DNA from: Myxococcota bacterium | Lineage (GTDB): Bacteria; Myxococcota_A; UBA9160; UBA4427 | Reading direction: 5' to 3' | Assembly (NCBI GenBank): GCA_050618075.1 | Contig: JBNLVL010000034.1 | Location: 271,268 to 335,267, forward strand | Length of the DNA: 64,000 nt | In this document: positions 1-64,000 of the stretch, piece by piece | How the letters are laid out: each line of letters begins with the position of its first letter | Numbering within the stretch: position 1 is the first letter of the stretch | Position numbers and translations under genes: made by a program | The notes under the pieces: generated by a model | Seen by the model: only the letters and a program-made list of their open reading frames with translations | Database searches by the model: none | What the model was told of the DNA's origin: nothing

Positions 1-1
1 C

Positions 2-112
2 ATCGGCGACCTCGACGTCTCCCGGGTGGCCCAGCGCCTGGGCGGCGGCGGACACCGCAACGCCGCGGGGTTCAGCGTGACCCTCGAGCGCTGGCTCGCC
101 GACTTCGCCTGA
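2..112 (+). CDS. 3' end of a DHH/DHHA1-family phosphoesterase (NrnA-like), truncated by window edge
   Basis: Frame is open from the window edge. Tail reads ...VAQRLGGGGHRNAAGFSVTLERWLADFA*, and GGGH..AAG is the DHHA1 signature. Stop TGA at 110-112. Confidence 0.5.
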   Translation: MGDLDVSRVAQRLGGGGHRNAAGFSVTLERWLADFA

Positions 113-252
113 GCCCGGTCCCGAGACCACCCCCGATTGCGAGCCGGACCGGATCGCGAGATGGGCCCGAATATCCCCTCGGGCATACTCCTGAGATCGT
201 TCTGTGGAAAAATTCATCGGATGACTTGATCACTCGATGAGTCTCTGCCAGA

Positions 253-1065
253 GTGCGCCCCATGGTCCACTCCGACGAATCCTCCGATGGCGGGCTCCGC
301 GGCGCGCGGCTGCGGCCGGTGGAGCGACGTTCGTTCGGCGACGCCGTGGTGGCGGAGCTCTCCGAGGCGATCCTGCACGGCCGCTACCAGCCCGGAGAAT
401 CCCTCCCGCCCGAGCACGCGCTCTGCGAGCAGCTCGGCGTGCGGCGTGGCGCGCTGCGCGAGGGACTGAAGCGCCTCGAGCAGGCGGGCCTCGTCGAGAT
501 CCGCCACGGCGGCGGCACCCGCGTCCGCGACTACCGCCGCAACGCCGGGCTCGAGGTGCTGCCGACCCTCCTCCGCCGCCCGGACGGCCGCATCGACGCC
601 GACGTCGTCCGGTCGGTGATGGAGATGCGCTCCGCCCTCGCCCCGGACGTCGCCCGCCAGGCGGCCCGGCGTCGCAGCGACGCGCAGCTGTCGCGCCTGT
701 CGGGGCTGGTGGAGGCGCTCACCGAGGCCGGCGACGAGCCCGAGCGTCGCGGGGAGCTCTCCGGCGAGATCTGGGACGCCATCGTCGATGCCAGCCAGAA
801 CGTGGCCTATCGACTGGCGTACAACGCGCTGCTGGCCGTGTCGCGCCTGGGGCGCCGCTGGCTGCCGAGCGTGCTCTCCAGCGAAGTCGAGTACGTGGGC
901 GACTACGGCGAGCTGGTGCTCGCCATCCGCGACCACGACACCGAGGCCGCCGGACGGATCGCCCACACCATCACCACCCGAGGACAGGACGCCCTGGACG
1001 CCGCCCTCCGGGCCGGCACGGTCGACGCCGCGCTCGCCCGGACCGACGAGGACCGAAGATCATGA
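253..1065 (+). CDS. GntR-family transcriptional regulator, FadR/FCD subtype
   Basis: Track ORF of 270 aa. N-terminal winged HTH (ESLPPEHALCEQLGVRRGALREGLKRLEQAGLVEIRHGGGTRV) plus an all-helical FCD-like C-domain. Start is GTG 253 or ATG 262. Confidence 0.85.
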   Translation: MRPMVHSDESSDGGLRGARLRPVERRSFGDAVVAELSEAILHGRYQPGESLPPEHALCEQLGVRRGALREGLKRLEQAGLVEIRHGGGTRVRDYRRNAGLEVLPTLLRRPDGRIDADVVRSVMEMRSALAPDVARQAARRRSDAQLSRLSGLVEALTEAGDEPERRGELSGEIWDAIVDASQNVAYRLAYNALLAVSRLGRRWLPSVLSSEVEYVGDYGELVLAIRDHDTEAAGRIAHTITTRGQDALDAALRAGTVDAALARTDEDRRS

Positions 1066-1646
1066 GCCCCACGCTGACCTCCCTCTCGATCGGCCTGCTG
1101 GCGGCCGCCGCCGGTCTGCTGGCCTGGCCGGCCCTCGAGTACCTCATCCACGGCGTGCTGTGTCATCGCTACCGGACGCTGGTGGGGCCCTTCCACTGGG
1201 GCCACCACCGCAACCCCCACGGAGTCTTCACCTCGCCGGTGGCATGGGTTCCGCTGGCCGCGATCATCTGGGTCCTCGCCGCCCTGACCGCCGGCGCCGT
1301 GCTGGGGAGCCTCTTCGTCCTGGGGCTCCTCGCGGGCTTCGCCCGCTACGAGTGGGTCCACTACCGGTTCCACTTCCGCGAGCCGCGCAGCGAGCGGGAG
1401 CGCATGCTGCGCGCGCACCACCTGGCGCACCACTTCCGGAATCCGCGCATGTACCAGGGGGTGACGACCCGCGTCTTCGACCGCGCGTTCGGCACCCTGC
1501 CCGCGGAGTGGCGCGAGGACTACGCCCGGGTGGCGGACCGGCCCCCGCTCGCCGGCCCTTCCAACCTCCGGGCCACCTACGGAGCCACGGGCCTGCGATC
1601 CATGTGGGCCCAGGTGGCCGATTGGCTGCCCGGCCTCCGCTCCTGA
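1062..1646 (+). CDS. Membrane fatty-acid hydroxylase / sterol desaturase superfamily protein (His-box di-iron enzyme)
   Basis: In-frame ATG 1062 inside track ORF 237..1646; the upstream part of that ORF is Arg/Pro junk. ATGA overlap with the GntR stop. Hydrophobic segments and His boxes HGVLCH, HWGHHRNPH, HYRFHF, HHLAHH. Confidence 0.7.
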   Translation: MSPTLTSLSIGLLAAAAGLLAWPALEYLIHGVLCHRYRTLVGPFHWGHHRNPHGVFTSPVAWVPLAAIIWVLAALTAGAVLGSLFVLGLLAGFARYEWVHYRFHFREPRSERERMLRAHHLAHHFRNPRMYQGVTTRVFDRAFGTLPAEWREDYARVADRPPLAGPSNLRATYGATGLRSMWAQVADWLPGLRS

Positions 1647-1653
1647 GCGGCGC

Positions 1654-1950
1654 TCAGCCGCCCGACTCGGCCGCCCAGGCCTCCGGGGTGAACGTGCGCA
1701 TGGCCAGGGCGTGGATGTCGCGCTCCATCTCCTCGGCCAGCACCTGGAAGACCAGCCGCTGGGCGGCCACCCGCGACAGCCCCTGGAACCTCTCGGAGAC
1801 GATGGTGGCGCGGAAGTGACCGCGGCCGTCGCGGGCGCCCGCGTGTCCGGCGTGGAGATGGCTCTCGTCCTCCACCTCGACGTGGGTGGCCTCGAGGGCC
1901 TCGCGAAGCCTCGCCTCGATGCGCGCTCGCCGGTCGCCTGCTTCGGCCAT
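1654..1950 (-). CDS. bolA: BolA-family protein
   Basis: Last 98 codons of track ORF 1654..2757. Sequence ...HVEVEDESHLH...GHFRATIVSERFQGLSRVAAQRLVFQVL... is BolA-like. ATG 1948-1950 overlaps the upstream stop (TGATG). Confidence 0.8.
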   Translation of the reverse strand: MAEAGDRRARIEARLREALEATHVEVEDESHLHAGHAGARDGRGHFRATIVSERFQGLSRVAAQRLVFQVLAEEMERDIHALAMRTFTPEAWAAESGG

Positions 1951-3110
1951 CAGTCCTTGGGGAGGCCGAGGATGCGCTCGGCGATGATGTTCTTCTGGAT
2001 GTTCGGCGTCCCGCCGCCGATCACCACCTCGGGCCAGCCCAGGGCCAGGCCCTGCCAGCGGCCGCCGTCGGCCACGGGCTCGGCGTCCCGCGCCAGGGGG
2101 CCGGCGCTTCCCTGGATCTCGAGCGCGAGGTCGCCGAGCTCGATCTCGAGCGCCGCCCGGTGGAGCTTGTTGACCGAGGTCTCGGCGCCCAGCTTCTCGC
2201 CCTTCAGCTGCCGGGTGAGGAAGCGCATGCCGTTGTGCCGCATGGCCTGGATGCGGGTCTCGGCCATGGCGATGCGGCGGCGGATGGAGGGGTGCTCGGA
2301 GGCCGGCCGGCCGCCCTTCCGGGTGCGCCGGGCCAGATCGCGGATCTGCTCGAGGTGGCGCATGAGCCCGTGGAACTCGGCGATGCCCGACCGCTCGTGG
2401 GCCAGGGCGGTGATCGTCACCTGCCAGCCCTGCCCCTCCTCGCCCAGGCGGTTGGCCACGGGCACGCGCACGTCGTTGAAGAAGACCTCGGCGAAGATCG
2501 CTCCCCCGGACATGTTCCGGATGGGCCGGACGTCGATGCCGGGCGTGTCCATGGGGACCAGCAGGCAGGTGATGCCGTCGTGCTTGTCCGTCACGTCGAA
2601 GTCGGTGCGAACCAGCAGGATGATCCACTTCGACCACATGGCGATGGAGGTCCAGATCTTCTGGCCGTTGACGACGTACTCGTCCCCCTCGCGCACGCCC
2701 TTGCACTTCAGGCTGGCGAGGTCGCTGCCGGAGTCGGGCTCGCTGTAGCCCGTGCACCAGTGGTAGGCGCCGTCGAGGATGTCGGGGATGAAGCGCTTCT
2801 TCTGCTCCTCGGTCCCGTACTCGATGATGGAGGGGCCCACCCAGGCGAGCCCCATGAAGCAGGTGCCGAGGGGCGGCGCCTTGCGCTGGGCCATCTCGTC
2901 CTTGAGGATGACCTGCTGCATGATGCTGCCGCCGCCGCCGCCGACCTCCTCCGGCCAGGAGAAGCCGACCCAGCGCTTCTCGCGCACCTTCCGGTTCCAG
3001 CGCTGGCCGAAATCGGGACCGCGCTCCGATTCGGGCGGCAGGTTCTCGTCCAGGAACTCGCGGACCTCCTGACGGAAGGCCTCTTCTTCGGGAGTGAGCT
3101 CGAAATCCAT
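1950..3110 (-). CDS. Acyl-CoA dehydrogenase, GGGT-type subunit
   Basis: 386-aa ORF with YSEPDSGSDLASL, VNGQKIWTS and C-terminal IGGGTPNIQKNIIAERILGLP. Confidence 0.9.
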   Translation of the reverse strand: MDFELTPEEEAFRQEVREFLDENLPPESERGPDFGQRWNRKVREKRWVGFSWPEEVGGGGGSIMQQVILKDEMAQRKAPPLGTCFMGLAWVGPSIIEYGTEEQKKRFIPDILDGAYHWCTGYSEPDSGSDLASLKCKGVREGDEYVVNGQKIWTSIAMWSKWIILLVRTDFDVTDKHDGITCLLVPMDTPGIDVRPIRNMSGGAIFAEVFFNDVRVPVANRLGEEGQGWQVTITALAHERSGIAEFHGLMRHLEQIRDLARRTRKGGRPASEHPSIRRRIAMAETRIQAMRHNGMRFLTRQLKGEKLGAETSVNKLHRAALEIELGDLALEIQGSAGPLARDAEPVADGGRWQGLALGWPEVVIGGGTPNIQKNIIAERILGLPKD

Positions 3111-3138
3111 CGTCGACCTCGGTGGCGTGGGTGTCGGG

Positions 3139-4272
3139 TCAGAGACCGGAGAGGCGCGCCAGGCGCTCGTAGTGGTGGTCGGAGTCTCCGAAGTGGGGCC
3201 GCGCCCACTTGGATCGTTTCAGGTACATCTGGATGTCGTACTCCCAGGTGTACCCGACGCCGCCGTGGAGCTGCACGCCGTCGACGCCGATCCGCGCCAG
3301 CGCCTCGCTGGCGTAGGCCTTGGCGCGGGACACCGCCGCCGCGGCGTCGTCGGCGCCCTGGTCCATCGCCCAGGCCGCGTAGTAGAGCAGGGACTTGTAC
3401 GACTCGATGTCGACGTACATCTCGGCCAGCGGGTGCTTCACGCCCTGGAAGCGGCCAATGGGCTCGCCGAACTGGATGCGCTCCTTCGCGAACGAGGTCG
3501 TGAGGGCGAGGGCGCCCTCGCCGGCGCCGATCATCTCGGCGGTGACCAGCATGGCGCCGACGTCCACCAGCCACTCGACCGTGGGCCAGGCGCCGTCCAC
3601 GTCACCCAGCACGCGGTCCCGGTCCAGGCGCACGTCCGCCAGGTCGAGGCGGCCGACCCGCTTGGTGAGGTCCATGGAAGGGTGGTCCGCCGCGCTCGCC
3701 CCCGGGTCGCTCTTCTCGACCACCACCAGGGAGACGCCGGACCGGGGATCCCCCGAGCCCGTGCGAACCGCCACCACGAACAGGTCCGCGGCCCCGGCGT
3801 CGGGCACGAAGAGCTTGGACCCGGAGAGCACGACCGCGTCGGACTCCACGCGCCCGGCGAGCTCGATGCCCTCGGCGTCGAGCCGGTCGCCGGCCTCCAC
3901 CAGGGCGAACGTGCCGATGCACGTGCCCTCGGCCAGCCCGGGCAGCCAGCGCCGCTTCTGCTCGTCGCTGCCCAGGGCCTCGATGGCCTTGGCCGCGAGC
4001 ACGCTGGAGACGAGGGGCGACGGAAACAGCGTGCGGCCGGTCTCCTCGAGGACCGCCACCAGCGTGACGAAGTCGAGCCCCACACCGCCGTGGGCCTCGG
4101 GCACGGTGAGGCCGACCCAGCCGAGCTCGGCCATGCGCGCCCAGAGGGCCCGGTCGAAGCCCAAGTCGGACTCGACCATCTTGCGCACCTCGGAGATCGG
4201 CGCGTTCTGGTCCAGGAACTTGCGCACCTCTGCGCGAAGCAGCTCCTGCTCTTCGGTGAAGCCGAAATTCAT
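3139..4272 (-). CDS. Acyl-CoA dehydrogenase family protein, HGGxG-type subunit
   Basis: ATG at 4272 preceded by a GAGG SD. Begins MNFGFTEEQELLR... and ends with LHGGVGYTWEYDIQMYLKR. The 74 upstream codons of track ORF 3139..4494 were rejected as Arg-rich. Confidence 0.85.
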   Translation of the reverse strand: MNFGFTEEQELLRAEVRKFLDQNAPISEVRKMVESDLGFDRALWARMAELGWVGLTVPEAHGGVGLDFVTLVAVLEETGRTLFPSPLVSSVLAAKAIEALGSDEQKRRWLPGLAEGTCIGTFALVEAGDRLDAEGIELAGRVESDAVVLSGSKLFVPDAGAADLFVVAVRTGSGDPRSGVSLVVVEKSDPGASAADHPSMDLTKRVGRLDLADVRLDRDRVLGDVDGAWPTVEWLVDVGAMLVTAEMIGAGEGALALTTSFAKERIQFGEPIGRFQGVKHPLAEMYVDIESYKSLLYYAAWAMDQGADDAAAAVSRAKAYASEALARIGVDGVQLHGGVGYTWEYDIQMYLKRSKWARPHFGDSDHHYERLARLSGL

Positions 4273-4483
4273 CGGGGGGACCTCTGTGGGTTCGTCCGCT
4301 CGCTCCCGCGAATCGGGGCCGGCCGGCCGGGACGCCCGCCGCTGGCGCAGGCGGCGCGGATGGTAGTGCGAGCGGAATGGGGTGTCAGCATCCTCGCAGG
4401 GCCCCCTGCGCCGGCGCCGGGCTCGATCGCTCGCCTTGACGGCGCTTCGACACTCCCGCAGCCTTCGGCCCCCGGGAGACCCG

Positions 4484-5593
4484 ATGCGCATCACGTTCCT
4501 GCTCTCGACAGTCGGTCACCCGAGGCATCGCAAGCGCATGCGTTCGCTGCGCCGCCTCGGTGCGGACACCTCGGCCCTGGCCTTCGCCCGCGAGGGTCAC
4601 CTCCGCGACGACGAGACGCCGAACCTCCGGATCCTGGGAGAGATCGGGCACGAGGAGGTGTTGAAGAGGGTCACCACGCTGGCGCGCGCGCTCCGGGTGG
4701 TGCGGGAGTCCGCCCGGCACAGCGACGTGCTCTACACCTTCGGCCCGGACCAGCTCGCGCTCGCGCGCCTGGCGGTCGCCGGTCTCCGCCCCCGACCCAG
4801 GCTCGTCGTCGAGATCGGCGACCTGCACCCGCTGCTGGTCAGCGGGCGTCCGGTCGCCAGGGCGGGACGCGCCGTCGAGCGCATGATGATGCGCGGCGAC
4901 GTGCTCCTGGTGTCCACCTCGCCCGCCTTCGTCGAGAAGTACTACCGGGAGATGCTGGGGATGAAGTCCCTGCGGAGCCTGGTGATCGAGAACAAGGTGG
5001 ACCCCGACGTCACGCCCGAGCCGCTCCCCCGCGACCGGGACGAGAGCGGACCGATCCGCATCGGCTGGTTCGGGCTGCTGCGCTGCGAGCGATCGTGGGA
5101 GGTGCTGTCCCGGGTCGCGCGCGAAGGGGAAGGACGCGTCCGTGTGATCCTGCGCGGCATGCCCATGGCGCGCCTCGCCGATCTGGCCGAGCGGGTCGAG
5201 CGCGTGCCGAACATGGAGTTCGGCGGGCGCTACAGCGTGCCCGACGACCTGCCCGGGATGTACGGCGGCGTCGACCTCTGCTGGATGGTGCACCACGACA
5301 CCGAGCGTCCCTACGAGAGCTGGGGCTGGGCGCGCAGCAACCGCCTCTACCAGGCGGGCTGGTTCCGGACGCCCATCGTGGGCCAGTCCGACAAGGACGA
5401 CTCGACGGTCCTGCGCGAGCACGACCTGGGCATGACCATCGACGTCACCGACGCCGACGCCTCGGTCGCGGCCCTGCTCGCCGTGACCCGCCAGGACGTG
5501 GCGCGCTGGCGCGACCGCTTCGAGGCCGTTCCGCGGAGCGTGTTCGCCCTGGGCGACGAGCACGAGAGGCTCATGGAGCTCCTTCGCAGCTGA
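4484..5593 (+). CDS. Putative GT-B-fold glycosyltransferase-like protein (pattern-level call only)
   Basis: ATG 4484 with a GGGAGA SD. Two Rossmann-like halves begin MRITFLLSTVG... and ...IRIGWFGLLR.... No diagnostic catalytic motif recognised. Confidence 0.5.
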   Translation: MRITFLLSTVGHPRHRKRMRSLRRLGADTSALAFAREGHLRDDETPNLRILGEIGHEEVLKRVTTLARALRVVRESARHSDVLYTFGPDQLALARLAVAGLRPRPRLVVEIGDLHPLLVSGRPVARAGRAVERMMMRGDVLLVSTSPAFVEKYYREMLGMKSLRSLVIENKVDPDVTPEPLPRDRDESGPIRIGWFGLLRCERSWEVLSRVAREGEGRVRVILRGMPMARLADLAERVERVPNMEFGGRYSVPDDLPGMYGGVDLCWMVHHDTERPYESWGWARSNRLYQAGWFRTPIVGQSDKDDSTVLREHDLGMTIDVTDADASVAALLAVTRQDVARWRDRFEAVPRSVFALGDEHERLMELLRS

Positions 5594-6311
5594 CGTCCTC
5601 TCGCGGGTCCGGCGCCGGTGTGATCAACCGGTGCGTCACCTCCCGGAACACCTCGGGTCGGAACAGCAGCTCCACGTGGCCCAGGTCGTCGAAGCGACGG
5701 GTCTGCCCGAACGGGCAGGCCGCGGCGTCGACGGGCTGGACCAGCAGGTCGCGTCCCGCCACGAGGGAAGTCACCGCCACGCCCTCGGGCTCGGGCAGCG
5801 AGTTCAGGTGGCGGATGAACGGCCCGTCCGGCAGGAGCTGGCGCACCAGCGCCGAGGGCAGGAAGTTCGCGGCGTGGGTGCCGCGATGGGGCGTGCCCAG
5901 GGTGATGAGCCGGTCCACGCGACGCGCCCCGCCCAGCTGCTGCAGGTAGAAGCGCGCCACCAGTCCGCCCATGGAGTGGGTGACGAGGTCGATGCGCCCG
6001 CCCCGCACGGCGCTCCGGAGCTCGCGCTTGAGCCGGATCGCCAGGGCCTCGAGCGACCCCGAGCTGCGGTAGTTCACCGCGTACTGGCAGCCAAAGCCCG
6101 CGGCGCGCAGCCAGGCCTGGAGCGGCAGGAAGCCCGCCCGGTTCGCGCCCAGCCCGTGCACGAACACGATGGTGCGCAGCTCCCGGTCCCGACGCTCCGG
6201 CGGCTTCGGCGTGCGCGCGCCCAGCGGGAGCAGCAGACCGTGCGCGAGGTACGAGAGTCCCTCGCGGGCGATGGCGCGCCGCACCGACCGGCGGTCGAAG
6301 TCGCTCAGCAC
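5571..6311 (-). CDS. Alpha/beta hydrolase, lipase/esterase-like
   Basis: IVFVHGLGAN, nucleophile elbow THSMGG, and LGTPHRG. Proposed GTG start at 6311, since there is no ATG in the homologous part. The rest of track ORF 5571..6974 overlaps the next gene. Confidence 0.75.
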   Translation of the reverse strand: MLSDFDRRSVRRAIAREGLSYLAHGLLLPLGARTPKPPERRDRELRTIVFVHGLGANRAGFLPLQAWLRAAGFGCQYAVNYRSSGSLEALAIRLKRELRSAVRGGRIDLVTHSMGGLVARFYLQQLGGARRVDRLITLGTPHRGTHAANFLPSALVRQLLPDGPFIRHLNSLPEPEGVAVTSLVAGRDLLVQPVDAAACPFGQTRRFDDLGHVELLFRPEVFREVTHRLITPAPDPREDVSCEGAP

Positions 6312-6634
6312 CGGGGCGGCGGGGTCGACTCTCCGGAGGCGGCGGCGCTCCGCGCCGGCCCGGGCCGGCGCTCGGAATCCAGCAGCTCGCCCGCCAGGCG
6401 GGACACCTCGTGGTTCACCTTGCGGATGACGTCGTAGATGGCGCCGATGGACGTCCCCTGGATGCGCCGCACGTCCCGGGCGCTGGCCTCGAACAGGCCG
6501 AGGCGCTCGAGCACGCCGATGGGCAGGTCCGCGATCGCCCGGTGGATCTCCTCCACGCTGGTCGCGCCCTTGTCCACGGACTCCTCGATCCACTCCCTCA
6601 GCACCGACTCCTTCAGGTCCTGCGTGTCGCTCAT
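6305..6634 (-). CDS. Hypothetical 109-aa helical protein, first gene of the hydrolase operon
   Basis: ATG 6634 with a GGGAGA SD. Non-junk composition (MSDTQDLKESVLREWIEESVDKGATSVEEIHRAIADLPIGVLERL...). Its stop overlaps the hydrolase start by 7 nt. Confidence 0.6.
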   Translation of the reverse strand: MSDTQDLKESVLREWIEESVDKGATSVEEIHRAIADLPIGVLERLGLFEASARDVRRIQGTSIGAIYDVIRKVNHEVSRLAGELLDSERRPGPARSAAASGESTPPPRC

Positions 6635-6688
6635 CGGCTGTCTCCCGTGTGCGCCGTCCGGAGGAGCGGGCGCGGTGGCGGTTCGAGT

Positions 6689-6699
6689 TTGTAATACAA
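6689..6699. promoter_or_regulatory. Perfect 11-bp palindrome TTGTAATACAA (candidate operator), overlapping a -10-like TATTAC for the minus-strand operon
   Basis: Arms TTGTA/TACAA around a central A. A minus-strand promoter candidate is TTGCCG (6714-6719), 17 nt of spacer, then TATTAC (6691-6696). A half-site TTAATACAA follows at 6701-6709. Confidence 0.4.
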
Positions 6700-6735
6700 T
6701 TTAATACAACTGGCGGCAACCCCGATTGCAAACAA

Positions 6736-6751
6736 CAATGAAATGTCATTG
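6736..6751. promoter_or_regulatory. Inverted repeat CAATGA-N4-TCATTG in the AT-rich divergent region
   Basis: Read directly from the sequence. It lies midway between the two divergent genes. Confidence 0.3.
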
Positions 6752-6792
6752 ATTTCGGATACTTGGTCGCCTTCGAGGGCGGTCGGCAGGAA

Positions 6793-6803
6793 TGTATTAC
6801 AAT
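6793..6803. promoter_or_regulatory. Second copy of the palindrome (aTGTATTACAA, 10/11) containing the -10-like TACAAT 7 nt before the ATG of the RHH gene
   Basis: TACAAT at 6798-6803 and ATG at 6811. No purine-rich SD lies in between, which suggests a leaderless or near-leaderless transcript. Confidence 0.4.
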
Positions 6804-6810
6804 ACTGCTC

Positions 6811-7302
6811 ATGGCCGAATCGGAATCGGGCAACGGCGAGCGAAGGCGCCGGGAGCGCAAGGACCGGTTGATCCAGACCCGGGTGCCCCGGGACCTGGAG
6901 TCCACCCTGAAGGAGGAGGCGCGCCGGCAGCGGCTGACCGTCTCGCACCTCATCCGGAACATCCTGGAGGACACCTTCCACCTGGTGGACGGGGTCGTGA
7001 CCGGTGTGGATCAGATCGTGAGCGACTCGGTCGAGCTCGCGCGCAGCGTGGGGAGGGAGGCCCGGCGGCGGAGCGAACCCCAGGCGCCCGGGAGCCCGGC
7101 CCCGGACGCTCCGGGAGCCGACGACGAGCTGGCCCACGTGGTGGCCTGGAGCGAGGTCGTGGTGCACCGCGCGGTGACGTGCTCGCAGTGCGGCACGCCC
7201 ATCGCCCGGGGAGAGCGGGGCTTCACCGGGGTCAGCGACGCGCCCGGGGCGCGTCGCGCCTGGCTCTGCGCCCGGTGCATCGAATCGCTGGATGCAAGCT
7301 GA
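6811..7302 (+). CDS. Ribbon-helix-helix (CopG-like) DNA-binding protein with a C-terminal CxxC...CxxC zinc-ribbon-like domain
   Basis: ATG 6811 inside track ORF 6763..7302. RHH pattern RLIQTRVPRDLESTLKEEARRQRLTVSHLIRNILEDTF, and C-terminal VTCSQCGTPI...WLCARCIESL. Confidence 0.7.
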   Translation: MAESESGNGERRRRERKDRLIQTRVPRDLESTLKEEARRQRLTVSHLIRNILEDTFHLVDGVVTGVDQIVSDSVELARSVGREARRRSEPQAPGSPAPDAPGADDELAHVVAWSEVVVHRAVTCSQCGTPIARGERGFTGVSDAPGARRAWLCARCIESLDAS

Positions 7303-7317
7303 AATGACGAGGGCGAT

Positions 7318-7340
7318 GGACGCGGCGTCGCCGCGCGTCC
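7318..7340. terminator. GC-rich hairpin between convergent genes (GGACGCG-N9-CGCGTCC), no U tract
   Basis: A 7-bp stem read from the sequence, between the RHH gene stop (7302) and the hsp20 stop (7384). Confidence 0.3.
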
Positions 7341-7383
7341 ACCGCCCTCGCGTCCCGAACCCGCCTCGGAACGCTGGAACCGG

Positions 7384-7872
7384 TCAGGCGGACTGCACCG
7401 GAATCGTGCGCGACTCGGGCTGCAGCTCCTCGGGCCTGGCGACCGTCACTTCGAGGACACCGTTCTTGTAGCTGGCCTTCACGGCGTCGGCGTCGACCGG
7501 ACCGTCGAAGCGGATCCTGCGCTCGAAGCGACCCGCCCGGGTCTCGGAGCGGCGGCAGCGATCGTCCTCGCTGCGGGCGCGCGTCTTCTTCTCGCCCTGG
7601 ATCGTGAGGACGTCCTCTTCGAGCGTGACCTGGAAATCCTCGCGCTCGAGCCCGGGAAGCTCGGCCCGGACCAGATACCCCTCCTCGCTCTCGACCACGT
7701 CGAGATGAGGGACGAAATGCTTCGCCGACTCGCCGACGAACGCCGCGGGCGTCCGCTGGACGTCGCGCCAGAACTCATCGAAGAGCCGGTCCATCGCCTT
7801 CGCGTTCCCGACCAGACCCCAGCGCGGACTGCGCCGTCCACGGGCACCGTTGTTCGCAATCATCAGCGACAT
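7384..7872 (-). CDS. Hsp20 / alpha-crystallin small heat-shock protein
   Basis: 162 aa, with ...VPHLDVVESEEGYLVRAELPGLEREDFQVTLEEDVLTIQGEK...YKNGVLEVTV. AAGGAGG SD lies 8 nt upstream. Confidence 0.9.
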   Translation of the reverse strand: MSLMIANNGARGRRSPRWGLVGNAKAMDRLFDEFWRDVQRTPAAFVGESAKHFVPHLDVVESEEGYLVRAELPGLEREDFQVTLEEDVLTIQGEKKTRARSEDDRCRRSETRAGRFERRIRFDGPVDADAVKASYKNGVLEVTVARPEELQPESRTIPVQSA

Positions 7873-7981
7873 GCGTTCGACCTCCTTGCTCTCGGCCCCT
7901 TCTCCGGGGCCGGGGCAATAGCTAAGGCCGAGGGCGTGAGCGTCAACCCGCGCCGATCGCTGGGGAGCCCCGTCGGGGCCC

Positions 7982-9181
7982 CTAGATGATCCCCTCCCGG
8001 GAAAGCCGTTCCAGATCGGCCGCCTGGAGCCCGATCTCCCCGTAGATGTCGGCGTTGTCCTCCCCGAGGGAGGGCGCCAGGGCGCGCTCTCGAGGCAGGG
8101 CGCCGGAGAGCTTCAGCGGGTTCCCGTGGAAGACGACCTCTCCGAGCGTCGGATGGGGATGCCGCTCGATCATGGCTCGCTCCAGCAGCTGGGGATCGTC
8201 GACGAGGTCTTCGGGCGCGGAGACGCGCGCGCACGGAACGTCCGCGCCCTCGGGTCCGAGCCGCCGCAGCACCTCGTCCCGGGAGTGCTCGCCGACCCAA
8301 CGGGCGATGTGTCCGTGGAGGTCGTCGCGGTTGCGCGCGCGCACGCGGTGGTCCCGGAAGCGTTCGTCGTTCGCCAGCTCGGGCGCCCCCATGGCCCCGC
8401 AGAGCCGGCGGAACAGGCGGTTGCTGGCGGTGGCGATCACCAGCCAGCCGTCCTTCGCCTCGAAGGCGCCGTAGGGACAGGCGAACGGGTGGGCGTTGCC
8501 CAGCCGCGAGGTCGGGGCTCCGATCGCCTGGTGGATGGTGGCCGCCGAGTCGGTGACGGCGAAGACCGCATCCTGGTTCGACAGGTCCAGCACCCGCGCC
8601 GCGCCCGTGCGGTCGCGCTCGAGCAGCGCCGACACCAGGCCGACCGACAGGAAGAGCCCGCCGATGTAGTCGCCCAGCGCCCCGCCTCCGCGAACCGGCG
8701 GACCGTCCGCGAACCCCGTCATCGCCATCAGCCCGCCGGTGGCCTGGGCGACGATGTCGTAGGAGGCCTGCCCGGCCCGCGGCCCGGTGGCGCCGAAGCC
8801 CGAGAGCGACGCGACCACGCAGCGCGGATTGCGCTCCTGGAGGGTCGCCGGCGAGAGGCCGCGCCTGGCCATCCAGCCGGCGCGGAAGTTCTCCACCACC
8901 GCGTCGGCGCGTTCGACCAGCCGCAGGAACAGCTCGCGGCCCTCGGGCTCGCGCACGTCGAGGGTGACGGAGCGCTTGCCGCGGTTCGTGTTCTGGAAGG
9001 AGAGTGAGGTCTCGCCGGGAGGCGATGGACCGAACCGGTAGTCGTCGCCGGTCCCCGGCCGCTCGACCTTGACGACCTCCGCGCCCAGGTCGGCGAGGAC
9101 CGCGGTGGCGAAGGGGCCGGCCACGACGCGGGTCAGGTCCAGGATCCGGATGCCTTCGAGGACGCGCCCCGGCGTCGCCAT
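7982..9181 (-). CDS. Family III CoA-transferase (CaiB/BaiF/AMACR family)
   Basis: 399 aa, with LEGIRILDLTRVVAGPFATAVLADLGAEVVKVE. It starts 9 nt after the frdD stop. Confidence 0.9.
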   Translation of the reverse strand: MATPGRVLEGIRILDLTRVVAGPFATAVLADLGAEVVKVERPGTGDDYRFGPSPPGETSLSFQNTNRGKRSVTLDVREPEGRELFLRLVERADAVVENFRAGWMARRGLSPATLQERNPRCVVASLSGFGATGPRAGQASYDIVAQATGGLMAMTGFADGPPVRGGGALGDYIGGLFLSVGLVSALLERDRTGAARVLDLSNQDAVFAVTDSAATIHQAIGAPTSRLGNAHPFACPYGAFEAKDGWLVIATASNRLFRRLCGAMGAPELANDERFRDHRVRARNRDDLHGHIARWVGEHSRDEVLRRLGPEGADVPCARVSAPEDLVDDPQLLERAMIERHPHPTLGEVVFHGNPLKLSGALPRERALAPSLGEDNADIYGEIGLQAADLERLSREGII

Positions 9182-9190
9182 GGCGGAGTT

Positions 9191-9550
9191 CTAGAGCCGC
9201 ACCACCGCGAGGATCGCCGCCACCGTGCCGGCCAGGGCGATGGCGTACAGGACGCCGCCGACCAGTCCGTCCCGCGCCTCGCCGCCGAAGTCGAGCGCCA
9301 GGGAGCGGACGTGGTGTGCGCCCTTCCAGAGCGGCAGGGCCACCAGGGCGGCCAGCAGCAGGCGGCCGATGATGTTCGAGCCGAGGGCGTGGGCCCGCTG
9401 GAACTCGAGGGCGTCGGCCGGGACGATCCCGAGCGGGATGGCGAGGCCCACGACCGCGATCCAGCCGGTCAGCAGGATGGTTCCGATCAGGATGCCCTGG
9501 CCGAACATGAACCAGATGATGGGCTCGAGCTTGAGCAGGAGAGCTCGCAT
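9191..9550 (-). CDS. frdD: Fumarate reductase membrane anchor subunit D
   Basis: Last 119 codons of track ORF 9191..9787 (MRALLLKLEPIIWFMFGQGILIG...). Three TM segments. 1-nt overlap with frdC. Confidence 0.8.
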   Translation of the reverse strand: MRALLLKLEPIIWFMFGQGILIGTILLTGWIAVVGLAIPLGIVPADALEFQRAHALGSNIIGRLLLAALVALPLWKGAHHVRSLALDFGGEARDGLVGGVLYAIALAGTVAAILAVVRL

Positions 9551-9990
9551 CAGAAGAGTCCTCCGGCGAGGATGAGCGCGAACAGCGCCGTGACGCCCAG
9601 CCAGGCCGCGTACAGCCCCACGTGGATCAGCGCCGCGGGCGGCGGCTTGAGCGGCCCGATGAAGGCGGGCTGCGCCTTGGGGAAGAGCCGGAAGAAGCGC
9701 ACCGCCACGAAGATCACCGAGACCAGCGCCAGCGCGTGGAACGCGATGTACAGGGGATTGCCCAGCTGGCCGAGCACCGCCTGCCACCTCTCCGGCCCCT
9801 CGCCGAGGGCCCAGACCAGGCGCAGGGCGACGAACCCAACCGCCAGGTAGACGATGCCCGTGGCGTCGAACAGCAGATAGGTGCGCATGCGGGGCGTGGA
9901 GTACCAGCCCTGCGGCGTCATCGGCGGCGCGGTCCGGGTCTTGCCCGGCTTCTTCGGCGTCATGGCCTGGGGGTGAGCGCGACTGCTCAT
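9550..9990 (-). CDS. frdC: Fumarate reductase membrane anchor subunit C
   Basis: 146 aa. ...PMTPQGWYSTPRMRTYLLFDATGIVYL... resembles the E. coli-type FrdC N-terminus. GGGAGGG SD sits inside the frdB 3' end. Confidence 0.8.
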   Translation of the reverse strand: MSSRAHPQAMTPKKPGKTRTAPPMTPQGWYSTPRMRTYLLFDATGIVYLAVGFVALRLVWALGEGPERWQAVLGQLGNPLYIAFHALALVSVIFVAVRFFRLFPKAQPAFIGPLKPPPAALIHVGLYAAWLGVTALFALILAGGLF

Positions 9991-9991
9991 C

Positions 9992-10747
9992 TCACTTCCC
10001 TCCCGAGGAGCGCGGCAGCACGAGGCTCGTCGCCCAGTCGATCACCGCGTTGAACTTCGCCTGGTTCACGGCGGCGGCCGGATCGACGTTCTTGGGACAC
10101 ACTTCGCTGCACTCGTTGGCGTAGCTGCACGAGAACACGGTGCCCTCGCCGCGGAAGATCTCGTTGCGTTCGGCCTGACCCTCGTCGCGCGAGTCCATGT
10201 TGTAGCGGTGGCCGAGGGCCAGCGCGGCCGGGCCGATGAACTCGGGCTCGTTGGCCACCACCGGGCAGGCGGCGTAGCAGAGCATGCAGTTGATGCACAT
10301 GCTGAACTGCTTGAAGGCCTGCAGCTCCTGGGGGCTCTGGCGGTGGGTGCCTTCCTCGACCGCCTTCTCCTTGGCCTTCACGACCCAGGGCTTCACGGAC
10401 TTGAACTTCTCCATGAAGCCGTCGAGCTCGACGACGAGGTCGCGGACGATCGGGAAGTTGGCCAGCGGCGCGATCTCGACCACGTCGCCGTAGCCCGACA
10501 GCGCGGTCTTGCAGGTGAGCTTGGGCTCGCCGTTGACCTGCATGCCGCAGCTCCCGCACACGGCCATGCGGCAGGACCAGCGGTGCGCGACCGACGGGTC
10601 GACCTCGTCCTTGATGTAGTTGATGGCGTCGAGAACCTTCCAGTCCGGCTGGACGGGGATCTCGTACTCCTGGGTCTTCGGCACTTCGTCCTTGTCGGGA
10701 TCGAAGCGCGTGATGACGAACTTCTTCTTCTGGATCGCGTCGGACAT
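9992..10747 (-). CDS. frdB: Fumarate reductase iron-sulfur subunit
   Basis: 251 aa starting MSDAIQKKKFVITRFDP. Cys clusters CRMAVCGSCGM, CINCMLCYAACP, CSYANECSEVCP. Confidence 0.9.
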   Translation of the reverse strand: MSDAIQKKKFVITRFDPDKDEVPKTQEYEIPVQPDWKVLDAINYIKDEVDPSVAHRWSCRMAVCGSCGMQVNGEPKLTCKTALSGYGDVVEIAPLANFPIVRDLVVELDGFMEKFKSVKPWVVKAKEKAVEEGTHRQSPQELQAFKQFSMCINCMLCYAACPVVANEPEFIGPAALALGHRYNMDSRDEGQAERNEIFRGEGTVFSCSYANECSEVCPKNVDPAAAVNQAKFNAVIDWATSLVLPRSSGGK

Positions 10748-12468
10748 CAGTACTTCCGCTCCTCGGGCACCCACGTTCCGAGTGTCACGTCCTTCTTGCC
10801 GAGCCGGAACCCCGACTCCTCGCGATAGCAGAGCGTGTGGTAGAGGTAGTTCTGGTCGTCGCGAGTGGGGAAGTCCTTGCAGGTGTGGGCCCCGCGTGAC
10901 TCCTTGCGGTGGGCCGCCGACGCGGCCACCGCCTCGGCCACCTCGACCATGTTCTGGAGCTCGAGGCCGGCGATGAGCTCGGTGTTGAACACCGTGCTGG
11001 TGTCCTCGAGCTGCAGGTCCGCGGCGCGCTGGCGGATCTGCCCGACCTGCTCGACGCAGGCCTGCATGGAGCCCTGCTCGCGGTAGACGCCGCAGCCCTC
11101 CTCCATGGCGTGGCGCAGCTCGCGCTTGAGCCCCGAGAGGCGCTCGCCGCCCCGGCGGCCGCGCAGGGCCTCGACCCGACCGCGGGCCTCGTCGGCCTGC
11201 TGGCGCAGCGCGTCCTCGCTGCCCGCCGAGGCGTCCCGCGCGAACGCCAGCGCCTCGTTGCCCGCCCGCGCCCCGAACACCAGGCACTCGGTCAGCGAGT
11301 TCGAGCCCAGGCGGTTGGCGCCGTTGAGCGAGGCGGAGGCCACCTCGCCCGCGGCGTAGAGCCCGGGCAGCTCGGTGCCGGCGGTGATGTCGGTGTCGAC
11401 TCCTCCCATCATGTAGTGGACGACGGGACGGATCGGGATGGGGCTCGTCACCGGGTCGACGCCCACGTAGGTGCGCGCCAGCTCGAGCACGAAGGGCAGC
11501 CGCTCCTGCAGCTTGGCCTGTCCCAGGTGGGTCAGGTCGAGGTGGACGTACTCGCCGTAGGCGCCCTTGAGCCCGCGGCCGGCCTGGATCTCCTGGACGA
11601 TCGCCCGCGAGATCATGTCCCGCGGCCCCAGCTCGGCCTTGTTGCCGACGCCGTAGTCGTACTCGACCAGGAAGCGCTCGCCCTCGCTGTTCTTGAGATA
11701 GCCGCCCTCACCCCGGGTGGCCTCGGTGATCAGGATGCCGGTGCCGGGGAGCCCGGTGGGGTGGTACTGGACGAACTCCATGTCCTTGAGCGGGACGCCG
11801 GCGCGGTAGGCCAGGGCCATGCCGTCGCCGGTCTTGATCATGCCGTTGGTCGTGAAGGGGAACACCTGACCCGCGCCGCCGGCGCCCAGCACGACCGCCC
11901 GGCCCAGGATGGCGCTCATCTCGCCGGTGCGGATCTCCAGGGCGGCCACGCCCTTGCACGCTCCGTCCTCCACCAGCAGGTCCGTCACGAAGTACTCGTC
12001 GTAGCGGACGATCTGGTCGAACTTCATGGAGGTCTGGAAGAGCGAGTGGAGCATGTGGAAGCCGACCTTGTCGGCGGCGAACCACGTGCGCTTGGTGGTC
12101 ATGCCGCCGAAGGCGCGGGTGGAGACGGTTCCATCCTCGTTCCGGCTCCAGGGACAGCCCCAGTGCTCGAGGCGGGTGAGCTCCTTGGGCGCCTCCTCCA
12201 CGAAGTACTGGATGACGTCCTGGTCGCCGAGGAAGTCCGAGCCCTTCACGGTGTCGTAGCCGTGCATCTCGAGGCTGTCGTCCTCGCGGGCCACGGCGGC
12301 GGCCCCGCCCTCGGCGGAGACGGTGTGGCTCCGCATCGGATAGACCTTGGAGACCAGGGCGATCGAGGCGCTGGGGTCGGCCTCGGCGGCCGCAATGGCG
12401 GCGCGGAGTCCGGCGGCCCCTCCACCAACGATGACGATGTCGTGACGGGTGACGTCCACCACGGGCAC
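10747..12468 (-). CDS. frdA: Fumarate reductase flavoprotein subunit
   Basis: 573 aa with IVIVGGGAAGLRAA and the covalent-FAD motif RSHTVSAEGG. GTG start with a GGAGG SD. Confidence 0.95.
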   Translation of the reverse strand: MPVVDVTRHDIVIVGGGAAGLRAAIAAAEADPSASIALVSKVYPMRSHTVSAEGGAAAVAREDDSLEMHGYDTVKGSDFLGDQDVIQYFVEEAPKELTRLEHWGCPWSRNEDGTVSTRAFGGMTTKRTWFAADKVGFHMLHSLFQTSMKFDQIVRYDEYFVTDLLVEDGACKGVAALEIRTGEMSAILGRAVVLGAGGAGQVFPFTTNGMIKTGDGMALAYRAGVPLKDMEFVQYHPTGLPGTGILITEATRGEGGYLKNSEGERFLVEYDYGVGNKAELGPRDMISRAIVQEIQAGRGLKGAYGEYVHLDLTHLGQAKLQERLPFVLELARTYVGVDPVTSPIPIRPVVHYMMGGVDTDITAGTELPGLYAAGEVASASLNGANRLGSNSLTECLVFGARAGNEALAFARDASAGSEDALRQQADEARGRVEALRGRRGGERLSGLKRELRHAMEEGCGVYREQGSMQACVEQVGQIRQRAADLQLEDTSTVFNTELIAGLELQNMVEVAEAVAASAAHRKESRGAHTCKDFPTRDDQNYLYHTLCYREESGFRLGKKDVTLGTWVPEERKY

Positions 12469-12642
12469 TCGAGGCCTCCGAATTGAAGAGGAGAAGAACG
12501 GCGGAACCGTCCGGTTTTAACCGATTTCCCGATCGACCGGTAGTTGAACGCGCTCTCAACCCCACGTCCCGGGGCGCGTCCTGGCGGGATCCTGGGTCTG
12601 GATGCCCCAGGCGCGCGGCGTGCCGGATCGGGTTCCCGGCCG

Positions 12643-13714
12643 TCAGGCGGGCTCCTGCTGGGTCAGACAGTGCAGCGCCCCCAGCCCGACCACGAGGTCC
12701 CGGCAGTCGATGGGCCGGATCTCCCGTTCCGGAAAGCACTCGGCGAGGATCGCGCGGGCCCGGGCATCCGCGGGGTCGTCGAAGGCGGGCACGAGCACCG
12801 CGCGGTTGCCCACGTAGAAGTTGGCGTAGCTCGCCGGGCAGCGGCCTCCCTCCGCCCTCACCGGACGGGGCATGGGCAGCTCGACCACCTCCAGGCGCCG
12901 CCCCCTCGAGTCGACCATGGAGGCCAGGCGGCGGCGGTTCGCATCGAGCGGAGCGTGGTTGGCGTCGGCGGGGTCGGCCTCGATCGCGGTCACGACCCGC
13001 CCGGGCCCGACGAAGCGGGTGATGTCGTCCACGTGGCCGTCGGTGTCGTCGCCCTCGATGCCGTCTGCGAGCCACAGGACGCGCCGGGCTCCGACGCTGC
13101 GCCGCAGCAGCGCCTCCGCGGCGTCCCGCCTGCGAGCGCCGCGATTGGGATGGAGCAGGCACGACTCGGTGGTCAGCACCGTGCCCTCGCCGTCGCCGTC
13201 GATGGAGCCCGCCTCGAGCACCTCGGGAACCGCGAACCTCCGCACGCCCAGGCTCCGCGCGATGCGCGCGGGCACCGCGTCGTCGCGGTCCCACGGCGGG
13301 TACTTGCCGCCCCAGGCGTCGAACCGGAAATCGAGGAGCGCGCGCTCGCGCGCCTCGGCTTCGCCGCGCACCAGGAAGACCGGCCCGTGGTCGCGCACCC
13401 AGGCATCGTCGGTGGGGTTGCGGTGGTACTCGACCGCGGACTCGCCGCCGGGGCCCAGCGCGCGCAGCTGCCGGCGGACGCGCTCCTCCATGGGCTCGTC
13501 GCAGACGTTGATCGCGACCCGCTCGCCGTCGGCGAGGCTCTCGACGATCCGCACGAAGGCCTCTTCCACCCGGGCCATGCGGGCGGCGCCGGGCCAGGTG
13601 TCGGGATTGTGGGGCCAGGAGAGCCAGGTTGCGCGGTGGGGCTCCCACTCCGCGGGCCAGCGAAAGCCCTCCTCCGCGGGCCAGCCCCCGGCTTCGGCGT
13701 CGGTGGGGAGCGCG

Positions 13715-13722
<8 letters not shown>
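12643..13722 (-). CDS. aguA: Agmatine deiminase
   Basis: 359 aa with FRWPAEWEPHRATWLSWPHN and the C-terminal catalytic GALHCLTQQ. Confidence 0.9.
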
Positions 13723-14581
<859 letters not shown>

Positions 14582-14690
14582 GGCGGGCCGAGTATGGCGA
14601 AGCGGGCGTCCCGCCGCCGGATCCGGGCGTGTGACCCAGGCTGTCACGACCCGGCCCCACCCTGACCTTCGCGGGAGGGGAGGATGCGAC

Positions 14691-15485
14691 GTGCAGACGA
14701 CGGGGACATCCGGGACGACCGGAACATCCGGGACGACCAGAACATCCGGGACGACCGGGACATCCGGGACGACCGGAACATCTGGGACGACCGGGACATC
14801 TGGGACGACCGGGGCGCCGGGGACGACCGGGGCGCCGGAGACGGCGGAGTGGGCCGAGAGGGCCGCCGGGACCGACGGGGCCGAGAGGGCCGAATGGGCG
14901 GAGAGCGCCGAGGGGGCCCGGAGGACCGAGCGGGCCGAACCGGCGAGCCGGCTCGAGGCGGTGGGCATCGCCCTCGCCTTCTGCGGCTTCGCCGTCGCCT
15001 GGGCGGCCTCGCTGCCCGCGACGGCCGGGGGCCCCTACTCTTCCTGGGCGATGCACGAACCCGACCCCGCCCGCGAGGCGCCCGATCTGCCCGAGGCCCG
15101 GGTCTGGCTGGTGGACGGCTACAACGTCCTCCACGCCGGTCTCCTCAACCGCGAAGACCGCGATCACTTCTGGAGCCGCCCCCACCGCGAGCGCCTGCGG
15201 GCCCGGGTCGAGTGCTTCGACGGCCGGGCCGACGAGGTGTGGATCGTCTTCGACGGGGGCGACGCGGGCGACGAGAGCGAAGGCCGGACGGCCGGCGGCG
15301 CCCGGCTGCGCACGGTGTTCGCACCGTCCGCCGACGACTGGCTGGTGAAGGCGGTGCGCGCCGCCGAGCGTCCGGACGAGCTGGCGGTCGTGACCGCCGA
15401 TCGCCAGGTGGCCGGGCGCGCCCGGCACCGGGGCGCCCAGGTGATCTCACCCCGGCGCTTCCTGGCCGAGTGTCCCGGGCCCTGA
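14691..15485 (+). CDS. NYN/YacP-like (PIN-like RNase fold) protein with an N-terminal (TTGTSG)n repeat and a hydrophobic segment
   Basis: GTG 14691 lies 6 nt after GGGAGGGGAGGA. GC3 is high throughout this frame. C-terminal domain reads VWLVDGYNVLHAG...IVFDG...VVTADRQV. Hydrophobic stretch is VGIALAFCGFAVAWAASL. Confidence 0.6.
   Translation: MQTTGTSGTTGTSGTTRTSGTTGTSGTTGTSGTTGTSGTTGAPGTTGAPETAEWAERAAGTDGAERAEWAESAEGARRTERAEPASRLEAVGIALAFCGFAVAWAASLPATAGGPYSSWAMHEPDPAREAPDLPEARVWLVDGYNVLHAGLLNREDRDHFWSRPHRERLRARVECFDGRADEVWIVFDGGDAGDESEGRTAGGARLRTVFAPSADDWLVKAVRAAERPDELAVVTADRQVAGRARHRGAQVISPRRFLAECPGP
14697..14840 (+). repeat. Tandem repeat, 8 x 18 bp (consensus ACGACCGGRACATCCGGG)
   Basis: Counted directly; units start at 14697, 14715, 14733, 14751, 14769, 14787, 14805 and 14823. 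The last two units diverge to GGGGCGCCGG. In frame with the NYN ORF. Confidence 0.95.
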
Positions 15486-16466
15486 GCGGGCGAGCGCGCC
15501 GGCGTTGGCGCAGTGGGCCAGCGGCCGTCCCTCGAGACCCGCCAGCAGGTTGTCCACGGCCAGGTCCGCCATGCGCGACCGGGTCGCGATGGAGGCGGAC
15601 CCGATGTGCGGGGCCAGCACGACGTTGGGCAGGCCCAGGAGCGGGCTGTCGGGCGAGAGGGGCTCCCGCTCGAAGACGTCGAGCGCCGCCCCGGCCAGGT
15701 GCCCGTCGGCCAGGGCCGAGGCCAGCGCCGCCTCGTCGACGATCTCGCCGCGGGCGGTGTTGACGAGGATGGCGCCGCGCGTCATACGAGCCAGCGCCGC
15801 CGCGTCGATGAGATGACGCGTCTCGGCGGTGGCGGCCACGTGGAGGCTCACGAAGTCCGACTCCGAGAGCACCCGGTCGAGCGGCGCGGCCTCCACGCCC
15901 TCCACCGGGCGACCCGAGCGCGTCCAGCCGAGCACACGCATCCCGAATCCCCGGGCCCGGCGCGCGACCGCCTGGCCGATCGAACCCAGTCCGACGAGAC
16001 CCAGGGTGGCGCCGTGCAGGTCGCGGCCCAGGAGCATGTCCGGCTCCCAGCTGCGCTCCGGGGTCCACTGCCCCTCGCGAACGAAGCGGTCGGCCTCGAC
16101 CACGCGCCGGGCGGCGGCCAGGAGCAGGGCGAAGGCCAGGTCGGCGGTGGTCTCGACCAGGACCCCGGGGGTGTAGCCGACCGGAAGGCGCCTTCGGGTC
16201 GCTGCGTCGAGATCGATGTGGTTCACACCCACCGAGCAGCTCGAGATCACGCGGAGCGCCGGCGCCGCGGCGATGAGCTCGGCGTCGACGCGGTCCGTGA
16301 GCAGACACAGGAGCCCCTCGCAGTCCGCCACGCGTTCTCGAAGCACGTCGGGCGGGGGTGCTCCGGGTCCGGGCCACACGCTCGAATCCACGCTTCGGGC
16401 CAGACGCTCGAGCGCCCGACCGGGAAGACCGCGCGTCACGAAGACCTTCTTGCGATCGCTGCTCAC
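15447..16466 (-). CDS. D-isomer-specific 2-hydroxyacid dehydrogenase (glyoxylate/hydroxypyruvate reductase-like)
   Basis: GTG 16466 with a GAGGGGG SD. Contains GLVGLGSIGQAVARR (NAD site) and LAPHIGSAS. Its 3' end overlaps the convergent NYN gene by 39 nt. Confidence 0.85.
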   Translation of the reverse strand: MSSDRKKVFVTRGLPGRALERLARSVDSSVWPGPGAPPPDVLRERVADCEGLLCLLTDRVDAELIAAAPALRVISSCSVGVNHIDLDAATRRRLPVGYTPGVLVETTADLAFALLLAAARRVVEADRFVREGQWTPERSWEPDMLLGRDLHGATLGLVGLGSIGQAVARRARGFGMRVLGWTRSGRPVEGVEAAPLDRVLSESDFVSLHVAATAETRHLIDAAALARMTRGAILVNTARGEIVDEAALASALADGHLAGAALDVFEREPLSPDSPLLGLPNVVLAPHIGSASIATRSRMADLAVDNLLAGLEGRPLAHCANAGALARSGPGTLGQEAPG

Positions 16467-16738
16467 CCGACGCCCCCTCTGGCTCCTGGGAAAAAAGGTC
16501 CCGAAGATCGAAGGGAAGGTTGACCCCGGGGCCCCAGGCAAAATAACGTCAGGCGTCCTGGGAATCTGGAAACACTCTGGGGCTCCGCTCCAACTGCGCC
16601 CTCCTCCGAAGCGACTCCCCGAAACGTCCATCGTCGCGACGCGCTGAATCGAGGGTCGGTGAGCCGGTGTCTCCTCTGCGCGCCCGTCTGCGCTGGCCCG
16701 TCGCGGCGAGCCGGGCCTCCGTCTGATGCGAGGAACTC

Positions 16739-19700
16739 ATGTCTGAAGCGCCCGTCCACTCGGTCTCCGACTCCTGGGTCCAGAAGGTCGCGCGGTGGAT
16801 CACCGACCACCGCTACTTCGTGGCCTCGATGCTCATCCTGTCCACGCTGTTCTTCTTCTACCCCATCCTGAACGCGATGCTGACCGGGGCGGGCCTCCCG
16901 CTGCCGGGACCCACGGTCCGGGTGGACACCGAGGCCCGCGCCCAGTGGCCCGACCATCCCTTCATCCACGCCCAGGACAAGTTCGCCGGCGTCTTCGGAA
17001 CCTCCTCGCTGGTCGCGATCGCCGTGGTGGTGGAGGAAGGCACGATCTTCACCCCCGAGGTGATCGCCAAGATCGACCGCATCACGAAGCGCTTGGACGG
17101 CCTCGGCTTCGACAGCAAGACCGACGAGCGGGACGATCTGCGCTGGGAGCTCGAGGAGCAGGGCCTCGAGGGTCCGGAGATCCAGAAGATCCTCGATCGG
17201 CGCTACCCGCCCTATCCGGTCAACCACTACCAGGTGAGCTCGGTCACCCACTCCGGAACCCGGGTGATCCAGATCGAAGCCTCGGGCGACATCACGAGCA
17301 GCACGCTCATGGGCGAGGTGCCGGAGACCCAGGAGGAGGCGGACGCCTTCGGAGCGCTGGTGCGCCAGAACCCGCCCATCATCTACGGGCGCTACGTCTC
17401 CCGCGACCAGAAGGGCGCGCTCATCACCGCGGGCTTCGTGACCGACCGCCTGAGCGGCCTGGAGACCTTCCAGGCGGTCTTCGATCACGTGGACCAGATC
17501 AAGCAGGACGAAGAGACCGACAACGTCCGGATCTACGTCTCGGGCGCGCCCATCCTGGTGGGCTGGATCCTGCGCCACGCCTACCAGATCGGCTTCTTCC
17601 TGCTGCTCTCGACCTCCACCATCTTCGGCCTGCTGTGGCTGTACTTCCGCCGCTGGCACGGCGTGCTCATCCCGCTCATCGCCGCCATCGCCACGGTGAT
17701 CTGGGGCTTCGGCTTCACCGGCTGGGTCGGGATCACCTTCGACCCACTCATCCTCGTGATTCCGAGCATCATCACCGCGCGCGCCATCTCACACACGGTG
17801 CAGATGGCGGAACGCTTCTTCGAAGACTACGAGACGATGCTCCCGCAGATCGGGGACCCGGAGCAGGCCAAGATCGAGGTGGCCACGGTGGCCATGGGCG
17901 AGCTGATCGTGCCGGGCACCCTGGGCATCGTCACCGACACGGTCGGACTGCTGGTGATCCTGGTGACGTCGATCCCGCAGATGCGCGACCTGGGCATCTT
18001 CGGCGCGTTCTGGGTGGCGAGCATCATCGTCACCGTGGAGATCCTGCACCCGATCCTCATCTGCTTCATGCCCGCCCCCACGGAGCACGAGCACTTCCTG
18101 CCGAACTTCATGATCCGGTTCACGCGGGCGGTGGGCAACGTCACGACCCACCCGCGCTGGAAGTACGCGATCGCGGGCGTCACCGTGCTGCTCTTCGTCA
18201 GCTCGACCTACATCACGCTCTTCCACTCCCAGGTGGGCGAAGCGCGGCCGGGCACCCCGCTGCTCTTCCCGGACCACCCGTGGAACGAGGCGACGGCCCA
18301 GATCGCCGAGCGGTTCGGGGGCATCGACTCGTTCGTCGTGTACGCCGACGGCGACAAGAAGGACGCCGCCGGCGACGCCGCGCCGATCCTGCGGATGGAG
18401 GAGTTCGAGCGCTGGATGTCGGCGTACACGAACCTGGGCACCACGGTCTCGGTGGTGCCCATCCTCCGTACGACATGGAGGATGAACCACTACGGGGACC
18501 CGAAGTGGCTGTTCGTGCCGAACGACCAGGCCACGGTGCGCCAGCAGCTCTTCCAGCTGCGCACCAACGGTCCCCCGGGATTCCTGCGCCCGTTCATGAC
18601 CGACGACGGGCGCCACGCCAACATCTCGTTCTTCTATCCGGACCACAAGGGAGAGACGATCCTGCAGGTGGTCGCGGCGAGCCGGGAGTTCATCAAGCGC
18701 AACCCGATCGGCGAGGTGATCGTGCGCCTGGAGAAGGACCACGCCGCGCCCGACGCGCCGTTCTTCAGCTACGACTCCCTGGCGGACAAGTGGTACTACA
18801 TGCTCGGGCCGCTGCTTCCGCCCCGGAACCACACCCTCAAGGTGAGCGTGCGCACCGACGACGGGACCTACGAGACCCGCACGGTCAACATGGTGAACGG
18901 AGGGGGCGAGGCCGACCTGCCCGAGTGGATCGAGGAGTTCCGCGAGAACGCCATCTACGACTACGAGGACAAGTTCGACTCGGTCGAGGAGGGTGAGATC
19001 TTCACCTGGCCCGAGACCCTGGCGGACTGGGACACCTCCGACGTGGACGCGTGGTGGGAGGACGGGGAGCTCGGCATCCGCGCGGTGGCCGTCAACACCA
19101 AGGACCTCATCGTGGAGGACCTGAAGGCCATCGACGCCGTCCCCAGCTATCAGTCGACGAACTCCTGGACGCGCGGCGTGCAGTTCGTGATGGCCGGCGG
19201 CCTGATGGGCATCATCGCCGCCATCGACGACGAGGTCGAACGCAGCCACGTCGCCAACATCGCGCTGATCTTCCTGGTGATCTTCGTCCTCCACTCGGTC
19301 ACGTACCAGTCGGTTCCCAGCGGCGCGATCATCCTGCTGCAGATCGCGACGGCGACGATGCTCTCCCTGGCCTACATGGCCCTGGCGGGCCTGGGCCTCA
19401 ACATCAACACCCTGCCGGTGCAGTCCGTCGGCGTCGGCATCGGAGTCGACTACGCGATCTACATCGTGGATCGCATCCGTCACGAGGTGGCGGACACCGA
19501 AGACATCGACGAAGCGGTCAGACGGGCGGTGCGTACGACGGGCATGGCCGTCTCGTTCACGGCGACCACCATCGTCGGGGGCATCATCACCTGGACGGCC
19601 TCCGACCTGCGCTTCCAGGCCGAGATGGCGCGCCTGCTCTCGATCCTGATGGTCATCAACATGTTCGGAGCCATCACGGTCGTGCCGGCCTTCTACTCGA

Positions 19701-19804
19701 TCCTGCGGCCCAAGGTGGCCACGGCCCTGCTCACCGACGAGCAGCGCGAAGCCCTCCGCCTCCAGCGGGAGGCCGAGCGCCGCAAGGGCCTGCTCGACGA
19801 CTGA
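16739..19804 (+). CDS. RND-superfamily MMPL-type transporter, 1021 aa
   Basis: Two 5-6-helix TM bundles (about aa 270-470 and 800-990), each preceded by a large soluble loop. The second loop carries an acidic, Trp-rich insert. ATG with an AGGA SD. Confidence 0.85.
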   Translation: MSEAPVHSVSDSWVQKVARWITDHRYFVASMLILSTLFFFYPILNAMLTGAGLPLPGPTVRVDTEARAQWPDHPFIHAQDKFAGVFGTSSLVAIAVVVEEGTIFTPEVIAKIDRITKRLDGLGFDSKTDERDDLRWELEEQGLEGPEIQKILDRRYPPYPVNHYQVSSVTHSGTRVIQIEASGDITSSTLMGEVPETQEEADAFGALVRQNPPIIYGRYVSRDQKGALITAGFVTDRLSGLETFQAVFDHVDQIKQDEETDNVRIYVSGAPILVGWILRHAYQIGFFLLLSTSTIFGLLWLYFRRWHGVLIPLIAAIATVIWGFGFTGWVGITFDPLILVIPSIITARAISHTVQMAERFFEDYETMLPQIGDPEQAKIEVATVAMGELIVPGTLGIVTDTVGLLVILVTSIPQMRDLGIFGAFWVASIIVTVEILHPILICFMPAPTEHEHFLPNFMIRFTRAVGNVTTHPRWKYAIAGVTVLLFVSSTYITLFHSQVGEARPGTPLLFPDHPWNEATAQIAERFGGIDSFVVYADGDKKDAAGDAAPILRMEEFERWMSAYTNLGTTVSVVPILRTTWRMNHYGDPKWLFVPNDQATVRQQLFQLRTNGPPGFLRPFMTDDGRHANISFFYPDHKGETILQVVAASREFIKRNPIGEVIVRLEKDHAAPDAPFFSYDSLADKWYYMLGPLLPPRNHTLKVSVRTDDGTYETRTVNMVNGGGEADLPEWIEEFRENAIYDYEDKFDSVEEGEIFTWPETLADWDTSDVDAWWEDGELGIRAVAVNTKDLIVEDLKAIDAVPSYQSTNSWTRGVQFVMAGGLMGIIAAIDDEVERSHVANIALIFLVIFVLHSVTYQSVPSGAIILLQIATATMLSLAYMALAGLGLNINTLPVQSVGVGIGVDYAIYIVDRIRHEVADTEDIDEAVRRAVRTTGMAVSFTATTIVGGIITWTASDLRFQAEMARLLSILMVINMFGAITVVPAFYSILRPKVATALLTDEQREALRLQREAERRKGLLDD

Positions 19805-19868
19805 GCGCGGGCGGGCCGCCGCAGTCGAGTACCCGGTCTTCGCGTACGGGACGCTCGAAGCCCCCGAG

Positions 19869-20246
19869 GTGGTCGAGCTCGTGCTGGGGCGCAGGCTGCC
19901 CGGCGTGGCCGCTCGGCTCGATGACTACGCGCGTCATCGGGTTCGCGGCGAGCTGTTCCCGGCCATCGTGCCGAGGAGCGGGGCCTCGACGCCGGGGACC
20001 CTGCTGCGCACGCTCGCCCCGGACGATCTCGCGCGCCTGGACTCCTTCGAGGGCGCTCTGTATCGGCGCTCGACGGTCGAGGTGTGCCTCGATGGAGGCC
20101 ACGCCCATGGGTCTCCGGGGACCGAGAGGGCATTCACCTACGTGCTTCGGGCGCGCTACGCCGACCGCCTGAGCGATGACGCGTGGAGTCGTGCGCGGCT
20201 CCATCGGGAGTGGCTCCCGATCCTCCTCGAGCGTTGGCGAAGTTGA
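19869..20246 (+). CDS. Gamma-glutamylcyclotransferase-like (AIG2/GGCT fold) ORF with an anomalous start
   Basis: Track ORF of 125 aa starting at GTG. The conserved N-terminal strand VEYPVFAYGTLEAPE is encoded in frame upstream (19824-19868) but has no ATG/GTG/TTG before it. Confidence 0.55.
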   Translation: MVELVLGRRLPGVAARLDDYARHRVRGELFPAIVPRSGASTPGTLLRTLAPDDLARLDSFEGALYRRSTVEVCLDGGHAHGSPGTERAFTYVLRARYADRLSDDAWSRARLHREWLPILLERWRS

Positions 20247-20253
20247 ATCACCA

Positions 20254-20271
20254 CGACACTAATGAGTGTCG
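20254..20271 (+). other. Perfect hairpin CGACACT-AATG-AGTGTCG just after the GGCT-like stop
   Basis: 7-bp stem and 4-nt loop. The T run (20283-20286) begins 12 nt later, so this is not a canonical intrinsic terminator. Confidence 0.3.
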
Positions 20272-20321
20272 ATTCGAACACATTTTCCCGCGCAATGCTC
20301 GATGGACATTGGAGAATTTCG

Positions 20322-20351
20322 TTGTCCTCGATCAATGACTCGGCGTATAAC
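20322..20351 (+). promoter_or_regulatory. Sigma70-like promoter candidate TTGTCC-N18-TATAAC for the giant OMP gene
   Basis: Lies in the only AT-rich stretch upstream of 20455. An AACAA-N7-TTGTT inverted repeat (20349-20365) overlaps the -10 and predicted start. Confidence 0.3.
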
Positions 20352-20454
20352 AAGTTTCAGTTGTTGTCGTAGGGGGGGCAGCCCGCGGTCGTTCACTGGG
20401 GAGAACGGCCACGGCGATCCGCAGGGTCGGCCGCCTCGAGATGCGGGGTGATCG

Positions 20455-23400
20455 GTGAAGACGATGCGCGAGTTCGAGTGGCGGAGGCAGCGATCCGGGC
20501 GCCCGCTCTCCTCCAGCCACGAGGGACCGAATCGCTCCGGTGTCCACCGCCCGCGTGCTCGACGCTCTGGGTGGCCGTCGGTCGCATGGCTCGCGCTGCT
20601 GGGAATCGCAGCCCTGTCGGCCGCCGCTCCGGCCCGCGCCTTCGAGGCCTTCGACGGTCGTTTCCAGGCTCACGGCTTCTTCGAGTCCCAGATGCGCGCG
20701 ATCAGCGCGGACTACGCCGAGCAGTGGGACATCGTCCAGTGGTACCAGATCTTCAACCTGGAGGTGGAGCTCGACATCCTGCCCGACGGGATCGGCTTCA
20801 TCGACTCCATCTCCGGGTTCGTGCGGGCCGAGGTCCGCTACGACTGCGTCTACTCCCGCGGCTGCGGGACGATGCGCAACGTGAACACCGTGGGAGACCG
20901 CGCGAAGCGGCTTCCGCGGCGACTCGCGAACGGCCGTGAGAACGTTGCCGCCGGCGCCTTCCTGGTGGAGCCCGAAGGCGAGCGCCTGTCCAAGAACCGC
21001 GACCCGGTGCCGTTGAGCGAGGTGGCGGGATTCAAGACCGCAGCCGAGCAGGAAGGAGCGGACAACCGGCTCGGCGGCGTGAAGACCTCGTGGACCAAGA
21101 GCGTGTTCGTCCAGGGCGAGGGCTTCCAGGAGACCACGATCCAGAGCCGCTTCGACGATCCGTTCCCCTACCTCTTCGAGCGCTTCGACGACTTCCGCTT
21201 CACCCACGTCCAGCAGATCGGTGGCGGGATGAACGGCCTGCCCGTGGCGATCATGGGCCCCTGGCTGCCCAAGAACTTCATCGTGGCCAACGCCGGCCTG
21301 GCCGATCGCATCAATCCCTTCGACGACTCGCGCCAGAGCCCCGTCGTGAAGGCCGCCGCCTACAACTCCGCCTTCAAGAGCAAGTACGTGGACGAGGGCC
21401 GGACGCTGGGACGACCGGAGCGGGCGGCCTCCTTCGCGCGCACGGTGACCGGCTCGGGCGCCCTGCCCTTCCGGCCGATCCCGCCCCAGGACGAGGGCAA
21501 CTACGGCGTCAAGAACGGACGGGCCCGGGGCATCTACATCCCCAGCCGGCCGGCGCGTGAGCTGATCCAGGCCGGCAAGATCGACGACTTCACCAACGCG
21601 CTGAACTTCCGCGAGTCCGAGCGCGCCTGGAACCGGGGCGCCAGCCAGCAGGACGAGAAGGAGCTGAAGGAGGCCTACCTCGACATCGACATGTTCGACA
21701 GCCGCCTCTGGCTGCGGATCGGCAAGCAGCAGATCGTCTGGGGCAAGACCGAGCTCTTCCGCACCACGGACCAGTTCAACCCCCAGGACGTCGCGCTCGC
21801 CTCGCTTCCCAGCCTGGAGGAGTCGCGGATCGCCCTCTGGTCGGCGCGCGCGGTCTACTCGTTCTACGAGGTGGGCCCCCTGGAGGACGTGCGCCTCGAG
21901 CTCGCGGTCAACTACGACGACTACGAGTCGGCGGACTTCGGCGCCTGCGGCGAGGCGTTCACCGTCAACCTGGTCTGCCAGGGCGCCTTCGGCGCCTTCG
22001 CCCACGGACTCACGGGCATCGGCCTGCTCGGCGCGCGCACGCCCGAGGACCCCTGGAACGACCGGCGCGGGATCGAGTTCGGCGGGCGACTGGAGTGGCG
22101 CTGGGACCGGTTCTCCTTCGCCATCAGCGACTTCTACGGCTACGACGACTTCCCCTACGTCGAGCGGGTGTCGACCTTCGAGCGCAACGTCGACCCGAAG
22201 TCGGGGCGGCCGCGGATCATGGGGTCCCGCAACCCCTGCCCGCAGGGCTACGAGGACGAGTGCCTCATGCCGGGCCCGAGCAAGAGCCGCACCAAGAGCA
22301 CGGTGGTCGGCCACTACAACGACCCCGACAACCAGAAGCGGCACCGCAAGGCCTACCGCTCGAAGCCGGACTCCTACCAGAACGTGCCCAAGGTGGCCTT
22401 CAACGACCCGAACAACGCACTGCTCAACCATTCGGCGAACCAGCAGGTCTTCGCCATGATCTGCGCCACCACGATCGGCGTGGTGGACCTCGACGGCTCC
22501 GCCTGCGCACAGAACGTGTTCGGATCGGTCGCGCCCGCACTCGATCTTCCCGGGGTCAACTTCACCGTCGGCCAGGCCGCCTCCGCCATCCTGGCCGGAT
22601 CGGAGCAGGCCGCCCGCCTGATCTTCCTGCGCACCGGCTTCAACCTCGCGGACTTCCTCGTCGAGCTCAACGCGGACATCAACGACGTCGGCGCCGGTAG
22701 CAACCCCAACACCACCCGTCTGGTCCGCCAGAACAACATCGACGCGGGTGGCAACATCTCGAACAAGGACCCCGGCGGGTCGAACAAGGCCCTGCGCCTC
22801 AGCACCGAGTGCCTGGACTACAACTTCAACCCGGCCGGGATGCCCTGCGGCGGCGTGCCGGTGGGCGACCCCAGGGCAGCGGGCTCCGGCGACTTCATGC
22901 GCGAGGGCCTGGCGCTGACCCAGAAGCTGTCTCCGTACCAGGAGGCCCTCATCGGCTGCGGTCCGTTCTTCGGAACCAACTGCGACGACTCGGGCATCGA
23001 CTGGCTGAACGCCGAGTACACGTCCATGATGCAGTCGTTCGTGGGCTTCGAGGGCACGCGGGCGGGCTGGCGCACCGACAACTCGCTGCTGGGCCCCCAG
23101 CCGGGCACCATCGGATTCGTCGGGGGCCCGGTCTGCCTGTCCAACTACCTCTGGCCCGAGGGCCACAAGAATCGCAGTCGTGGGGACATCCGGCTGCCCG
23201 GGTGCCGGAGCGCCTACAAGGCCGACGGCAGCGTGAAGGACCGGCGGGCCGGGAACCCCCTGCTGCTCGTCGAGTACAACGCCGCGAAGGACGGCTGCGT
23301 GCGCTACGACCCCAACGTGCCGGGCTGCAACGATCCTTCGCTGCGGACGCTCGAGCAGCCGATCCTCAAGATGACCCAGGGCGTGTCCCAGGTGTTCGAG

Positions 23401-24339
23401 AACGAGATGGCGGCGCTCTCCTGGAACTTCATGATGCTCACCGCGTCCCAGGACGACGAGTTCAAGAAGTTCCAGAAGCAGGCCAAGAAGAAGAAGATCG
23501 CCAAGCTCGCCGATCAGGGCATCAACGTCGGCGAGTCCGACCCCAGGGTCCAGAAGGCGAGCCGGAACGAGGCGCTGAAGGCAGGGCAGTGCAGCATGGT
23601 CACGCCGCAGTACTGCGAGAACATCCAGGGCCTGCTGCGGCTGGGCGGCATCTCGCGCCCGGACGTCAAGGCCTCGGGCAACGGCACCTTCGGGCGACGG
23701 TCCTTCACCTGGCACAACGGCGGCGAGCTGGTGATCCGCGCGAACAAGCGCAACGTGCTGGGCTTCTCCTCGGACTTCGCCATCGACAGCCTCAAGTCGA
23801 ACTTCAGCATGGAGTTCACCTGGATCCCGGACAATCCGCGCTCGAACACCGAGTCGTACGACGGCCTCATCGAGGTCGACCAGTACAACCTCACGGTCTC
23901 GGCGGACCGCCCCACCTTCATCAACTTCCTGAACGCCAACCGCACGTTCTTCTTCAACACCCAGTGGTTCTTCCAGTACCTGGACGGCTACCGGAAGGGC
24001 AGCGGAGCCGGCCCCTGGAACGTGCTCATGACCTTCGCGGTCACCACGGGCTACTACCAGGACCGGCTGCTCCCCACGGTGGCGGCGGTGTACGACTTCC
24101 GCTCCGTCTCCGGCGCGGTCCTGCCCCAGGTGACCTACCGGTACAACGAGGCGTTCTCGGTCACCGTGGGCGCCAACATCTTCATGGGCAAGGCCGATCA
24201 GGTCGACATGTCGGTGAACCCGGTGGCGCTCAGCAACCGTGTCCAGGGACGGCGCACCTACAAGAACCAGGCGGAGAACGGCCTGGCCGTGTTCAGGGAC
24301 CGCGACGAGGTCTTCGTCCGGCTCCGCTACACGTTCTAG
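20455..24339 (+). CDS. Giant (1294 aa) DUF1302-like outer-membrane beta-barrel protein
   Basis: Signal peptide ...VAWLALLGIAALSAAAPARA/FEAF. Motif EAYLDIDMFDSRLWLRIGKQQIVWGKTELFRTTDQFNPQD. C-terminal beta-signal ...VFVRLRYTF. Start is GTG 20455 or ATG 20464. Confidence 0.7.
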   Translation: MKTMREFEWRRQRSGRPLSSSHEGPNRSGVHRPRARRSGWPSVAWLALLGIAALSAAAPARAFEAFDGRFQAHGFFESQMRAISADYAEQWDIVQWYQIFNLEVELDILPDGIGFIDSISGFVRAEVRYDCVYSRGCGTMRNVNTVGDRAKRLPRRLANGRENVAAGAFLVEPEGERLSKNRDPVPLSEVAGFKTAAEQEGADNRLGGVKTSWTKSVFVQGEGFQETTIQSRFDDPFPYLFERFDDFRFTHVQQIGGGMNGLPVAIMGPWLPKNFIVANAGLADRINPFDDSRQSPVVKAAAYNSAFKSKYVDEGRTLGRPERAASFARTVTGSGALPFRPIPPQDEGNYGVKNGRARGIYIPSRPARELIQAGKIDDFTNALNFRESERAWNRGASQQDEKELKEAYLDIDMFDSRLWLRIGKQQIVWGKTELFRTTDQFNPQDVALASLPSLEESRIALWSARAVYSFYEVGPLEDVRLELAVNYDDYESADFGACGEAFTVNLVCQGAFGAFAHGLTGIGLLGARTPEDPWNDRRGIEFGGRLEWRWDRFSFAISDFYGYDDFPYVERVSTFERNVDPKSGRPRIMGSRNPCPQGYEDECLMPGPSKSRTKSTVVGHYNDPDNQKRHRKAYRSKPDSYQNVPKVAFNDPNNALLNHSANQQVFAMICATTIGVVDLDGSACAQNVFGSVAPALDLPGVNFTVGQAASAILAGSEQAARLIFLRTGFNLADFLVELNADINDVGAGSNPNTTRLVRQNNIDAGGNISNKDPGGSNKALRLSTECLDYNFNPAGMPCGGVPVGDPRAAGSGDFMREGLALTQKLSPYQEALIGCGPFFGTNCDDSGIDWLNAEYTSMMQSFVGFEGTRAGWRTDNSLLGPQPGTIGFVGGPVCLSNYLWPEGHKNRSRGDIRLPGCRSAYKADGSVKDRRAGNPLLLVEYNAAKDGCVRYDPNVPGCNDPSLRTLEQPILKMTQGVSQVFENEMAALSWNFMMLTASQDDEFKKFQKQAKKKKIAKLADQGINVGESDPRVQKASRNEALKAGQCSMVTPQYCENIQGLLRLGGISRPDVKASGNGTFGRRSFTWHNGGELVIRANKRNVLGFSSDFAIDSLKSNFSMEFTWIPDNPRSNTESYDGLIEVDQYNLTVSADRPTFINFLNANRTFFFNTQWFFQYLDGYRKGSGAGPWNVLMTFAVTTGYYQDRLLPTVAAVYDFRSVSGAVLPQVTYRYNEAFSVTVGANIFMGKADQVDMSVNPVALSNRVQGRRTYKNQAENGLAVFRDRDEVFVRLRYTF

Positions 24340-24371
24340 CCGAGGCCGTCGGAGGCCGGGGGGCAGGCGGC

Positions 24372-25175
24372 GTGAAGGACATCCTCGACTACGCTGGACG
24401 AACGGTCGTGGTCTCGGGGTGTGCCACCGGCATGGGGGCTGCGGCGGCCCGCACCCTCGTGGACCTCGGCGCCGAGGTCCACGCGCTCGACGTGAAGCCC
24501 GTCGAGATCGCCGTGAAGCAGAGCCTCGCGGTCGACCTTCGCGACCGCGACTCCATCGACCAGGCGGTCTCCCGGCTGCCCGCCGCCGTCGACGTGCACT
24601 TCAACTGCGCCGGTCTCCCTGGACCTCCGTTCTCCACGCTCGACACCATGCTGGTCAACTTCGTCGGACTCCGTCACCTGACCGAGGCGGTGCTGCCGCG
24701 AGTGCCCCGGGGCGGCGCCGTCGCGAGCATCACCTCGGTGGCCGGCATGGGCTATCGCAAGAACATCGACGCCGTGAACGAGCTGCTCGCTACCCCCGAC
24801 TTCGAGTCGGGCCGGGCCTGGTGCGCCGACAACCCGGAGAAGGCCAACGGCTACCTCTTCTCCAAGCAGTGCATCATCGCGTACACCCTGCGTCGCGCCG
24901 CCGAGCTGGCCCCCGACGGCATCCGCGTGAACTGCCTGAGCCCGGCGCCGACCGATACGCCGATGATGGACGACTTCGAGAGCCAGATCGGCAAGGACTT
25001 CATGGTCGAGCACTTCCAGGCCCCCGTGGGCCGCAACGCGACCCCCGAGGAGATGGCCGAGCCCCTGGTCTTCCTGGGCAGCCGCGCGGCCCGCTTCGTG
25101 AGCGGCGTGAACCTCTTCGTCGACTTCGGCTACACGGCCGCGGTCGACGCGGGGCTGCGACCGGCGCTGCTCTGA
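24372..25175 (+). CDS. SDR oxidoreductase resembling 3alpha-hydroxysteroid dehydrogenase/carbonyl reductase (CalA/HsdA type)
   Basis: GTG 24372 inside track ORF 22809..25175. Contains VVVSGCATGMGAA, NCAGLPGP, catalytic YLFSK, and IRVNCLSPAPTDTPM. Confidence 0.85.
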   Translation: MKDILDYAGRTVVVSGCATGMGAAAARTLVDLGAEVHALDVKPVEIAVKQSLAVDLRDRDSIDQAVSRLPAAVDVHFNCAGLPGPPFSTLDTMLVNFVGLRHLTEAVLPRVPRGGAVASITSVAGMGYRKNIDAVNELLATPDFESGRAWCADNPEKANGYLFSKQCIIAYTLRRAAELAPDGIRVNCLSPAPTDTPMMDDFESQIGKDFMVEHFQAPVGRNATPEEMAEPLVFLGSRAARFVSGVNLFVDFGYTAAVDAGLRPALL

Positions 25176-25176
25176 G

Positions 25177-25545
25177 TCAGCCGTCGAGCCGTCGCAGCCG
25201 CAGGACGTTCCCCGGGCGGACCAGCGCTTCGAGCCACGCGGTCAGCACCCGAAGGCCTCGCTGAGGCCGTCCTGCCTCGAGGATCACCCGCTCGCCCGCC
25301 TCGAGGTCGACCTCCACCTCGGGCGACCGGCCCCAGTCGATCCGGACCTGCACGCGGTGGCGCCCGGGCGGAACGCAGAGCTGCGTGGTCCGGCCGAAGG
25401 CCACCGCACCGGCCTCGTGGCCGTCGACGCGGATCGAGAGGCGCCGGAGGGCTGCGATCCAGTGGCGCGTACGCCGGACCTCGATGCAGGCGAGCGGCGC
25501 GGGCTCCGGATGCCGGGCGCCGGGTGCTTCGTTCGCGGGCTTCAT
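25177..25545 (-). CDS. Hypothetical 122-aa protein, ATGA-coupled to the Rhs gene (candidate immunity/partner)
   Basis: ATG 25543-25545 overlaps the Rhs stop (TGA 25542-25544). AAGGAGGAG SD lies inside the Rhs 3' end. Beta-rich pattern RVDGHEAGAVAFGRTTQLCVPPGRHRVQVRI. Confidence 0.6.
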   Translation of the reverse strand: MKPANEAPGARHPEPAPLACIEVRRTRHWIAALRRLSIRVDGHEAGAVAFGRTTQLCVPPGRHRVQVRIDWGRSPEVEVDLEAGERVILEAGRPQRGLRVLTAWLEALVRPGNVLRLRRLDG

Positions 25546-28500
25546 GAACTCCTCCTTCGGGACCGGCTCGTCCGACGCGTGCGGGCGAGCGCGAGAACGG
25601 CGACCCACGGCGCGACCTCGAACCCCAGTCCGCAGGCGGGGCCGCCCACCTGGAGGGAATCGACTGTGCCGTCGATCACCATGTAGGCCCGGCTCGGGGC
25701 GTGCCACCGGGCCGGTCCGGGACGCCTGTAGCCTTCCACCTCTCCGGGACGGATGTCCATTCCGGCGTCGGCCGAAGGCGAAGATCCGTCGGGCCCGCCG
25801 TCCCTCGGCACGATGAGCGGGCTGAACTCTTCGATGAACTGGCCGAAGCCGACCCCCTGGCGCCCCGTCGACATCTGGTAGATGTGGTTGGCCACCGAGA
25901 AGCCCAGCAGAGAGCCAGCGGCGCTGCCCAGCGGGCCTCCGGCTTCGAAGCCGACCGCTCCGCCGAGGAGGGTCATGCCGCCGATGAAGAGGCCCCACGC
26001 GTACTGGGAGCTCGGCGTCGATGGCGCCGTGGGGCGGGCCTGACGACCGTCCGGGTCCCAGAACGAGACCGGATTGCCCTGCGTGTACGCGTACTGGTTG
26101 ACCAGCTGGTGGATCGGGTCGGGCGCCAGGAAGGCCGCCGCATCCGGATCGAGGACGCGGTGGCCGAGCACCAGCAGACGCCCGGCGCGCAGCCCGCGGG
26201 CGAAGTCGAACGGGTCTTCCTCGGAGCCCAGCTCGGCCCGCGCGCCGTAGGCGCCGTAGAGCAGGTAGCGGACCACCTTCCCGTCATCGTCCGAGACCAG
26301 GTGCACGTTGCCGCGGAAGTCGTAGTGGCGGAAGAGCCGCTCCCCGGTGCGGAGATCGGACCGAACCTCGGCGTGCTGGATGGCGCTCGGCTCGCCGTCG
26401 GCATCGGCCTCCACCCGTCCCCCGAAGCGATAGCGCACGACTTCGGCGCCGATCCGGCGCCAGAGCGGCCGCCCCGAGGTGTCCCACGCGAACTCCGTGT
26501 GCCCGCCGATCCCGCGGATGCGGCCGGCGCCGTCCCAGTCGATGGACTCGCCGTCGCGCTCCACCACGAAGCCGCCGTCGTCGTAGTTGTACGTGTGGGT
26601 CCGCTCCGCGCAGGGGGCCGGTGCATCGATCCCGAGCAGCCGATTGCGTTCGGCGTTGAAGAGCGCCGTCACCGACTCGTCCTCCTCCTCGCACGTGAAG
26701 CTGCTGCGATTGGAGAGCTGATCGTAACGGTGGAAAGTGTACTCCGCGGAGTCGGGCTCCCGGCTGAAGAGCAGCCTCCTTCCCACCGGCTCCGCGGAGG
26801 GGCCGATCTGGCCGGTCTCGAAGAGCTCCTCTGCGGGAACCGGCTGATCGCTCGCGATCAGGGCCCACGACAGGCTGCGAAGGCAGGTCCGGGCGGCGCA
26901 GATGGTTCCATCCGCGCGCTCGTAGAAGCGCTCGGCCAGCGGCCCGCCGCCCCCCACGGGTCGCAGCGACGTCTCGGTGATCTCGCCCGTGGTGGGGTCG
27001 TAGTCGGCCGTGTACTTGAGCCCGTTGGCGTAGCGGGTCCTCGTGAGCAGGCCGTCCACGTAGGTCCGATCGAGCAGGGTCTCGCCATCCTCGAGGAGCT
27101 CGACCTCACGGTCGGCGAGATCGTAGCGGCGCTCCAACGCCGTCAGCACGGAGAGCTCCGGTCGCAGGTACCGCTCGGCGACGATCCGCGAGCGCGCGTC
27201 GTAGTCGAGCCACAGCTGCTCGCCCTCCGGAAACACGATGATCGCGAGGCGCCCGGCGGCGTCGTACACACGGTGCTCGGTTCCAGGCCGAAGCGAGTCG
27301 GACAGCGCGACCAGGCGTCCGCCCTGGTAGCTCCGCACCTCGTCGGACTCCAGGACGCCGTCGCGCAGGACGGCGTGGCGCACGACGCGGCCGAGCGGAT
27401 CGTACTCCCACTCTTCACGCATCCCGTTGGGGCGCTCGATGGCCGTGGTCCGACCGGCCGTGTCCAGCTCGATGTGCGTGGTCTTCCAGGCTCCGTCGAC
27501 GCGGTCGCGCCGGGCCACGACCCGCCCCAGCGCATCGTAGTCCCACTCGCAGTCGCCCCCGAACGGACGCCGCATGCGCAGGGGGCGGCCGTCGCTGCGA
27601 TAGTCGATCTCGAGCCAGAGCGGATCGTCGGGGGAGAACGCGAACTCCTGCGCGACGAGCTCGTAGCCGATCGGGTTGCGGTCGCCGTCGTAGCGCACGC
27701 TGCGGATGCCGCCGCCGCCGTCGCGCGCCGCACCCCAGGGATCGGCTCCGGTGGTCCGGTTGCCCACCCCGTCGAACTCCAGGTCGCGCGGATCTCCGAC
27801 CAGGTCGACGGCTCGGGCGTGCCCCCGAGCGGTGTAGTCCTGGTACAGGAGGGATCCGCCGGCGACGCGGTTCACGCGGCGGAGCATCTCGTCTCCGCCG
27901 TACTCGAGGGTCGCTGACTCGCCCTCTCCGTTGCCGAGCTCGACGAGCCGGCCTACGGCGTCGTAGCGGCGGGTCTCGATGGCGCCGAGGTCGTCGTGGA
28001 TGTTCGCGATGGGCGTCGACTCCGGCGCCTCGCGGTCGACCGCGTCCCGGGCGTACTCGAAGCGCACCACGTTGCCCGACGGCTGGATCTCGCTCGTCAC
28101 GTCGTCGTTCTCGAGGGTCCAGCGAGTGACGAGGCCGTCGGCGTCCGTCCGCGAGACCGGACGCACGCCGACCCAGGTCGTGGTCTGGCGGTTGCCGAGG
28201 GGATCGACCGTCTCGCGCAGACGACCCCGGTCGTCGGAGGTGTACGACCACGCGCCCCCCAGGACATCGACGAGGTCGACCCGGTGGAGCCCGTCCACCA
28301 CGTCGCCCCAGACGATCCCCACCGTCGGATCCGTCTCCCCGACCTGGCGTGCGATCACTGGACGACCGTTCCGGTATTCGAACTCGAAGCGCTCCTCTTC
28401 GGAGGTCCGGATCGAAGCCAGCTGGCTGCCCGCGTAGGTGTAGCGGAAGCCCGGCCAGCCCTGCTCCATGTCCAGGGGATCCCGGGCCGCCTCGAGGCGT

Positions 28501-29198
28501 CCCTCTGCGTCGTAGCTGAAGCGCGCCCGACGACCCGCCCCGTCCAGCAGCCAGAGAATGCGGCCGGCTGGATCGCGATGGACCGTGACCAGGGGGTCGA
28601 GGGCGCCCCCGACGCGCTCCTGGACGATGCGTCGAAGCCGCAGCCCGGCCTCGGTGTCGCCGTACTCGAACAGCAGCCGAGGCAGCGCCGAGCTCGTCCA
28701 CCGGACCTCGGCGAGCTGACCGCTCGCGACGTCGAAGCGGTGCAGCAGACCGCCCTTGGTCTTCAATGCATTCCCGGAGACGACCACCCAGTGGGTCCCG
28801 GGGAGGGCGCCCCCGGGCGGCACCGCCGCCGCGTCGTGGCGCGCTCCCGTCGCGTCGGTGAAGACGGTCCCGTCGAAGTGCAGCTCGAAGCTCCAGCGCC
28901 AGGCCCGGTCCGCGGAGTTCCAGACGGCGCCCACGCGTTGGCGGCCGAGCTGGGAGTCGACCACGAGATCGGTGCGCTCGACGGTCAGGTTGGCCGTGGC
29001 CAGGTTGATCTCCGCCCCGGGCACCTCGACGACGGCGGCCCGCTGGTAGTCCGGAGTGCCCGCCACGGGTGTGATCGCTCCGTCTCCACATCGACTTCCC
29101 AGCAAGGTCACGGCCAACAGGGCCAGCCCGCCGGCTCGCAGCACGCCGGCTCGCAGCACGCCGAGTTCGGCGGCAGAAGTGGGTCGGTCTCCCAACAT
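25542..29198 (-). CDS. Rhs / YD-repeat protein with N-terminal signal-like segment and atypical C-terminal extension
   Basis: 1218 aa. Many YD repeats (SYDAEGRL, RYDAVGRL, DYDALGRV, EYDPLGRV, VYDAAGRL). Core-end motif NQYAYTQGNPVSFWDPDG. N-terminus ends ...GGLALLAVTLLGSRC. Confidence 0.9.
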   Translation of the reverse strand: MLGDRPTSAAELGVLRAGVLRAGGLALLAVTLLGSRCGDGAITPVAGTPDYQRAAVVEVPGAEINLATANLTVERTDLVVDSQLGRQRVGAVWNSADRAWRWSFELHFDGTVFTDATGARHDAAAVPPGGALPGTHWVVVSGNALKTKGGLLHRFDVASGQLAEVRWTSSALPRLLFEYGDTEAGLRLRRIVQERVGGALDPLVTVHRDPAGRILWLLDGAGRRARFSYDAEGRLEAARDPLDMEQGWPGFRYTYAGSQLASIRTSEEERFEFEYRNGRPVIARQVGETDPTVGIVWGDVVDGLHRVDLVDVLGGAWSYTSDDRGRLRETVDPLGNRQTTTWVGVRPVSRTDADGLVTRWTLENDDVTSEIQPSGNVVRFEYARDAVDREAPESTPIANIHDDLGAIETRRYDAVGRLVELGNGEGESATLEYGGDEMLRRVNRVAGGSLLYQDYTARGHARAVDLVGDPRDLEFDGVGNRTTGADPWGAARDGGGGIRSVRYDGDRNPIGYELVAQEFAFSPDDPLWLEIDYRSDGRPLRMRRPFGGDCEWDYDALGRVVARRDRVDGAWKTTHIELDTAGRTTAIERPNGMREEWEYDPLGRVVRHAVLRDGVLESDEVRSYQGGRLVALSDSLRPGTEHRVYDAAGRLAIIVFPEGEQLWLDYDARSRIVAERYLRPELSVLTALERRYDLADREVELLEDGETLLDRTYVDGLLTRTRYANGLKYTADYDPTTGEITETSLRPVGGGGPLAERFYERADGTICAARTCLRSLSWALIASDQPVPAEELFETGQIGPSAEPVGRRLLFSREPDSAEYTFHRYDQLSNRSSFTCEEEDESVTALFNAERNRLLGIDAPAPCAERTHTYNYDDGGFVVERDGESIDWDGAGRIRGIGGHTEFAWDTSGRPLWRRIGAEVVRYRFGGRVEADADGEPSAIQHAEVRSDLRTGERLFRHYDFRGNVHLVSDDDGKVVRYLLYGAYGARAELGSEEDPFDFARGLRAGRLLVLGHRVLDPDAAAFLAPDPIHQLVNQYAYTQGNPVSFWDPDGRQARPTAPSTPSSQYAWGLFIGGMTLLGGAVGFEAGGPLGSAAGSLLGFSVANHIYQMSTGRQGVGFGQFIEEFSPLIVPRDGGPDGSSPSADAGMDIRPGEVEGYRRPGPARWHAPSRAYMVIDGTVDSLQVGGPACGLGFEVAPWVAVLALARTRRTSRSRRRSS
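29131..29160 (-). repeat. Perfect 15-bp tandem duplication (CCGGCTCGCAGCACG x2) inside the Rhs signal region
   Basis: Read directly from the sequence. It encodes the duplicated pentapeptide in ELGVLRAGVLRAGG. Confidence 0.9.
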
Positions 29199-29311
29199 CG
29201 TCCAGCTCCACCGGGACTCAGGGGCGAGCGGGATGTCGGAGACAGACTAGGCCGCGAGGCGGGCGGAGAACCTCAAATTCTGCTCGGATCGAGGGGGAGG
29301 GCGGGCGGAGA

Positions 29312-30157
29312 TCAGGCCTTCTCGCTGCGCAGCTTGCGGAAATCGGGCTCCCGCTTCTGGAGGAAGGCCATGACGGCCTCGATGTTCTCGGGAGACCCCG
29401 CCTGCTGCACCATGCCGGCGTTCTCGGCCTCGCGCGCCGCCTGGATGCCGGCGCGATGGGCGGCCATCAGGCAGCGCTTCGTGGCCTGCAGGGAGCTCAC
29501 GGGCCAGCGCGCCATCTCCCGGGCCTTCGCCAGGACCGCCTCCAGGAGCTCGTCGTCCGGGTAGGCGCGCGCGGCGATCCCCACCTCCACGGCGCGCTCG
29601 GCCCCGACCCACTCGGCGGTGAAGAAGAGCTCGGCCGCGCGCTGCTGTCCGATCGTGGCCTGGAGCAGGTAGCTGCTGGCGGCTTCGGGGACCAGGCCGA
29701 GGCTCACGAACGGCATGCGCAGGCGAAGCCCCTGACCGACGTAGACGAGGTCGCAGTGGTACAGGAAGGTGGCGCCGATCCCCACGGCCACGCCCGTGGC
29801 GGCCGCGAGAAGCGGCTTGTCGAAGGCGCAGAGGGAGTCCATGCACTGCTGGAAGGGATGGGCCTGGATCCCCTCCCGGGCCGTCGCCCCGTCGCCGGCG
29901 CCCTCGCCGGCCGGGTCGCCGGCCGGCATGAACGAGGAGAGATCCTGGCCGGCCGAGAACTCGCCCCCGGCTCCGGTGACGACCACCACCCCGACGTCGG
30001 GATCCTCGCGCGCCTCGTCCAGGGCGTCGCGGAGCTGGATCCACTGCGCATCGTCGAAGGCGTTCTTGCGTCGCGGCCGGTCGAGGGTGAGCAGCAGCAC
30101 GCCGTCGGCGAGCTCTCGGCGGACACGGCGCTCCTCGTCGCTCGGTCGTTCGCTCAC
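29312..30157 (-). CDS. Enoyl-CoA hydratase/isomerase (crotonase family)
   Basis: 281 aa with LLLTLDRPRRKNAF and VVVTGAGGEFSAGQDL. GTG start overlaps the upstream stop (GTGA). Confidence 0.9.
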   Translation of the reverse strand: MSERPSDEERRVRRELADGVLLLTLDRPRRKNAFDDAQWIQLRDALDEAREDPDVGVVVVTGAGGEFSAGQDLSSFMPAGDPAGEGAGDGATAREGIQAHPFQQCMDSLCAFDKPLLAAATGVAVGIGATFLYHCDLVYVGQGLRLRMPFVSLGLVPEAASSYLLQATIGQQRAAELFFTAEWVGAERAVEVGIAARAYPDDELLEAVLAKAREMARWPVSSLQATKRCLMAAHRAGIQAAREAENAGMVQQAGSPENIEAVMAFLQKREPDFRKLRSEKA

Positions 30158-31800
30158 GCCTGGGCGCCGGCCTGGGCCCGCGCCGCGGAGAGCTCGCTCG
30201 CGAGCTTCTTCGAGCCCTTGTAGTCCGCCTTGCCGTTGGGCCCGCGGAACACCTCGTCCACGACGTACACTTCCTTCGGGACCTTGTAGCCGGCGACCAG
30301 GGTGCGTGCGTGCTCCTGGACGGCCTTCTCACCCGGGTCCGAGGCCGAGTCCTCGATCGAGACCAGCGCGACCACGCGCTGCCCCCACTTCTCGTCGTCG
30401 ACGCCCACGACCACGGCGTCCTTCACCGCCGGGTGGGAGACGAGGGCGTTCTCCACCTCCTCGATGAAGATCTTCTCGCCCCCCGAGTTGATGCAGACCG
30501 AGCCGCGGCCGTAGAGCTTGACGGTTCCGTCCTCCATCACCTCGGCGATGTCCCCGGTGATCGAGTAGCGCTCGCCGCCGAGAGTCACGAAGGTCTCGGC
30601 GGTCTTCTTGGGGTCGTTGTAGTAGCCCATGGGGACGTGCCCCTTGAGGGCCACGCGACCGCGCACCCCCGAGCCGGGCTTCACGATCTGGTGGTCGTCG
30701 TCCAGGACCACGGTGCGTTCGTTCATCTGGAAGGAGAGCCCCTGTCCGAAGCTCTTCGTCTCGGCCCCCGAGCCCTGCCCCTGGTACCCGGTCTCGGTGG
30801 AGCCGTAGCTGTCCAGCAGCATCGTGTTCGGGAGCTGGGCCTTGAGGCGCGCCTTCACCGGCTCGGAGAAGATGGCGCCCGCCGAGCCGATCGCGAACAG
30901 CATCTTGATCTCGTGGCGGCCGGTCCCGGCGTTGCGCTCCAGGGCCTCGGCGATGGGCCTCGCCATGGCGTCGCCCACGATGGAGAGCGAGTTCACGTTC
31001 TCCTCCGCGAGCAGCCGCACGACGTCCTCGGCGTCGAAGCGCGGCTGCATCACCAGCTTGTTGCCGGCGTTGAAGGCGATGAAGGTCGCGAGCTGCGCGG
31101 CGCCGTGGATGAGCGGTGGAGCCGCCATCATGGTGAGCTGCATGGGCGCGTTCTTCGCCCGCTCGACGAGCTCCTCGACGCTCTTCACCGGGTTCCCGCC
31201 CTGGGGATCTCCGCCGGCCATGCCGGCGAAGAAGATGTCCTCGTGGCGCCACATCACACCCTTGGGCATGCCCGTGGTGCCGCCGGTGTAGATGATGAAG
31301 AGGTCGTCGCCGCTGCGCGGCTCGAACACCCGCTCGGGACTGCCCTCGGCGAGGGCGGCGCCGAACTCCACCGACCCGATCGCCTCCACGTCGGCCCCGC
31401 TGCCGTCCTCGACGTGGACGAGGGTCTCCAGGGCCGGACACTCGTGCTTCACGGCGGCGATGCGCGGGGCGAACTCGCGGTGGTGGACCACCGCCTTCAG
31501 GTCGGCGTTGTCGAACAGGTAGCGGAGCTCCTCCTCGACGTACCGGTAGTTGATGTTGATGGGAACCGCGCCGAGCTTGAAGCACGCGATCATGGTCGTC
31601 ACGTACTCGGCCGAGTTGTACATGTAGGTGCCGACGTGGTCCCCGCGCCCGACCCCGCGCGCCTCGAGCGCGTGGGCGAGCTGGTTGGCCCGGCGTTCGA
31701 ACTCCGCGTACGAGTAGCGCTGGTCCCCGCACACGAAGCACTCGCGATCGGGGATCGCGTCGGCCATCGCCTCGAAGATGTCGGCCATCTGGAAACTCAT
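30154..31800 (-). CDS. Acyl-CoA synthetase (AMP-forming, FadD-like)
   Basis: ATG 31800 (MSFQMADIFEAM...) with a GGGAGAG SD. AMP-binding motif IIYTGGTTGMPKGV. The upstream part of track ORF 30154..32298 is another gene's shadow frame. Confidence 0.9.
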   Translation of the reverse strand: MSFQMADIFEAMADAIPDRECFVCGDQRYSYAEFERRANQLAHALEARGVGRGDHVGTYMYNSAEYVTTMIACFKLGAVPININYRYVEEELRYLFDNADLKAVVHHREFAPRIAAVKHECPALETLVHVEDGSGADVEAIGSVEFGAALAEGSPERVFEPRSGDDLFIIYTGGTTGMPKGVMWRHEDIFFAGMAGGDPQGGNPVKSVEELVERAKNAPMQLTMMAAPPLIHGAAQLATFIAFNAGNKLVMQPRFDAEDVVRLLAEENVNSLSIVGDAMARPIAEALERNAGTGRHEIKMLFAIGSAGAIFSEPVKARLKAQLPNTMLLDSYGSTETGYQGQGSGAETKSFGQGLSFQMNERTVVLDDDHQIVKPGSGVRGRVALKGHVPMGYYNDPKKTAETFVTLGGERYSITGDIAEVMEDGTVKLYGRGSVCINSGGEKIFIEEVENALVSHPAVKDAVVVGVDDEKWGQRVVALVSIEDSASDPGEKAVQEHARTLVAGYKVPKEVYVVDEVFRGPNGKADYKGSKKLASELSAARAQAGAQA

Positions 31801-31826
31801 CGTATCTCTCCCGGAAGAAATGGGTT

Positions 31827-32291
31827 CTAGTAGACGCCGCCCAGCTTCCCGTGGTCCCAGCTCACGAACCTGTCGGGCTCGATCACGATGGCGGTCTTCT
31901 TCGGAGCCATGGCCCTCGAGGCCTTCTCGATCACTTCTTCGCCCAGCTCGGGCGTGTTGCGCCTGAGGACCTCCATGTGGAGGCGATGGACGTCCTCGAC
32001 GTCCCGGATCAGCCGGGCTCGCCCCCGGATCTGCACGGCCTTGAGCTGCTCGTAGACGTCGCCGTCCTCGAACAGCAGGGTCACCCGCGGATCGCGCTCC
32101 AGGTTCTTCACCTTCTGGGACTTGGTGAAGGTCTCGAGCACGATCTTCCCGTCGACCAGCCCGAACCAGAGGGGCACGAGGTGCGGCGCGCCGTCGGGTC
32201 CGATGCTCGCGAACTGCACGGTCTTCTGGCTCTCGATGAAACGCCAGATCTCGTCCTCGCTCATCACGATCTGATCGCGACGTTTGGGCAT
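31827..32291 (-). CDS. Pyridoxamine 5'-phosphate oxidase-family (PPOX-class, possibly F420/FMN-dependent) protein
   Basis: 154 aa. The call rests on the split-barrel pattern ...TVQFASIGPDGAPHLVPLWFGLVDGKIVLETFTKSQKVKNLERDPRVTLLFE.... Confidence 0.7.
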   Translation of the reverse strand: MPKRRDQIVMSEDEIWRFIESQKTVQFASIGPDGAPHLVPLWFGLVDGKIVLETFTKSQKVKNLERDPRVTLLFEDGDVYEQLKAVQIRGRARLIRDVEDVHRLHMEVLRRNTPELGEEVIEKASRAMAPKKTAIVIEPDRFVSWDHGKLGGVY

Positions 32292-32441
32292 GGCTCACTC
32301 CGTGGCCGACCGCCCCACGCGCGGCGCGGGCGTCGGCGTCATGGGTGGGTCGTGTGGCTGACTTCCCCCAGCCTGCGGCGTACGGCGGCCTGAACTCGAT
32401 TCAAACGCCGTTCGGCCGGACCGGATGCATCCGCACCAGAT

Positions 32442-32455
32442 TAGAACACGTTTCA
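32442..32455. promoter_or_regulatory. KstR-type TetR operator-like box TAGAACACGTTTCA
   Basis: Fits TnnAACnnGTTnnA at all 8 fixed positions. It lies in the divergent region between the PPOX-fadD-ech operon and the secreted-protein gene. Confidence 0.45.
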
Positions 32456-32548
32456 TCCCGGCCGTCACCTTTGTGAAACCCCGTCGAGGCGATTCCGGTT
32501 ATGGTGTCCCCTCGAAGCCACGACGCCGTGCTCGATGGAGGGGGAACC

Positions 32549-33034
32549 ATGACACCGGCTCGAATCCGCCGACTCTCGCTCACGCTGCTCACCGCGCTCT
32601 CGATGCTGGCGGCGGTGACGGTCCACGCCCAGCTCGCGGCGTGGGACCAGGAGCGCGTGACCGCGGCGGCCCACGATTTCTCGCAGTCCGCGGGGAAGGT
32701 CTACAGCGAGCTCTACCGGAACCAGGTCACCTACACCATCGGCTCCGGGCAGTCCAAGGACTACCAGCGGCTGCGGGACAAGGTGCGGGTGATCCGCTCC
32801 GAAGCGCGCCGGCTCACCCGGCAGCTCGAGAAGGGCAAGGGCCGCGATGCGACCCTTCCCATCTACGAGCGCATGATGGTCGACGTGCGCGACGCCCGGG
32901 AGATCGCACGGCGGCTCAATCTCGGTGAAGCGCTGCTGAACAAGATCGGGGCCGCGGGCGATGCCCTGCGTCGGCTGGGCCCCTACTACGACCCGAAGGC
33001 CAACCAGAACCCGGAGGCCCCGGCCTCCGAGTAG
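32549..33034 (+). CDS. Secreted all-helical hypothetical protein (161 aa)
   Basis: ATG 32549 with a GGAGGGGG SD. Signal peptide MTPARIRRLSLTLLTALSMLAAVTVHA/QL. Confidence 0.6.
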   Translation: MTPARIRRLSLTLLTALSMLAAVTVHAQLAAWDQERVTAAAHDFSQSAGKVYSELYRNQVTYTIGSGQSKDYQRLRDKVRVIRSEARRLTRQLEKGKGRDATLPIYERMMVDVRDAREIARRLNLGEALLNKIGAAGDALRRLGPYYDPKANQNPEAPASE

Positions 33035-33064
33035 CGGCCGCAGCCGCCGGCGTACGGGCGCGGC

Positions 33065-33982
33065 TCAGCCCTCGGAGGGCGAGACGCGCATGGCGCGCAG
33101 ACGGATCCCCAGCGGCCCCCGGGGCACGTCGAAGGTCAGCATCCGGCCGTCCCGCTCGACCTGCACCCGCACCCGCTCGCCCGGCTCGCCGGCGGCGATC
33201 TCGTCGATGAGCTCGGTCCGCCGGAAGACCGGCGTTCCGGCGTAGCCCGTGATCCGATCGCCCGACTGGAGGCCCGCCGCACCGGCCGCCGACCCGTCGA
33301 TGACGTCGAGCACGACCACCCGGTTGGGCTGGCCCGTGGCGAAGAGCATGAGGTCGTAGCGGTCGACGCCGAGCTCGGCCACGAGGGCCGCATCGAGCGC
33401 GCGGCTCTCCTTGCGGAAGCGGAGCTTCTGGCGCCATCCCTCCCGGGAGGCCCGATCGCTGAGGCTCATCTTCTCGAGCTGGTGCTCGGACCAGCGCTTG
33501 CGCAGCGCCTCGATCTCGGAGTCGCCGAGCCCGAGCGCGGCGAGGGCCTCCTCGTCGAACCAGGGACGCAGCTCGGGGGCGCCGGCAGGCGCGCCGGAGC
33601 TCCCCGGGCGGCCCGTCGCGGCCGCGGCGGATCCTCCGGCCGGAGCTCCTGGCCGCGCCTCCGCCACCGCGGAGGCTCCTCCACCCTCGGGCAGCGCCTC
33701 CTCCAGGCGCGCGAGCAGGCCGAGCTCGAACACCTCCTGGCGAAGCTGCTCGACTTCGCCGGCGAGCTGCTGACGCGCCCTCCGCTCGGCGTCGAGCTCG
33801 GCGGTCAGCGCCTCGATCGCGGGCACCGGCTCGCCGGCGGGCGCGGCGGGCTCCCCGGCGGACGTCCCCAGCCAGGACGTCGCCACGGCCCCCGCGGCCC
33901 CCGCTCCCACCAGGGCGGCGAGGACGACGGCGGCGCGCCGGAGGTCGATCCGGTCGGAGCGATGGGGGAAGGGCTCGTTCAC
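33065..33982 (-). CDS. Membrane-anchored coiled-coil protein with a C-terminal PDZ domain
   Basis: 305 aa. TM segment AAVVLAALVGAGAAGAVA, coiled coil AELDAERRARQQLAGEVEQLRQEV, and PDZ-like VVVLDVIDGSAAGAAGLQSGDRITGYAG. Confidence 0.7.
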   Translation of the reverse strand: MNEPFPHRSDRIDLRRAAVVLAALVGAGAAGAVATSWLGTSAGEPAAPAGEPVPAIEALTAELDAERRARQQLAGEVEQLRQEVFELGLLARLEEALPEGGGASAVAEARPGAPAGGSAAAATGRPGSSGAPAGAPELRPWFDEEALAALGLGDSEIEALRKRWSEHQLEKMSLSDRASREGWRQKLRFRKESRALDAALVAELGVDRYDLMLFATGQPNRVVVLDVIDGSAAGAAGLQSGDRITGYAGTPVFRRTELIDEIAAGEPGERVRVQVERDGRMLTFDVPRGPLGIRLRAMRVSPSEG

Positions 33983-34111
33983 GAAGTCTCCCGGTTCCCT
34001 ACGAGGGCCGAAGGCGCCCGGCGGTTCCGAGAGAGTAGGGGACCCGGGGAGCGCGGCGCGGCGGGCGGGATCGCTTTACAAGCGGCACGCCACGGGTCAG
34101 ACTGAACCAGG

Positions 34112-34125
34112 TAGAACACGTTCCA
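34112..34125. promoter_or_regulatory. KstR-type TetR operator-like box TAGAACACGTTCCA
   Basis: Fits TnnAACnnGTTnnA at all fixed positions. Shares 11 identical nt (TAGAACACGTT) with the box at 32442. It ends 57 nt upstream of the ACAD ATG. Confidence 0.45.
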
Positions 34126-34182
34126 GTGGGCCTGGACCCGCCTCGGGCCCGGGCGCACCGCCCCACCACCTCGAGGTTCTCG

Positions 34183-35358
34183 ATGCACATCGACTTCACC
34201 CCGGAGCAGCGGAAGTTCCGGGACGAGCTTCGCGACTACTTCGGCAAGATGATGACCGAGGAGCTGGTCCGGGAGATCAGCGGCACCGAGGGGGGCGGCC
34301 CGCTCTACCGCAAGGCCCTGAAGCAGATGGGGTCGGACGGGCTGCTGGGCATCGGCTGGCCCGAGGAGTACGGCGGCGGCGCGCGCAGCAAGGTGGACCA
34401 GTTCATCTTCTCCGACGAGGTCCAGCGCGCCGGCTACCCCCTGCCGTTCCTCACCCTCAACACCGTCGGCCCCACGCTGATGCGCTACGGCAACGACGAT
34501 CAGCGCGCCGAGTTCCTGCCCCGCATCCTGAAGGGCGAGCTCCACTTCTGCATCGGCTACTCGGAGCCCGGGGCGGGCACCGACCTGGCTTCACTCAAGA
34601 CCCGGGCCGAGAAGGACGGTGACGAGTGGGTGATCAACGGGCAGAAGATGTGGACCAGCCTCGCCGACTTCGCCGACTACGTCTGGCTGGCGGCGCGCAC
34701 GGATCCCGACGCCAGGAAGCACGCGGGCATCAGCATGTTCATGGTGCCCACGAGCGCCAAGGGCTTCGGCATCTCGCCGATCATGACCGTGGGCGGCGTG
34801 CGCACCAACGCCACCTTCTACGACGACGTCCGCGTTCCCGACGAGCACCTGATCGGAGGGCTCAACCAGGGCTGGTCGCTGATCGTCGGGCAGCTGAACC
34901 ACGAGCGCGTGTCGCTCATGAACGTGGGTCCGCTGCGCAGGCTGCTCGAGGAGACGACCGAGTGGGCGCGCCAGACCGAGCTGCGGGGCGGCCGGCGCGT
35001 GATCGACGAGCCGTGGGTGCAGAGCAACCTGGCCCGGGTCTACGCCCACGTCGAAGCCCTGCGCGTCATGAACTGGAAGCAGGCGGCGGCCATGGACCAC
35101 GGCCAGCTCCACCCGGCGGACGCCTCGGCGCTGAAGGTCTTCGGCAGCGAGTTCTACATCACCGGCTACCGCGCGCTGATGGAGGTCGTCGGCCACGGCG
35201 CGATCCTCGGGCCGGACTCGCCGGGCGCCGTGCTCCAGGGACGCCTCGAGAGCCGCTACCGGAGCTCGCTCATCCTGACCTTCGGCGGCGGCACCAACGA
35301 GGTGCAGCGCGACATCATCGCCATGGCCGGTCTCGGCCTGCCCCACTACAAGAGCTGA
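34183..35358 (+). CDS. Acyl-CoA dehydrogenase, GGGT-type subunit
   Basis: ATG 34183 (MHIDFTPEQRKFRDEL...). Contains YSEPGAGTDLASL, INGQKMWTS and LTFGGGTNEVQRDIIA. Confidence 0.9.
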   Translation: MHIDFTPEQRKFRDELRDYFGKMMTEELVREISGTEGGGPLYRKALKQMGSDGLLGIGWPEEYGGGARSKVDQFIFSDEVQRAGYPLPFLTLNTVGPTLMRYGNDDQRAEFLPRILKGELHFCIGYSEPGAGTDLASLKTRAEKDGDEWVINGQKMWTSLADFADYVWLAARTDPDARKHAGISMFMVPTSAKGFGISPIMTVGGVRTNATFYDDVRVPDEHLIGGLNQGWSLIVGQLNHERVSLMNVGPLRRLLEETTEWARQTELRGGRRVIDEPWVQSNLARVYAHVEALRVMNWKQAAAMDHGQLHPADASALKVFGSEFYITGYRALMEVVGHGAILGPDSPGAVLQGRLESRYRSSLILTFGGGTNEVQRDIIAMAGLGLPHYKS

Positions 35359-35368
35359 GGAGGGGGTC

Positions 35369-39585
<4,217 letters not shown>

Positions 39586-39604
39586 TCACCTCCTCCGCAT
39601 CGAT

Positions 39605-42097
39605 TCAGGCAGCCCCGACGGTGAGGCGGGAAGTCTGGCGCAGATCCCGACACGACGCCCCCGCGACCAGCTCGACCGGACCCTCCTCGTGGACCCAGTG
39701 TCCGGCGTCGGGGTCCCAGTGGGCGAGCGCCCGCGCGGGCACCCGGAGACGGAGGCGGTGGGTCGCGCCCGGCGCGAGCTCGACCTTGCCGAAGGCGCCC
39801 AGCGCCAGCGCCGGCCGAGCCACCCTGGACTCCGGGAACCGCAGGTAGACCTGCACGACCTCCGCGGCGAGGCGATCGCCGACGTTGGTCACGGGGATCT
39901 CGAGGTCCACGGGCTGGCCGGCTTCGACCTGGGGGCGGTCGAGCGCGATCGGGCCCAGCTCGAAGCGCGAGTACGACAGCCCGTGACCGAACGCGAAGCG
40001 CGGCGCCCGGTCGACCGTCTCGGTGTAGCGGTAGCCGATGAAGATCCCCTCGCCGTAGCGGACCCGGCCGAACTCCCCGGGATACGAGAGGTGGGCCGGC
40101 GTGTCCTCCAGCCGGCGGGGAAAGGTCGTGGGGAGGCGACCGGAGGGACAGACGTCCCCGAACAGGACCTCGGCCAGGGCGCGTCCCCCCTCCTGGCCGG
40201 GATACCACAGCTGGAGGATCGCCCCGACCTCGTCCACGAAGCGCTCGACCCGCAGCGGGGAGCCCGCGTTGAGCACCACCACGGTCCTCGGGTTGGCGGT
40301 GGCGACGGCGCGGACGAGCTCCGCCTGGCGCCCGGGCAGCTCGAGGTCCGGGCGGTCGAAGCCCTCGGACTCCCAGTCCCCGTCGAGCCCCACCACCACG
40401 ACCGCGGCGTCGGCCCGGCGGGCGGCCTCGGCGGCCCGTTCGATGGCGTCGTGGGGAACCGGCCGGCGCAGGCCGACGCGGATGCCGGCGCCCATGGGCG
40501 CCTTCTCCTTCGAGAACTCCACCTCGACGAGCGCCTTCGCACCCTCTCGCAGCGTCACCTCGCCCCGGCGTTCGACGCTCCCCATCCCGTAGAACGTGTC
40601 GCCCCGCTCCCAGTCGGTCCAGTTGTCGACGACGAGCCGACCGTCGACCAGCAGGCGCGCCAGGCCCGCGCTGGCCAGGCCGAACGTATAGGTGCCGCTC
40701 TCCGGCGCCACGAAGACGGCGCTCGCCCGGACCGAGAAGCGGCTGGGGTCGAGCTCCGGAGAGGGCGCGCCGAACCAGCTCCACTCCCCCCGGCGGCCCG
40801 CCTTCGTGAGCACCGGGTCGCCGCCGGGCTCGAGCCCGTCGAAGAACTCGAGCCGCCAGCCGCGGCCGTCCTCGCCGGGCAGGGGCTCCAGCGTGCTCGA
40901 GTCGAGCACCCGGAGGCGCTTGTCCCGGGTGCAGCCGATCTCGTGGACGACGCTCCCCGAGGCGCCGAGCCGATCGCGGATGCCTTCCAGGGGCGAGATG
41001 GCGTAGTGGGGCGTGACGCGGGAGCTCCCGCCACCCATGGACACAGCGGGGTCGGCGTTGGGTCCGACGACGGCGACGCTCTTCACGTCGTCTCCGAAGG
41101 GAAGCGTCGCGGCGCGGTTGGTCAGCAGCACGATCGATTCGCGCGCCACCTGCAGCGCCACCTCGCGGTGCTCCGGACGGTCGATGGACCGCTCGCCCTC
41201 GGGCGGAGGCGCGTCGAGGAGGCCCGCGCGCGCGGTCGCGCGCAGCAGACGGCGCACCTTGTCGTCGAGCACCGACTCCGAGACCTCCCCCGCGTCGAGG
41301 GCCTCTCGGAGCTTCGCACCGAAGTGTCGGGCGGGTCCGGGCATCTCCAGGTCGAGTCCGCCGTTGGCCACCGCCACGGTCTCGTTGGTGCCGAACCAGT
41401 CGGACACGACGAAGCCGTCGAAGCCCCAGCTTCCCTTCAGCAGGTCGTTCAGGAGCGCGCCGTTCTCGCTGGCCCAGGTGCCGTTGATCTTGTTGTAGGA
41501 GGACATGACCGACCACGGCCGGGCCTCGGCCACCGCCGCCTCGAACGGGTAGAGATAGAGCTCGCGCAGCGGCCGCTCGTCCACCTCGGAGCTGATGGTG
41601 TGGCGTTCGAACTCCGAGTCGTTGCAGACGAAGTGCTTGAGCGAGGCGCCCACCCCCGCCTCCTGCAGGCCCCGGATGTAGGCGATGGCGAGCACCGCGG
41701 TCAGCTCGGGATCCTCGGAGTAGCACTCGAAGTTCCGGCCGGCGACGGGGGTGCGGTGCAGGTTCACCGTGGGCGCCAGGAGCACCTGGGCTCCCTTGGA
41801 GCGGGTCTCCTCGGCCAGCACGCCGCCCACCTTCCCGACCAGGTCGGCGTTCCAGGTGGCGCCCATCGCCGTCGCGCAGGGGAAGGCCACGGCCGTCTGG
41901 GCTCCGGTGAAGCTCTCGCCGCGGGCGCCGTGGGGGCCGTCGGTGACCTTCAGCCCCGGCACGCCCAGGCGGGGGACGCCGGGGGTCCGCCACATGTCGA
42001 CGCCGGCCACCATGGCCACCTTCTCGTCGAGGGTCATCTCGGCGAGCAGCCCGTCGATGCGGCCCTCCGCCGCGCCGTCGGATCCGTCCTGGTCCAC
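39605..42097 (-). CDS. bglX: GH3 beta-glucosidase with a PA14-like insertion
   Basis: 830 aa with LTLDEKVAMV, GFVVSDW (nucleophile) and a PA14-like segment ...ESGTYTFGLASAGLARLLVDGRLVVDNW.... No signal peptide. Confidence 0.9.
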   Translation of the reverse strand: MDQDGSDGAAEGRIDGLLAEMTLDEKVAMVAGVDMWRTPGVPRLGVPGLKVTDGPHGARGESFTGAQTAVAFPCATAMGATWNADLVGKVGGVLAEETRSKGAQVLLAPTVNLHRTPVAGRNFECYSEDPELTAVLAIAYIRGLQEAGVGASLKHFVCNDSEFERHTISSEVDERPLRELYLYPFEAAVAEARPWSVMSSYNKINGTWASENGALLNDLLKGSWGFDGFVVSDWFGTNETVAVANGGLDLEMPGPARHFGAKLREALDAGEVSESVLDDKVRRLLRATARAGLLDAPPPEGERSIDRPEHREVALQVARESIVLLTNRAATLPFGDDVKSVAVVGPNADPAVSMGGGSSRVTPHYAISPLEGIRDRLGASGSVVHEIGCTRDKRLRVLDSSTLEPLPGEDGRGWRLEFFDGLEPGGDPVLTKAGRRGEWSWFGAPSPELDPSRFSVRASAVFVAPESGTYTFGLASAGLARLLVDGRLVVDNWTDWERGDTFYGMGSVERRGEVTLREGAKALVEVEFSKEKAPMGAGIRVGLRRPVPHDAIERAAEAARRADAAVVVVGLDGDWESEGFDRPDLELPGRQAELVRAVATANPRTVVVLNAGSPLRVERFVDEVGAILQLWYPGQEGGRALAEVLFGDVCPSGRLPTTFPRRLEDTPAHLSYPGEFGRVRYGEGIFIGYRYTETVDRAPRFAFGHGLSYSRFELGPIALDRPQVEAGQPVDLEIPVTNVGDRLAAEVVQVYLRFPESRVARPALALGAFGKVELAPGATHRLRLRVPARALAHWDPDAGHWVHEEGPVELVAGASCRDLRQTSRLTVGAA

Positions 42098-42132
42098 CTG
42101 CGCTTCCTCTCTGCGATGCGATCGGCCGGATG

Positions 42133-42966
42133 CTAGCGACCGGACTCCTCGGTCCGGGACCGCCCGGTCTCGACCAGCTCGATGATCCGCGCTGCGTTCT
42201 CCTCGACCGCGCGCCCCGAGACGTTGACGATGCGCCAGCCGCGCTGGCGGAACATGCGCCTCGCCCGGTCGAGCTCCAGCAGGATCTGCTCGGCGTCGGC
42301 GTAGGCCGAGTGCGGCAGCCGGCCCAGGGCGCGCACCCGGGCCTGGCGCACCTCGAGCAGGGTCGAGCTGTCGATGTCGAGGGCGAAGACCTTGCGCGGC
42401 TCCAGCTCGAAGAGCGCGGGCGGCGGCTGGAGGCCGGGCACCAGGGGCACGTTCCCGGTCTTGTAGCCGCGCTGGGCCAGGTACATCGAGAGCGGCGTCT
42501 TCGAGGTTCGCGACACGCCGGTGAGCACGATGTCGGCCTGGTAGAGCGTGCGGGTGTTGGCGCCGTCGTCGTGGCGCACGGCGAACTCCACGGCCTCGAC
42601 CCGCCGGAAGTAGTCGCCGGAGAACCCGTGGAGCAGCCCCGGCTCCTTGCGCGGATCGGCCTTCAGGTGCCGGGCGGCGGCCTCGATCAGCGGGCCGAGC
42701 AGATCGACGGTCACCACGCCGCGCTTGGCCGCCTCGTCCACCACCGCATCGGCCGAGGGCCCGTCCACCAGGCTGAACACCACCAGGGCGCCGGCGTGCT
42801 CCGCCTCCTGGACCACGCTCCGCGCCTCCTTTGCGGTGCGCACCCCCGCGAACAGGCGCAGGCGCCAGGGGTTCCGGAACTGGAGCATGGCGGCGCGCAC
42901 GGCCGCGCCGCCGGTCTCGCCGGTTCCGTCGGAGACCACGAAGACCTCGGATCGGGCGGGGTCCAT
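42133..42966 (-). CDS. ppsR: PEP synthase / pyruvate,phosphate dikinase regulatory protein (bifunctional kinase-pyrophosphorylase, DUF299)
   Basis: 277 aa with VFVVSDGTGETG and the P-loop-like LTGVSRTSKTPLS. Confidence 0.85.
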   Translation of the reverse strand: MDPARSEVFVVSDGTGETGGAAVRAAMLQFRNPWRLRLFAGVRTAKEARSVVQEAEHAGALVVFSLVDGPSADAVVDEAAKRGVVTVDLLGPLIEAAARHLKADPRKEPGLLHGFSGDYFRRVEAVEFAVRHDDGANTRTLYQADIVLTGVSRTSKTPLSMYLAQRGYKTGNVPLVPGLQPPPALFELEPRKVFALDIDSSTLLEVRQARVRALGRLPHSAYADAEQILLELDRARRMFRQRGWRIVNVSGRAVEENAARIIELVETGRSRTEESGR

Positions 42967-43010
42967 AACCCTAGGATAGCGGCGCTTTCGCCTGCTATTT
43001 TCCCGGCCCC

Positions 43011-45644
<2,634 letters not shown>

Positions 45645-45657
45645 GCCGCCCCGCTCC

Positions 45658-46539
45658 CTACAGCCCCAGCAGGACCTCGACGTTCATCGCCAGGAACAGC
45701 ACGAAGAGGTAGGCGAGCGACACATGGAACATGTGCCGCGCCGCGGCGTCGGTGCGTTCGCGCAGGACGCGGATGGCGAGCCAGATGAACCAGACGCCCA
45801 TGACGAGGGCGACCGCGGCGTAGACGGCCCCGAGCAGGCCGAAGAACACCGGCGCCAGGCTCACCGGCACCAGACCCACCGTGTAGGCCAGCATGCGCCG
45901 ACGGGTCGGCTGATCCCCGATCACGCTGGGCAGCATGGGAATGCCCGCGGTCTCGTACTCCCGCTTGCGGTAGAGCGCGATGGCCCAGACGTGGGGCGGC
46001 TGCCAGAAGAACACGATGGCGAACAGACAGAGCCCGGGCGCACCCACGTGGCCGTTGACGGCGACGTCGGCCATGAGCGGGGCGGCGGCCCCGGCGGCGC
46101 CGCCGATCACCGCGTTCCAGGAGGAGCGCGGCTTGAGCCAGATCGTGTAGACGAAGACGTAGAAGAGGATGCTGCCCACCCCGAGCCCGGCGGCCGGAAG
46201 GCCCCCGATCGCCCAGAGCAGGGAGACCGAGCCGGCGGCCAGGAGCAGCCCGAAGCCCAGCGCCGCGGCGGGCGACAGCCGGCCCGCCGGCAGGGGGCGC
46301 TCCCGGGTCCGCTCCATCTTCGCGTCGACGTCCCGCTCGATGTAGGCGTTGAGGGTGTTCGCCGACGCGGCGGCCAATGTGATGCCCAGGAGCGTCACGA
46401 CCGAGACGCCCAGACTCGGCCAACCGCCCGCCGCCATGCCGAGCACCGGCAGTCCGGTGAACAGCACCATGGGCAGGAGGCGCGGCTTGGTCAGGTCCGC
46501 GAAGACGCGGAGCCGGTCGAGAGTGGCGGTCATGGCCAT
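45658..46539 (-). CDS. ctaB: Protoheme IX farnesyltransferase (heme O synthase)
   Basis: 293 aa, polytopic, with NAYIERDVDAKMERTRERPL and FFWQPPHVWAIAL. Confidence 0.9.
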   Translation of the reverse strand: MAMTATLDRLRVFADLTKPRLLPMVLFTGLPVLGMAAGGWPSLGVSVVTLLGITLAAASANTLNAYIERDVDAKMERTRERPLPAGRLSPAAALGFGLLLAAGSVSLLWAIGGLPAAGLGVGSILFYVFVYTIWLKPRSSWNAVIGGAAGAAAPLMADVAVNGHVGAPGLCLFAIVFFWQPPHVWAIALYRKREYETAGIPMLPSVIGDQPTRRRMLAYTVGLVPVSLAPVFFGLLGAVYAAVALVMGVWFIWLAIRVLRERTDAAARHMFHVSLAYLFVLFLAMNVEVLLGL

Positions 46540-46701
46540 CGTCTACAGAGGTACGCGCGGGGGGCGCGGGGGTTTGGGGCACCTGGAAGTGCCCGGGACG
46601 GTTTAGGATTAACACAACGCCCCAGGCCGGTCGACCGTACGCGGGGGCCTGCAACGGTCCGCTGCAGTCAAGCCGGGACGCCTGCGATACCGTGATCCGC
46701 C

Positions 46702-47481
46702 GTGTCGGCGATGCGAAACGGCCCCCCGGCCTCGACCCCTGCGGCCGGAGAAGACGCGCGCGGCCCCGATGGGACCGGCCGCAGTCCGGGCCGGGACGCG
46801 GCGCAGCGGCCGATCCGGCCCCTGGCGCGCTGGCTCGGCTGGCTCGGCGCCTGGCTGCTGCGCGGCCTGGCCCGGACCTGGCGCTGGCAGGTCCGCGGCG
46901 AGGATCCCGTCGGACGCACCGGCCGGCCGGCCGAGCTGGGAGCCGTCTGGCACCGGGACATCCTGCTGGCCGCGGTCTTCTTTCGGGACCGGGGCTACGC
47001 CGTTCCGGTCAGCCGCAGCCGCGACGGTGACTTCATCGCTTCGGCCCTCGTCGCCCTGGGCTTCGCTCCCCCGCCGCGCGGATCGAGCTCCCGGGGCGGC
47101 AGCGCCGCGCTGCGGACCATGACCCGCAGCCTGCGCAGCGGGACCAGCGTGGCGGCCCTGGTCGACGGCCCGCGCGGACCGGCGGGCGTACCGAAGCCGG
47201 GCCTCCTCTGGCTCTCCCAGCTCTCGGGGACGCCGATCACCCCGGTCGCGTTCGCCGCCCGGCCGGTCTGGCGCTTCGGGAGCTGGGATCGCACCCGCCT
47301 GCCGCCGCCGTTCGCGCGGGTGGCCTGCGGCTTCGGCGACGCGCTGACGGTGCCCCGGGGCGGTGGAGCCGAGCAGATCGAGCGCTCGACCCGCGAGCTG
47401 ACCCGGGCCCTCGAGGCGCTCGCATCCCAGGTGGAGCGCGATCTCGAGCGACCCCGGAGCGCATCGGGGTCCGGTCGCTGA
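46702..47481 (+). CDS. DUF374-type lysophospholipid acyltransferase-family protein
   Basis: WHRDILLAAVF, SRSRDGDFIA, RGSSSRGG and LVDGPRGP. Start is GTG 46702 or ATG 46711. Confidence 0.7.
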   Translation: MSAMRNGPPASTPAAGEDARGPDGTGRSPGRDAAQRPIRPLARWLGWLGAWLLRGLARTWRWQVRGEDPVGRTGRPAELGAVWHRDILLAAVFFRDRGYAVPVSRSRDGDFIASALVALGFAPPPRGSSSRGGSAALRTMTRSLRSGTSVAALVDGPRGPAGVPKPGLLWLSQLSGTPITPVAFAARPVWRFGSWDRTRLPPPFARVACGFGDALTVPRGGGAEQIERSTRELTRALEALASQVERDLERPRSASGSGR

Positions 47482-47504
47482 GCGGCCGGCGCGCGCCGCT
47501 CAGC
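47477..47504. terminator. Perfect 10-bp inverted repeat GCTGAGCGGC-N8-GCCGCTCAGC spanning both convergent stop codons
   Basis: Read directly from the sequence. A GC-only stem with no U tract; possibly a bidirectional terminator or RNA-stability hairpin. Confidence 0.4.
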
Positions 47505-50001
47505 CGAGCCCGGCCAGCCAGGGCGCGGTGAGACCGCGCAGCCACTGCCCCACGTCGGGATGCTCGAGCAGCCCGGCCTCGGCGAGTCGCTTCGCCCCGA
47601 GGCCGTGGACCTCCTCGGCGGTGCGCGCGGACAGCGCCGCCCGGGCGTCGCGCTCGGCGTCGCGGGAGTCGAGGGCGCGGATGATCTCCTTCACCAGGGG
47701 CACCGCCGACGGCGCTCCCGAGAGCTCGCCGATCCCGAGTCCCACCAGGGTGGGGACGGCCAGGGGATTGGTCGCCATCTCTCCGCACAGCGAGACCGGA
47801 ATGCCCGCTGCAGCGCCGGCCCGCACGGTCTGATCGATGAGCATGAGCACGCTCGGGTGCAGCGGGTTGTAGAGGTGGGCCACCCGCTCGTTGCCGCGAT
47901 CCACGGCCAGGGTGTACTGGGTGAGGTCGTTGGTGCCGATGCTGAAGAAGTCGCACTCCTCCGCGAGGATCGGCGCGATCAGGGCCGCCGAGGGCACCTC
48001 GACCATCATGCCTACCGGGAGATCTCGATCGAACGGAATCGCGGCGTGCTCGAGCTCGCGCTTGGCCTGCTCGATCACCTCCTTGGCCTCGCGAAGCTCG
48101 CCCACGCCGGAGATCATCGGCAGCATCAGGCGCACGTTGCCGTGGGCGCTGGCGCGCAGGATCGCCCGCAGCTGGGCGCGAAAGACCCTGCGGTTCTCGA
48201 GGGTGAGGCGGATCGACCGGCAGCCGAGCTGGGGGTTGTCCTCGGCGTCCAGGCCGAGGTTGGGGATCTCCTTGTCCCCGCCGAGGTCGAGGGTCCGGAT
48301 GGTGACCGGCCGCGGCGCCATGGAGCTGCACACCTTCTCGTAGAGCTGCTCCTGCTCTTCCTCGTTGGGGAAGCCGCGGTGGGCGAGGGCGAGCAGCTCG
48401 GTCCGGAACAGGCCGACGCCCTCGGCCCCGTGCTTGTCCGTGAGCCGCAGGTCGTTCAGCAGACCGACGTTGGCCGAGAGCGTGATGCGACGACCGTCCC
48501 GGGTCTCGGCGGGCCGCTCGCGCATGGCGTCGAGGTGCTCGATGGCGACGCTGTACTGGTGCTGCGCGCGCTCGTACTCGACCCGCAGGCTGTCGTCCGG
48601 CGACAGGTAGAGCCGCCCGCTGCCTCCGTCCACGATGGCCGGCTCGCCGTCCCGCGCCTCCTTCAGCAGCCCGGACACGCCGGTCACCGCCGGGATCTCC
48701 AGGGTCCGCGCGAAGATCGCACCGTGAGAGGTCGGACCGCCGTGCTCGCTCACGATCGCGGCGACCATGTCCATGTCGAGCTGGGCGAACAGCGCGGGCA
48801 GGATCTGGTCCACCACCACCACCGATCCGGGCTCGAGCGACGGGACGTGGAAACGCACGCCTAGGAGCTTCTCCATGACCCGCCCGCCCACGTCCTGGAC
48901 GTCGGCCCCGCGCTCGCGGAAGTAGGGGTCCTCGATCCGCTCGAAGGTCTCCCGGTAGGCATCCAGCACCCGGCGCAGGGAGACCAGCGCGTTCGGCTCG
49001 TGCTCGATCTCGACCTCGAGCTTCTGGAGGAAGCCGTGATCCTCGAGGATCTGCGTCTGCGTGTGGAACACCGCGGCGAACTCGGGGCCGAACCGCTCGC
49101 CCACCACGCTGCGCATGGCGTCGATCTCCCGGCGGGCCTCGGCCAGGGCGTTCATCAGGTCGGCCTTCTCGCGCTTCGCGTCCCGGCTGGGCGTGTACTC
49201 CATGCGCTCGAGGTCGACGGGCGGCGGCAGGCGGAACACCGGACCGATCGCGACCCCGCGCGAGGTGGCGATGCCGCGGAGCTCGATGTTGCGCTGGTCC
49301 GGCGCGCGCTGGGCGCGGGGCTGGATGATGCCGGCGGCCGCGAGGTCGGAGACGATGCGCGCCCGATCCTGCTCGGTGCTGGCCACCGAATCGAGCAGCC
49401 GGGCGTTGATCACCACCGGCGCCAGCAGCTGGGCGCAGGTCTGGAGCAGCTCCACGTCGTGGCGGTCGAAGGCCCGGCGCTCCGCGGTCTGGACGACGAG
49501 CACGCCGATGGTCACGCCCTGCACGATGAGCGGCGCCGCGAGGAGCGACTCGAAGCGCTCCTCGCGCGTCTCCGGGAAGTAGCGGTACTGTGGATGCTCC
49601 CGAGCGCGCTCGATGGCCACGGGCTCGCCGCGCTCGGCGGCCAGTCCGACCAGTCCCTCGCCGAAGGCGAGCCGCACCACCCGGACCGAGGCGGGGTCCA
49701 GTCCGTTGGTGGCGGTCAGGGTGAGATGGTGGAGATCGGTGTCGGTCAGGTAGATGGAGCAGGCGTCGGCGTCCAGCCGTTTGGCGACGAGATCGATGAC
49801 GTTGGCGAGGGTCTCTCGCAGATCGTGGGACCGGGAGACGATCTCAGCGACATCGGCCAGTAGTGAGACGCGATCGGGAACGACGAGCCACCCCTCTGTT
49901 CTGGCACCCTGGGGCTGCCGAGCCGGAGCCCCGGGGCCGCCCGCGAGGTGGAGCGCTGGCGGGGCAGGGCCGTCGCCACGCGAGGGCTGCGGACGATACA
50001 C
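47500..50001 (-). CDS. ptsP: GAF-domain phosphoenolpyruvate-protein phosphotransferase (EI-Ntr, PtsP-like)
   Basis: 833 aa. N-terminal GAF domain (DACSIYLTD...GEGLVGLAA). Active-site GGPTSHGAIFAR and CGEMA. The only in-frame start is GTG 50001. Confidence 0.85.
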   Translation of the reverse strand: MYRPQPSRGDGPAPPALHLAGGPGAPARQPQGARTEGWLVVPDRVSLLADVAEIVSRSHDLRETLANVIDLVAKRLDADACSIYLTDTDLHHLTLTATNGLDPASVRVVRLAFGEGLVGLAAERGEPVAIERAREHPQYRYFPETREERFESLLAAPLIVQGVTIGVLVVQTAERRAFDRHDVELLQTCAQLLAPVVINARLLDSVASTEQDRARIVSDLAAAGIIQPRAQRAPDQRNIELRGIATSRGVAIGPVFRLPPPVDLERMEYTPSRDAKREKADLMNALAEARREIDAMRSVVGERFGPEFAAVFHTQTQILEDHGFLQKLEVEIEHEPNALVSLRRVLDAYRETFERIEDPYFRERGADVQDVGGRVMEKLLGVRFHVPSLEPGSVVVVDQILPALFAQLDMDMVAAIVSEHGGPTSHGAIFARTLEIPAVTGVSGLLKEARDGEPAIVDGGSGRLYLSPDDSLRVEYERAQHQYSVAIEHLDAMRERPAETRDGRRITLSANVGLLNDLRLTDKHGAEGVGLFRTELLALAHRGFPNEEEQEQLYEKVCSSMAPRPVTIRTLDLGGDKEIPNLGLDAEDNPQLGCRSIRLTLENRRVFRAQLRAILRASAHGNVRLMLPMISGVGELREAKEVIEQAKRELEHAAIPFDRDLPVGMMVEVPSAALIAPILAEECDFFSIGTNDLTQYTLAVDRGNERVAHLYNPLHPSVLMLIDQTVRAGAAAGIPVSLCGEMATNPLAVPTLVGLGIGELSGAPSAVPLVKEIIRALDSRDAERDARAALSARTAEEVHGLGAKRLAEAGLLEHPDVGQWLRGLTAPWLAGLG

Positions 50002-50076
50002 GGCCCCCCGTCACCTGCCCCGCAGGGCCGGCACGGGGTTCCGTGAGTCTACCGGATGGAGAAAGCGAGCGCGTGG

Positions 50077-50424
50077 CTAGTGGGTGATCTGGGAGTCCGG
50101 ATCGCCCGTCGCGAGGGGAGCCTGAGCCTGGGGCTGAGGCTGGGGCTGGGGCTGGGACGTGGGAGCGGGCGCCGTCATCGCCGTCGGCATGGGCAGCCGA
50201 TGGGTGGGCGGGAACACCAGGTCCTTGTCTTCGAAGCGCATGCCCAGCGCGAGCAGGATCTTGCGCTTGGTATCCATGCGGCAATTCATGCCCTTCTCGA
50301 CGCTGTGGATCGTGCGGAGGGCAACCTTCGCCTTGCGAGCCAGCTGGGCCTGCGTCATGAGCTTGTTCTCACGGAACTCCCGCACCCTGTTGGTGCGAAG
50401 CGACTGTCCGTCCATGTCACCCAT
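50077..50424 (-). CDS. XRE-family HTH protein with a C-terminal Pro/Gln repeat tail
   Basis: 115 aa with LMTQAQLARKAKVALRTIHSVEKG and tail TSQPQPQPQPQAQAP. GGGAGA SD. It ends 75 nt upstream of the ptsP start. Confidence 0.75.
   Translation of the reverse strand: MGDMDGQSLRTNRVREFRENKLMTQAQLARKAKVALRTIHSVEKGMNCRMDTKRKILLALGMRFEDKDLVFPPTHRLPMPTAMTAPAPTSQPQPQPQPQAQAPLATGDPDSQITH
50121..50156 (-). repeat. Hexanucleotide tandem repeat (6 x SCTGRG) encoding the PQ tail
   Basis: Units cctgag cctggg gctgag gctggg gctggg gctggg counted directly. Confidence 0.8.
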
Positions 50425-50736
50425 CGCTCGTCTCCCGTGCTGTCCCGGACCGCTTCGGGGTGCGGCCCGAGGTTCCTGTCGAGGTGCACAAGAATTCGGC
50501 TGTGCAGTGAATTTCTTTAGAGAAAAGGGGTGCTTGGAGGGTTTTTCGGTGCACGGGACGCGCTCGGGATGCGCAGTTTCACAAGTCGAGATGCAACGCG
50601 GGGATGCGCGCTACAACCGCGCGCGAACGATCCCTCAAAGAACCCAACCTTCGGTTCAAAGACCGGCAGCTGCGCCGGCGCCTCCTCCCTCTTGCCGAGG
50701 GGCCTTTGCTAGCCTCCGTGGCCTCTGGAGGGACCC

Positions 50737-53418
50737 TTGCGGCGCGCCCTGACCCGCACGCTCATCGCGATGTCCCTCTTCCTGGCCGCCGCAGCGGTCG
50801 GCTACTTCCTCTCTTCCAGCCTGGGCCAGGAGATCGTCCGCGAGGAGATCGAGAGCCAGCTGTCCCGGCTGATGCAGGGCACGGTCACGGTCGAGAACGC
50901 GCGCGTGGTCGCCCGACTCGGACTCCGGCTGGAGGGCGAGAACGTGGAGGTGTACCCGGGCCCCTCGGGGCCGGGTCTCTCCGCGCGAAGGGTCGACGCG
51001 GTGATCGACGTCTTCTCGCTCCTGCTGGGACGCTTCCGGCTGGATTCCCTGCGCGTCGACGATCTGGTGATGCGGGCCGAACGCAACGCCGAGGGCCGCT
51101 GGAGCCCCCATCCCCTGGCCATCCTCCAGGACCGCGACCATCCGGAGGACGACCTCGAGCGACACCTGGCCCTGCTCCACTCGTTCGAGGCGGTCGCCCG
51201 GGCGCTGCTCGAGGAGTCGCGGGTCGCCGACCTCGTGGTGCTCCGCAACGCGCGCGTCGAGCTGGTGGACTGGCTGCCCCGGGGCCCTCGCCAGCCACCC
51301 TTGAAGCTGTCGCTCGAGTCGGTCCGGGCCACCTGGGACCACCGCTGGTACTCGACGGACAGCGAGATCGCCGTGCGCGGCGTGCTGGTCGACGACGAGA
51401 AGCGGCGCACCTCGGTCGAGGCCGAGGGAAGGCAGCTGGGGGGTGGACGGCTGCACTGGACGGTGGCCGCCACCGATCTGCCCCTGGACATCTTCCGCCC
51501 CTACGCGCGGCTGGTCCGGGCGAAGAAGCTGATCGGCCGCCTGTCGGGCGTGGTGGCGTTCGAGACGACGGGGCCGGACAGCGACTCCCTCGAGCTCGAC
51601 TGGGTGCTGTGGAACGGCGGGGTGGCGGTTCCCTGGCGCGACGCGTCCGCCCGCATCGAAGGCGATCGCGTGGGCGTGAACGCCCGGATCGAGCTGCGGC
51701 CGGGGCGCGTGCGCCTGGCCGAGGCCACCATCGCGGCCAGTCCGGAGGTGCTCCAGGTCACCGGCGCCATCGAGCGCCCCATCCGGGAGTCGTCGCGCAC
51801 CCGGCTCTCCATCGAGATCGACGGCATGGAGCTCGGCGACCTGCGCGACGTCGGCGAGTCCCTCCCGCCCGTGGACCGGGGCACCTTCAGCCGCATCCTC
51901 GAGCCCTTCGCCTCGGGGAGCCTCCGCCGGGTCTACGCCACTGCCCGGGGAAGGCTCTCCACCTGGACCGAGCTCCAGAAGCAGCGCCGGCTGACCCTGC
52001 CGCCGGGCTTCCTGATCGGGGCGGAGGTGGAGAAGGCGGAGCTCGTCCTGGGCGCCGAGCCCGAAGACGTGCTGACCGAGGTCGGCGGCGTCATCGAATG
52101 GTCCGGAGACCGCCTGCAGACCCGGAACCTCACGGCGCTCTGGCGCGAGGAGCCCCTCCCCCGGGCTTCGATGTCCATCGAGGGCATCTCGAACATCTTC
52201 GTCCTGCCCGAGACGGAGCGCCGGGTGCGAGCCGGCGCGGCCCCGGTGCCGGGCATCGCGGTGCTCGGCGACTGGCTCCGCGGGCTCGGCGACGAGGGCG
52301 GCGCGCCGGTCGCCTGGCCGCCCATGCACTTCCGGCTGCACGCGCTCCACCACCCCGCGGTCTTCTGGCCGCTTCGGGACGTGGACCTGGTGCTCCGGCT
52401 CCAGCCGGACGGGCTCGATCTGGCTCTGCAGTCCGGGTACTGGGCCGGCGCACCCGTGAGGGGCGAGGCCGTGCTGACGAACGAGCCGGACCGGTCGTTC
52501 TCGGTCTCCATCATCGCGTCGCCTCCGCCCGAAGGCTCGCCGCCCCGGGCCCCCGCCGAGCCCGCTGGGTCGACCCCGGCGCCCTGGCTGAGCGCCCGGT
52601 TCGACCTGGGGCGCATGACCGAGGGGCCCCTGGCCTTCGAGTCGCTCCGGGGCGACGTGGTCGCGACGGAGGGGGTCGCATCGCTCACGGACGTGCGCGT
52701 CGAGCTCGCGGGCGGGGGCCACGTCGAGGGCCGCGCGGACCTCGACCTCACCCGCGACGATCGGGTTCCGGCGGACGTCTCGGCCCAGCTCCTCGACGGC
52801 GACGTCGCCCGACTGTCCCGTCTGTTCGGGCTGGAGGAAGGCACCGCGACCGGCCGGGTGAAGCTGGTGGCTTCGCTGCACGGACCACTCGTCCCCGGGG
52901 AGAAGCCCTGGGCCACGGGATCCGGCCACCTGTCCCTCGACGCGCGGGACGGGGAGATCCGGCGCCGCATGCCCGTGGTGGTGGCCATGGCCCAGGCCAC
53001 CGAGGGCTTCAACCCCTTCTCCGCCCGGGAAGCGGTCACCTACGAGTCGATCCGGACGGACTTCGTCCTCGACGAGGGCGTGCTGAAGAGCGACGAGTTC
53101 CGACTCGAAGGTCCGATGCGCGTGTTCGCGTCGGGATCCCTGGACCTGCGCCCGGACCCGCCGGACATCGACGCGGTGATCGGCGTCTTCCTGCTGCGCC
53201 AGGCCGACCAGCTCCTGGGAAAGGTCCCGATCGTGAACTGGCTCATCTCGGACAAGGGGATGGTGGGCGCCTACTTCGCGCTCACCGGCCCGATCTCGGA
53301 CCCTGCGGTCGACACCCTCCAGGTGAAGACGCTCACCGAGCAGACGCCGGACATCATCAAGGCGCCGTTCCGGGTGCTCAAGTTCCTGCTCCTGGGACGC
53401 GGCAACGGGAAGCGCTGA
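50737..53418 (+). CDS. AsmA-family (YhdP/AsmA2-like) envelope protein
   Basis: 893 aa with a TTG start after GGAGGG. N-terminal anchor LIAMSLFLAAAAVGYFL. C-terminal pattern ...GKVPIVNWLISDKGMVGAYFALTGPISDPAV.... Confidence 0.7.
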   Translation: MRRALTRTLIAMSLFLAAAAVGYFLSSSLGQEIVREEIESQLSRLMQGTVTVENARVVARLGLRLEGENVEVYPGPSGPGLSARRVDAVIDVFSLLLGRFRLDSLRVDDLVMRAERNAEGRWSPHPLAILQDRDHPEDDLERHLALLHSFEAVARALLEESRVADLVVLRNARVELVDWLPRGPRQPPLKLSLESVRATWDHRWYSTDSEIAVRGVLVDDEKRRTSVEAEGRQLGGGRLHWTVAATDLPLDIFRPYARLVRAKKLIGRLSGVVAFETTGPDSDSLELDWVLWNGGVAVPWRDASARIEGDRVGVNARIELRPGRVRLAEATIAASPEVLQVTGAIERPIRESSRTRLSIEIDGMELGDLRDVGESLPPVDRGTFSRILEPFASGSLRRVYATARGRLSTWTELQKQRRLTLPPGFLIGAEVEKAELVLGAEPEDVLTEVGGVIEWSGDRLQTRNLTALWREEPLPRASMSIEGISNIFVLPETERRVRAGAAPVPGIAVLGDWLRGLGDEGGAPVAWPPMHFRLHALHHPAVFWPLRDVDLVLRLQPDGLDLALQSGYWAGAPVRGEAVLTNEPDRSFSVSIIASPPPEGSPPRAPAEPAGSTPAPWLSARFDLGRMTEGPLAFESLRGDVVATEGVASLTDVRVELAGGGHVEGRADLDLTRDDRVPADVSAQLLDGDVARLSRLFGLEEGTATGRVKLVASLHGPLVPGEKPWATGSGHLSLDARDGEIRRRMPVVVAMAQATEGFNPFSAREAVTYESIRTDFVLDEGVLKSDEFRLEGPMRVFASGSLDLRPDPPDIDAVIGVFLLRQADQLLGKVPIVNWLISDKGMVGAYFALTGPISDPAVDTLQVKTLTEQTPDIIKAPFRVLKFLLLGRGNGKR

Positions 53419-53531
53419 GCCAGCCCGCGGCAGAGACACCTCCGGTCGGGTGTATCCTGGGGTGGGAGCCGGCCCCCGCGCCCAGACGGCTGCATCGGCG
53501 CCGGCTCGGGGGACGTCCAAGGGACTGCCGA

Positions 53532-53597
53532 CCATGGGACGGCCCAACCATGGGACGGCCCAACCAAGGGACGGACAAGGGACGGACAAGGGACGGA
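53532..53597 (+). repeat. Composite tandem repeat: 2 x 16 bp (CCATGGGACGGCCCAA) followed after 1 nt by 3 x 11 bp (CAAGGGACGGA)
   Basis: Counted directly (53532-53547, 53548-53563, 53565-53575, 53576-53586, 53587-53597). GGGAC occurs 7 times between 53521 and 53608. Confidence 0.95.
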
Positions 53598-53636
53598 CGG
53601 ACGGGGACTCCGGTGAGGCCGGCAGGGGAGCGCTCG

Positions 53637-54620
53637 ATGGAGCCAACGGAACGGATGGACGACCGGGCGGAGGTCTGGCTCAAGCGGCTGGTGGACGAGG
53701 TGAGCCGGGTGGTCGTGGGTCAGCGGGAGCTGATCGAGGGCCTGCTCGTGGGGCTCCTCGCCGGCGGACACGTCCTGGTCGAGGGCGTGCCGGGCCTGGC
53801 CAAGACCACCGCCGTCCGCACCCTGGCGACCGCGCTCGGCCTGGGCTTCCGGCGCATCCAGTTCACTCCGGATCTCCTGCCCGGCGACCTCACCGGGAAC
53901 CCCGTCTTCCTGCCGGACCGCGGCGAGTTCAGCGTGCGCAGGGGCCCCATCTTCTCACCGGTCCTGCTGGCCGACGAGATCAACCGGGCGCCGGCCAAGG
54001 TGCAGTCGGCGCTGCTCGAGGCCATGGAAGAGCGCCAGGTAACGATCGGCGACGAATCGCTCGCCCTGCCCGACCCGTTCTTCGTCATGGCCACCCAGAA
54101 TCCGGTCGAGCTGGAGGGGACCTATCCGTTGCCCGAGGCCCAGATCGATCGCTTCATGCTGAAGCTGATCGTGGGCTACCCCGATCTCGAGGACGAGCGG
54201 TCCATCGTCGCCAGGGACGCGGCCTCCACAGCGCCGGTGGAGGCGGTCGTGGGCCCGGAGCGCATCGTGGCCCTGCGTTCGGCCCTCGACGAGATCCACA
54301 TGGCCGACGAGGTCGCCGACTATGCGGTGCGCATCGTGCGCGCCACCCGTGAGCCGGACGGGCCGGGACCGGGCCATCGGCTGCCGGGCCAGGGGCCGAT
54401 CTCCCTGGGCGGATCGCCGCGCGCCTCCATCTTCCTGGTCCGGGCGGCCCGGGCCCGCGCCCTGCTTTTCGGCCGGCGCTTTGCCACGCCCCACGACGTG
54501 AAGCGCATGGCGCCCGACGTGCTGCGCCATCGCATCCTGTTGACCTACGAGGCCGAGGCCGACGGCGTCACCGTGGACTCGGTGATCCAGGCGCTGCTGG
54601 ACTCGGTCGAGACCCCCTGA
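53637..54620 (+). CDS. MoxR-family AAA+ ATPase
   Basis: ATG 53637 inside track ORF 50604..54620. Walker A GVPGLAKT and Walker B VLLADEINR. Confidence 0.9.
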   Translation: MEPTERMDDRAEVWLKRLVDEVSRVVVGQRELIEGLLVGLLAGGHVLVEGVPGLAKTTAVRTLATALGLGFRRIQFTPDLLPGDLTGNPVFLPDRGEFSVRRGPIFSPVLLADEINRAPAKVQSALLEAMEERQVTIGDESLALPDPFFVMATQNPVELEGTYPLPEAQIDRFMLKLIVGYPDLEDERSIVARDAASTAPVEAVVGPERIVALRSALDEIHMADEVADYAVRIVRATREPDGPGPGHRLPGQGPISLGGSPRASIFLVRAARARALLFGRRFATPHDVKRMAPDVLRHRILLTYEAEADGVTVDSVIQALLDSVETP

Positions 54621-54623
54621 GCC

Positions 54624-55622
54624 GTGGCCGGTCGGCTCGCGCGCTGGCTCGGCCTCGGGGAGCAGGCCGGCCCCGGAGCGCCGGACTCCGCCATCGCCCT
54701 CGACGACGCCGACCTCGCCCGGGCCGCGCGGCTGCTCGAGGTGCGGACCCGCCGCGAGGCCACCGGGCTGTTCGCGGGCGCCTACACCACGGCGTTTCGC
54801 GGCGGCGGCATGGAGTTCCACGAGTCCCAGCCCTACGTGCCGGGCGACGACGTGCGCGCCCTCGACTGGAACGCCATGGCGCGGACCGGAGAGCCCTTCG
54901 TCAAGCGGTTCCGGGAGGAGCGCGACCAGACGCTGCTCCTGGGCCTGGACACCTCGGCCTCGATGGCGCTGGCCGCCCGGGGCGAGGCCCGCCACCGCGT
55001 CGCCGCCCACGCCGCCGCCCTGCTCGCTGCGGCGGCCGGACAGGCGGGCGACCGCGTGGGGCTCGTGACCTTCGGCGACGCCGTGCGCGAAGGGACGCCG
55101 CCGGGACGGGGAGCGAGCCATACCTGGCGCCTGATCCGCGACGCCGCCCGGGCGAGCGAGGCCCCCCGCGGCTCCACCCGCCTGGCGGCGGGCCTCGAGG
55201 CGCTCCTCGAGCGCAGCGACGCCCGCGCCGTGTGCGTGGTGCTCTCGGACTTCCGGGACTCGGCCGACCCGGACGGAGCCCGTCGAGGCGAGGGCTGGCG
55301 CGCGGCGCTCGCCGCGCTCGCGGGCCGACACGAGGTCGTGTCGATCGTGCTGTACGACCCGGGCGAAGCCGCGCTCCCGGGCGTGGGGCTCGTCCGCATG
55401 GAGGACCCGGAGAGGCCGGGCCGCGTCTGCGTGCTCGACAGCGGACGCCCGGCCGTGCGCGCCCGCTACCGGAGGGCCTGGGCCGCGCGCAGCCAGGCGC
55501 TGGAGTCGACCCTGCGCAGCCAGGGCAGCGACGTCTTGTGGATGCGAACCGACCGCGACCCGCTGCACACGCTGATGCACTACTTCCACCGCCGCGCCGC
55601 GCGCTCGGGGAGGTCGCGATGA
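54624..55622 (+). CDS. DUF58-domain protein (VWA-like, MoxR partner)
   Basis: 332 aa, GTG start 3 nt after the moxR stop. Contains YVPGDDVRALDWNAMARTGEPFVKRFREE. Confidence 0.85.
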   Translation: MAGRLARWLGLGEQAGPGAPDSAIALDDADLARAARLLEVRTRREATGLFAGAYTTAFRGGGMEFHESQPYVPGDDVRALDWNAMARTGEPFVKRFREERDQTLLLGLDTSASMALAARGEARHRVAAHAAALLAAAAGQAGDRVGLVTFGDAVREGTPPGRGASHTWRLIRDAARASEAPRGSTRLAAGLEALLERSDARAVCVVLSDFRDSADPDGARRGEGWRAALAALAGRHEVVSIVLYDPGEAALPGVGLVRMEDPERPGRVCVLDSGRPAVRARYRRAWAARSQALESTLRSQGSDVLWMRTDRDPLHTLMHYFHRRAARSGRSR

Positions 55623-56602
55623 GCCGGCCCTCCCTGCCGGCGTCCATGGCGATCGCGCTGCTGTGCGGGGCGACGGTCGCGAGCTGTCACGAGCCCACCG
55701 CTCCGCCGGTGGTGGCGACCCGGCCCGAAGCGGCGTTGTCCATCGAGCCGCCGCGGCTTCGCATCGGCGACGCCGTGGAGGTCCGGATCGCCCTGCGCAC
55801 GCCCCCCGACCATCACCTGGCCCCCTGGCAGCCCCCGGAGATCGAGGGGGCGTGGCTCCTGGACGTCGACGTGGGAGACGTCCGGCGCGAACCCGGCCAG
55901 TGGCTGCACGACCTCCGGGTCCGCCTGCGGCCGCGGGAGCTGGGAGAGCTCCGCTGGCCCGACACCCGGCTGGTCGTGGTGGACGCGGAGGATCGGGAGA
56001 TCGCGGTTCCGATCGACGGGCGCGCCTTCGAGGTGGTGGCGCCGCCTCCGGTCTTCGCCGAGCGGGACGGTCCGTTCGGCATGTTGGAGGCCGCTCCGGA
56101 GCCGGGCGGCGTGGGCTGGAGCGCGGTCGCGGCCGCAGCGGCGGCCGGCGCCCTGGCCGCCCTGGCCGGGCCGTGGGCCTGGCGGCGCTGGGCCGCGAGC
56201 CACGGCGAGCCGCCGCGACCGGACGCCGTGCGCGCCGACGACGGGCCCGACCTCTACACCTGGGCCGAGCACGAGCTCGACGCCGCGCGCGAGGCGCTCG
56301 ACCGCGAGCCCCTCGTCGCAGCCCGCCGGGCGGCGCGCACCCTGCGCGCCTTCGTGGACCGGCGCTTCCAGGCGGCGGTGCGAGCCCGCACCACGCCGGA
56401 GCTGGCGGCCGGGGACCCGCCCTTCTCCGCGCGCTCGCGCTGGCCCTGGTTCCTGCGCGTGCTGGGCGACCTCGACGACCTGCGCTTCCGGGAGCCGACC
56501 GGAGCCCGGGCCGCCAGCGATTGCGTTCGGCGCGCGGCCGCGGCCCTGGAGGAGACCCGGCGCTTCGTCGAGCAGACCCGGCCGGGCGGTCGCCGCTCGT
56601 GA
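55619..56602 (+). CDS. Hypothetical lipoprotein with BatD-like layout (periplasmic beta domain, TM, cytoplasmic helical tail)
   Basis: ATG 55619 in an ATGA overlap. Lipobox-like TVAS/C. TM segment WSAVAAAAAAGALAALAGPWAW followed by RRW. Confidence 0.6.
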   Translation: MSRPSLPASMAIALLCGATVASCHEPTAPPVVATRPEAALSIEPPRLRIGDAVEVRIALRTPPDHHLAPWQPPEIEGAWLLDVDVGDVRREPGQWLHDLRVRLRPRELGELRWPDTRLVVVDAEDREIAVPIDGRAFEVVAPPPVFAERDGPFGMLEAAPEPGGVGWSAVAAAAAAGALAALAGPWAWRRWAASHGEPPRPDAVRADDGPDLYTWAEHELDAAREALDREPLVAARRAARTLRAFVDRRFQAAVRARTTPELAAGDPPFSARSRWPWFLRVLGDLDDLRFREPTGARAASDCVRRAAAALEETRRFVEQTRPGGRRS

Positions 56603-57708
56603 CCCGCCTGGCGACCCTCACGACCCCGGCCCTGGACGAGGGCGTCTCCGAGCTCGGTGCGCTCCTGGCGCGCCCCCTCGCGGCCCTGGGCATCGACGGC
56701 TTCCTGCAGCCGGGCTGGCTGGCCGTGGGGATGATCGCGTTGGCGCTGGCCCTGTGGCTGGAGATCCGGCGCGCACCGGCCGCGGTGCCGTGGCCCGGCC
56801 TGGCCGAGGCGCGCGCCGCCGGCGCCCGCTCGTGGGAGCCCGTACGCATCGCCGCCCTGCTGCTGCGCGCGGTCGCCCTCGGCTGTCTCGCCGGGGTGCT
56901 GGCCGGCCCGGTCTCCCTGCGGCGGCCCCCGCCGGAGCCGGGCCTGGGGCTGGACCTCGTGCTCGTGCTCGACACCTCGGGGAGCATGGCCTCCCTCGAC
57001 ACGCGATCCGCCGGGCGCACCCGGACCCGCCTGGACCTGGCCCGGGAGGTGGTCGGCCGCTTCGCCCGGGAGCGGGCCGCCGAGGGCGACCGCGTGGGGC
57101 TCGTGGTCTTCGGCGAGGCCGCGTTCACCCAGTGCCCGATCACCCACGACGGCGCCCTCCTGAGCTCGGCCCTCGAACGCACCCGGGTCGGCATGGCCGG
57201 CGAGTCCACGGCCCTGGGCGACGCCCTGGCCCTGGCGGTGAAGCGCGTCCGCGGCAGCGCCGGCAAGGGGGGTCCCGGCCGCGTCGTGGTCCTCCTGACC
57301 GACGGCCGGAACAACGCCGGCGCGATCCCCGTCGACCTCGCGGCCGAGCTGGCGGTGCGGGGAGGCGTCCGGGTGCACACCGTCGGCATCGGCGTGGGCG
57401 GCGACGAGGTCCCCGTGGCCACGCGCTCGAGCGCGCCGGGGGCCGGCCTGCGCTTCGAGCGGCACGACCCGGACCTGGAGTCCCTCGAGCGCCTGGCCCG
57501 GGCGACGGGAGGACGCTTCCACCACGCGCGCCGGGCCGCGGACCTGTCGGCGGTCTACGAGGAGATCGACGCCCTCGAGCGCGTCCCCCGACCGCTCCCG
57601 CCCAGGCTGCGGAGCGCACCCCGTGCGGAGCCGCTGCTCGCGGCCGCGGGGGGCTGCCTGCTCGCCGAGCTCCTGCTCGCGCGGGTGTGGCGGAGGCGCG
57701 TTCCGTGA
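56599..57708 (+). CDS. VWA-domain membrane protein (BatA-like)
   Basis: GTG 56599 in a GTGA overlap. MIDAS motif LVLDTSGSM, and VVLLTDGRNN. Confidence 0.85.
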   Translation: MTRLATLTTPALDEGVSELGALLARPLAALGIDGFLQPGWLAVGMIALALALWLEIRRAPAAVPWPGLAEARAAGARSWEPVRIAALLLRAVALGCLAGVLAGPVSLRRPPPEPGLGLDLVLVLDTSGSMASLDTRSAGRTRTRLDLAREVVGRFARERAAEGDRVGLVVFGEAAFTQCPITHDGALLSSALERTRVGMAGESTALGDALALAVKRVRGSAGKGGPGRVVVLLTDGRNNAGAIPVDLAAELAVRGGVRVHTVGIGVGGDEVPVATRSSAPGAGLRFERHDPDLESLERLARATGGRFHHARRAADLSAVYEEIDALERVPRPLPPRLRSAPRAEPLLAAAGGCLLAELLLARVWRRRVP

Positions 57709-59513
57709 GCGCCGCGGACTTCGTGCATCCGGAGTGGCTGGTCTGGGGGGCGATCGGGGTGGCCCTCGCCTGGGGCGCGGTCGGCTGGGCGGCGCTCGTG
57801 GGGCGAAGGCGCCTGGTCCGGCTCCTGGGGACGTCGGTCGCTCGTCACCCCCGCGGTCCGGTCCTCGAGGCGGGGCTCTGCCTGGCGCTGGCGGCGATCG
57901 CCTTCGCCCTGGCGGGCCCCCTGTGGTCGCGACGCGAGGTGAGGGTCACCTCGTCGGGCACCGACGTCGTGCTGCTGTTCGACGTATCCCGCAGCATGGA
58001 CGCCGGGGACAACCCCCCGAGCCGACTGGAGCGCGCACGCCGGACCGCCCTCGAGGTGCTCGACCGGGTGTCGCCGGGTGATCGTGTGGCGCTCGCCGCC
58101 TTCGCCGACCGGGGCGTACTCCTCACGCCGCTCACGCCCGACACCCGGGCGCTGTCCGCGCTGGTCGCGGCGATCGACAGCGACCTCATCCGGCCCGCGG
58201 GCTCGGACCTGGCCGACGGGCTGCGCGCCGCGCTCACCGCGTACGAGCAAGGCAGCGACCGCCCCCGCGTGCTGCTGGTCTTCTCCGACGGCGAGGTCCG
58301 CCCCGCGCTCGAAGCCCGGGACGTGGGGCCCCTGGAGCTCGCCGGCGTGCGGGCCCTCGCGGTCGGGCTCGGGAGCCCCCACGGCACCACGGTCCCCGAC
58401 GGCGGAGTGCCGCTCCGGGACTCCCGGGGCGAGATCGTGGTGAGCCGGAGGATCGTGGGCTCCCTCGACTCGCTGGCCGCGGGCAGCGGGGGCCGGCTCT
58501 GGCTGACCGACGCCTGGGGCGAGCTGGACCTCGACGCCCTCCTGGCGGAGGTCGGTCGCGACCGGGGACGCGTGACCGACGCCGCGGACTTGCCCGTGGT
58601 GCGGAGCGTCCGCGCGCCGGCGGTGTTGCCGCTGGCCGCCCTCGCGTTCGCGCTGCTGGTGTTGGAGCTGGCCCTGCCGGCGGCGGGGCTCGTGGACACG
58701 GGCGAGCGTCGGGCGCGGGCCCGCCCCGGCGCGCCGGCCGGCTCGCGCTGGGCTCGCCCCGCGGTCGCTTCGGCGCTCGTGGCCGGCGCCGCGCTCCTCG
58801 GGCTGGGCGCCGGCGAGCGGATGGATCCGGTGGCGCGCATCGACGCCCTCGAAGCGGCGGCCCTGCGCCGGCCCCTGGGCGCAGCGGAGCTGATCCAGCT
58901 CGGTGTCGCGCGCTACGAGGCGGGGCGCAGCAGGGAAGCCCGCCACGCGCTGCGCGCAGCGGCGCTGACCGCCCTCGACGAGGGCCGCGCCGACCGGGCC
59001 GCCATCGCCTACCACGACCTCGGCGTGCTGGCGCTCGACGGCGACGACCTCGAGACGGCGCGGGACCACTTCCTCGAGGCCGTGGCTCTCGCGCCGGGCC
59101 TGACCCGGGCCCGCTTCAACCTCGAGTGGACGCTGCGCGCCATGGACGACGAGGACGAACCGCCTCCCAGCGCCCCCGCGTCGCCCGACGACACTCCGGC
59201 CTCGAAGCGGGAGGATCGGACCGACGACCCCGATGACCCGAGAGCCGACGAGCCGTCGGAGGGCGTCGCCTCCCGGCGCCCGCCCCCGCCGGCCGCTTCC
59301 GACCTGTCCGACCCCAGGCGCGAGCCCTCCCCGGCCTCGGCGGGCGCCGCGGCCGGCCGGGGCGACGGCCGCGCGGACAGCCCCCCGCTCGACGCCGAAG
59401 GCGCCGAACGCTGGCTCTCCCGGGTGGGGGACGACACCGCTCGGGCCCTGCGCTCCGCCGCCGAGCTGCCGCCCGGAGAGCGCCGGGGCCGGGGCGGAGG
59501 TCCGGCCTGGTGA
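57705..59513 (+). CDS. VWA-domain protein fused to TPR-like and acidic Pro-rich C-terminal regions (BatB/BatC-like)
   Basis: GTG 57705 in a GTGA overlap. MIDAS motif LLFDVSRSM. TPR-like ...YHDLGVLALDGDDLETARDHFLEAVAL.... Tail DDEDEPPPSAPASPDD.... Confidence 0.8.
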   Translation: MSAADFVHPEWLVWGAIGVALAWGAVGWAALVGRRRLVRLLGTSVARHPRGPVLEAGLCLALAAIAFALAGPLWSRREVRVTSSGTDVVLLFDVSRSMDAGDNPPSRLERARRTALEVLDRVSPGDRVALAAFADRGVLLTPLTPDTRALSALVAAIDSDLIRPAGSDLADGLRAALTAYEQGSDRPRVLLVFSDGEVRPALEARDVGPLELAGVRALAVGLGSPHGTTVPDGGVPLRDSRGEIVVSRRIVGSLDSLAAGSGGRLWLTDAWGELDLDALLAEVGRDRGRVTDAADLPVVRSVRAPAVLPLAALAFALLVLELALPAAGLVDTGERRARARPGAPAGSRWARPAVASALVAGAALLGLGAGERMDPVARIDALEAAALRRPLGAAELIQLGVARYEAGRSREARHALRAAALTALDEGRADRAAIAYHDLGVLALDGDDLETARDHFLEAVALAPGLTRARFNLEWTLRAMDDEDEPPPSAPASPDDTPASKREDRTDDPDDPRADEPSEGVASRRPPPPAASDLSDPRREPSPASAGAAAGRGDGRADSPPLDAEGAERWLSRVGDDTARALRSAAELPPGERRGRGGGPAW

Positions 59514-60865
59514 GGCAGCGAGCCGCCGGGACCCGGCCCCCCACCGCCCTCGCCTTCGCCGCCTCGCTGGCGGCCGTCGCGGCCCTCGGCCTGGCGACGA
59601 GCGCGCTCGCAGAGGGCGTCCCGTCCGGACAGGAAGCGTGCCGGGTGAGCGCGGAGGTGCATCCGGCGCGCGCCGTGCCCGGCCAGCAGATCCTCTACGT
59701 CGCGCGCATCGTGCGCCGGGAAGACGTGACCCGCATCGACTGGGAACGCCCGCTCTCGTTCCCGGGCTTCCGCGCCGAGTGGCTGCCGGGTCGGGCGGAG
59801 GACACGACGATGCACTACCGGGGTGTGAGCTACCTGGCGCGCGAGGAGCACCGCGCGCTGTTCGCCGCGCGACCGGGCGACTTCACCCTCCCGGTCGCCA
59901 GCGTCCGCTGCGTGATCGGCGCGCGCGGACCCCGACCCGAGTCGGTCGCGGTCGTCGAGCTGCCCCCGATCGAGGTGCGGATCGACCCGATCCCCGTGCA
60001 GGGGAGACCGCCTGGCTTCGCCGGGCTCGTGGGCCCCGTGCACGCCCAGGCCATCGCCGAGCCGAGCTCGCTGGCGCTCGGTGGAACCGTCGGGCTCTCC
60101 ATCCAGGTCCGCGGCGCGAACAACCTCTGGGCCATCGGGTCTCCCCTGGGCGAGGGTTCCCTCGAAGGAGCCGACCTGTTCGCGCACCCTCCGGAGCTGG
60201 CCCTCGACGAGGGCCAGCGACTCGGGGTGCGTCGCTTCTTCCGCTACCGGATCGTGCCCCGCCGCACGGGTCGGCTGCGCATCCCCGCGCTCCGCTTCGC
60301 CTACTACGACCCCGCGTTGCGCCGCTTCGGCCGGGCGACGACCCGGGCCCTCGAGATCGAGGTGACGCCCCGACCGGCCGCGGACCCCCGGCGGTGGCCT
60401 CCGGACGCCGCGACGCCGGGCGAGGCCGGCGCCGGGTCGGGCGAGGCCGCCGCGTCCGGGCCGACCCCCTGGCTCGTCGTCGGCGTGGCCGGCCTCGTGC
60501 TGCTCGCGGGGGGCGCCGTGCTCGCCGTGCGCCGGGGGCGCGCCCACCCGTGGAAGGACGTGGAGCGCGCGCTGCAGGCCGCCGGTGCGGCCGCCGAACG
60601 GGGCGATCCCCTGGCCGAGGCCCGGGAGCTCTCCCGGGCGCTGCGCGCAGCACTCGCGCGCGTCGCCCCCGCGAAGGCGAAGCTCGACCCCGAGGCGCTG
60701 CGGCGCTCCGCGTCCTCGGCCCCGGAAGCCGTGCCACCGGAGCAGATCGTCGAGGTGGCCGCCCAGCTCGAGGCCCTGGACTGGATCCGCTTCTCGAGCG
60801 AGCTGGGTCATCCCGACGCGCCGGCGGCGCGGCGCTCGATCGAGGCCCTGCGCAAGAGCCTCTAG
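59510..60865 (+). CDS. BatD-like protein
   Basis: GTG 59510 in a GTGA overlap. Signal peptide ...ALGLATSALA/EG. Late TM segment WLVVGVAGLVLLAGGAVLAV followed by RRGR. Confidence 0.7.
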   Translation: MRQRAAGTRPPTALAFAASLAAVAALGLATSALAEGVPSGQEACRVSAEVHPARAVPGQQILYVARIVRREDVTRIDWERPLSFPGFRAEWLPGRAEDTTMHYRGVSYLAREEHRALFAARPGDFTLPVASVRCVIGARGPRPESVAVVELPPIEVRIDPIPVQGRPPGFAGLVGPVHAQAIAEPSSLALGGTVGLSIQVRGANNLWAIGSPLGEGSLEGADLFAHPPELALDEGQRLGVRRFFRYRIVPRRTGRLRIPALRFAYYDPALRRFGRATTRALEIEVTPRPAADPRRWPPDAATPGEAGAGSGEAAASGPTPWLVVGVAGLVLLAGGAVLAVRRGRAHPWKDVERALQAAGAAAERGDPLAEARELSRALRAALARVAPAKAKLDPEALRRSASSAPEAVPPEQIVEVAAQLEALDWIRFSSELGHPDAPAARRSIEALRKSL

Positions 60866-61488
60866 GGTCCCGCGAGAGCGCGCCACTGCTCGGGCGTGTT
60901 CACGTTGGTGAGCTGGCGGCCGCCGGGGTCGATGGCCTCGAGGTCCGCACCCTCGAGATAGGCCGTGTCGAGCTCGTCGAGGAGGCCGCCGAGGACCCGG
61001 TCTCCGGACGCCAAACGGCGCCGCGCCGCCGCGAGCGCCGGAGCCCGGGCGTACAGGGCGCACAGGGGATGGGCGCGACCGTCGCGCCGCGGAACCACCG
61101 CCTGGGCCGGCGGGTGGGCGAAGAGCGCGAGCAGCAGCTCCGGCTCCAGCAGGGGCAGATCGACGGCGACCACCCAGACCTGCTCGCGCTGGCTCGCCTC
61201 GAGCGCAGCGACCAGCCCGCGCAGCGCGCACTCGGGACCGGGCGGGTCGGCGGTCCAGCGCATCGACGCGCCCTCGACCTGGCGGACCTCCCCCCCGACC
61301 ACCCAGACCTCGCCCGCCAGCGGCTCGAGCATGCGCACCGCACGCTCGAGGAGCGTCGTCCCGTGGCGCTCGAGGGAGGCCTTGTCGCGACCCATCCGCG
61401 AGGACCGGCCGCCCGCGAGCACCGCGGCGGACAGCGCCGCGAGCCTTCCCTCGCTCCCGCGAGCCCGATCGGGGGACGACCTCGGCAC
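60862..61488 (-). CDS. mobA: Molybdenum cofactor guanylyltransferase
   Basis: 208 aa with AAVLAGGRSSRMGRDK. It starts 4 nt after the moeA stop. Confidence 0.8.
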   Translation of the reverse strand: MPRSSPDRARGSEGRLAALSAAVLAGGRSSRMGRDKASLERHGTTLLERAVRMLEPLAGEVWVVGGEVRQVEGASMRWTADPPGPECALRGLVAALEASQREQVWVVAVDLPLLEPELLLALFAHPPAQAVVPRRDGRAHPLCALYARAPALAAARRRLASGDRVLGGLLDELDTAYLEGADLEAIDPGGRQLTNVNTPEQWRALAGP

Positions 61489-61492
61489 CGGC

Positions 61493-62761
61493 TCAGCCGT
61501 CGAAGCCGCGCTCTTCGGAGCGGAGCACGTGTTCGTCGAGCACCAGCACGTCCACCCGGCTTCCGGCGGCGAGCTCGCTCGCCTCGGCCGGAAACACGGC
61601 CAGACCGTCGGCCAGGCCCAGGGAGGTGAGCACGCCCGAGCTCTGGTTGCCGGTGGTCCGGGCCACGTAGTCGGGCCCGTCGCGCGTGAGACGCACCCGC
61701 ACGAAGTGGGCGCGCCCGGGATTCTTGGCCAGCGGCGACTCGAGCCTCGCCGACACCACCGGGCGGTGGATGCGCCGGTGTCCGGCCATGCGCAGCAGCG
61801 CGGGGCGCACGAAGAGCTCGAAGGTCACGCTGGCCGAGACCGGATTGCCCGGCAGTCCGAACACCAGGGGCCCCGCGCCGTCCTCGAAACGGCCGAAGGC
61901 CAGCGGAAAGCCGGGCTTCATGTTCACGCCCCAGAAGACCAGCCGGCAGCCGAGCTTCTCGAGAACCGGCCGTACGTAGTCGTGGTCGCCCACCGAGACC
62001 CCCGCCGAGCTCACGATGCAATGGGCTCGCAGGCCGGCTCGCAGGCGCCGCTCCAGGTCCTCCGGGCGATCGCGCGCGATGCCCAGGTAGACCGGCGAGG
62101 CGCCGACCTCCCGGCACTGGGCCGCCAGGGTGTAGGAGTTGGACGAGACGATCCGACCGCCGGCCACGTCGCCGTCGGGCTCGACGAGCTCGTCGCCGCC
62201 GGACAGGATGGCCACGGTCGGTCGCTGGTGGACCTCGACCACGGCGCGACCGAGCGACGCGAGCAGCCCGAGCTGCGGGGGCCGCAGCAGCGTGCCGGCC
62301 TCGAGCACGCGCTCGCCGGCGGCGATGTCCTCGCCGGCTTCCCGCACATGCTCCCCGGCCGCGGGCTCCACCTCGAACGCCACGACCCCGTCGCCGTCCA
62401 GGGCGCGGGCGTCCTCCTGACGCACCACGGCGTCGGCGCCGCGCGGCACCGGCGCCCCGGTGACGATCCGCGCCGCGCTGCCGGCCGGCAGCGCGGTCTC
62501 GGCCCCGTGGCCCGCCGCCACCTCGAAGGCCACGGGCAGGCGCACGGGCTGGGCGGGCGACGCACCCTGCAGGTCCTGGCGGCGCACCGCGTAGCCGTCC
62601 ATGGCCGAGCAGTCGGCCGGGGGCAGCGTGCGCGCGGACACGACTTCCTCGACGAGCACCCCGCCCTGGGCGTCTGCGGCCGCCCGGGTCTCGCCGGGAA
62701 GCGGCCGCACGTGTTCGAGAATCGCCTCCGAGGCCTCGGCCACGCTCAGTCCGGTGCGCAT
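61493..62761 (-). CDS. moeA: Molybdopterin molybdotransferase
   Basis: ATG 62761 (MRTGLSVAEASEAIL...). Contains CSAMDGYAV and GLPGNPVSA. The upstream part of track ORF 61493..63247 was rejected. Confidence 0.9.
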   Translation of the reverse strand: MRTGLSVAEASEAILEHVRPLPGETRAAADAQGGVLVEEVVSARTLPPADCSAMDGYAVRRQDLQGASPAQPVRLPVAFEVAAGHGAETALPAGSAARIVTGAPVPRGADAVVRQEDARALDGDGVVAFEVEPAAGEHVREAGEDIAAGERVLEAGTLLRPPQLGLLASLGRAVVEVHQRPTVAILSGGDELVEPDGDVAGGRIVSSNSYTLAAQCREVGASPVYLGIARDRPEDLERRLRAGLRAHCIVSSAGVSVGDHDYVRPVLEKLGCRLVFWGVNMKPGFPLAFGRFEDGAGPLVFGLPGNPVSASVTFELFVRPALLRMAGHRRIHRPVVSARLESPLAKNPGRAHFVRVRLTRDGPDYVARTTGNQSSGVLTSLGLADGLAVFPAEASELAAGSRVDVLVLDEHVLRSEERGFDG

Positions 62762-62906
62762 GAGGCCAGGGTAGCCCGCCGCCGGGGTGGCAGTAAGTCT
62801 CCGATCCTCAAAGCGATTTCGTGCCTTGCGGCGGTTCGGGTGCACGCTAGAGTGCCCAAAAAATAGGCATCCATTCGCCGGCTCGAAGGGCCGGCCGGGC
62901 GAGCCC

Positions 62907-64000
62907 ATGCACCGCGACCCCCGCCACATCCTCGAGGCCCTTCCCGACGGGCTCGTCGTGCTCGACCCCGAAGGACGGGTCGAGTGGGCGAACGGCGAGG
63001 CCTGTCGTCTGCTGGAGCACTCGTCGGACGTGTTGACCGGGACCCCGCTGGACCGGGTCCTGGGGGCGGAGCATCCGATCGCGGTCGTCGCGCGCACCGC
63101 TCTCGGCAGCGGCCGACCGGCGGCCCAGGACGAGGCCCTGCTGGAGCGCCGCCACGGCGACGACGTCGTCCTCGACGTCACGGCCTCCCCGCTCGACGAT
63201 GCCGAGCGCCACGCCCGCGGCGTCCTGGTGGTGCTGCGGGACCGCACCCTCCGCAGCTCGCTCCGCGAGATGGTGAGCCAGCGCGAACGGCTCGACTCCT
63301 ACGGCCAGATCGCGGCCGGCATCGCCCACGAGGTGAAGAACCCGCTGGGCGGCATCCGGGGCGCGGCCGAGCTGCTGGCGCTGTGGGCCAAGGACGAGCG
63401 GGCCAAGGACACCGCCGGGATGATCGTCCGCGAGGTCGACCGCATCTCGAGCCTCGTGGAGGAGCTCATGGTCTTCGCCCGGGGCGAGGAGCTCCACGAG
63501 AGCGACGTGAACCTCCACTTCATCCTCGACGGCGTGCTGGACCTCCTGGCACACGACCGCGTGTCGGCGCAGATCGACGTCGAGCGCTTCTACGATCCCT
63601 CGATCCCCGAGTTCACCGCCGACCCGGACCGCCTGACCCAGGTCTTCCTGAACCTGTGCCGGAACGCGGCCCAGGCCATGGAGGACGAAGGCGGTCACCT
63701 CACCATCACCACGCGGATGAGCCTCGATCGCCGGATCGCCACCCCGGACGGGCGCCGGGTCCCGGCCGTGGTGATCGCGGTGTCCGACACCGGTCCCGGC
63801 ATTCCCGGAGACGTGCTGGAGCGCCTCGACACCCCGTTCTTCACCACCAAGTCGCGCGGCACGGGGCTGGGCCTGGCGGTGTCCCGACACTGGGTGACCC
63901 AGCACGGCGGCACCCTGCGCATCGCGAGCCAGCCCGGCGAGGGCACGACCGTGCGGGTGGCGCTGCCCCTGCGGCGCGCCGCGGACGCAGCGGCGAGACA
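62907..64000 (+). CDS. NtrB-family PAS sensor histidine kinase, 3' end beyond the window
   Basis: Not in the ORF track because no stop falls inside the window. Own translation from ATG 62907 gives MHRDPRHILEALPDGLVVLDPEG.... H-box GIAHEVKNPLGGIRGAAELL, N-box NLCRNAAQAM, then DTGPGIP and GTGLGLA. Confidence 0.8.
   Translation, partial: MHRDPRHILEALPDGLVVLDPEGRVEWANGEACRLLEHSSDVLTGTPLDRVLGAEHPIAVVARTALGSGRPAAQDEALLERRHGDDVVLDVTASPLDDAERHARGVLVVLRDRTLRSSLREMVSQRERLDSYGQIAAGIAHEVKNPLGGIRGAAELLALWAKDERAKDTAGMIVREVDRISSLVEELMVFARGEELHESDVNLHFILDGVLDLLAHDRVSAQIDVERFYDPSIPEFTADPDRLTQVFLNLCRNAAQAMEDEGGHLTITTRMSLDRRIATPDGRRVPAVVIAVSDTGPGIPGDVLERLDTPFFTTKSRGTGLGLAVSRHWVTQHGGTLRIASQPGEGTTVRVALPLRRAADAAAR

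Follow-up and report, generated by a model that had tools for sequence, protein, structure and literature searches.

The window analysed here, a 64-kb stretch of DNA, carries on its forward strand a gene for a 1,294-aa protein of the DUF1302 outer-membrane family, preceded by genes for an RND-superfamily transporter and a small GGACT/AIG2-like protein and followed, 47 nt past its stop codon, by the start of an SDR gene (Table 1). Both the length of the open reading frame and a Pfam PF06980 match above cutoff bear out the initial annotation of a 1,294-aa DUF1302-like barrel, and an identical NCBI protein carries the name 'DUF1302 family protein [Myxococcota bacterium]'. The reading frame opens with GTG, and just two start codons, this GTG (codon 1) and an ATG (codon 4), precede the hydrophobic core of the signal peptide. 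The N-terminal sequence, MKTMREFEWRRQRSGRPLSSSHEGPNRSGVHRPRARRSGWPSVAWLALLGIAALSAAAPARA/FEAFDG (slash, putative cleavage site), leads into a mature N terminus, FEAFDGR, that is conserved among homologues. Initially described as some 40 Arg-rich residues, the stretch ahead of the hydrophobic core comprises 37 residues with 11 K/R, compared with a family median of 13 aa; a comparably long n-region occurs in the two closest homologues only, and its sequence is not conserved. A Lys patch noted at the same time was recovered in insert 2, on a predicted helix spanning model residues 907–926, and is basic in the two closest homologues only, being absent or deleted elsewhere. Both the extended n-region and the patch are specific to this lineage. 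The 208-nt intergenic region upstream of the barrel gene could possibly act as its promoter or regulatory region; a sigma-70 consensus scan of 20247..20454 returned no match.

Table 1 Features of the giant DUF1302 gene and its neighbours in the window
Feature	Position	Strand	Basis or remark
RND-superfamily transporter, MMPL/HAE3 type, 1021 aa	16739..19804	+	Upstream of barrel gene; Pfam MMPL E=4.7e-23
GGACT/AIG2-like protein, 125 aa	19869..20246	+	Between RND and barrel genes; Pfam PF06094 E=3.5e-12
Intergenic region, 208 nt	20247..20454	+	AT-rich island ~20250-20370; sequence reading
Barrel gene, stop codon included	20455..24339	+	1294-aa giant DUF1302-family outer-membrane protein; ORF list, translation, Pfam PF06980
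Sec-type signal peptide, aa 1-62	20455..20640	+	Cleavage motif ARA/FE (AxA type); sequence reading
Basic n-region of signal peptide	20455-20565	+	Precedes hydrophobic core
N-terminal barrel strands beta1-beta3, aa 63-130	20641..20844	+	DSSP strands aa 97-109, 116-130; beta1 (~aa 67-84) outside model
Insert 1, aa 131-403, expanded loop after beta3	20845..21663	+	Opens with C131/C137 pair
Barrel core strands, aa 404-574	21664..22176	+	Best Pfam stretch, BLASTP to P0255, constant segment lengths
Family signature GKQQIVWGKTELFRTTDQFNPQD, aa 423-445	21721-21789	+	Inside barrel core
Cys pair C498/C508	21946-21978	+	Inside barrel core region
Insert 2, aa 575-1089, 515-aa loop-embedded domain	22177..23721	+	Seven Cys pairs
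Lys patch KKFQKQAKKKKIAK, aa 1004-1017	23464..23505	+	On a long helix predicted for insert 2
C-terminal barrel strands, aa 1090-1294, nine long strands, no Cys	23722..24336	+	DSSP, BLASTP; ends ...VFVRLRYTF
SDR, coniferyl-alcohol dehydrogenase subfamily	24387..25175	+	NCBIfam NF009092 275.8 bits versus cutoff 242; Pfam adh_short

A conserved DUF1302 barrel

The window protein scores 58 bits with PF06980 (DUF1302; cutoff 23.2, E = 1.2e-15), and the best stretch of the match, aa 399–548, covers only profile positions 141–295 of 541 because two large inserts interrupt it. The DUF1302 signature loop that follows the fifth strand, G-[KR]-Q-Q-[IV]-[IV]-W-G-[KR]-T ... N-P-x-D, is present as GKQQIVWGKTELFRTTDQFNPQD; BLASTP aligns its GKQQIVWGKT with GKQQVIWGRT in the corresponding loop of the canonical Pseudomonas protein P0255 (631 aa; GKQQVIWGRTVFRVLDVINPVD), and W429, G430, K431 and T432 are invariant across 120 homologues. 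Overall, BLASTP matches aa 362–558 to P0255 residues 165–374 and aa 1094–1294 to residues 410–631, and aa 63–130 align gap-free across 56 sequences with a mean identity of 58%. Both features of outer-membrane export were found, a Sec signal peptide at the N terminus and, at the other end, an aromatic β-signal, VFVRLRYTF (LTLRYSF in the canonical protein). The signature, the core and C-terminal barrel, the signal peptide and a ...RY[ST]F end are shared with the canonical members P. putida PP_0765, C. defragrans AmeA and P0255.

An AlphaFold2 (AF2) model covering aa 95–1294 (pLDDT 85.2, pTM 0.89) contains, by DSSP, 19 long strands outside the inserts in an antiparallel arrangement, which with the unmodelled β1 gives about 20 candidate barrel strands. 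This count differs from that published for canonical members, which is 18 strands in one account (PMC13499233) and 18 and 16 in different places of another (bioRxiv 10.64898/2026.03.07.710327). The protein is a DUF1302 outer-membrane β-barrel, probably of about 18–20 strands, with a Sec signal and a Y-x-F β-signal.

AlgE and the Occ/OprD-type 18-strand substrate channels are the reported structural neighbours of DUF1302 (PMC13499233). Foldseek matches of the barrel include AlgE (4afk) and OccAB2 (5dl6), yet these are weak (E = 0.05–0.09, target TM ~0.25), and matches to FadL or to generic porins are just as good. Both kinds of channel are large monomeric outer-membrane barrels whose loops cover or narrow the pore, but they show no sequence relationship to the window protein and have no loop-embedded domains of hundreds of residues. 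TonB-dependent transporters have an N-terminal plug and a TonB box in front of a 22-strand barrel; the window protein gives no Plug or TonB_dep_Rec match in Pfam, and its mature N terminus FEAFDGRFQAHGFF leads straight into β1. FhuA and FepA are likewise large barrels in which disulfides close short extracellular loops, but receptors of this type combine one or two such bridges with an N-terminal plug and a TonB box, compared with a putative nine here.

Two expanded loops account for the length

At 1,294 aa the window protein falls outside the typical DUF1302 range of ~600–630 aa (~600–632 aa in the canonical proteins compared) and, as first noted, is about twice the family length: the median is 632 aa in a sample of 120 Pseudomonas-type proteins closely related to one canonical query, and AmeA has 605 aa (PMC6394551). 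Unusual against the canonical family, this length is ordinary inside its own clade, a point that counts in part against the initial reading; in this clade the best 120 homologue matches all measure 1,030–2,222 aa and 268 50%-identity clusters match at E ≤ 1e-30. Whereas canonical DUF1302 proteins belong to Pseudomonadota, almost all members of the giant clade come from uncultured Myxococcota MAGs, and the window protein is a typical member of this large, undescribed group.

The added residues lie in two loops. Insert 1 expands the loop that follows β3, from ~105 aa in the canonical protein to 273 aa (225–549 aa in 120 homologues), and insert 2 replaces a canonical loop of ~35 aa with a domain of ~515 aa; its anchor-to-anchor segment ranges from 371 to 1,446 aa across the 120 homologues and holds 8–32 Cys, an even number in 99%. 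Total length in these homologues is explained by the two inserts together (r = 0.999), and the barrel segments stay constant at 22, 65–68, 38–41 and 189–197 aa, the last being measured in 120/120 between N1100, an invariant anchor, and the C terminus. Sequence identity is 30–33% in the inserts versus 56–69% in the barrel. Modelled alone, insert 2 is predicted to fold independently (pLDDT 81, pTM 0.86); Foldseek found no fold match for it in the PDB (best E = 1.9), and Pfam found no domain and no catalytic family in either insert. It is well supported by these alignments and by the model that two loops have probably grown into a surface ectodomain of ~790 aa.

As a general rule of outer-membrane protein topology, long loops lie on the side opposite the termini. 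Strand parity counted from either terminus of the AF2 model sets both inserts opposite the termini, and we infer that both would be extracellular. The initial annotation had also proposed plug loops, and the inserts might instead be periplasmic or plug the barrel, docking the RND pump or DUF1329; as the window has no separate DUF1329, its place might be taken by a domain within the barrel protein itself. We consider this arrangement improbable, since parity from both termini of the model contradicts it, ~790 residues would be too many for the lumen of an 18–20-strand barrel, Pfam and Foldseek find no DUF1329 or LolA-like match in the inserts, and a separate DUF1329 gene still stands beside many giants. 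The initial idea of disulfide-stapled surface sequence is partly borne out: the extra length does sit in two loop insertions, strand parity in the model favours their outward position, and comparative Cys pairing points to the staples. The ligand-capture role proposed with it is conjectural.

Nine consecutive cysteine pairs

The protein contains exactly 18 Cys arranged, as initially described, in nine nearest-neighbour pairs 6–23 residues apart, and all nine peptides quoted in that description were recovered. The pairs are 131/137, 498/508 and, in insert 2, 595/603, 670/684, 786/798, 835/843, 894/917, 948/958 and 1046/1054, with internal spacings of 6, 10, 8, 14, 12, 8, 23, 10 and 8 residues in that order and 31–361 residues from one pair to the next. 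The signal peptide and everything C-terminal of residue 1054 are Cys-free, in keeping with the reported absence of Cys from the C-terminal strand-rich region; by contrast, the statement that all Cys lie between the first and last thirds does not hold, as C131/C137 fall in the first tenth and C894–C1054 in the last third. When 18 Cys were placed at random in the mature chain 200,000 times, no trial kept each of the nine within-pair gaps to 23 residues or fewer, or their sum to 99 or fewer.

Homologues gain and lose these residues in twos. Five pairs, C131/C137 (CVYSRGC) among them, are invariant in 56/56 sequences, and C670/C684 are both kept in 55 and jointly lost in 1. Other pairs vary: C894/C917 (both in 32, neither in 24, a single Cys in 0) and C786/C798 (both in 23, neither in 31, a single Cys in 2); C948/C958 fall in poorly aligned columns with 9 cases of a single Cys. 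The Cys count is even in 96/97 mature homologues, although because the homologues are phylogenetically related neither this parity nor the co-losses represent independent events. Cys number increases with length (r = 0.94), from 14 at ~1,010 aa to 34–38 at ~2,140–2,180 aa, and barrel segments are without Cys with one exception among 120 sequences. In the AF2 model, eight of the nine pairs lie in 10-residue blocks with pLDDT ≥77, and the C786/C798 region is of low confidence (pLDDT ~45–60).

Comparative support for local disulfides is strong, and on this evidence the most likely arrangement of the 18 Cys is nine short-range disulfides, each joining one Cys to the next (1–2, 3–4 and so on); eight of these bridges would sit within the inserts or at an insert base. 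Closely spaced Cys can also bind metal, but we regard metal ligands or free thiols as very unlikely here: spacings vary from 6 to 23 residues with no CxxC or CxxCH motif anywhere in the protein, Cys come and go strictly in twos rather than in sets of four, and the chain is exported to an oxidising compartment, where pairing of consecutive Cys is a known product of DsbA (PMC8405906). Loops with short Cys pairs are not peculiar to giants, as canonical Pseudomonas DUF1302 has three short pairs compared with the nine found here; C498/C508 is homologous to the canonical loop pair C298/C309, and the window protein lacks the other two canonical pairs, C170/C177 and C578/C581.

Autotransporter (type V) passengers offer an analogy: they too are large chains that meet DsbA in the periplasm before they traverse the outer membrane, and Cys pairs are tolerated in natural passengers only when closely spaced (PMC3546941), the pattern also seen here. 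A common constraint on Cys spacing may act on passengers and giant DUF1302 proteins. The passenger stands at a terminus, whereas the domains here lie inside barrel loops, and Pfam matches no autotransporter domain in the window protein. The autotransporter barrel, with 12 strands, is also much smaller than that of the DUF1302 giant.

Genomic context of the giants

The adjacent RND gene has HAE3 TIGR00921 as its best NCBIfam match, with a score below cutoff, and its C terminus, compared by eye, is closely similar to that of the RND protein upstream of a canonical DUF1302 gene on P. veronii plasmid NZ_CP142043.1. At the syntenic locus L003 its counterpart is 91% identical, the GGACT/AIG2-like gene holds the same position and, as in the window, the barrel gene lies among genes for alcohol dehydrogenases and acyl-CoA catabolism. 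Canonical clusters, AmeABCD among them (PMC6394551), have the gene order RND–DUF1302–DUF1329. Cofitness has been reported for DUF1302, DUF1329, BNR and RND genes (bioRxiv 10.1101/072470), and an RB-TnSeq study in P. putida connects them with growth on fatty esters and Tween 20 (bioRxiv 10.1101/2020.07.04.188060). Compared with the four-gene AmeABCD-type system (DUF1302/DUF1329/BNR/RND), the window has an HAE3/COG1033-type RND without DUF1329 or BNR, and also differs from canonical loci in having no adjacent LuxR gene: tblastn with a DUF1329 protein across the 64-kb window gave no match (best E = 1.3), and Pfam found no BNR/Ycf48-like (COG4447) β-propeller in the 33 window ORFs scanned. The giants nevertheless share with canonical DUF1302 a link to HAE3-type RND here and to DUF1329 in the wider clade, in which DUF1329 is present at 24/82 loci and is the nearest downstream neighbour at 21/67. 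We consider the RND transporter the likely inner-membrane partner of the barrel.

The RND neighbour is common to only 1/82 related loci (L003); topA is the nearest upstream neighbour at 17/65 giant loci, and many giants lie beside housekeeping genes. Giant paralogues also occur in tandem arrays and several times per genome. Such isolation and duplication, like the fast evolution and variable length of the inserts, would suit a surface ectodomain that works by itself, whether as adhesin, recognition module or enzyme, the barrel being only its anchor; an esterase role has been hypothesised for DUF1302/DUF1329 (bioRxiv 10.1101/2020.07.04.188060). We hold such a lone role to be unlikely, though a more serious contender than periplasmic inserts: the inserts match no Pfam domain or catalytic family and insert 2 no PDB fold, conservation of the barrel core and its signature loop exceeds what an inert anchor would call for, and a DUF1329 partner is kept at ~30% of loci.

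A proposed route for the giants

We favour, with confidence somewhat better than even, a joint reading in which a DUF1302 barrel with two expanded extracellular loops and nine short disulfides serves a transport role paired with RND. DsbA, which links consecutive cysteines while a chain is translocated (PMC8405906), would oxidise them as the protein enters the periplasm. Because each bridge closes a loop of just 6–23 residues, the chain would stay thin enough to pass through the outer membrane while BAM helps to assemble the barrel, and the bridges would afterwards stabilise the exposed domain. The protein may form the outer-membrane terminus of a DUF1302/DUF1329/HAE3-RND-type route for hydrophobes or lipids. 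In this role it would work together with the neighbouring RND pump, and specificity for substrate or surface would be set by the variable ectodomain.

More speculatively, and in our view with the odds against it, the giants may constitute an undescribed outer-membrane class in which a fixed barrel carries a novel-fold loop ectodomain of 600 to ~1,900 aa with 7–19 consecutive short disulfides, diversified through paralogue arrays into a set of surface receptors. These would trap insoluble or hydrophobic substrates, or lipids from prey, and feed them into the DUF1329/RND route. If this is true, the giants would be extreme natural test cases for BAM export of very large loops.

A clade of giant DUF1302 proteins

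The barrel gene is a real gene with a strong coding signal (GC3 0.95) and a 1294-aa product, which Pfam places in DUF1302 with 58 bits against a cutoff of 23.2, the match covering part of the profile only. It thus belongs to a known family and is not a new kind of system. A whole-database search returned 889 relatives at E ≤ 1e-5; the best 120 of these are all 1030–2222 aa long, and most are labelled Myxococcota or 'Deltaproteobacteria' MAG proteins. Among 50%-identity representatives, searched exhaustively, 1145 matched at E ≤ 1e-3, of which 530 reached 1e-10 and 268 reached 1e-30. Across one-genome-per-species contigs, relatives are encoded in 254 stretches, nearly all from uncultured Myxococcota-type MAGs, with several giant paralogues per genome and tandem arrays in 7 of 80 loci, one of which (L004) carries three giants in a row. 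Hundreds of collinear homologues rule out gene fusion or assembly artefact as the origin of the gene.

The initial annotation considered the protein unusually long. On the canonical side, one DUF1302 member and its close Pseudomonas-type relatives were sampled, the 120 relatives having a median length of 632 aa, and AmeA of Castellaniella has 605 aa (PMC6394551). With clade members at 1030–2222 aa, the protein is therefore twice the canonical size yet ordinary, slightly below the median, among giants. The giant clade is apparently undescribed, as no account of such proteins was found in the DUF1302 passages of six papers, and as a whole it is more interesting than the barrel protein alone. Of the barrel families that lack both a solved structure and a known function, DUF1302 is one of the largest (PMC10629564, PMC13499233). 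Several canonical members (P0258, P0279 and P0349) are listed at NCBI as 'cox2 cytochrome oxidase subunit 2', evidently in error.

Loop expansion on a constant barrel

BLASTP against P0255, a canonical Pseudomonas protein of 631 aa, aligns residues 362–558 with canonical residues 165–374 and residues 1094–1294 with 410–631, so that about 535 residues, including insert 2 (aa 575–1089), stand where the canonical loop has about 35. The loop past the third strand has likewise grown from about 105 canonical residues to 273 (insert 1, aa 131–403). Segment lengths measured between invariant anchor columns of a 120-sequence alignment are constant in the barrel (22, 65–68, 38–41 and 189–197 aa), where Cys is absent with one exception in 120 sequences. 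Over the same homologues, insert 1 ranges over 225–549 aa with 0–12 Cys and insert 2 over 371–1446 aa with 8–32 Cys, the count being even in 99%. Together the two inserts explain total length (r = 0.999, 120 homologues), and identity is 56–69% in the barrel versus 30–33% in the inserts.

An AlphaFold2 model of aa 95–1294, built from an 84-sequence alignment and leaving β1 outside, reached pLDDT 85.2 and pTM 0.89. Long antiparallel strands occupy aa 97–130, 404–574 and 1098–1292, and the inserts are mixed helix and coil. In outer-membrane barrels, the side opposite the termini is the cell surface. Whether strands are numbered from the N-terminus or back from the C-terminal ...RYTF, both inserts come out opposite the termini, so that both would face the cell surface; strand parity in the model thus supports the surface location originally proposed for the extra sequence. 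The strand count is about 20 with the unmodelled β1 included, and published analyses give canonical DUF1302 barrels 18 (or 16) strands (PMC13499233; bioRxiv 10.64898/2026.03.07.710327).

Foldseek searches with the whole model matched generic barrels only (OmpC, FadL, AlgE and OccAB, all E ≥ 3.8e-3), and a sequence profile found nothing in the PDB at E ≤ 1. Folded alone, insert 2 reached pLDDT 81 and pTM 0.86; Foldseek matched it to nothing in the PDB (best E = 1.9), and it is a candidate new fold. That an insert serves as an internal DUF1329 or LolA-like substitute was rejected, since no Pfam or fold match was found and separate DUF1329 genes persist in the clade. The family's most conserved motif, IVWGKTELFRTTDQFNPQD, contains many invariant residues, and its loop has low confidence in the model (10-residue-block pLDDT 44–53); this loop may be a mobile gate or may bind a partner or ligand.

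Consecutive cysteine pairs in the loops

Translation bears out the 18 Cys and nine nearest-neighbour pairs of the initial annotation, with spacings of 6, 10, 8, 14, 12, 8, 23, 10 and 8 residues and 31–361 residues separating successive pairs. When 18 Cys were scattered at random over the mature chain 200,000 times, no trial kept all consecutive-pair gaps at 23 or below. The C-terminal region is Cys-free as described, the last Cys being residue 1054. The earlier statement that all Cys lie between the first and last thirds was wrong: C131/C137 is near the N-terminus and six Cys are in the last third.

Conservation of each pair was tabulated in a 56-sequence alignment of homologues of similar size.

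Conservation of cysteine pairs in 56 homologues of similar size
Pair	Both Cys	Neither	Single
131/137	56	0	0
498/508	56	0	0
595/603	56	0	0
835/843	56	0	0
1046/1054	56	0	0
670/684	55	1	0
894/917	32	24	0
786/798	23	31	2
948/958 (poorly aligned region)	18	29	9

Cys number is even in 96 of 97 homologues with a recognisable mature N-terminus and rises with length (r = 0.94): proteins of about 1010 aa have 14 Cys, those of about 2140–2180 aa 34–38. This pattern is what disulfide partners would show, and the proposal that the extra sequence is disulfide-stapled is well supported as a prediction from pairwise conservation, co-loss and even counts. Eight of the nine pairs have 10-residue-block pLDDT of at least 77, and pair 786/798 lies in a low-confidence stretch.

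In canonical Pseudomonas DUF1302 proteins, too, loops hold closely spaced Cys pairs, three in number (spacings 7, 11 and 3); one of these, GQCGQPNSILDAGC, is homologous to C498/C508, making local loop pairs an ancestral habit of the family. C498/C508 is the only pair common to the two proteins: equating C131/C137 with the canonical 'SRGC' pair is ruled out because BLASTP puts canonical C170/C177 at the Cys-free aa 362–375. Giants multiply such loop pairs, which reach a density of about 1.2 per 100 aa in insert 2.

Signal peptide and start codons

The long Arg-rich stretch noted ahead of the hydrophobic core of the signal peptide is present. Only GTG (codon 1) and ATG (codon 4) could serve as starts 5′ of the core, so the 37-residue basic n-region is real, barring a non-canonical start. 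The family median is 13, and comparably long n-regions occur only in the two closest homologues, the three sequences being mutually unlike. We read the length as probable lineage-specific drift of a permissive n-region with no conserved extension. A Tat signal is ruled out by the lack of an S/T-RRxFLK motif beside the core, as is a conserved ESPR-like extension by the lack of sequence conservation even among the three proteins having a long n-region. The previously noted Lys patch is present at aa 1004–1017, in a variable, indel-prone part of insert 2, and is basic only in the same two homologues.

The NCBI entry identical to the barrel protein, P0001 (1215 aa), has Met80 as its annotated start, and both the signal peptide and the first, conserved strand (FEAFDGRFQAHGFFESQ) are thereby lost. 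A regular-expression test found the conserved N-terminal motif missing in 23 of the 120 best homologues, and the two of these inspected, P0001 and P0013, start downstream of it; start-codon miscalls may therefore be common in the giant clade. For annotation, such miscalls remove the signal peptide and first strand.

Genomic context

The barrel gene stands in a same-strand row: an MMPL/HAE3-type RND transporter, a GGACT-like gene, the barrel gene and an SDR of the coniferyl-alcohol dehydrogenase subfamily. At the locus of the closest homologue (L003, 70% identity) the order RND, GGACT, barrel is kept, amid a Zn-alcohol dehydrogenase and four acyl-CoA dehydrogenases. The window itself encodes four acyl-CoA dehydrogenases, a family III CoA-transferase, an AMP-dependent acyl-CoA ligase and an enoyl-CoA hydratase, a density consistent with a catabolic neighbourhood for hydrophobic acids.

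Positions of features in the window
Feature	Position	Strand	Remarks
GntR/FCD regulator	241–1065		
Acyl-CoA metabolism genes	1950–4515, 7982–9190, 29312–32400, 34039–36490		
AT-rich island	20250–20370		about 120 nt
Barrel gene	20455–24339	+	
N-terminal region up to the annotated P0001 start	20455–20694		aa 1–80
IVWGKTELFRTTDQFNPQD motif	21727–21816		aa 425–454
RHS-repeat protein	25542–29198	-	1218 aa
901-aa protein	50713–53418	+	
GC-rich region	54000–60000		GC up to 75–79% versus about 70% elsewhere
345-aa ORF	55580–56617	-	no Pfam match

Published genetic studies link DUF1302, DUF1329, BNR and RND genes by cofitness (bioRxiv 10.1101/072470); in later work the same four types were connected with monoterpene tolerance (PMC6394551) and with growth on fatty esters and Tween 20 (bioRxiv 10.1101/2020.07.04.188060). 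The gene context suggests a system of the DUF1302/DUF1329/RND type. On the basis of these genetics and the context, we propose that the barrel protein forms the outer-membrane terminus of a route for handling hydrophobes, its ectodomain serving as specificity module, and hold the transport role with moderate confidence. Against it, no DUF1329 or BNR gene was found in the 64-kb window, the RND neighbour is common to L003 only, and many giants are placed among housekeeping genes.

Among the giants as a group, no other gene is the next one downstream nearly as often as DUF1329 (21 of 67), which in most cases converges on the barrel gene; topA occurs in 22 and DUF1329 in 24 of 82 loci, with both in 15. 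An often-seen conserved core locus comprises, in this order, topA, one to three tandem giants and a mostly convergent DUF1329 gene (L004, L023, L025, L029, L036, L042, L047, L056, L059, L060, L064, L068, L078, L082 and L083), its giants being mostly about 1100–1830 aa and often longer forms. On a P. veronii plasmid, RND, DUF1302 and DUF1329 follow one another in a canonical cluster. Its DUF1302 gene (NZ_CP142043.1, L084/L085) has an in-frame TGA at the signature's invariant Trp (GKQQVI*GRT), crosses the record origin to about 1748 and has no entry in the gene table. Either it is a pseudogene or the TGA is a sequencing error; P0255 is the intact version.

A scan of 16300–25700 found no promoter-like site and one terminator-like match, on the opposite strand inside the RND gene. 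Genome GC is about 70%, and the AT-rich island immediately 5′ of the barrel gene may thus have a promoter or regulatory role; a sigma-70 consensus scan gave no match there. The RHS-repeat gene is convergent with the RND-GGACT-barrel-SDR row, and the unannotated C-terminal region of its product could be a toxin domain. In its N-terminal part, the 901-aa protein shows a weak resemblance, below threshold, to YhdP and DUF748, which are AsmA-like lipid-transport proteins, and the 345-aa ORF has unusual codon-position GC (0.92 at position 1).

Discussion

On entry of a chain into the periplasm, DsbA links its consecutive cysteines (PMC8405906), and autotransporter passengers, which then have to cross the outer membrane, accept Cys pairs only if these are closely spaced (PMC3546941). 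An ectodomain of at least 790 residues embedded in loops would meet the same constraint, and the strictly consecutive, short-span pairs suggest by analogy that it follows the same rule. Pairing of consecutive Cys 6–23 residues apart would need no isomerase and, being short, would keep the chain thin during BAM-assisted assembly; the bridges could later brace the exposed domain.

The giant clade appears to combine a constant barrel and, from modelling, putative novel-fold domains, the largest single loop reaching about 1,450 aa, with 7–19 consecutive predicted disulfides and paralogue arrays in uncultured Myxococcota. Such proteins pose a question of outer-membrane biogenesis, that of a single barrel moving more than 1,000 loop residues across the membrane. 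By holding the barrel constant as two loops range from a few hundred to about 1,450 residues, the giants constitute a natural experiment that separates scaffold from specificity module and offers a handle on the role of the DUF1302 family.

Follow-up and report, generated by a model that had tools for sequence, protein, structure and literature searches.

A Rhs protein of an uncultured Myxococcota bacterium with a glycine-zipper payload and an uncatalogued sorting-signal-type tail

Rhs and other polymorphic toxins are usually pictured as cages in which a soluble enzyme stays hidden until it is delivered. In the 64-kb window, the whole stretch of DNA analysed here, a Rhs gene instead carries a membrane hairpin and a sorting tag in the payload position. 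The gene is an intact ORF (25542..29198) that, like all features given below, lies on the minus strand. Its product of 1218 aa is 100% identical to NCBI MGH0037301.1, annotated in a Myxococcota MAG (P0001). RHS/YD repeats are matched by TIGR01643 (E = 2.7e-24, five stretches) and PF05593 (E = 8.8e-19, seven stretches), and residues 981-1051 match the RHS-associated core TIGR03696 (E = 4.2e-11, 43.2 bits vs a cutoff of 32.5). TIGR03696 also covers the aspartyl autoprotease motif RVLDPDAAAFLAPDPIHQLVNQYAYTQGNPVSFWDPDG at the core end (26046..26159). D1027, P1043, D1048 and G1051 are invariant across 37 clade members, with D1027 and D1048 as the catalytic Asp residues of the putative autoprotease. 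The core end is of the DPxG type (...NQYAYTQGNPVSFWDPDG), and WDPDG is followed by the C-terminal region (CT), which spans 25545-26045 and is closed by the stop codon at 25542-25544. An earlier sequence-only reading had described an extension of 166 residues after this motif; the extension exists, but it counts 167 residues. On these sequence features, namely the repeats, the DPxG core with two Asp residues, and the variable CT with its cognate small gene, the protein is a member of the Rhs/YD-repeat toxin containers.

The N-terminus contains a hydrophobic signal region, LLAVTLLGSRC (29088..29120), which ends at Cys37 and is a predicted Sec signal with a probable, though atypical, lipobox. At the position of Cys37, the majority of the clade shows a canonical L-x-[GA]-C, and most of the complete members that were inspected begin with a signal or a lipobox-like sequence. 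Altogether, about 100 relatives pair a hydrophobic payload with a signal peptide, which in most cases includes a lipobox, and they usually end in a Cys/helix/Arg tail. Their cores are 35-60% identical between members, while the CT sequences are hypervariable. Neither a PAAR nor a DUF6531 domain was detected in the window protein, and no T6SS genes occur within 64 kb. A T6SS-delivered Rhs effector was rejected on the basis of the N-terminal signal peptide, the lack of a PAAR/VgrG-type domain and the lack of a T6SS neighbourhood.

The CT starts with the PST-rich linker RQARPTAPSTPSSQY (26001..26045), with pLDDT <50 for CT residues 1-10. CT residues 11-60 (25866..26015) constitute a glycine-zipper helical hairpin, modelled by AlphaFold2 as helices 11-36 and 38-60 (pLDDT 74-86). 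The glycine-rich hydrophobic block is located at 25881-26000, and six Gly residues stand in GxxxG register (GGAVGFEAGGPLGSAAGSLLG, 25902-25964). The CT contains 10 GxxxG motifs compared with 4.2 ± 1.7 in shuffles (p = 0.0025). The tandem GxxxG sits on modelled helices of membrane length, a structural trait of glycine-zipper toxins. The glycine zipper noticed from the sequence alone proved real. With Kyte-Doolittle values of 1.4-1.8, the hairpin is only moderately hydrophobic. The sole Pfam/NCBIfam match in the CT is a sub-threshold hit to the C19orf12 glycine-zipper (E = 0.017). In Pfam/NCBIfam, the CT matches no family of nucleases, deaminases or ADP-ribosyltransferases (ARTs), in agreement with the earlier reading, which had recognised no such motif. 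The motif NHIYQ..TG.QG.G..F.E.F.PL[IY][VI]P (25806..25889) is conserved in four close CT relatives. It is also weakly shared by CTs with a different tail, such as the CT of L016 (31% pairwise identity over 70 aa, E = 8e-4). A polar linker with GPARWHAP (25695-25718) extends over 25647..25805 and is predicted to be disordered (pLDDT <50, CT residues 75-144), and a terminal helix is modelled at CT residues 144-164. Linker, glycine-rich block, polar stretch and tail, as first described, are thus all present in the translation. CT relatives number only three among 1.84e9 representative proteins. A side observation concerns the motif GP[AR]RWH[GA]P, which recurs in CTs that are not otherwise related (P0005, P0032 and P0068).

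The protein ends in the tail GGPACGLGFEVAPWVAVLALARTRRTSRSRRRSS, which occupies exactly 25545-25646. It consists of the signature C-G-L-G-F-E (25617..25634) beginning with Cys1189, the hydrophobic segment VAPWVAVLALA (25584..25616; Kyte-Doolittle 1.6-1.8) and the Arg cluster RTRRTSRSRRRSS at the extreme C-terminus (25545..25583). Together, signature and hydrophobic segment form a predicted membrane helix of ~17 residues. The C, G, L, G and E of the signature are invariant in 11 Rhs tails. A profile of these 11 tails retrieved 72 short proteins or fragments with unrelated upstream sequence in all cases; they contain CGLGFE-helix-RRR, located in nearly all at the extreme C-terminus. The CGLGFE signature, ~11 hydrophobic residues and an Arg cluster are shared by 71 non-Rhs proteins. 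An independent HMM was trained on these 71 tails alone, with no Rhs tail included, and it matched the window tail among 12,281 ORFs with 35.4 bits (E = 4e-9). The alignment covers residues 1202-1232 of the stop-to-stop ORF, the consensus of the HMM is TAPACGLGFELALLLPPLMWLRRRRR, and the best motif-less ORF scored at most 11.6 bits.

The proteins bearing this tail, referred to here as clients, are diverse. In 79 metagenome loci, 58 tail-bearing ORFs were found, and the HMM match typically ends 0-4 aa before the stop. Among the complete client ORFs of at least 300 aa, the longest has 1268 aa. Signal peptides are clear in at least 14 of 24 complete clients according to a crude hydrophobicity test. 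The passengers include FG-GAP/VCBS-like, acidic double-disulfide and dockerin-like types, among others. L092, L112 and L137 have two clients per contig and L012 has two tails, while the 64-kb window has one tail. In addition to the invariant Glu, other CGLGFE clients often show Pro-Pro within the hydrophobic segment. Haft lists location, repeated occurrence within a genome, a signature of at least three near-invariant residues, helix, basic cluster, signal peptides and unrelated clients whose homologues have another tail or none as attributes of sorting signals (10.1101/2023.06.07.544157, section 5). The C-terminal location (attribute 1), the signature, helix and basic cluster (3-5), the client signal peptides (6), and the unrelated passengers and alternative tails of Rhs homologues (7-8) were all found. 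Judged from sequence, the tail is therefore a bona fide tripartite C-terminal sorting-signal-type domain of an uncatalogued class. The likeness to sorting signals noted earlier is upheld, as the domain is common to many unrelated proteins, most complete ones of which have a signal peptide. The CGLGFE tag, which is absent from NCBIfam 20.0 and Pfam, is common to dozens of unrelated, predicted secreted proteins of uncultured Myxococcota.

The tail could also be a chance low-complexity sequence in a genome of 72% GC, shaped by a ribosome binding site (RBS) or read in the wrong frame. A downstream Shine-Dalgarno sequence is indeed encoded in the final codons, and six-frame ORFs of high-GC DNA commonly have Arg-rich read-through tails. 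However, the frame is backed by the third-codon-position GC (0.75-0.93 in the Rhs frame throughout the CT), and the Arg cluster begins 13 residues ahead of the stop, well upstream of the RBS. Furthermore, four other homologues, with a CT identity of 40-58%, share the conserved CGLGFE tail. The third-position GC, the invariant residues in 11 Rhs tails and the match to the independent non-Rhs HMM effectively refute the artefact, whose probability is negligible.

The sequence-only reading had suggested a search with the MYXO-CTERM, GlyGly-CTERM and PEP-CTERM models and for a cognate sortase, and both searches, the latter over the 64-kb window, came back empty. No NCBIfam or Pfam sorting model, including those for MYXO-, GlyGly-, PEP- and JDVT-CTERM and others, matches the window tail even at E <= 10. 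MYXO-CTERM (TIGR03901/TIGR03382) was rejected for this reason and for the invariant Glu in the helix region; the best MYXO-CTERM score for any clade tail is 8.1 bits vs a cutoff of 15.85. GlyGly-CTERM and PEP-CTERM identities were likewise rejected, and only sub-threshold noise was obtained with CoaP_CTERM (17.5 bits vs a cutoff of 35) and Heimdall-CTERM (14.8 vs 24). Within the 64-kb window, no sortase, exosortase, rhombosortase/rhomboid, CPBP or LGT paralogue was found. The earlier reading had counted the lack of a matching model and of a sortase among the outcomes that would speak against it. Both are the case for the window, but this rule is too narrow because the signal class is uncatalogued.

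These negative results would suit an unsorted pore former, in which all 167 residues make up a three-helix membrane-inserting toxin that is neither cleaved nor lipidated. The terminal helix and the Arg cluster would then serve as third helix and membrane-orientation determinant. The three helices of the AlphaFold2 model and the precedent of Tse5 (PMC9637101) agree with this, as does the lack of a sortase-like gene nearby and of a curated model match. On the other hand, the identical terminal module recurs on dozens of proteins with unrelated passengers, and in no other part of these proteins. The module is also interchangeable, as weak relatives of the front half end in a Gly-rich GGFGGF, and a generic TM helix does not explain the invariant C-G-L-G-x-E signature. 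An unsorted pore former is thus considered quite improbable.

Among the Rhs homologues, C[SA]P-type or GGFGGF-type endings occur instead of CGLGFE. Of 32 loci with C[SA]P tails, 20 have adjoining LGT-like (PF01790) and CPBP (PF02517) genes, compared with 0 of 14 loci with other tails (p = 5e-5). A pair of Lgt-like and CPBP enzymes is what has been proposed for Cys-type sorting signals (PMC11980579). This cassette occurs in 0 of 8 class-B loci and goes with the C[SA]P class, not with the CGLGFE class; in L001, a lone CPBP gene lies 5 kb away and looks unlinked. With an Lgt paralogue and a CPBP protease beside a Cys-tagged client, the C[SA]P cassette is a candidate for the "Lgt-like acyltransferase" step left open by the published myxosortase model. 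No enzyme family is enriched among 130 genes near the other CGLGFE clients (58 clients), as expected for a one-to-many system, and PEP-CTERM proteins were found on the same contigs as CGLGFE clients. With no sorting enzyme in the window and none enriched near clients, the processing step rests on analogy. The CGLGFE tag is uncatalogued yet marks many proteins that appear to be secreted, so that phylogenetic profiling could use it as a starting point to track down a new sorting enzyme.

Directly downstream of the Rhs gene lies a gene of 122 aa (25177..25545), to whose frame the third-codon-position GC peak moves. Its start overlaps the Rhs stop in an ATGA (25542-25545), and its strong Shine-Dalgarno sequence GAAGGAGGAG (25549..25558) lies inside the last Rhs codons (..SRRRSS*), so that the last codons of the Arg cluster double as its RBS. 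This arrangement had been overlooked in the earlier reading. Homologues of 46-57% identity are found directly downstream in 5/5 loci of the same CT type and in none of the searched loci with other CT types, which have different small genes downstream, for the most part encoding membrane proteins. The 122-aa protein has no Pfam or NCBIfam match, no TM helix and no signal peptide. AlphaFold2 predicts a small beta-sandwich (pLDDT 64) without a PDB fold match at E <= 1e-3. The gene accompanies the payload type as an immunity or accessory gene would and is a candidate for such a role. The missing TM helix and signal peptide would be unusual for immunity against a membrane toxin acting from the periplasmic side.

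This last point bears on a further explanation, in which the CT is an anchor and not a weapon. As a non-toxic membrane-attachment module, it would hold a teneurin-like Rhs shell on the envelope of the producer, tethered by the hairpin and tail helix or by a lipidated Cys after sorting. The clade would comprise surface or periplasmic structural, adhesion or receptor proteins, and the 122-aa protein would be an assembly factor; its predicted soluble, beta-sandwich-like nature is not that of a typical membrane immunity protein. Instead of diverse enzymatic toxin folds, nearly all members show one architecture, in which a hydrophobic block is followed by a low-complexity spacer and, as a rule, by a Cys/helix/Arg tail, and the Pfam TEN_YD-shell is listed for all members. 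The loci lie amid housekeeping genes, with no signs of T6SS, mobile elements or orphan toxins, and sorting signals are normally the mark of surface-anchored proteins (PMC11980579). However, the autoprotease residues are invariant, so the shell would be cut off from its own anchor. The hypervariable CTs on cores of 35-60% identity, together with a tightly coupled small downstream gene of its own for each CT type, are a signature of polymorphic toxins and their immunity genes. Glycine-zipper hairpins are moreover typical of depolarising toxins. An anchor is therefore regarded as unlikely.

The preferred reading, held with slightly better than even confidence, is that the region encodes the post-cleavage payload of a Rhs/YD-shell protein that is exported through Sec and is probably of the lipoprotein type. 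It would combine a glycine-zipper hairpin, a disordered spacer of ~65-70 residues and an uncatalogued sorting signal. For export, both cleavages, lipidation, the enzyme, toxicity and immunity, the following course is inferred. Once Sec export has taken place, the terminal helix would serve as a stop-transfer anchor that keeps the Arg cluster cytoplasmic and places Cys1189 on the periplasmic face of the membrane. The aspartyl protease of the Rhs core would cleave behind WDPDG. A further cut, at the Cys or close to it, would be made by an intramembrane sorting enzyme encoded in the genome and would take off the helix together with the Arg segment. Judging from MYXO-CTERM and related signals, a CPBP-type protease that acts on a lipidated Cys is the foremost candidate. 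The product would be a glycine-zipper peptide that is tethered to the membrane or lipidated and stays with the Rhs shell; the helix-turn-helix of this peptide is predicted to be long enough to span a bilayer. Such a peptide would most likely be a membrane-depolarising effector, and its cognate immunity or accessory protein may be encoded by the ATGA-coupled 122-aa gene. In those Rhs structures that have been solved, the shell encloses the payload completely. This conflicts with a membrane-held C-terminus, unless the tail has been taken off beforehand or the spacer passes through the shell to the outside. The sequence-only reading had offered a membrane toxin and a sorted protein as alternatives; probably both apply.

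The payload would thus probably be handled by the envelope-sorting machinery of the producer itself, a route outside the T6SS, Tc and WapA paradigms. More tentatively, and rather less likely than not, CGLGFE-CTERM may represent an unrecognised sorting system of uncultured Myxococcota, and the lipoprotein Rhs clade may put Cys-type tags on encapsulated payloads. If so, payloads would receive a lipid at the C-terminus and be released as membrane toxins resembling lipopeptides, which could, for example, reach neighbours via the outer membrane. For the C[SA]P tag, the dedicated machinery would be a cassette of three or four genes, encoding a divergent Lgt paralogue, a CPBP protease of a new subfamily, an unknown polytopic protein and, in some cases, a rhomboid. 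The Lgt-like acyltransferase still missing from the myxosortase model would then have a candidate in this Lgt paralogue. Both a sorted Rhs payload and the CGLGFE tag itself appear new. The earlier claim of novelty appears to hold for a sorted payload, but not for a membrane-inserting Rhs payload, which is already known from Tse5 and the CTD of BiTLP.

Among known systems, the tail shares its tripartite C-terminal layout with MYXO-CTERM/myxosortase (MrtX, MrtC, MrtP), JDVT-CTERM/MrtJ, Synerg-CTERM/MrtS and CGP-CTERM/MrtA. As in these Cys-type signals, an invariant Cys abuts the hydrophobic helix without a spacer and an Arg cluster follows. Like the MYXO-CTERM group, the tail occurs in Myxococcota, on clients with signal peptides and unrelated passenger domains. 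In contrast to the Cys-type group, it has no match to TIGR03901, TIGR03382, NF033191, TIGR04564 and others at E <= 10. Its signature is C-G-L-G-F-E instead of the GCGC of MYXO-CTERM, which characteristically lacks both the invariant Glu and the Pro-Pro frequent in the helix segment of other CGLGFE clients. A Rhs payload as client has not been reported for MYXO-CTERM and its sibling systems. PEP-CTERM/exosortase signals resemble the tail in the Glu of the signature, directly followed by helix and Arg cluster. They differ in that PF07589 and TIGR02595 do not match, in the invariant Cys of the CGLGFE tail, and in ~18 hydrophobic residues after PEP compared with ~11 after the Glu.

On the toxin side, Tse5 (PA2684) of Pseudomonas aeruginosa likewise has a Rhs shell with an aspartyl autoprotease at the C-terminus and a helical, hydrophobic payload of ~150 residues. 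It is a Rhs-encapsulated pore-forming toxin whose payload inserts into membranes and depolarises cells (PMC9637101, PMC10684867). However, Tse5 is a cytoplasmic T6SS effector that is linked to PAAR/VgrG and lacks both a signal peptide and a C-terminal sorting signal. Its immunity protein Tsi5, unlike the 122-aa protein, is bound to the membrane, and no sequence similarity between Tse5 and the window CT was detected. SitA toxins, which are transferred by outer-membrane exchange in Myxococcus, also belong to the polymorphic toxins of Myxococcota; they are independent of T6SS, carry a lipoprotein signal and have immunity genes downstream, but they are nuclease toxins lacking a Rhs shell and a C-terminal sorting tag (PMC5562445). 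Bacterial teneurin-like proteins (TLPs), such as BiTLP, combine the FN-plug, NHL and YD-shell superfold in ~2000 or more residues. The 1218 aa of the window protein do not suffice for the complete superfold; Pfam detected only RHS repeats in it, along with a faint precomputed match to PF25023 TEN_YD-shell. A C-terminal sorting signal, as present in the window Rhs protein, has not been described for TLPs. TLPs are nevertheless Sec-exported YD-shell toxin containers with autoproteolytic sites and co-expressed immunity genes, and those of Myxococcota are predicted SPII lipoproteins (Nat Commun 2026, PMC13018210). The hydrophobic, TM-containing CTD of BiTLP permeabilises membranes from the periplasmic side, and its toxicity requires targeting to the periplasm (PMC13018210).

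The Rhs gene lies at 25542-29198 (-) in a window of 72% GC, and translation of the ORF gives 1218 residues. The protein is identical to MGH0037301.1, listed by NCBI as [quoted passage not shown]. Its YD/RHS repeats match TIGR01643 (2.7e-24) and PF05593 (8.8e-19), and the RHS-associated core TIGR03696 (43 bits, cutoff 32.5) ends at residue 1051 with ...FWDPDG. Third-codon-position GC remains at 0.75-0.93 in the Rhs frame right up to the stop, so the 167-residue extension behind this motif (the CT) is translated sequence and not a high-GC shadow ORF. A sequence-only reading had counted 166 residues, one fewer than the translation, but had placed the tail exactly, and each of the four parts it distinguished in the CT (PST-rich linker, Gly-rich block, polar stretch, and tail) is found.

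Enoyl-CoA hydratase and acyl-CoA ligase genes lie 5' of the Rhs gene. On its other side, a 122-codon gene is followed by a convergent short-chain dehydrogenase gene on the + strand (about 24360-25175), of which ORF 24336-25013 (-) is an antisense shadow and was rejected as a gene. Further along (16727-24339) come genes for an MMPL/RND-type transporter (1025 aa) and, after it, a DUF1302 outer-membrane protein (1294 aa), a pair that fits a diderm cell envelope. The region 54621-61000 has 78% GC and long ORFs overlapping on both strands, which makes gene limits ambiguous; a Bat-like operon (DUF58, VWA, TPR, BatD) is recognisable there.

An AlphaFold2 model of the CT, built from seven sequences, predicts helices at CT residues 11-36 and 38-60 (pLDDT 74-86), a short helix at 67-74, disorder from 75 to 144 (pLDDT below 50), and a terminal helix at 144-164 (pLDDT 55-64). 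The first two helices form a predicted hairpin, either arm of which is long enough to cross a bilayer. The hairpin carries six glycines in strict GxxxG register, and the whole CT contains ten GxxxG motifs, compared with 4.2 +/- 1.7 in shuffled sequences. The earlier impression that the CT lacks an enzymatic motif agrees with the Pfam and NCBIfam searches, which gave nothing enzymatic and no match except the sub-threshold glycine-zipper family C19orf12 (E 0.017). A PDB sequence search returned no relative. HMMER, run exhaustively on 1.84 billion representative proteins, yielded only three true relatives, all Rhs C-termini, namely the query Rhs itself, P0121 (58% identity), and P0122 (40%). Queried with just the CT, a word-indexed search gave no match although these relatives exist, which is a limit of that search type. 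The disordered spacer contains the motif GP[AR]RWH[GA]P (25695-25718), which recurs in P0002, P0121, P0005, P0032, P0068/L058, and L057, among them Rhs CTs that otherwise show no relationship. It could be a recognition or cleavage site.

The full-length Rhs query retrieved about 68 proteins of 1150-1250 residues with 34-61% identity, mostly from Myxococcota MAGs, and a genome scan added about 60 further loci of the clade. Nearly all members follow a common plan of signal peptide, Rhs shell, hydrophobic Gly/Ala-rich block, low-complexity spacer, and ending. The signal peptides usually have a canonical lipobox (L-x-G/A-C), from which LLGSRC in the window Rhs departs, and the autoprotease residues D1027, D1048, P1043, and G1051 are invariant in the shells. 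Three endings occur. Class A, the majority, ends in a Leu-rich helix and RRRR, which a short spacer separates from C-[SA]-P. In class B, comprising the window Rhs and ten others, C-G-L-(x)-G-[FIV]-E is followed by about 11 hydrophobic residues and then by an Arg cluster. Class C is Gly-rich with GGFGG[FLW] and has no Cys/helix/Arg tail. The front half of the window CT (FYWG..., IYQ..., PL.V.P) has weak relatives in P0018, P0019, L016, and L029, whose endings are of class C (pairwise E 8e-4 against the L016 CT). Since related front halves carry different endings, the endings of the clade behave as exchangeable modules. Class C proteins (L007, L008, L016, L018, L027, L029, P0018, and P0019) finish in GGFGG[FLW] or GGL.L, an ending reminiscent of an outer-membrane beta-signal as far as the residue pattern goes, and the genes downstream of class C Rhs genes encode products with 1-3 predicted TM helices.

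The class B tail of the window Rhs had been likened to known sorting signals, a likeness that the curated models do not reproduce. Neither this tail, nine other clade tails, nor ten non-Rhs tails match any of the models tried, which include MYXO-CTERM, GC_trans_RRR, GlyGly-, PEP-, and JDVT-CTERM, even at E <= 10. The broader suggestion of a sorting-signal-like tail was nevertheless borne out, as the tail proved to be a C-terminal domain common to unrelated proteins. A profile of the 11 class B Rhs tails, searched against 5.8 billion proteins, retrieved 72 short proteins or fragments that have nothing in common but the tail module, which nearly always forms their very C-terminus. This module reads [AP]-C-G-L-G-F-E-[LVAI], then about 11 hydrophobic residues (often ..LPPLMWL) and RRRR, and it is preceded by unrelated sequences, including FG-GAP/VCBS-like and dockerin-like ones and acidic double-disulfide repeats. 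For an independent check, an HMM made exclusively from 71 non-Rhs tails was run on 12,281 six-frame ORFs. It matched the window Rhs tail with 35.4 bits (E 4e-9), its homologues with 38.9, 30.9, and 17.5 bits, and two non-Rhs ORFs in L012 (19132-19923, 21029-21226), and none of the 12,281 ORFs without the motif scored above 11.6 bits. Judged by sequence, the window tail is thus a sorting-signal-type domain of a class absent from NCBIfam 20.0 and Pfam.

A metagenome scan gave 79 loci (L091-L169) with 58 tail-bearing ORFs, in which the match typically ends 0-4 residues before the stop. Complete client ORFs of at least 300 aa reach lengths of up to 1268 residues, and an obvious N-terminal signal peptide is present in at least 14 of 24 complete clients. 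Multiple clients in one genome, an attribute of tripartite sorting signals, are seen outside the window, where three contigs carry two CGLGFE clients each. The CGLGFE-helix-RRRR clients (P0124-P0195; L091-L169) are non-Rhs secreted proteins from Myxococcota MAGs and from metagenomes of soil and sediment, with the signature variants CGIGFE and CGLGYE. Very short CGLGFE ORFs (61-95 aa) also occur in the middle of long contigs (L087 6001-6288, L088 6001-6186, L090 5366-5623), one of them starting 1 nt past a DAPG-hydrolase-like gene; possible explanations are gene remnants, frameshifted clients, and small peptides with a tag.

The sister class A points to the kind of machinery involved. Around its Rhs genes, in no fixed order, lie genes for a divergent LGT-family protein (PF01790, 43 bits), for a CPBP/Rce1-like protease (PF02517, 59-74 bits), and for M327, a polytopic membrane protein (about 327 aa) that has no annotation. 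Four class A loci have an additional ATGA-coupled rhomboid (PF01694). The CPBPs score highest against MrtJ and MrtS, far under the NCBIfam Mrt cutoffs. Class A loci with the cassette include L004 (14157-16698), L012 (8421-9880, 13366-14270), L015, L055, L013, L019, L022, L023, L031, L035, L042, L047, L048, L056, and L068. Of 32 class A loci, 20 have one or more cassette genes next to Rhs; of 14 class B and C loci, none does (Fisher's exact p = 5e-5, phylogeny ignored). The cassette pairs both enzyme types proposed for Cys-type signals and appears to be a dedicated system for Cys-tag sorting that has not been described. This pattern suggests that tails in the Rhs clade are handled by putative sorting-type machinery, and as the cassette adjoins class A only, the class B tail of the window would be served by something else.

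A cognate sortase, which the sequence-only reading had proposed to look for, did not turn up within the 64 kb. Pfam on about 45 genes (housekeeping only) and local HMMs for CPBP, LGT-like, and M327 proteins revealed no CPBP, Lgt paralogue, exosortase, rhomboid, or sortase there. Pfam annotation of 130 genes located within 6 kb of 58 CGLGFE clients elsewhere showed no enriched enzyme, as expected of a one-to-many system. Four of these 130 genes encode PEP-CTERM proteins, indicating that organisms with CGLGFE clients also run exosortase systems. PEP-CTERM proteins share contigs with CGLGFE clients or clade Rhs genes at L112 2695-4956 (where the ORF follows a CGLGFE tail in frame), L038 8683-9906, and L003 111-785, which suggests several C-terminal sorting systems operating in parallel in these lineages. 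Eight class B loci have only the Rhs itself, the enoyl-CoA hydratase, and an upstream ORF (four distant loci) in common. A CPBP in L001, 5 kb from a class B Rhs gene, was rejected as the cognate enzyme, since other class B loci have no counterpart. In the myxosortase model, an Lgt-like enzyme lipidates the Cys, after which a CPBP intramembrane protease cuts distal to it (PMC11980579). This paradigm is the best analogy for the window tail because the invariant Cys abuts the helix.

The 122-codon gene (25177-25545, -) directly downstream of the Rhs gene was overlooked in the first reading. The last Rhs codons, TCC CGA AGG AGG AGT TCA TGA, contain a Shine-Dalgarno sequence, GAAGGAGGAG, and an ATGA start/stop overlap for this gene, and the third-codon-position GC peak shifts into its frame. 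The longer 273-aa ORF 25177-25998 (-) was rejected over its full length and is real only from the ATG at 25545. At 25175-25177, the gene and the dehydrogenase stop within 2 nt of each other, which leaves no space for a terminator. Homologues with 46-57% identity, overlapping the Rhs stop by 4-11 nt, lie immediately 3' of Rhs in all five loci with the window CT type, and none were found in the remaining loci searched, which have other CT types. There the coupled genes differ and mostly encode small proteins with 1-4 TM helices. One '2 TM + PH-like' family of about 145-160 aa is common to nine loci (L022 13457-13933, L028 13399-13875, L031 10310-10771, L034 13345-13776, L030, L038, L060, L068, L081); it trails Rhs genes of differing payload types and is possibly an immunity or accessory family of broad range. 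Covariation of CT type and coupled gene is a polymorphic toxin/immunity signature.

The 122-aa protein lacks TM helices and a signal peptide and matches no Pfam or NCBIfam family. Single-sequence AlphaFold2 predicts a small beta-sandwich (pLDDT 64), for which Foldseek against the PDB found generic beta-sandwiches only, none significant (best E 5e-3). Toxins that attack the membrane from outside do not typically have a soluble partner in the cytoplasm, so the protein could equally well be a holdase or an accessory factor.

Taking Rhs identity, CT anatomy, tail domain membership, and gene coupling as observed, we infer each biochemical step of the following mechanism. The Rhs protein would be exported via Sec, and its autoprotease would cleave after WDPDG. 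The C-terminal tag would retain the chain in the inner membrane. An intramembrane sorting enzyme would end this by cutting off the helix together with the Arg segment at the Cys, probably following lipidation. What remains would be a glycine-zipper peptide that is tethered to the membrane, stays with the shell, and acts as a depolarising effector with the 122-aa protein as its partner. This mechanism as a whole is the best-supported reading and is held with moderate confidence. Its chief rival, by which the CT module is an anchor and not a weapon, is considered rather unlikely. The main conflict within the preferred mechanism is that between a membrane-held C-terminus and the solved Rhs cages, which enclose the whole payload (PMC10684867). 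Reconciling the two would call for early tail removal or for the 65-70-residue disordered spacer to thread out of the shell, in the manner of teneurin C-terminal domains.

Compared with known systems, the proposed novelty holds in part. Membrane-active Rhs payloads have a precedent in Tse5 (PMC9637101, PMC10684867), and Myxococcota are known to have Sec/SPII lipoprotein YD-shell toxins whose hydrophobic CTD is active in the periplasm (PMC13018210). Contrary to what had been supposed, a membrane-inserting Rhs payload is thus not new, whereas for a sorted one no description was found. Searches of NCBIfam 20.0, Pfam, and the accessible literature turned up neither a sorting tag on an Rhs payload, nor the CGLGFE tag itself (the string is absent from the 8 million papers covered), nor an Lgt-like/CPBP cassette beside Rhs genes. 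The CGLGFE domain differs from MYXO-CTERM in its signature and in the invariant Glu in its hydrophobic segment, where Pro-Pro is also frequent in other CGLGFE clients; MYXO-CTERM is characteristically without Glu and Pro-Pro. CGLGFE is rated as a new member class of the Cys-type tripartite sorting signals, carried by a kind of client that is new to them.

Follow-up and report, generated by a model that had tools for sequence, protein, structure and literature searches.

Predicted KstR-type operators ahead of lipid-catabolic operons in a diderm Myxococcota genome

Several TetR-family repressors control β-oxidation, such as FadR from Bacillus and Thermus and PsrA and FadP from Proteobacteria, which are released by acyl-CoA and act on palindromic operators lying over promoters; their operator consensus sequences are unlike the boxes described here. 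The closest described system is the KstR (Rv3574/MSMEG_6042) regulon of Mycobacterium and other Actinobacteria, which has the same 14-bp palindrome as operator. In Mycobacterium tuberculosis, EMSA-positive KstR sites lie in the fdxD/fadE26 (Rv3503c/Rv3504) and fadD19/echA19 (Rv3515c/Rv3516) intergenic regions, and fadE26, fadE27, fadD17, fadD19, and echA19 are members of the regulon. The published KstR motif is TnnAACnnGTTnnA, and KstR has been treated as an actinomycete regulator (Kendall 2007, PMC1995591). KstR2 (Rv3557c), a different paralogue, is likewise a TetR-family repressor of steroid catabolism that is released by a CoA thioester (PMC6678751). A genomic survey of 2016 found no evidence of 9,10-seco cholesterol catabolism in Proteobacteria, a verdict reached partly from the lack of Cyp125/Cyp142 and Mce4 (PMC4810484).

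The window, that is, the whole 64-kb stretch of Myxococcota DNA analysed here, carries three KstR-type boxes and one degenerate copy:

32442 to 32455, no strand: box 1, TAGAACACGTTTCA, predicted KstR-type operator in the divergent gap between the PPOX and secreted-protein genes
34112 to 34125, no strand: box 2, TAGAACACGTTCCA, predicted KstR-type operator before the ChsE4/5-like ACAD pair
20346 to 20359, no strand: box 3, TATAACAAGTTTCA, third operator candidate, lying 95 nt upstream of the gene for a DUF1302-like protein
20274 to 20287, no strand: degenerate copy, TCGAACACATTTTC, departing from the core at 2 positions, PWM score 6.3

The original prediction had named boxes 1 and 2 and a fit of both to the KstR motif; both 14-mers are present at these positions, both agree with all 8 fixed positions of TnnAACnnGTTnnA, and both contain the 11-nt sequence TAGAACACGTT said to be common to them, which occurs twice in the window against 0.08 expected. 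Box 3 had been overlooked, and it is also an exact match at all 8 fixed positions. The operator of KstR2, AnCAAGnnCTTGnT, differs, and none of the boxes agree with it. At the variable positions, the boxes show the T-R-R-AAC preference found among 71 related sites, and a PWM built from these 71 boxes of related loci gives scores of 26.8, 26.0, and 21.1 for boxes 1, 2, and 3, respectively; these are the only strong sites in the window, the next best scoring 7.9. The likeness around the boxes stops at the 14-mer, which rules out a longer repeat or mobile element. Moreover, the 14-mer of box 1 is the same as two M. tuberculosis sites, Rv1894c/95 and Rv3545c/46, to which purified KstR bound in EMSA.

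It could be argued that no repressor is involved and that the boxes are AT-rich matches arising by chance or simple -10 hexamers (TAGAAC/TATAAC), since AT content is higher in intergenic DNA than in the genome, TATAAC in the 5' half of box 3 would serve well as a -10 with a -35 placed 18 nt away, and box 3 is without comparative support. However, the 64-kb window contains 3 matches to TnnAACnnGTTnnA where 0.05 are expected by chance, a number reached in none of 100 dinucleotide shuffles, and the PWM reaches at least 21 at these three sites while no site reaches 18 in 620 kb of control DNA (unrelated high-GC metagenome loci gathered with the DUF1302-like protein; maximum 15.9), so that the shuffles and the real-DNA control exclude chance for the three sites. 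All three sites are intergenic although about 94% of the window is coding, with start codons 57–150 nt away, and what is kept at orthologous positions across phyla is the full palindrome, not a hexamer. The chance reading is extremely unlikely, and for boxes 1 and 2 it is in practice refuted; these two are very probably binding sites of a KstR-related repressor.

Box 2 stands in front of two ACAD genes, and a gene for a PDZ-domain protein diverges from them:

34075 to 34103, plus strand: predicted promoter of the ACAD pair, -35 TTTACA at 34075–80, 17-nt spacer, -10 CAGACT at 34098–103
34183 to 35358, plus strand: ACAD alpha subunit, ChsE4 (FadE26)-like, best PDB match 4x28_A (E 6e-143)
35369 to 36490, plus strand: ACAD beta subunit, ChsE5 (FadE27)-like, PDB matches 6wy8_A (6e-86) and 4x28_D (4e-60)
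33065 to 33982, minus strand: PDZ-domain protein, divergent from the ACAD pair, Pfam PDZ_2 (1e-13)

The alpha and beta genes are 10 nt apart and match the alpha and beta chains, respectively, while generic ACADs match the alpha subunit at only about 1e-44, and by best match the pair is assigned to the ChsE4–ChsE5 type, a predicted steroid ACAD of alpha2beta2 form. The middle domain of the beta subunit gives a weak Pfam match (2e-4), which is the sole hint toward one FAD site per dimer. As had been claimed, 57 nt separate the end of box 2 from the ATG at 34183; the box is also upstream of the PDZ-protein gene, 129 nt from its start. Among 80 orthologous ACAD loci from Myxococcota, Actinomycetota, and Binatia, 39 have a box within 250 nt upstream, where 0.008 per locus are expected (binomial P about 6e-60, uncorrected for relatedness, the 80 loci being phylogenetically non-independent), and the exact box is absent from roughly half of the loci. 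In alignments with relatives, the box is the sole conserved block amid otherwise diverged upstream DNA, and the 14-mer of box 2 is found identically upstream of the ACAD gene in locus L031. This location corresponds to an EMSA-positive KstR site of M. tuberculosis, upstream of the fadE26/27 orthologues.

A scan with a simple sigma-70 consensus gave no promoter near any box, and the promoters were therefore read by eye from alignment with relatives. On this basis, box 2 would begin 8 nt past the -10 of the ACAD-pair promoter and span the predicted transcription start. The same layout, consisting of TGGACA or TTTACA, 17–18 nt, cATAcT, about 7–9 nt, and the box, is also seen upstream of the ACAD genes in loci L002, L005, L031, L083, and L168.

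Box 1 is located within the 258-nt divergent gap between the PPOX start codon (ATG 32291, minus strand) and that of a signal-peptide protein (ATG 32550), and the following features surround it:

32440 to 32468, minus strand: predicted promoter of the PPOX-FadD-ECH operon, -35 GTGACG at 32468–63, 17-nt spacer, -10 TCTAAT at 32445–40
31827 to 32291, minus strand: PPOX-class (PNPOx_N) oxidoreductase, first gene of the operon, Pfam PF01243 (4e-21)
30154 to 31800, minus strand: FadD acyl-CoA synthetase of the NCBIfam PRK07798 subfamily, NF005863 (716 bits, cut-off 543)
29312 to 30157, minus strand: enoyl-CoA hydratase (ECH, crotonase), Pfam ECH_1 (6e-41), overlapping FadD by 4 nt
32550 to 33034, plus strand: signal-peptide protein of 161 aa, divergent from PPOX, a gene also called in locus L001

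The PPOX-fadD-ech operon holds up as described, with a 26-nt gap followed by the 4-nt overlap. The PPOX protein scores 82 bits against TIGR03618 (cut-off 79), and PNPOx_N genes also occur within the KstR-like clusters of L083, L166, and L168. The FadD start is the ATG at 31800 with the ribosome-binding site GGGAGAG; FadD orthologues (47–52% identity) share an operon or cluster with the ACAD pair in L014, L016, L031, L036, and L082, and in L016, L031, and L082 they lie inside the box-controlled ACAD operon, so the placement of box 1 appears to be conserved, only indirectly, by way of these orthologues. In the proposed alignment, box 1 would occupy the spacer and part of the -10 of the PPOX-FadD-ECH promoter, and the arrangement TTGACC-box-TCTAAT in L009, L011, and L012 has the same layout. 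For the window ECH, equivalence to EchA19 was rejected (139 bits against a cut-off of 400), and so was orthology with the ECH that is linked to a box in L012 (28% identity). The distance from box 1 to the PPOX start codon is 150 nt, and that to the start codon of the secreted, signal-peptide protein is 94 nt, i.e., the latter is nearer; this gene, whose product (32550 to 33034) has no match in Pfam, is a possible second target of box 1.

A link of the regulon to the MMPL/barrel module had been suggested through the degenerate copy at 20274, and the features relevant to it are as follows:

20322 to 20351: possible promoter of the DUF1302-like gene, -35 TTGTCC at 20322–27, 18-nt spacer, -10 TATAAC at 20346–51
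20455 to 24339, plus strand: DUF1302-like outer-membrane protein of 1294 aa, Pfam PF06980 (1e-15), downstream of box 3

With its 2 core mismatches, the degenerate copy is unlikely to be an independent site, but 72 nt past it, in the same intergenic region, lies the perfect box 3 (PWM 21.1 against a control maximum of 15.9), the 5' half of which coincides with the -10 TATAAC. The suggested link would rest on box 3, which precedes only the DUF1302-like gene and does not extend to MMPL. In a metagenome scan with the DUF1302-like protein, which returned 80 loci, all at no more than 51% identity, no box was found upstream of the gene in 49 distant relatives, the 621 kb of these loci contained 3 unrelated core matches, none of them upstream of the gene, and MMPL synteny was not found among the 80 loci. 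The lack of conservation in such distant loci would speak neither for nor against box 3, which, from its match to the motif and its position, is probably a third operator.

As stated in the original prediction, no TetR gene was detected in the window: Pfam scans (of the ORFs tested, which did not include, e.g., those at about 55.6–59.5 kb), a helix-turn-helix pattern search, and tblastn were all empty, with a best E of 0.36, and none was found in the 3.5 kb past the left end of the window, an extension obtained from SRR30568139, in two Logan contigs of 12 and 16.5 kb. The KstR-like TetR genes that were to be identified were found instead in related Myxococcota contigs, with boxes in their own promoters. 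They occur in 8 genome loci of relatives and in 5 contigs from metagenomes. Of 13 distinct KstR-like genes, 9 are preceded by an exact box at no more than 60 nt, an autoregulation layout, and 2 further genes have an upstream box with one mismatch. The five contigs centred on a TetR gene contain 13 boxes, of which 12 are intergenic. The best PDB matches of these proteins are 5aqc, 5cw8, and 3mnl, all KstR, over the full length (E 2e-24), while other TetR structures match at E 1e-8 or weaker; KstR2 reaches about 1e-4, and the match to Bacillus FadR is confined to the helix-turn-helix (E about 1e-8; 35 bits). They share with M. tuberculosis KstR the autoregulation layout, 32% identity overall (higher in the N-terminal DNA-binding region), and the architecture of PF00440 (TetR_N) and PF17925 (TetR_C_20), both above the gathering score. 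Against NCBIfam NF033703 (transcr_KstR), they score 123.7 bits, the next family scoring 41, and because this is below the equivalog cut-off of 280 bits, they are called KstR-like and not KstR equivalogs. A search at E ≤ 1e-20 gave 1,769 TetR homologues, probably including actinobacterial KstRs; for the best 120 of these, identity to the query, which came from L031 (Myxococcota), is 64–92%, and source names, given for only a few of the 120, are Myxococcota or Myxococcales. The KstR-like TetR diverges faster than the ACAD (52% vs 72% identity in L002), and the regulator of the present genome is therefore probably outside the best 120.

Two other explanations were considered. In the first, the boxes only resemble the KstR motif and serve some other regulator, e.g., the GntR/FCD protein encoded at 253–1065 or an unrelated TetR. 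This would be in keeping with the failure to find a KstR-like gene in the window and the 3.5 kb beyond, with the presence of a FadR-like GntR/FCD gene in the window, beside another ACAD pair, and with AT-rich palindromes being common among TetR operators; it is nevertheless very unlikely, given that box 1 is identical to EMSA-verified KstR sites and that in relatives the box co-occurs with the KstR-like TetR, in whose promoter it lies. The GntR/FCD protein itself was rejected as the box binder, there being no box near its gene or its ACAD pair. In the second, the boxes are relics of a regulator lost from the lineage and no longer function as operators. The TetR gene of relatives lies about 5 kb from the ACAD pair, where GH2/GH3 glycosidase genes are found here, and the locus has therefore been rearranged. 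But three separate sites keep all 8 core positions along with the preferred bases at the flanking and variable positions, whereas unselected AT-rich 14-mers should decay in a genome of 71% GC, and regulon genes are scattered in other relatives too (e.g., L083 and L166); the relic reading is very unlikely.

A KstR-like regulon in this diderm lineage, as originally proposed, is thus well supported by the boxes, the ACAD orthology, the 39 of 80 loci, and the TetR genes of relatives, and it is highly probable that boxes 1 and 2 are operators of a KstR-like TetR repressor encoded elsewhere in the genome, with both operons under common control. In the proposed mechanism, a dimer of the repressor would bind each 14-bp palindrome, with the half-site T-R-R-A-A-C. 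Because the boxes overlap the predicted promoters or start, the repressor would be expected to block RNA polymerase, on box 2 across the transcription start of the ACAD pair and on box 1 over the spacer and -10 of the PPOX-FadD-ECH promoter. If it behaves like KstR, the repressor would be released when an acyl-CoA thioester produced in the pathway binds its C-terminal TetR_C_20 domain, so that the ACAD pair and the PPOX-FadD-ECH operon would be switched on together; through box 3, the DUF1302-like outer-membrane gene would probably be under the same control.

Compared with the M. tuberculosis regulon, the window has the same target orthologues, namely a fadE26/27-type ACAD pair, a FadD19-class ligase, and a crotonase, with operators predicted, as in M. 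tuberculosis, at or beside the -10 or the transcription start. The gene order there is fdxD-fadE26-fadE27-fadD17: a ferredoxin gene and the ACAD pair are transcribed away from each other, the operator lies in the gap, and a ligase is adjacent, an arrangement resembled by L083, L166, and L168. The likeness of the window to this locus is limited to the ACAD pair: a PDZ-protein gene takes the divergent place of the ferredoxin, and the ligase belongs to a separate operon, which has a box of its own and also includes PPOX and a crotonase that is not EchA19. Unlike the actinobacterial regulons, the host is a diderm Myxococcota MAG, no mce4 or ring-degradation genes were seen, and the DUF1302-like outer-membrane protein may be a diderm-specific target. 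In the contigs of relatives, other boxes precede ferredoxin/ACAD, FadD-ACAD, DUF35/Ltp-type thiolase, and ECH/CYP125-family P450 genes, the P450 being under a box only in L009, L011, and L012.

The nature of the substrate has to be considered separately. From their sequence assignments, the target genes appear to encode a ChsE4/5-type, FadD19-class side-chain-like β-oxidation. Neither ring-opening genes (KstD, KshAB, HsaA-D) nor a side-chain-activating P450 were found in the window, and ring-degradation genes were not found within 10 kb of the KstR-like genes of relatives; for this reason, sterol is treated as a candidate substrate only. As a separate observation, the CoA-transferase III gene (7982–9181) was rejected as an alpha-methylacyl-CoA racemase, its best matches being YfdE and succinate-type CoA-transferases. 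The same KstR-like mechanism could serve bulky or methyl-branched lipids other than sterols (isoprenoid, iso-branched, or hopanoid-like), with a non-steroid acyl-CoA as inducer, and we give this reading slightly less than an even chance. It would be in keeping with the missing KshA, KstD, and Hsa genes, with clusters that hold only ACADs, FadD, Ltp-type thiolases, DUF35 proteins, ferredoxin, and PNPOx, and with a window ECH that is no EchA19 equivalog; the KstR regulon of M. tuberculosis also includes genes linked to growth on palmitate (PMC6678751). The P450 of relatives bears on both sides, being about equally close to M. tuberculosis CYP125 (5e-94) and to CYP124, a methyl-branched lipid omega-hydroxylase (3e-91), while its best match is the reconstructed CYP125 ancestor (2e-149). 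Against a non-sterol substrate, the ACAD pair is about 100 orders of magnitude nearer to the steroid-specific ChsE4–ChsE5 and the T. curvata steroid ACAD than to generic ACADs, and the gene set mirrors the M. tuberculosis fdxD-fadE26-fadE27-fadD17 neighbourhood.

Myxococcota are known as a phylum for sterol synthesis, not degradation. On the present reading, a phylum of Gram-negative type would also have a regulon known until now from Actinobacteria; in many contigs from uncultured Myxococcota, first-cycle side-chain enzymes are repeatedly found in company with the KstR operator and a KstR-like repressor. A bolder reading, which we regard as possible though rather doubtful, is that uncultured Myxococcota carry a complete KstR-type sensory regulon for sterol side chains, comprising the repressor, operators, CYP125-family P450, ChsE4/5 ACAD, FadD19-class ligase, and Ltp-type thiolases, which in this genome would be wired to DUF1302-like uptake replacing Mce4; the regulator, operators, and targets would have been exchanged with Actinobacteria by horizontal transfer or would be ancient. 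If true, it would be the first case outside Actinobacteria of a KstR regulon, and of a side-chain pathway of the cholesterol type. The mechanism is not new, and the finding extends a well-understood system, of which it offers a clean case in which regulator, operators, and targets are kept together across phyla. The PWM and the TetR_C_20 regulator together provide a sequence handle with which environmental diderms that degrade sterol-like lipids, and their uptake genes, may be mapped.

Box 1 and box 2, two KstR-type candidate operators of the window, share the 11-mer TAGAACACGTT, exactly as the original prediction described, and this 11-mer occurs in 2 copies in the window against 0.08 expected. 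KstR is the mycobacterial TetR-family cholesterol/lipid repressor, and both boxes match its published motif, TnnAACnnGTTnnA (Kendall et al. 2007, PMC1995591), at every fixed position, as had also been stated. A third exact match, box 3, had been missed.

Candidate operators in the window
32442-32455, box 1, TAGAACACGTTTCA
34112-34125, box 2, TAGAACACGTTCCA
20346-20359, box 3, TATAACAAGTTTCA

Dinucleotide-preserving shuffles of the window (n=100) predict 0.05 matches to TnnAACnnGTTnnA in 64 kb, and 0/100 reach the 3 found. The window has ~71% GC and is ~94% coding according to a gene map based on GC3 and Pfam; nevertheless, all three matches (3/3) are intergenic. The region 56000-60000, which covers a DUF58/VWA/BatD-like gene block, has 78% GC versus ~71% elsewhere. 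With a position weight matrix (PWM) built from 71 boxes of loci with orthologues of the acyl-CoA dehydrogenase (ACAD), boxes 1, 2 and 3 score 26.8, 26.0 and 21.1, respectively, and the next best window position scores 7.9; in unrelated GC-rich metagenome DNA (620 kb) the maximum is 15.9, so that even box 3 stands far over the control background. Boxes 1 and 2 are predicted with good confidence to function as operators of KstR-like type; box 3 is a candidate for which this function is somewhat favoured.

It has been reported that purified KstR binds as a dimer and represses its own gene, that its regulon includes fadE26, fadE27, fadD17, fadD19 and echA19, and that the Rv3503c/Rv3504 (fdxD/fadE26) and Rv3515c/Rv3516 (fadD19/echA19) intergenic regions are EMSA-positive (PMC1995591). 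The 14-mer of box 1 is identical to the EMSA-positive sites Rv1894c/95 and Rv3545c/46 of M. tuberculosis (Mtb); box 2 is one base off the EMSA-positive Rv3570c/71 site, and its reverse complement is the predicted MSMEG_0305/0306 site.

The gap that contains box 2 separates a PDZ-protein gene (minus strand, start 33982) from an adjacent pair of ACAD genes, and box 2 ends 57 nt before the first ACAD ATG, in agreement with the earlier claim.

ACAD genes at box 2
34183-35358, first ACAD gene, ChsE4-like
35369-36490, second ACAD gene, beta-chain-like

The first subunit matches Mtb ChsE4 (PDB 4x28 chain A) with an E-value of 6e-143, compared with ~1e-44 for ordinary ACADs; the second matches the steroid ACAD beta chain of Thermomonospora curvata (6wy8_A, 6e-86) and ChsE5 (4x28_D, 4e-60). 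Judged from these sequence comparisons, the pair linked to box 2 is not generic. Another ACAD pair, in the region 253-4494 of the window (1950-3110 and 3139-4494; also L171), is likewise closest to ChsE4 (2e-61) and has no KstR box; its neighbours are a GntR/FCD (FadR-like) regulator gene and genes for a fatty-acid hydroxylase and BolA, and it may thus be under separate control. Farther along, an unusually AT-rich divergent intergenic region carries AATACAA repeats together with TGTAATACA and its reverse complement TGTATTACA ~95 nt apart (6689-6697 and 6793-6801), an arrangement suggestive of paired operators of a different regulator.

The conservation of the box upstream of the ACAD pair was examined by scanning a genome collection with the first ACAD, which gave 80 loci (57-72% identity) from Myxococcota and 'Deltaproteobacteria' MAGs, Binatia, Acidimicrobiia, Rhodococcus, Prescottella, Nocardia, Nocardioides and others. 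In 39 of the 80, the 250 nt preceding the ACAD start hold an exact box, at a median distance of ~47 nt. Outside this zone the loci have 3.2e-5 boxes per bp (0.008 per 250 nt), which gives a nominal binomial P of ~6e-60 that ignores kinship among loci. When the upstream regions are compared side by side, the box is the only conserved block. Contigs binned as Opitutales, Spirochaetales, Halieaceae and Pseudomonadales (L005, L015, L023-L025, L034, L051-L052; L-numbers denote related loci or metagenome contigs) likewise carry orthologues of the pair, some with a box, either because the module is more widespread or because of binning errors.

Upstream of box 2, TTTACA (34075-80) is followed after 17 nt by CAGACT (34098-103) and after a further 8 nt by the box, a layout in which box 2 would cover ~+2 to +16 of the ACAD-pair transcript. 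The same layout, with TGGACA/TTTACA and cATAcT hexamers, is found in L002, L005, L031, L083 and L168. Upstream of this putative promoter, the PDZ/ACAD intergenic region also contains a 16-nt inverted repeat (33987-34002 / 34035-34050, 81% complementary, 32 nt apart). Downstream of the pair, GH2 beta-galactosidase-like and GH3/PA14 glycosidase genes (36487-42097) take the place of the FadD, NMO-like and KstR-like TetR genes of relatives; the locus is rearranged in the window.

Box 1 lies within a 258-nt divergent gap between an operon on the minus strand and a gene on the plus strand.

Genes around box 1
32291-31827, minus, PNPOx/PPOX-class oxidoreductase, first operon gene
ATG 31800 to 30154, minus, acyl-CoA synthetase (ligase, FadD), NCBIfam PRK07798
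30157-29312, minus, crotonase, 4-nt overlap with the acyl-CoA synthetase gene
32550-33034, plus, 161-aa signal-peptide protein without family match

The ligase belongs to subfamily PRK07798 (716 bits, cut-off 543), and its orthologues (47-52% identity) lie within the box-controlled ACAD operon of L016, L031 and L082, which explains why the window ligase operon, detached from the ACAD pair, has its own box. The crotonase was ruled out as an EchA19 equivalog (139 bits, cut-off 400); 113 nt after it, on the same strand, a gene for a 1218-aa RHS-repeat protein begins (25542-29198). A lone KstR half-site, ACTAGAAC (minus strand, 31814-31831), covers the PPOX stop codon within the 26 nt that separate PPOX from FadD and is probably fortuitous, given its PWM score of 7.9 and two core mismatches. 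Read toward PPOX, box 1 is TGAAACGTGTTCTAAT, preceded by GTGACG, with a 17-nt spacer and TCTAAT as -10; L009, L011 and L012 have the same layout (TTGACC, box, TCTAAT), and the published site at kstR likewise partly overlaps the -10 of that gene (PMC1995591). The hexamers at boxes 1 and 2 are putative, since a simple promoter consensus scan did not flag them. By analogy, an acyl-CoA would release the repressor; KstR is released by 3-hydroxycholest-5-en-26-oyl-CoA (review PMC6678751).

Box 3 follows an MMPL/RND gene (16739-19804) and a GGACT gene and precedes by 95 nt the gene for a DUF1302-like outer-membrane protein of 1294 aa. Its 5' half (TATAAC) doubles as a good -10, with a TTGTCC -35 at 18 nt (20322-20351), reading into the DUF1302-like gene; no site was found upstream of 49 DUF1302-like relatives (0 of 49, identity 51% or less). 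Of the proposed link of the regulon to the MMPL/barrel module, the barrel part stands as a candidate: box 3, if real, would control the DUF1302-like gene together with the genes after it, but not the boxless MMPL gene on its upstream side. The degenerate copy on which that link was based, TCGAACACATTTTC at 20274, is present in the same intergenic region, but it is weaker, with two core mismatches.

As had been stated, the window appears to lack a TetR gene: Pfam on scanned ORFs (a set leaving out, e.g., ~55.6-59.5 kb), a search for HTH patterns and tblastn runs using KstR-like proteins (best E 0.36) were all negative. Among relatives, 13 distinct KstR-like TetR genes were found, and in 8 Myxococcota-type genome loci the gene lies a few kb from the ACAD pair. 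The L006 protein matches the KstR structures 5aqc, 5cw8 and 3mnl over its full length (2e-24), followed by a Rhodococcus TetR (5e-18) and all other TetRs (1e-8 or weaker); it scores 124 bits with the NCBIfam KstR model, below the equivalog cut-off of 280, with the next family at 41. Identity between the L031 protein and Mtb KstR is 32%, and higher in the N-terminal DNA-binding region; both contain TetR_N and TetR_C_20 (PF17925). At E <= 1e-20 there are 1,769 homologues, probably with actinobacterial KstRs among them; the best 120 are 64-92% identical to the Myxococcota L031 query, and the few of these whose source is named bear the label Myxococcota/Myxococcales. Of the 13 distinct KstR-like genes, 9 are preceded by an exact box at 60 nt or less, and 2 more by a one-mismatch box.

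Around the KstR-like TetR, a recurrent cluster is found on five independent annotated contigs (L082, L083, L166, L168, L169), comprising the TetR, a Fer4_15 ferredoxin, ACADs including the ChsE4/5-like pair, PNPOx_N, an AMP-binding ligase, two Thiolase_C_1 (Ltp-like) genes and zf-ChsH2/OB_ChsH2_C genes. The conserved form of the cluster in L083 (9975-20579), L166 (9430-19010), L168 and L169 has four ACADs and two ChsH2-type DUF35 genes, with 2-4 boxes per cluster at operon starts. Across the five contigs, boxes lie directly 5' of TetR, in the ferredoxin/ACAD-pair gap, before the ligase-ACAD operon and before the DUF35-thiolase operon; 12/13 are intergenic, the thirteenth being in a probably mis-called 5' extension. 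In related Myxococcota MAGs, further boxes separate a crotonase gene from a CYP125-family P450 gene a short way downstream of the ACAD pair (L009 10547, L011 9114, L012 9116 and 9160). The best solved relatives of this P450 are the reconstructed CYP125 ancestor 8vxi (2e-149), Mtb CYP125 (5e-94), CYP126 and CYP124, and it matches CYP124 (methyl-branched lipids) and Mtb CYP125 equally closely. The clusters of relatives are limited to beta-oxidation genes of side-chain type, and no ring-degradation genes, mce4 or CYP125-like gene were found in the window. A sterol is a tentative assignment for the regulon substrate, falling a little short of probable.

Bergstrand et al. (2016) reported Proteobacteria to be without evidence of cholesterol catabolism by the 9,10-seco pathway, with Cyp125/Cyp142 and Mce4 absent; CYP125 was listed in some deltaproteobacteria in a 2022 P450 census (PMC9148083). 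A full-text literature search found no paper linking KstR to Myxococcota, and the few papers with both steroid degradation and Myxococcota do not, in the parts available, appear to address such a link. The KstR-like regulon proposed for this diderm lineage is well supported by the clusters of regulator and boxes in relatives: a predicted KstR-type regulon, recognisable by its operator, regulator and targets, is present in an uncultured diderm phylum.
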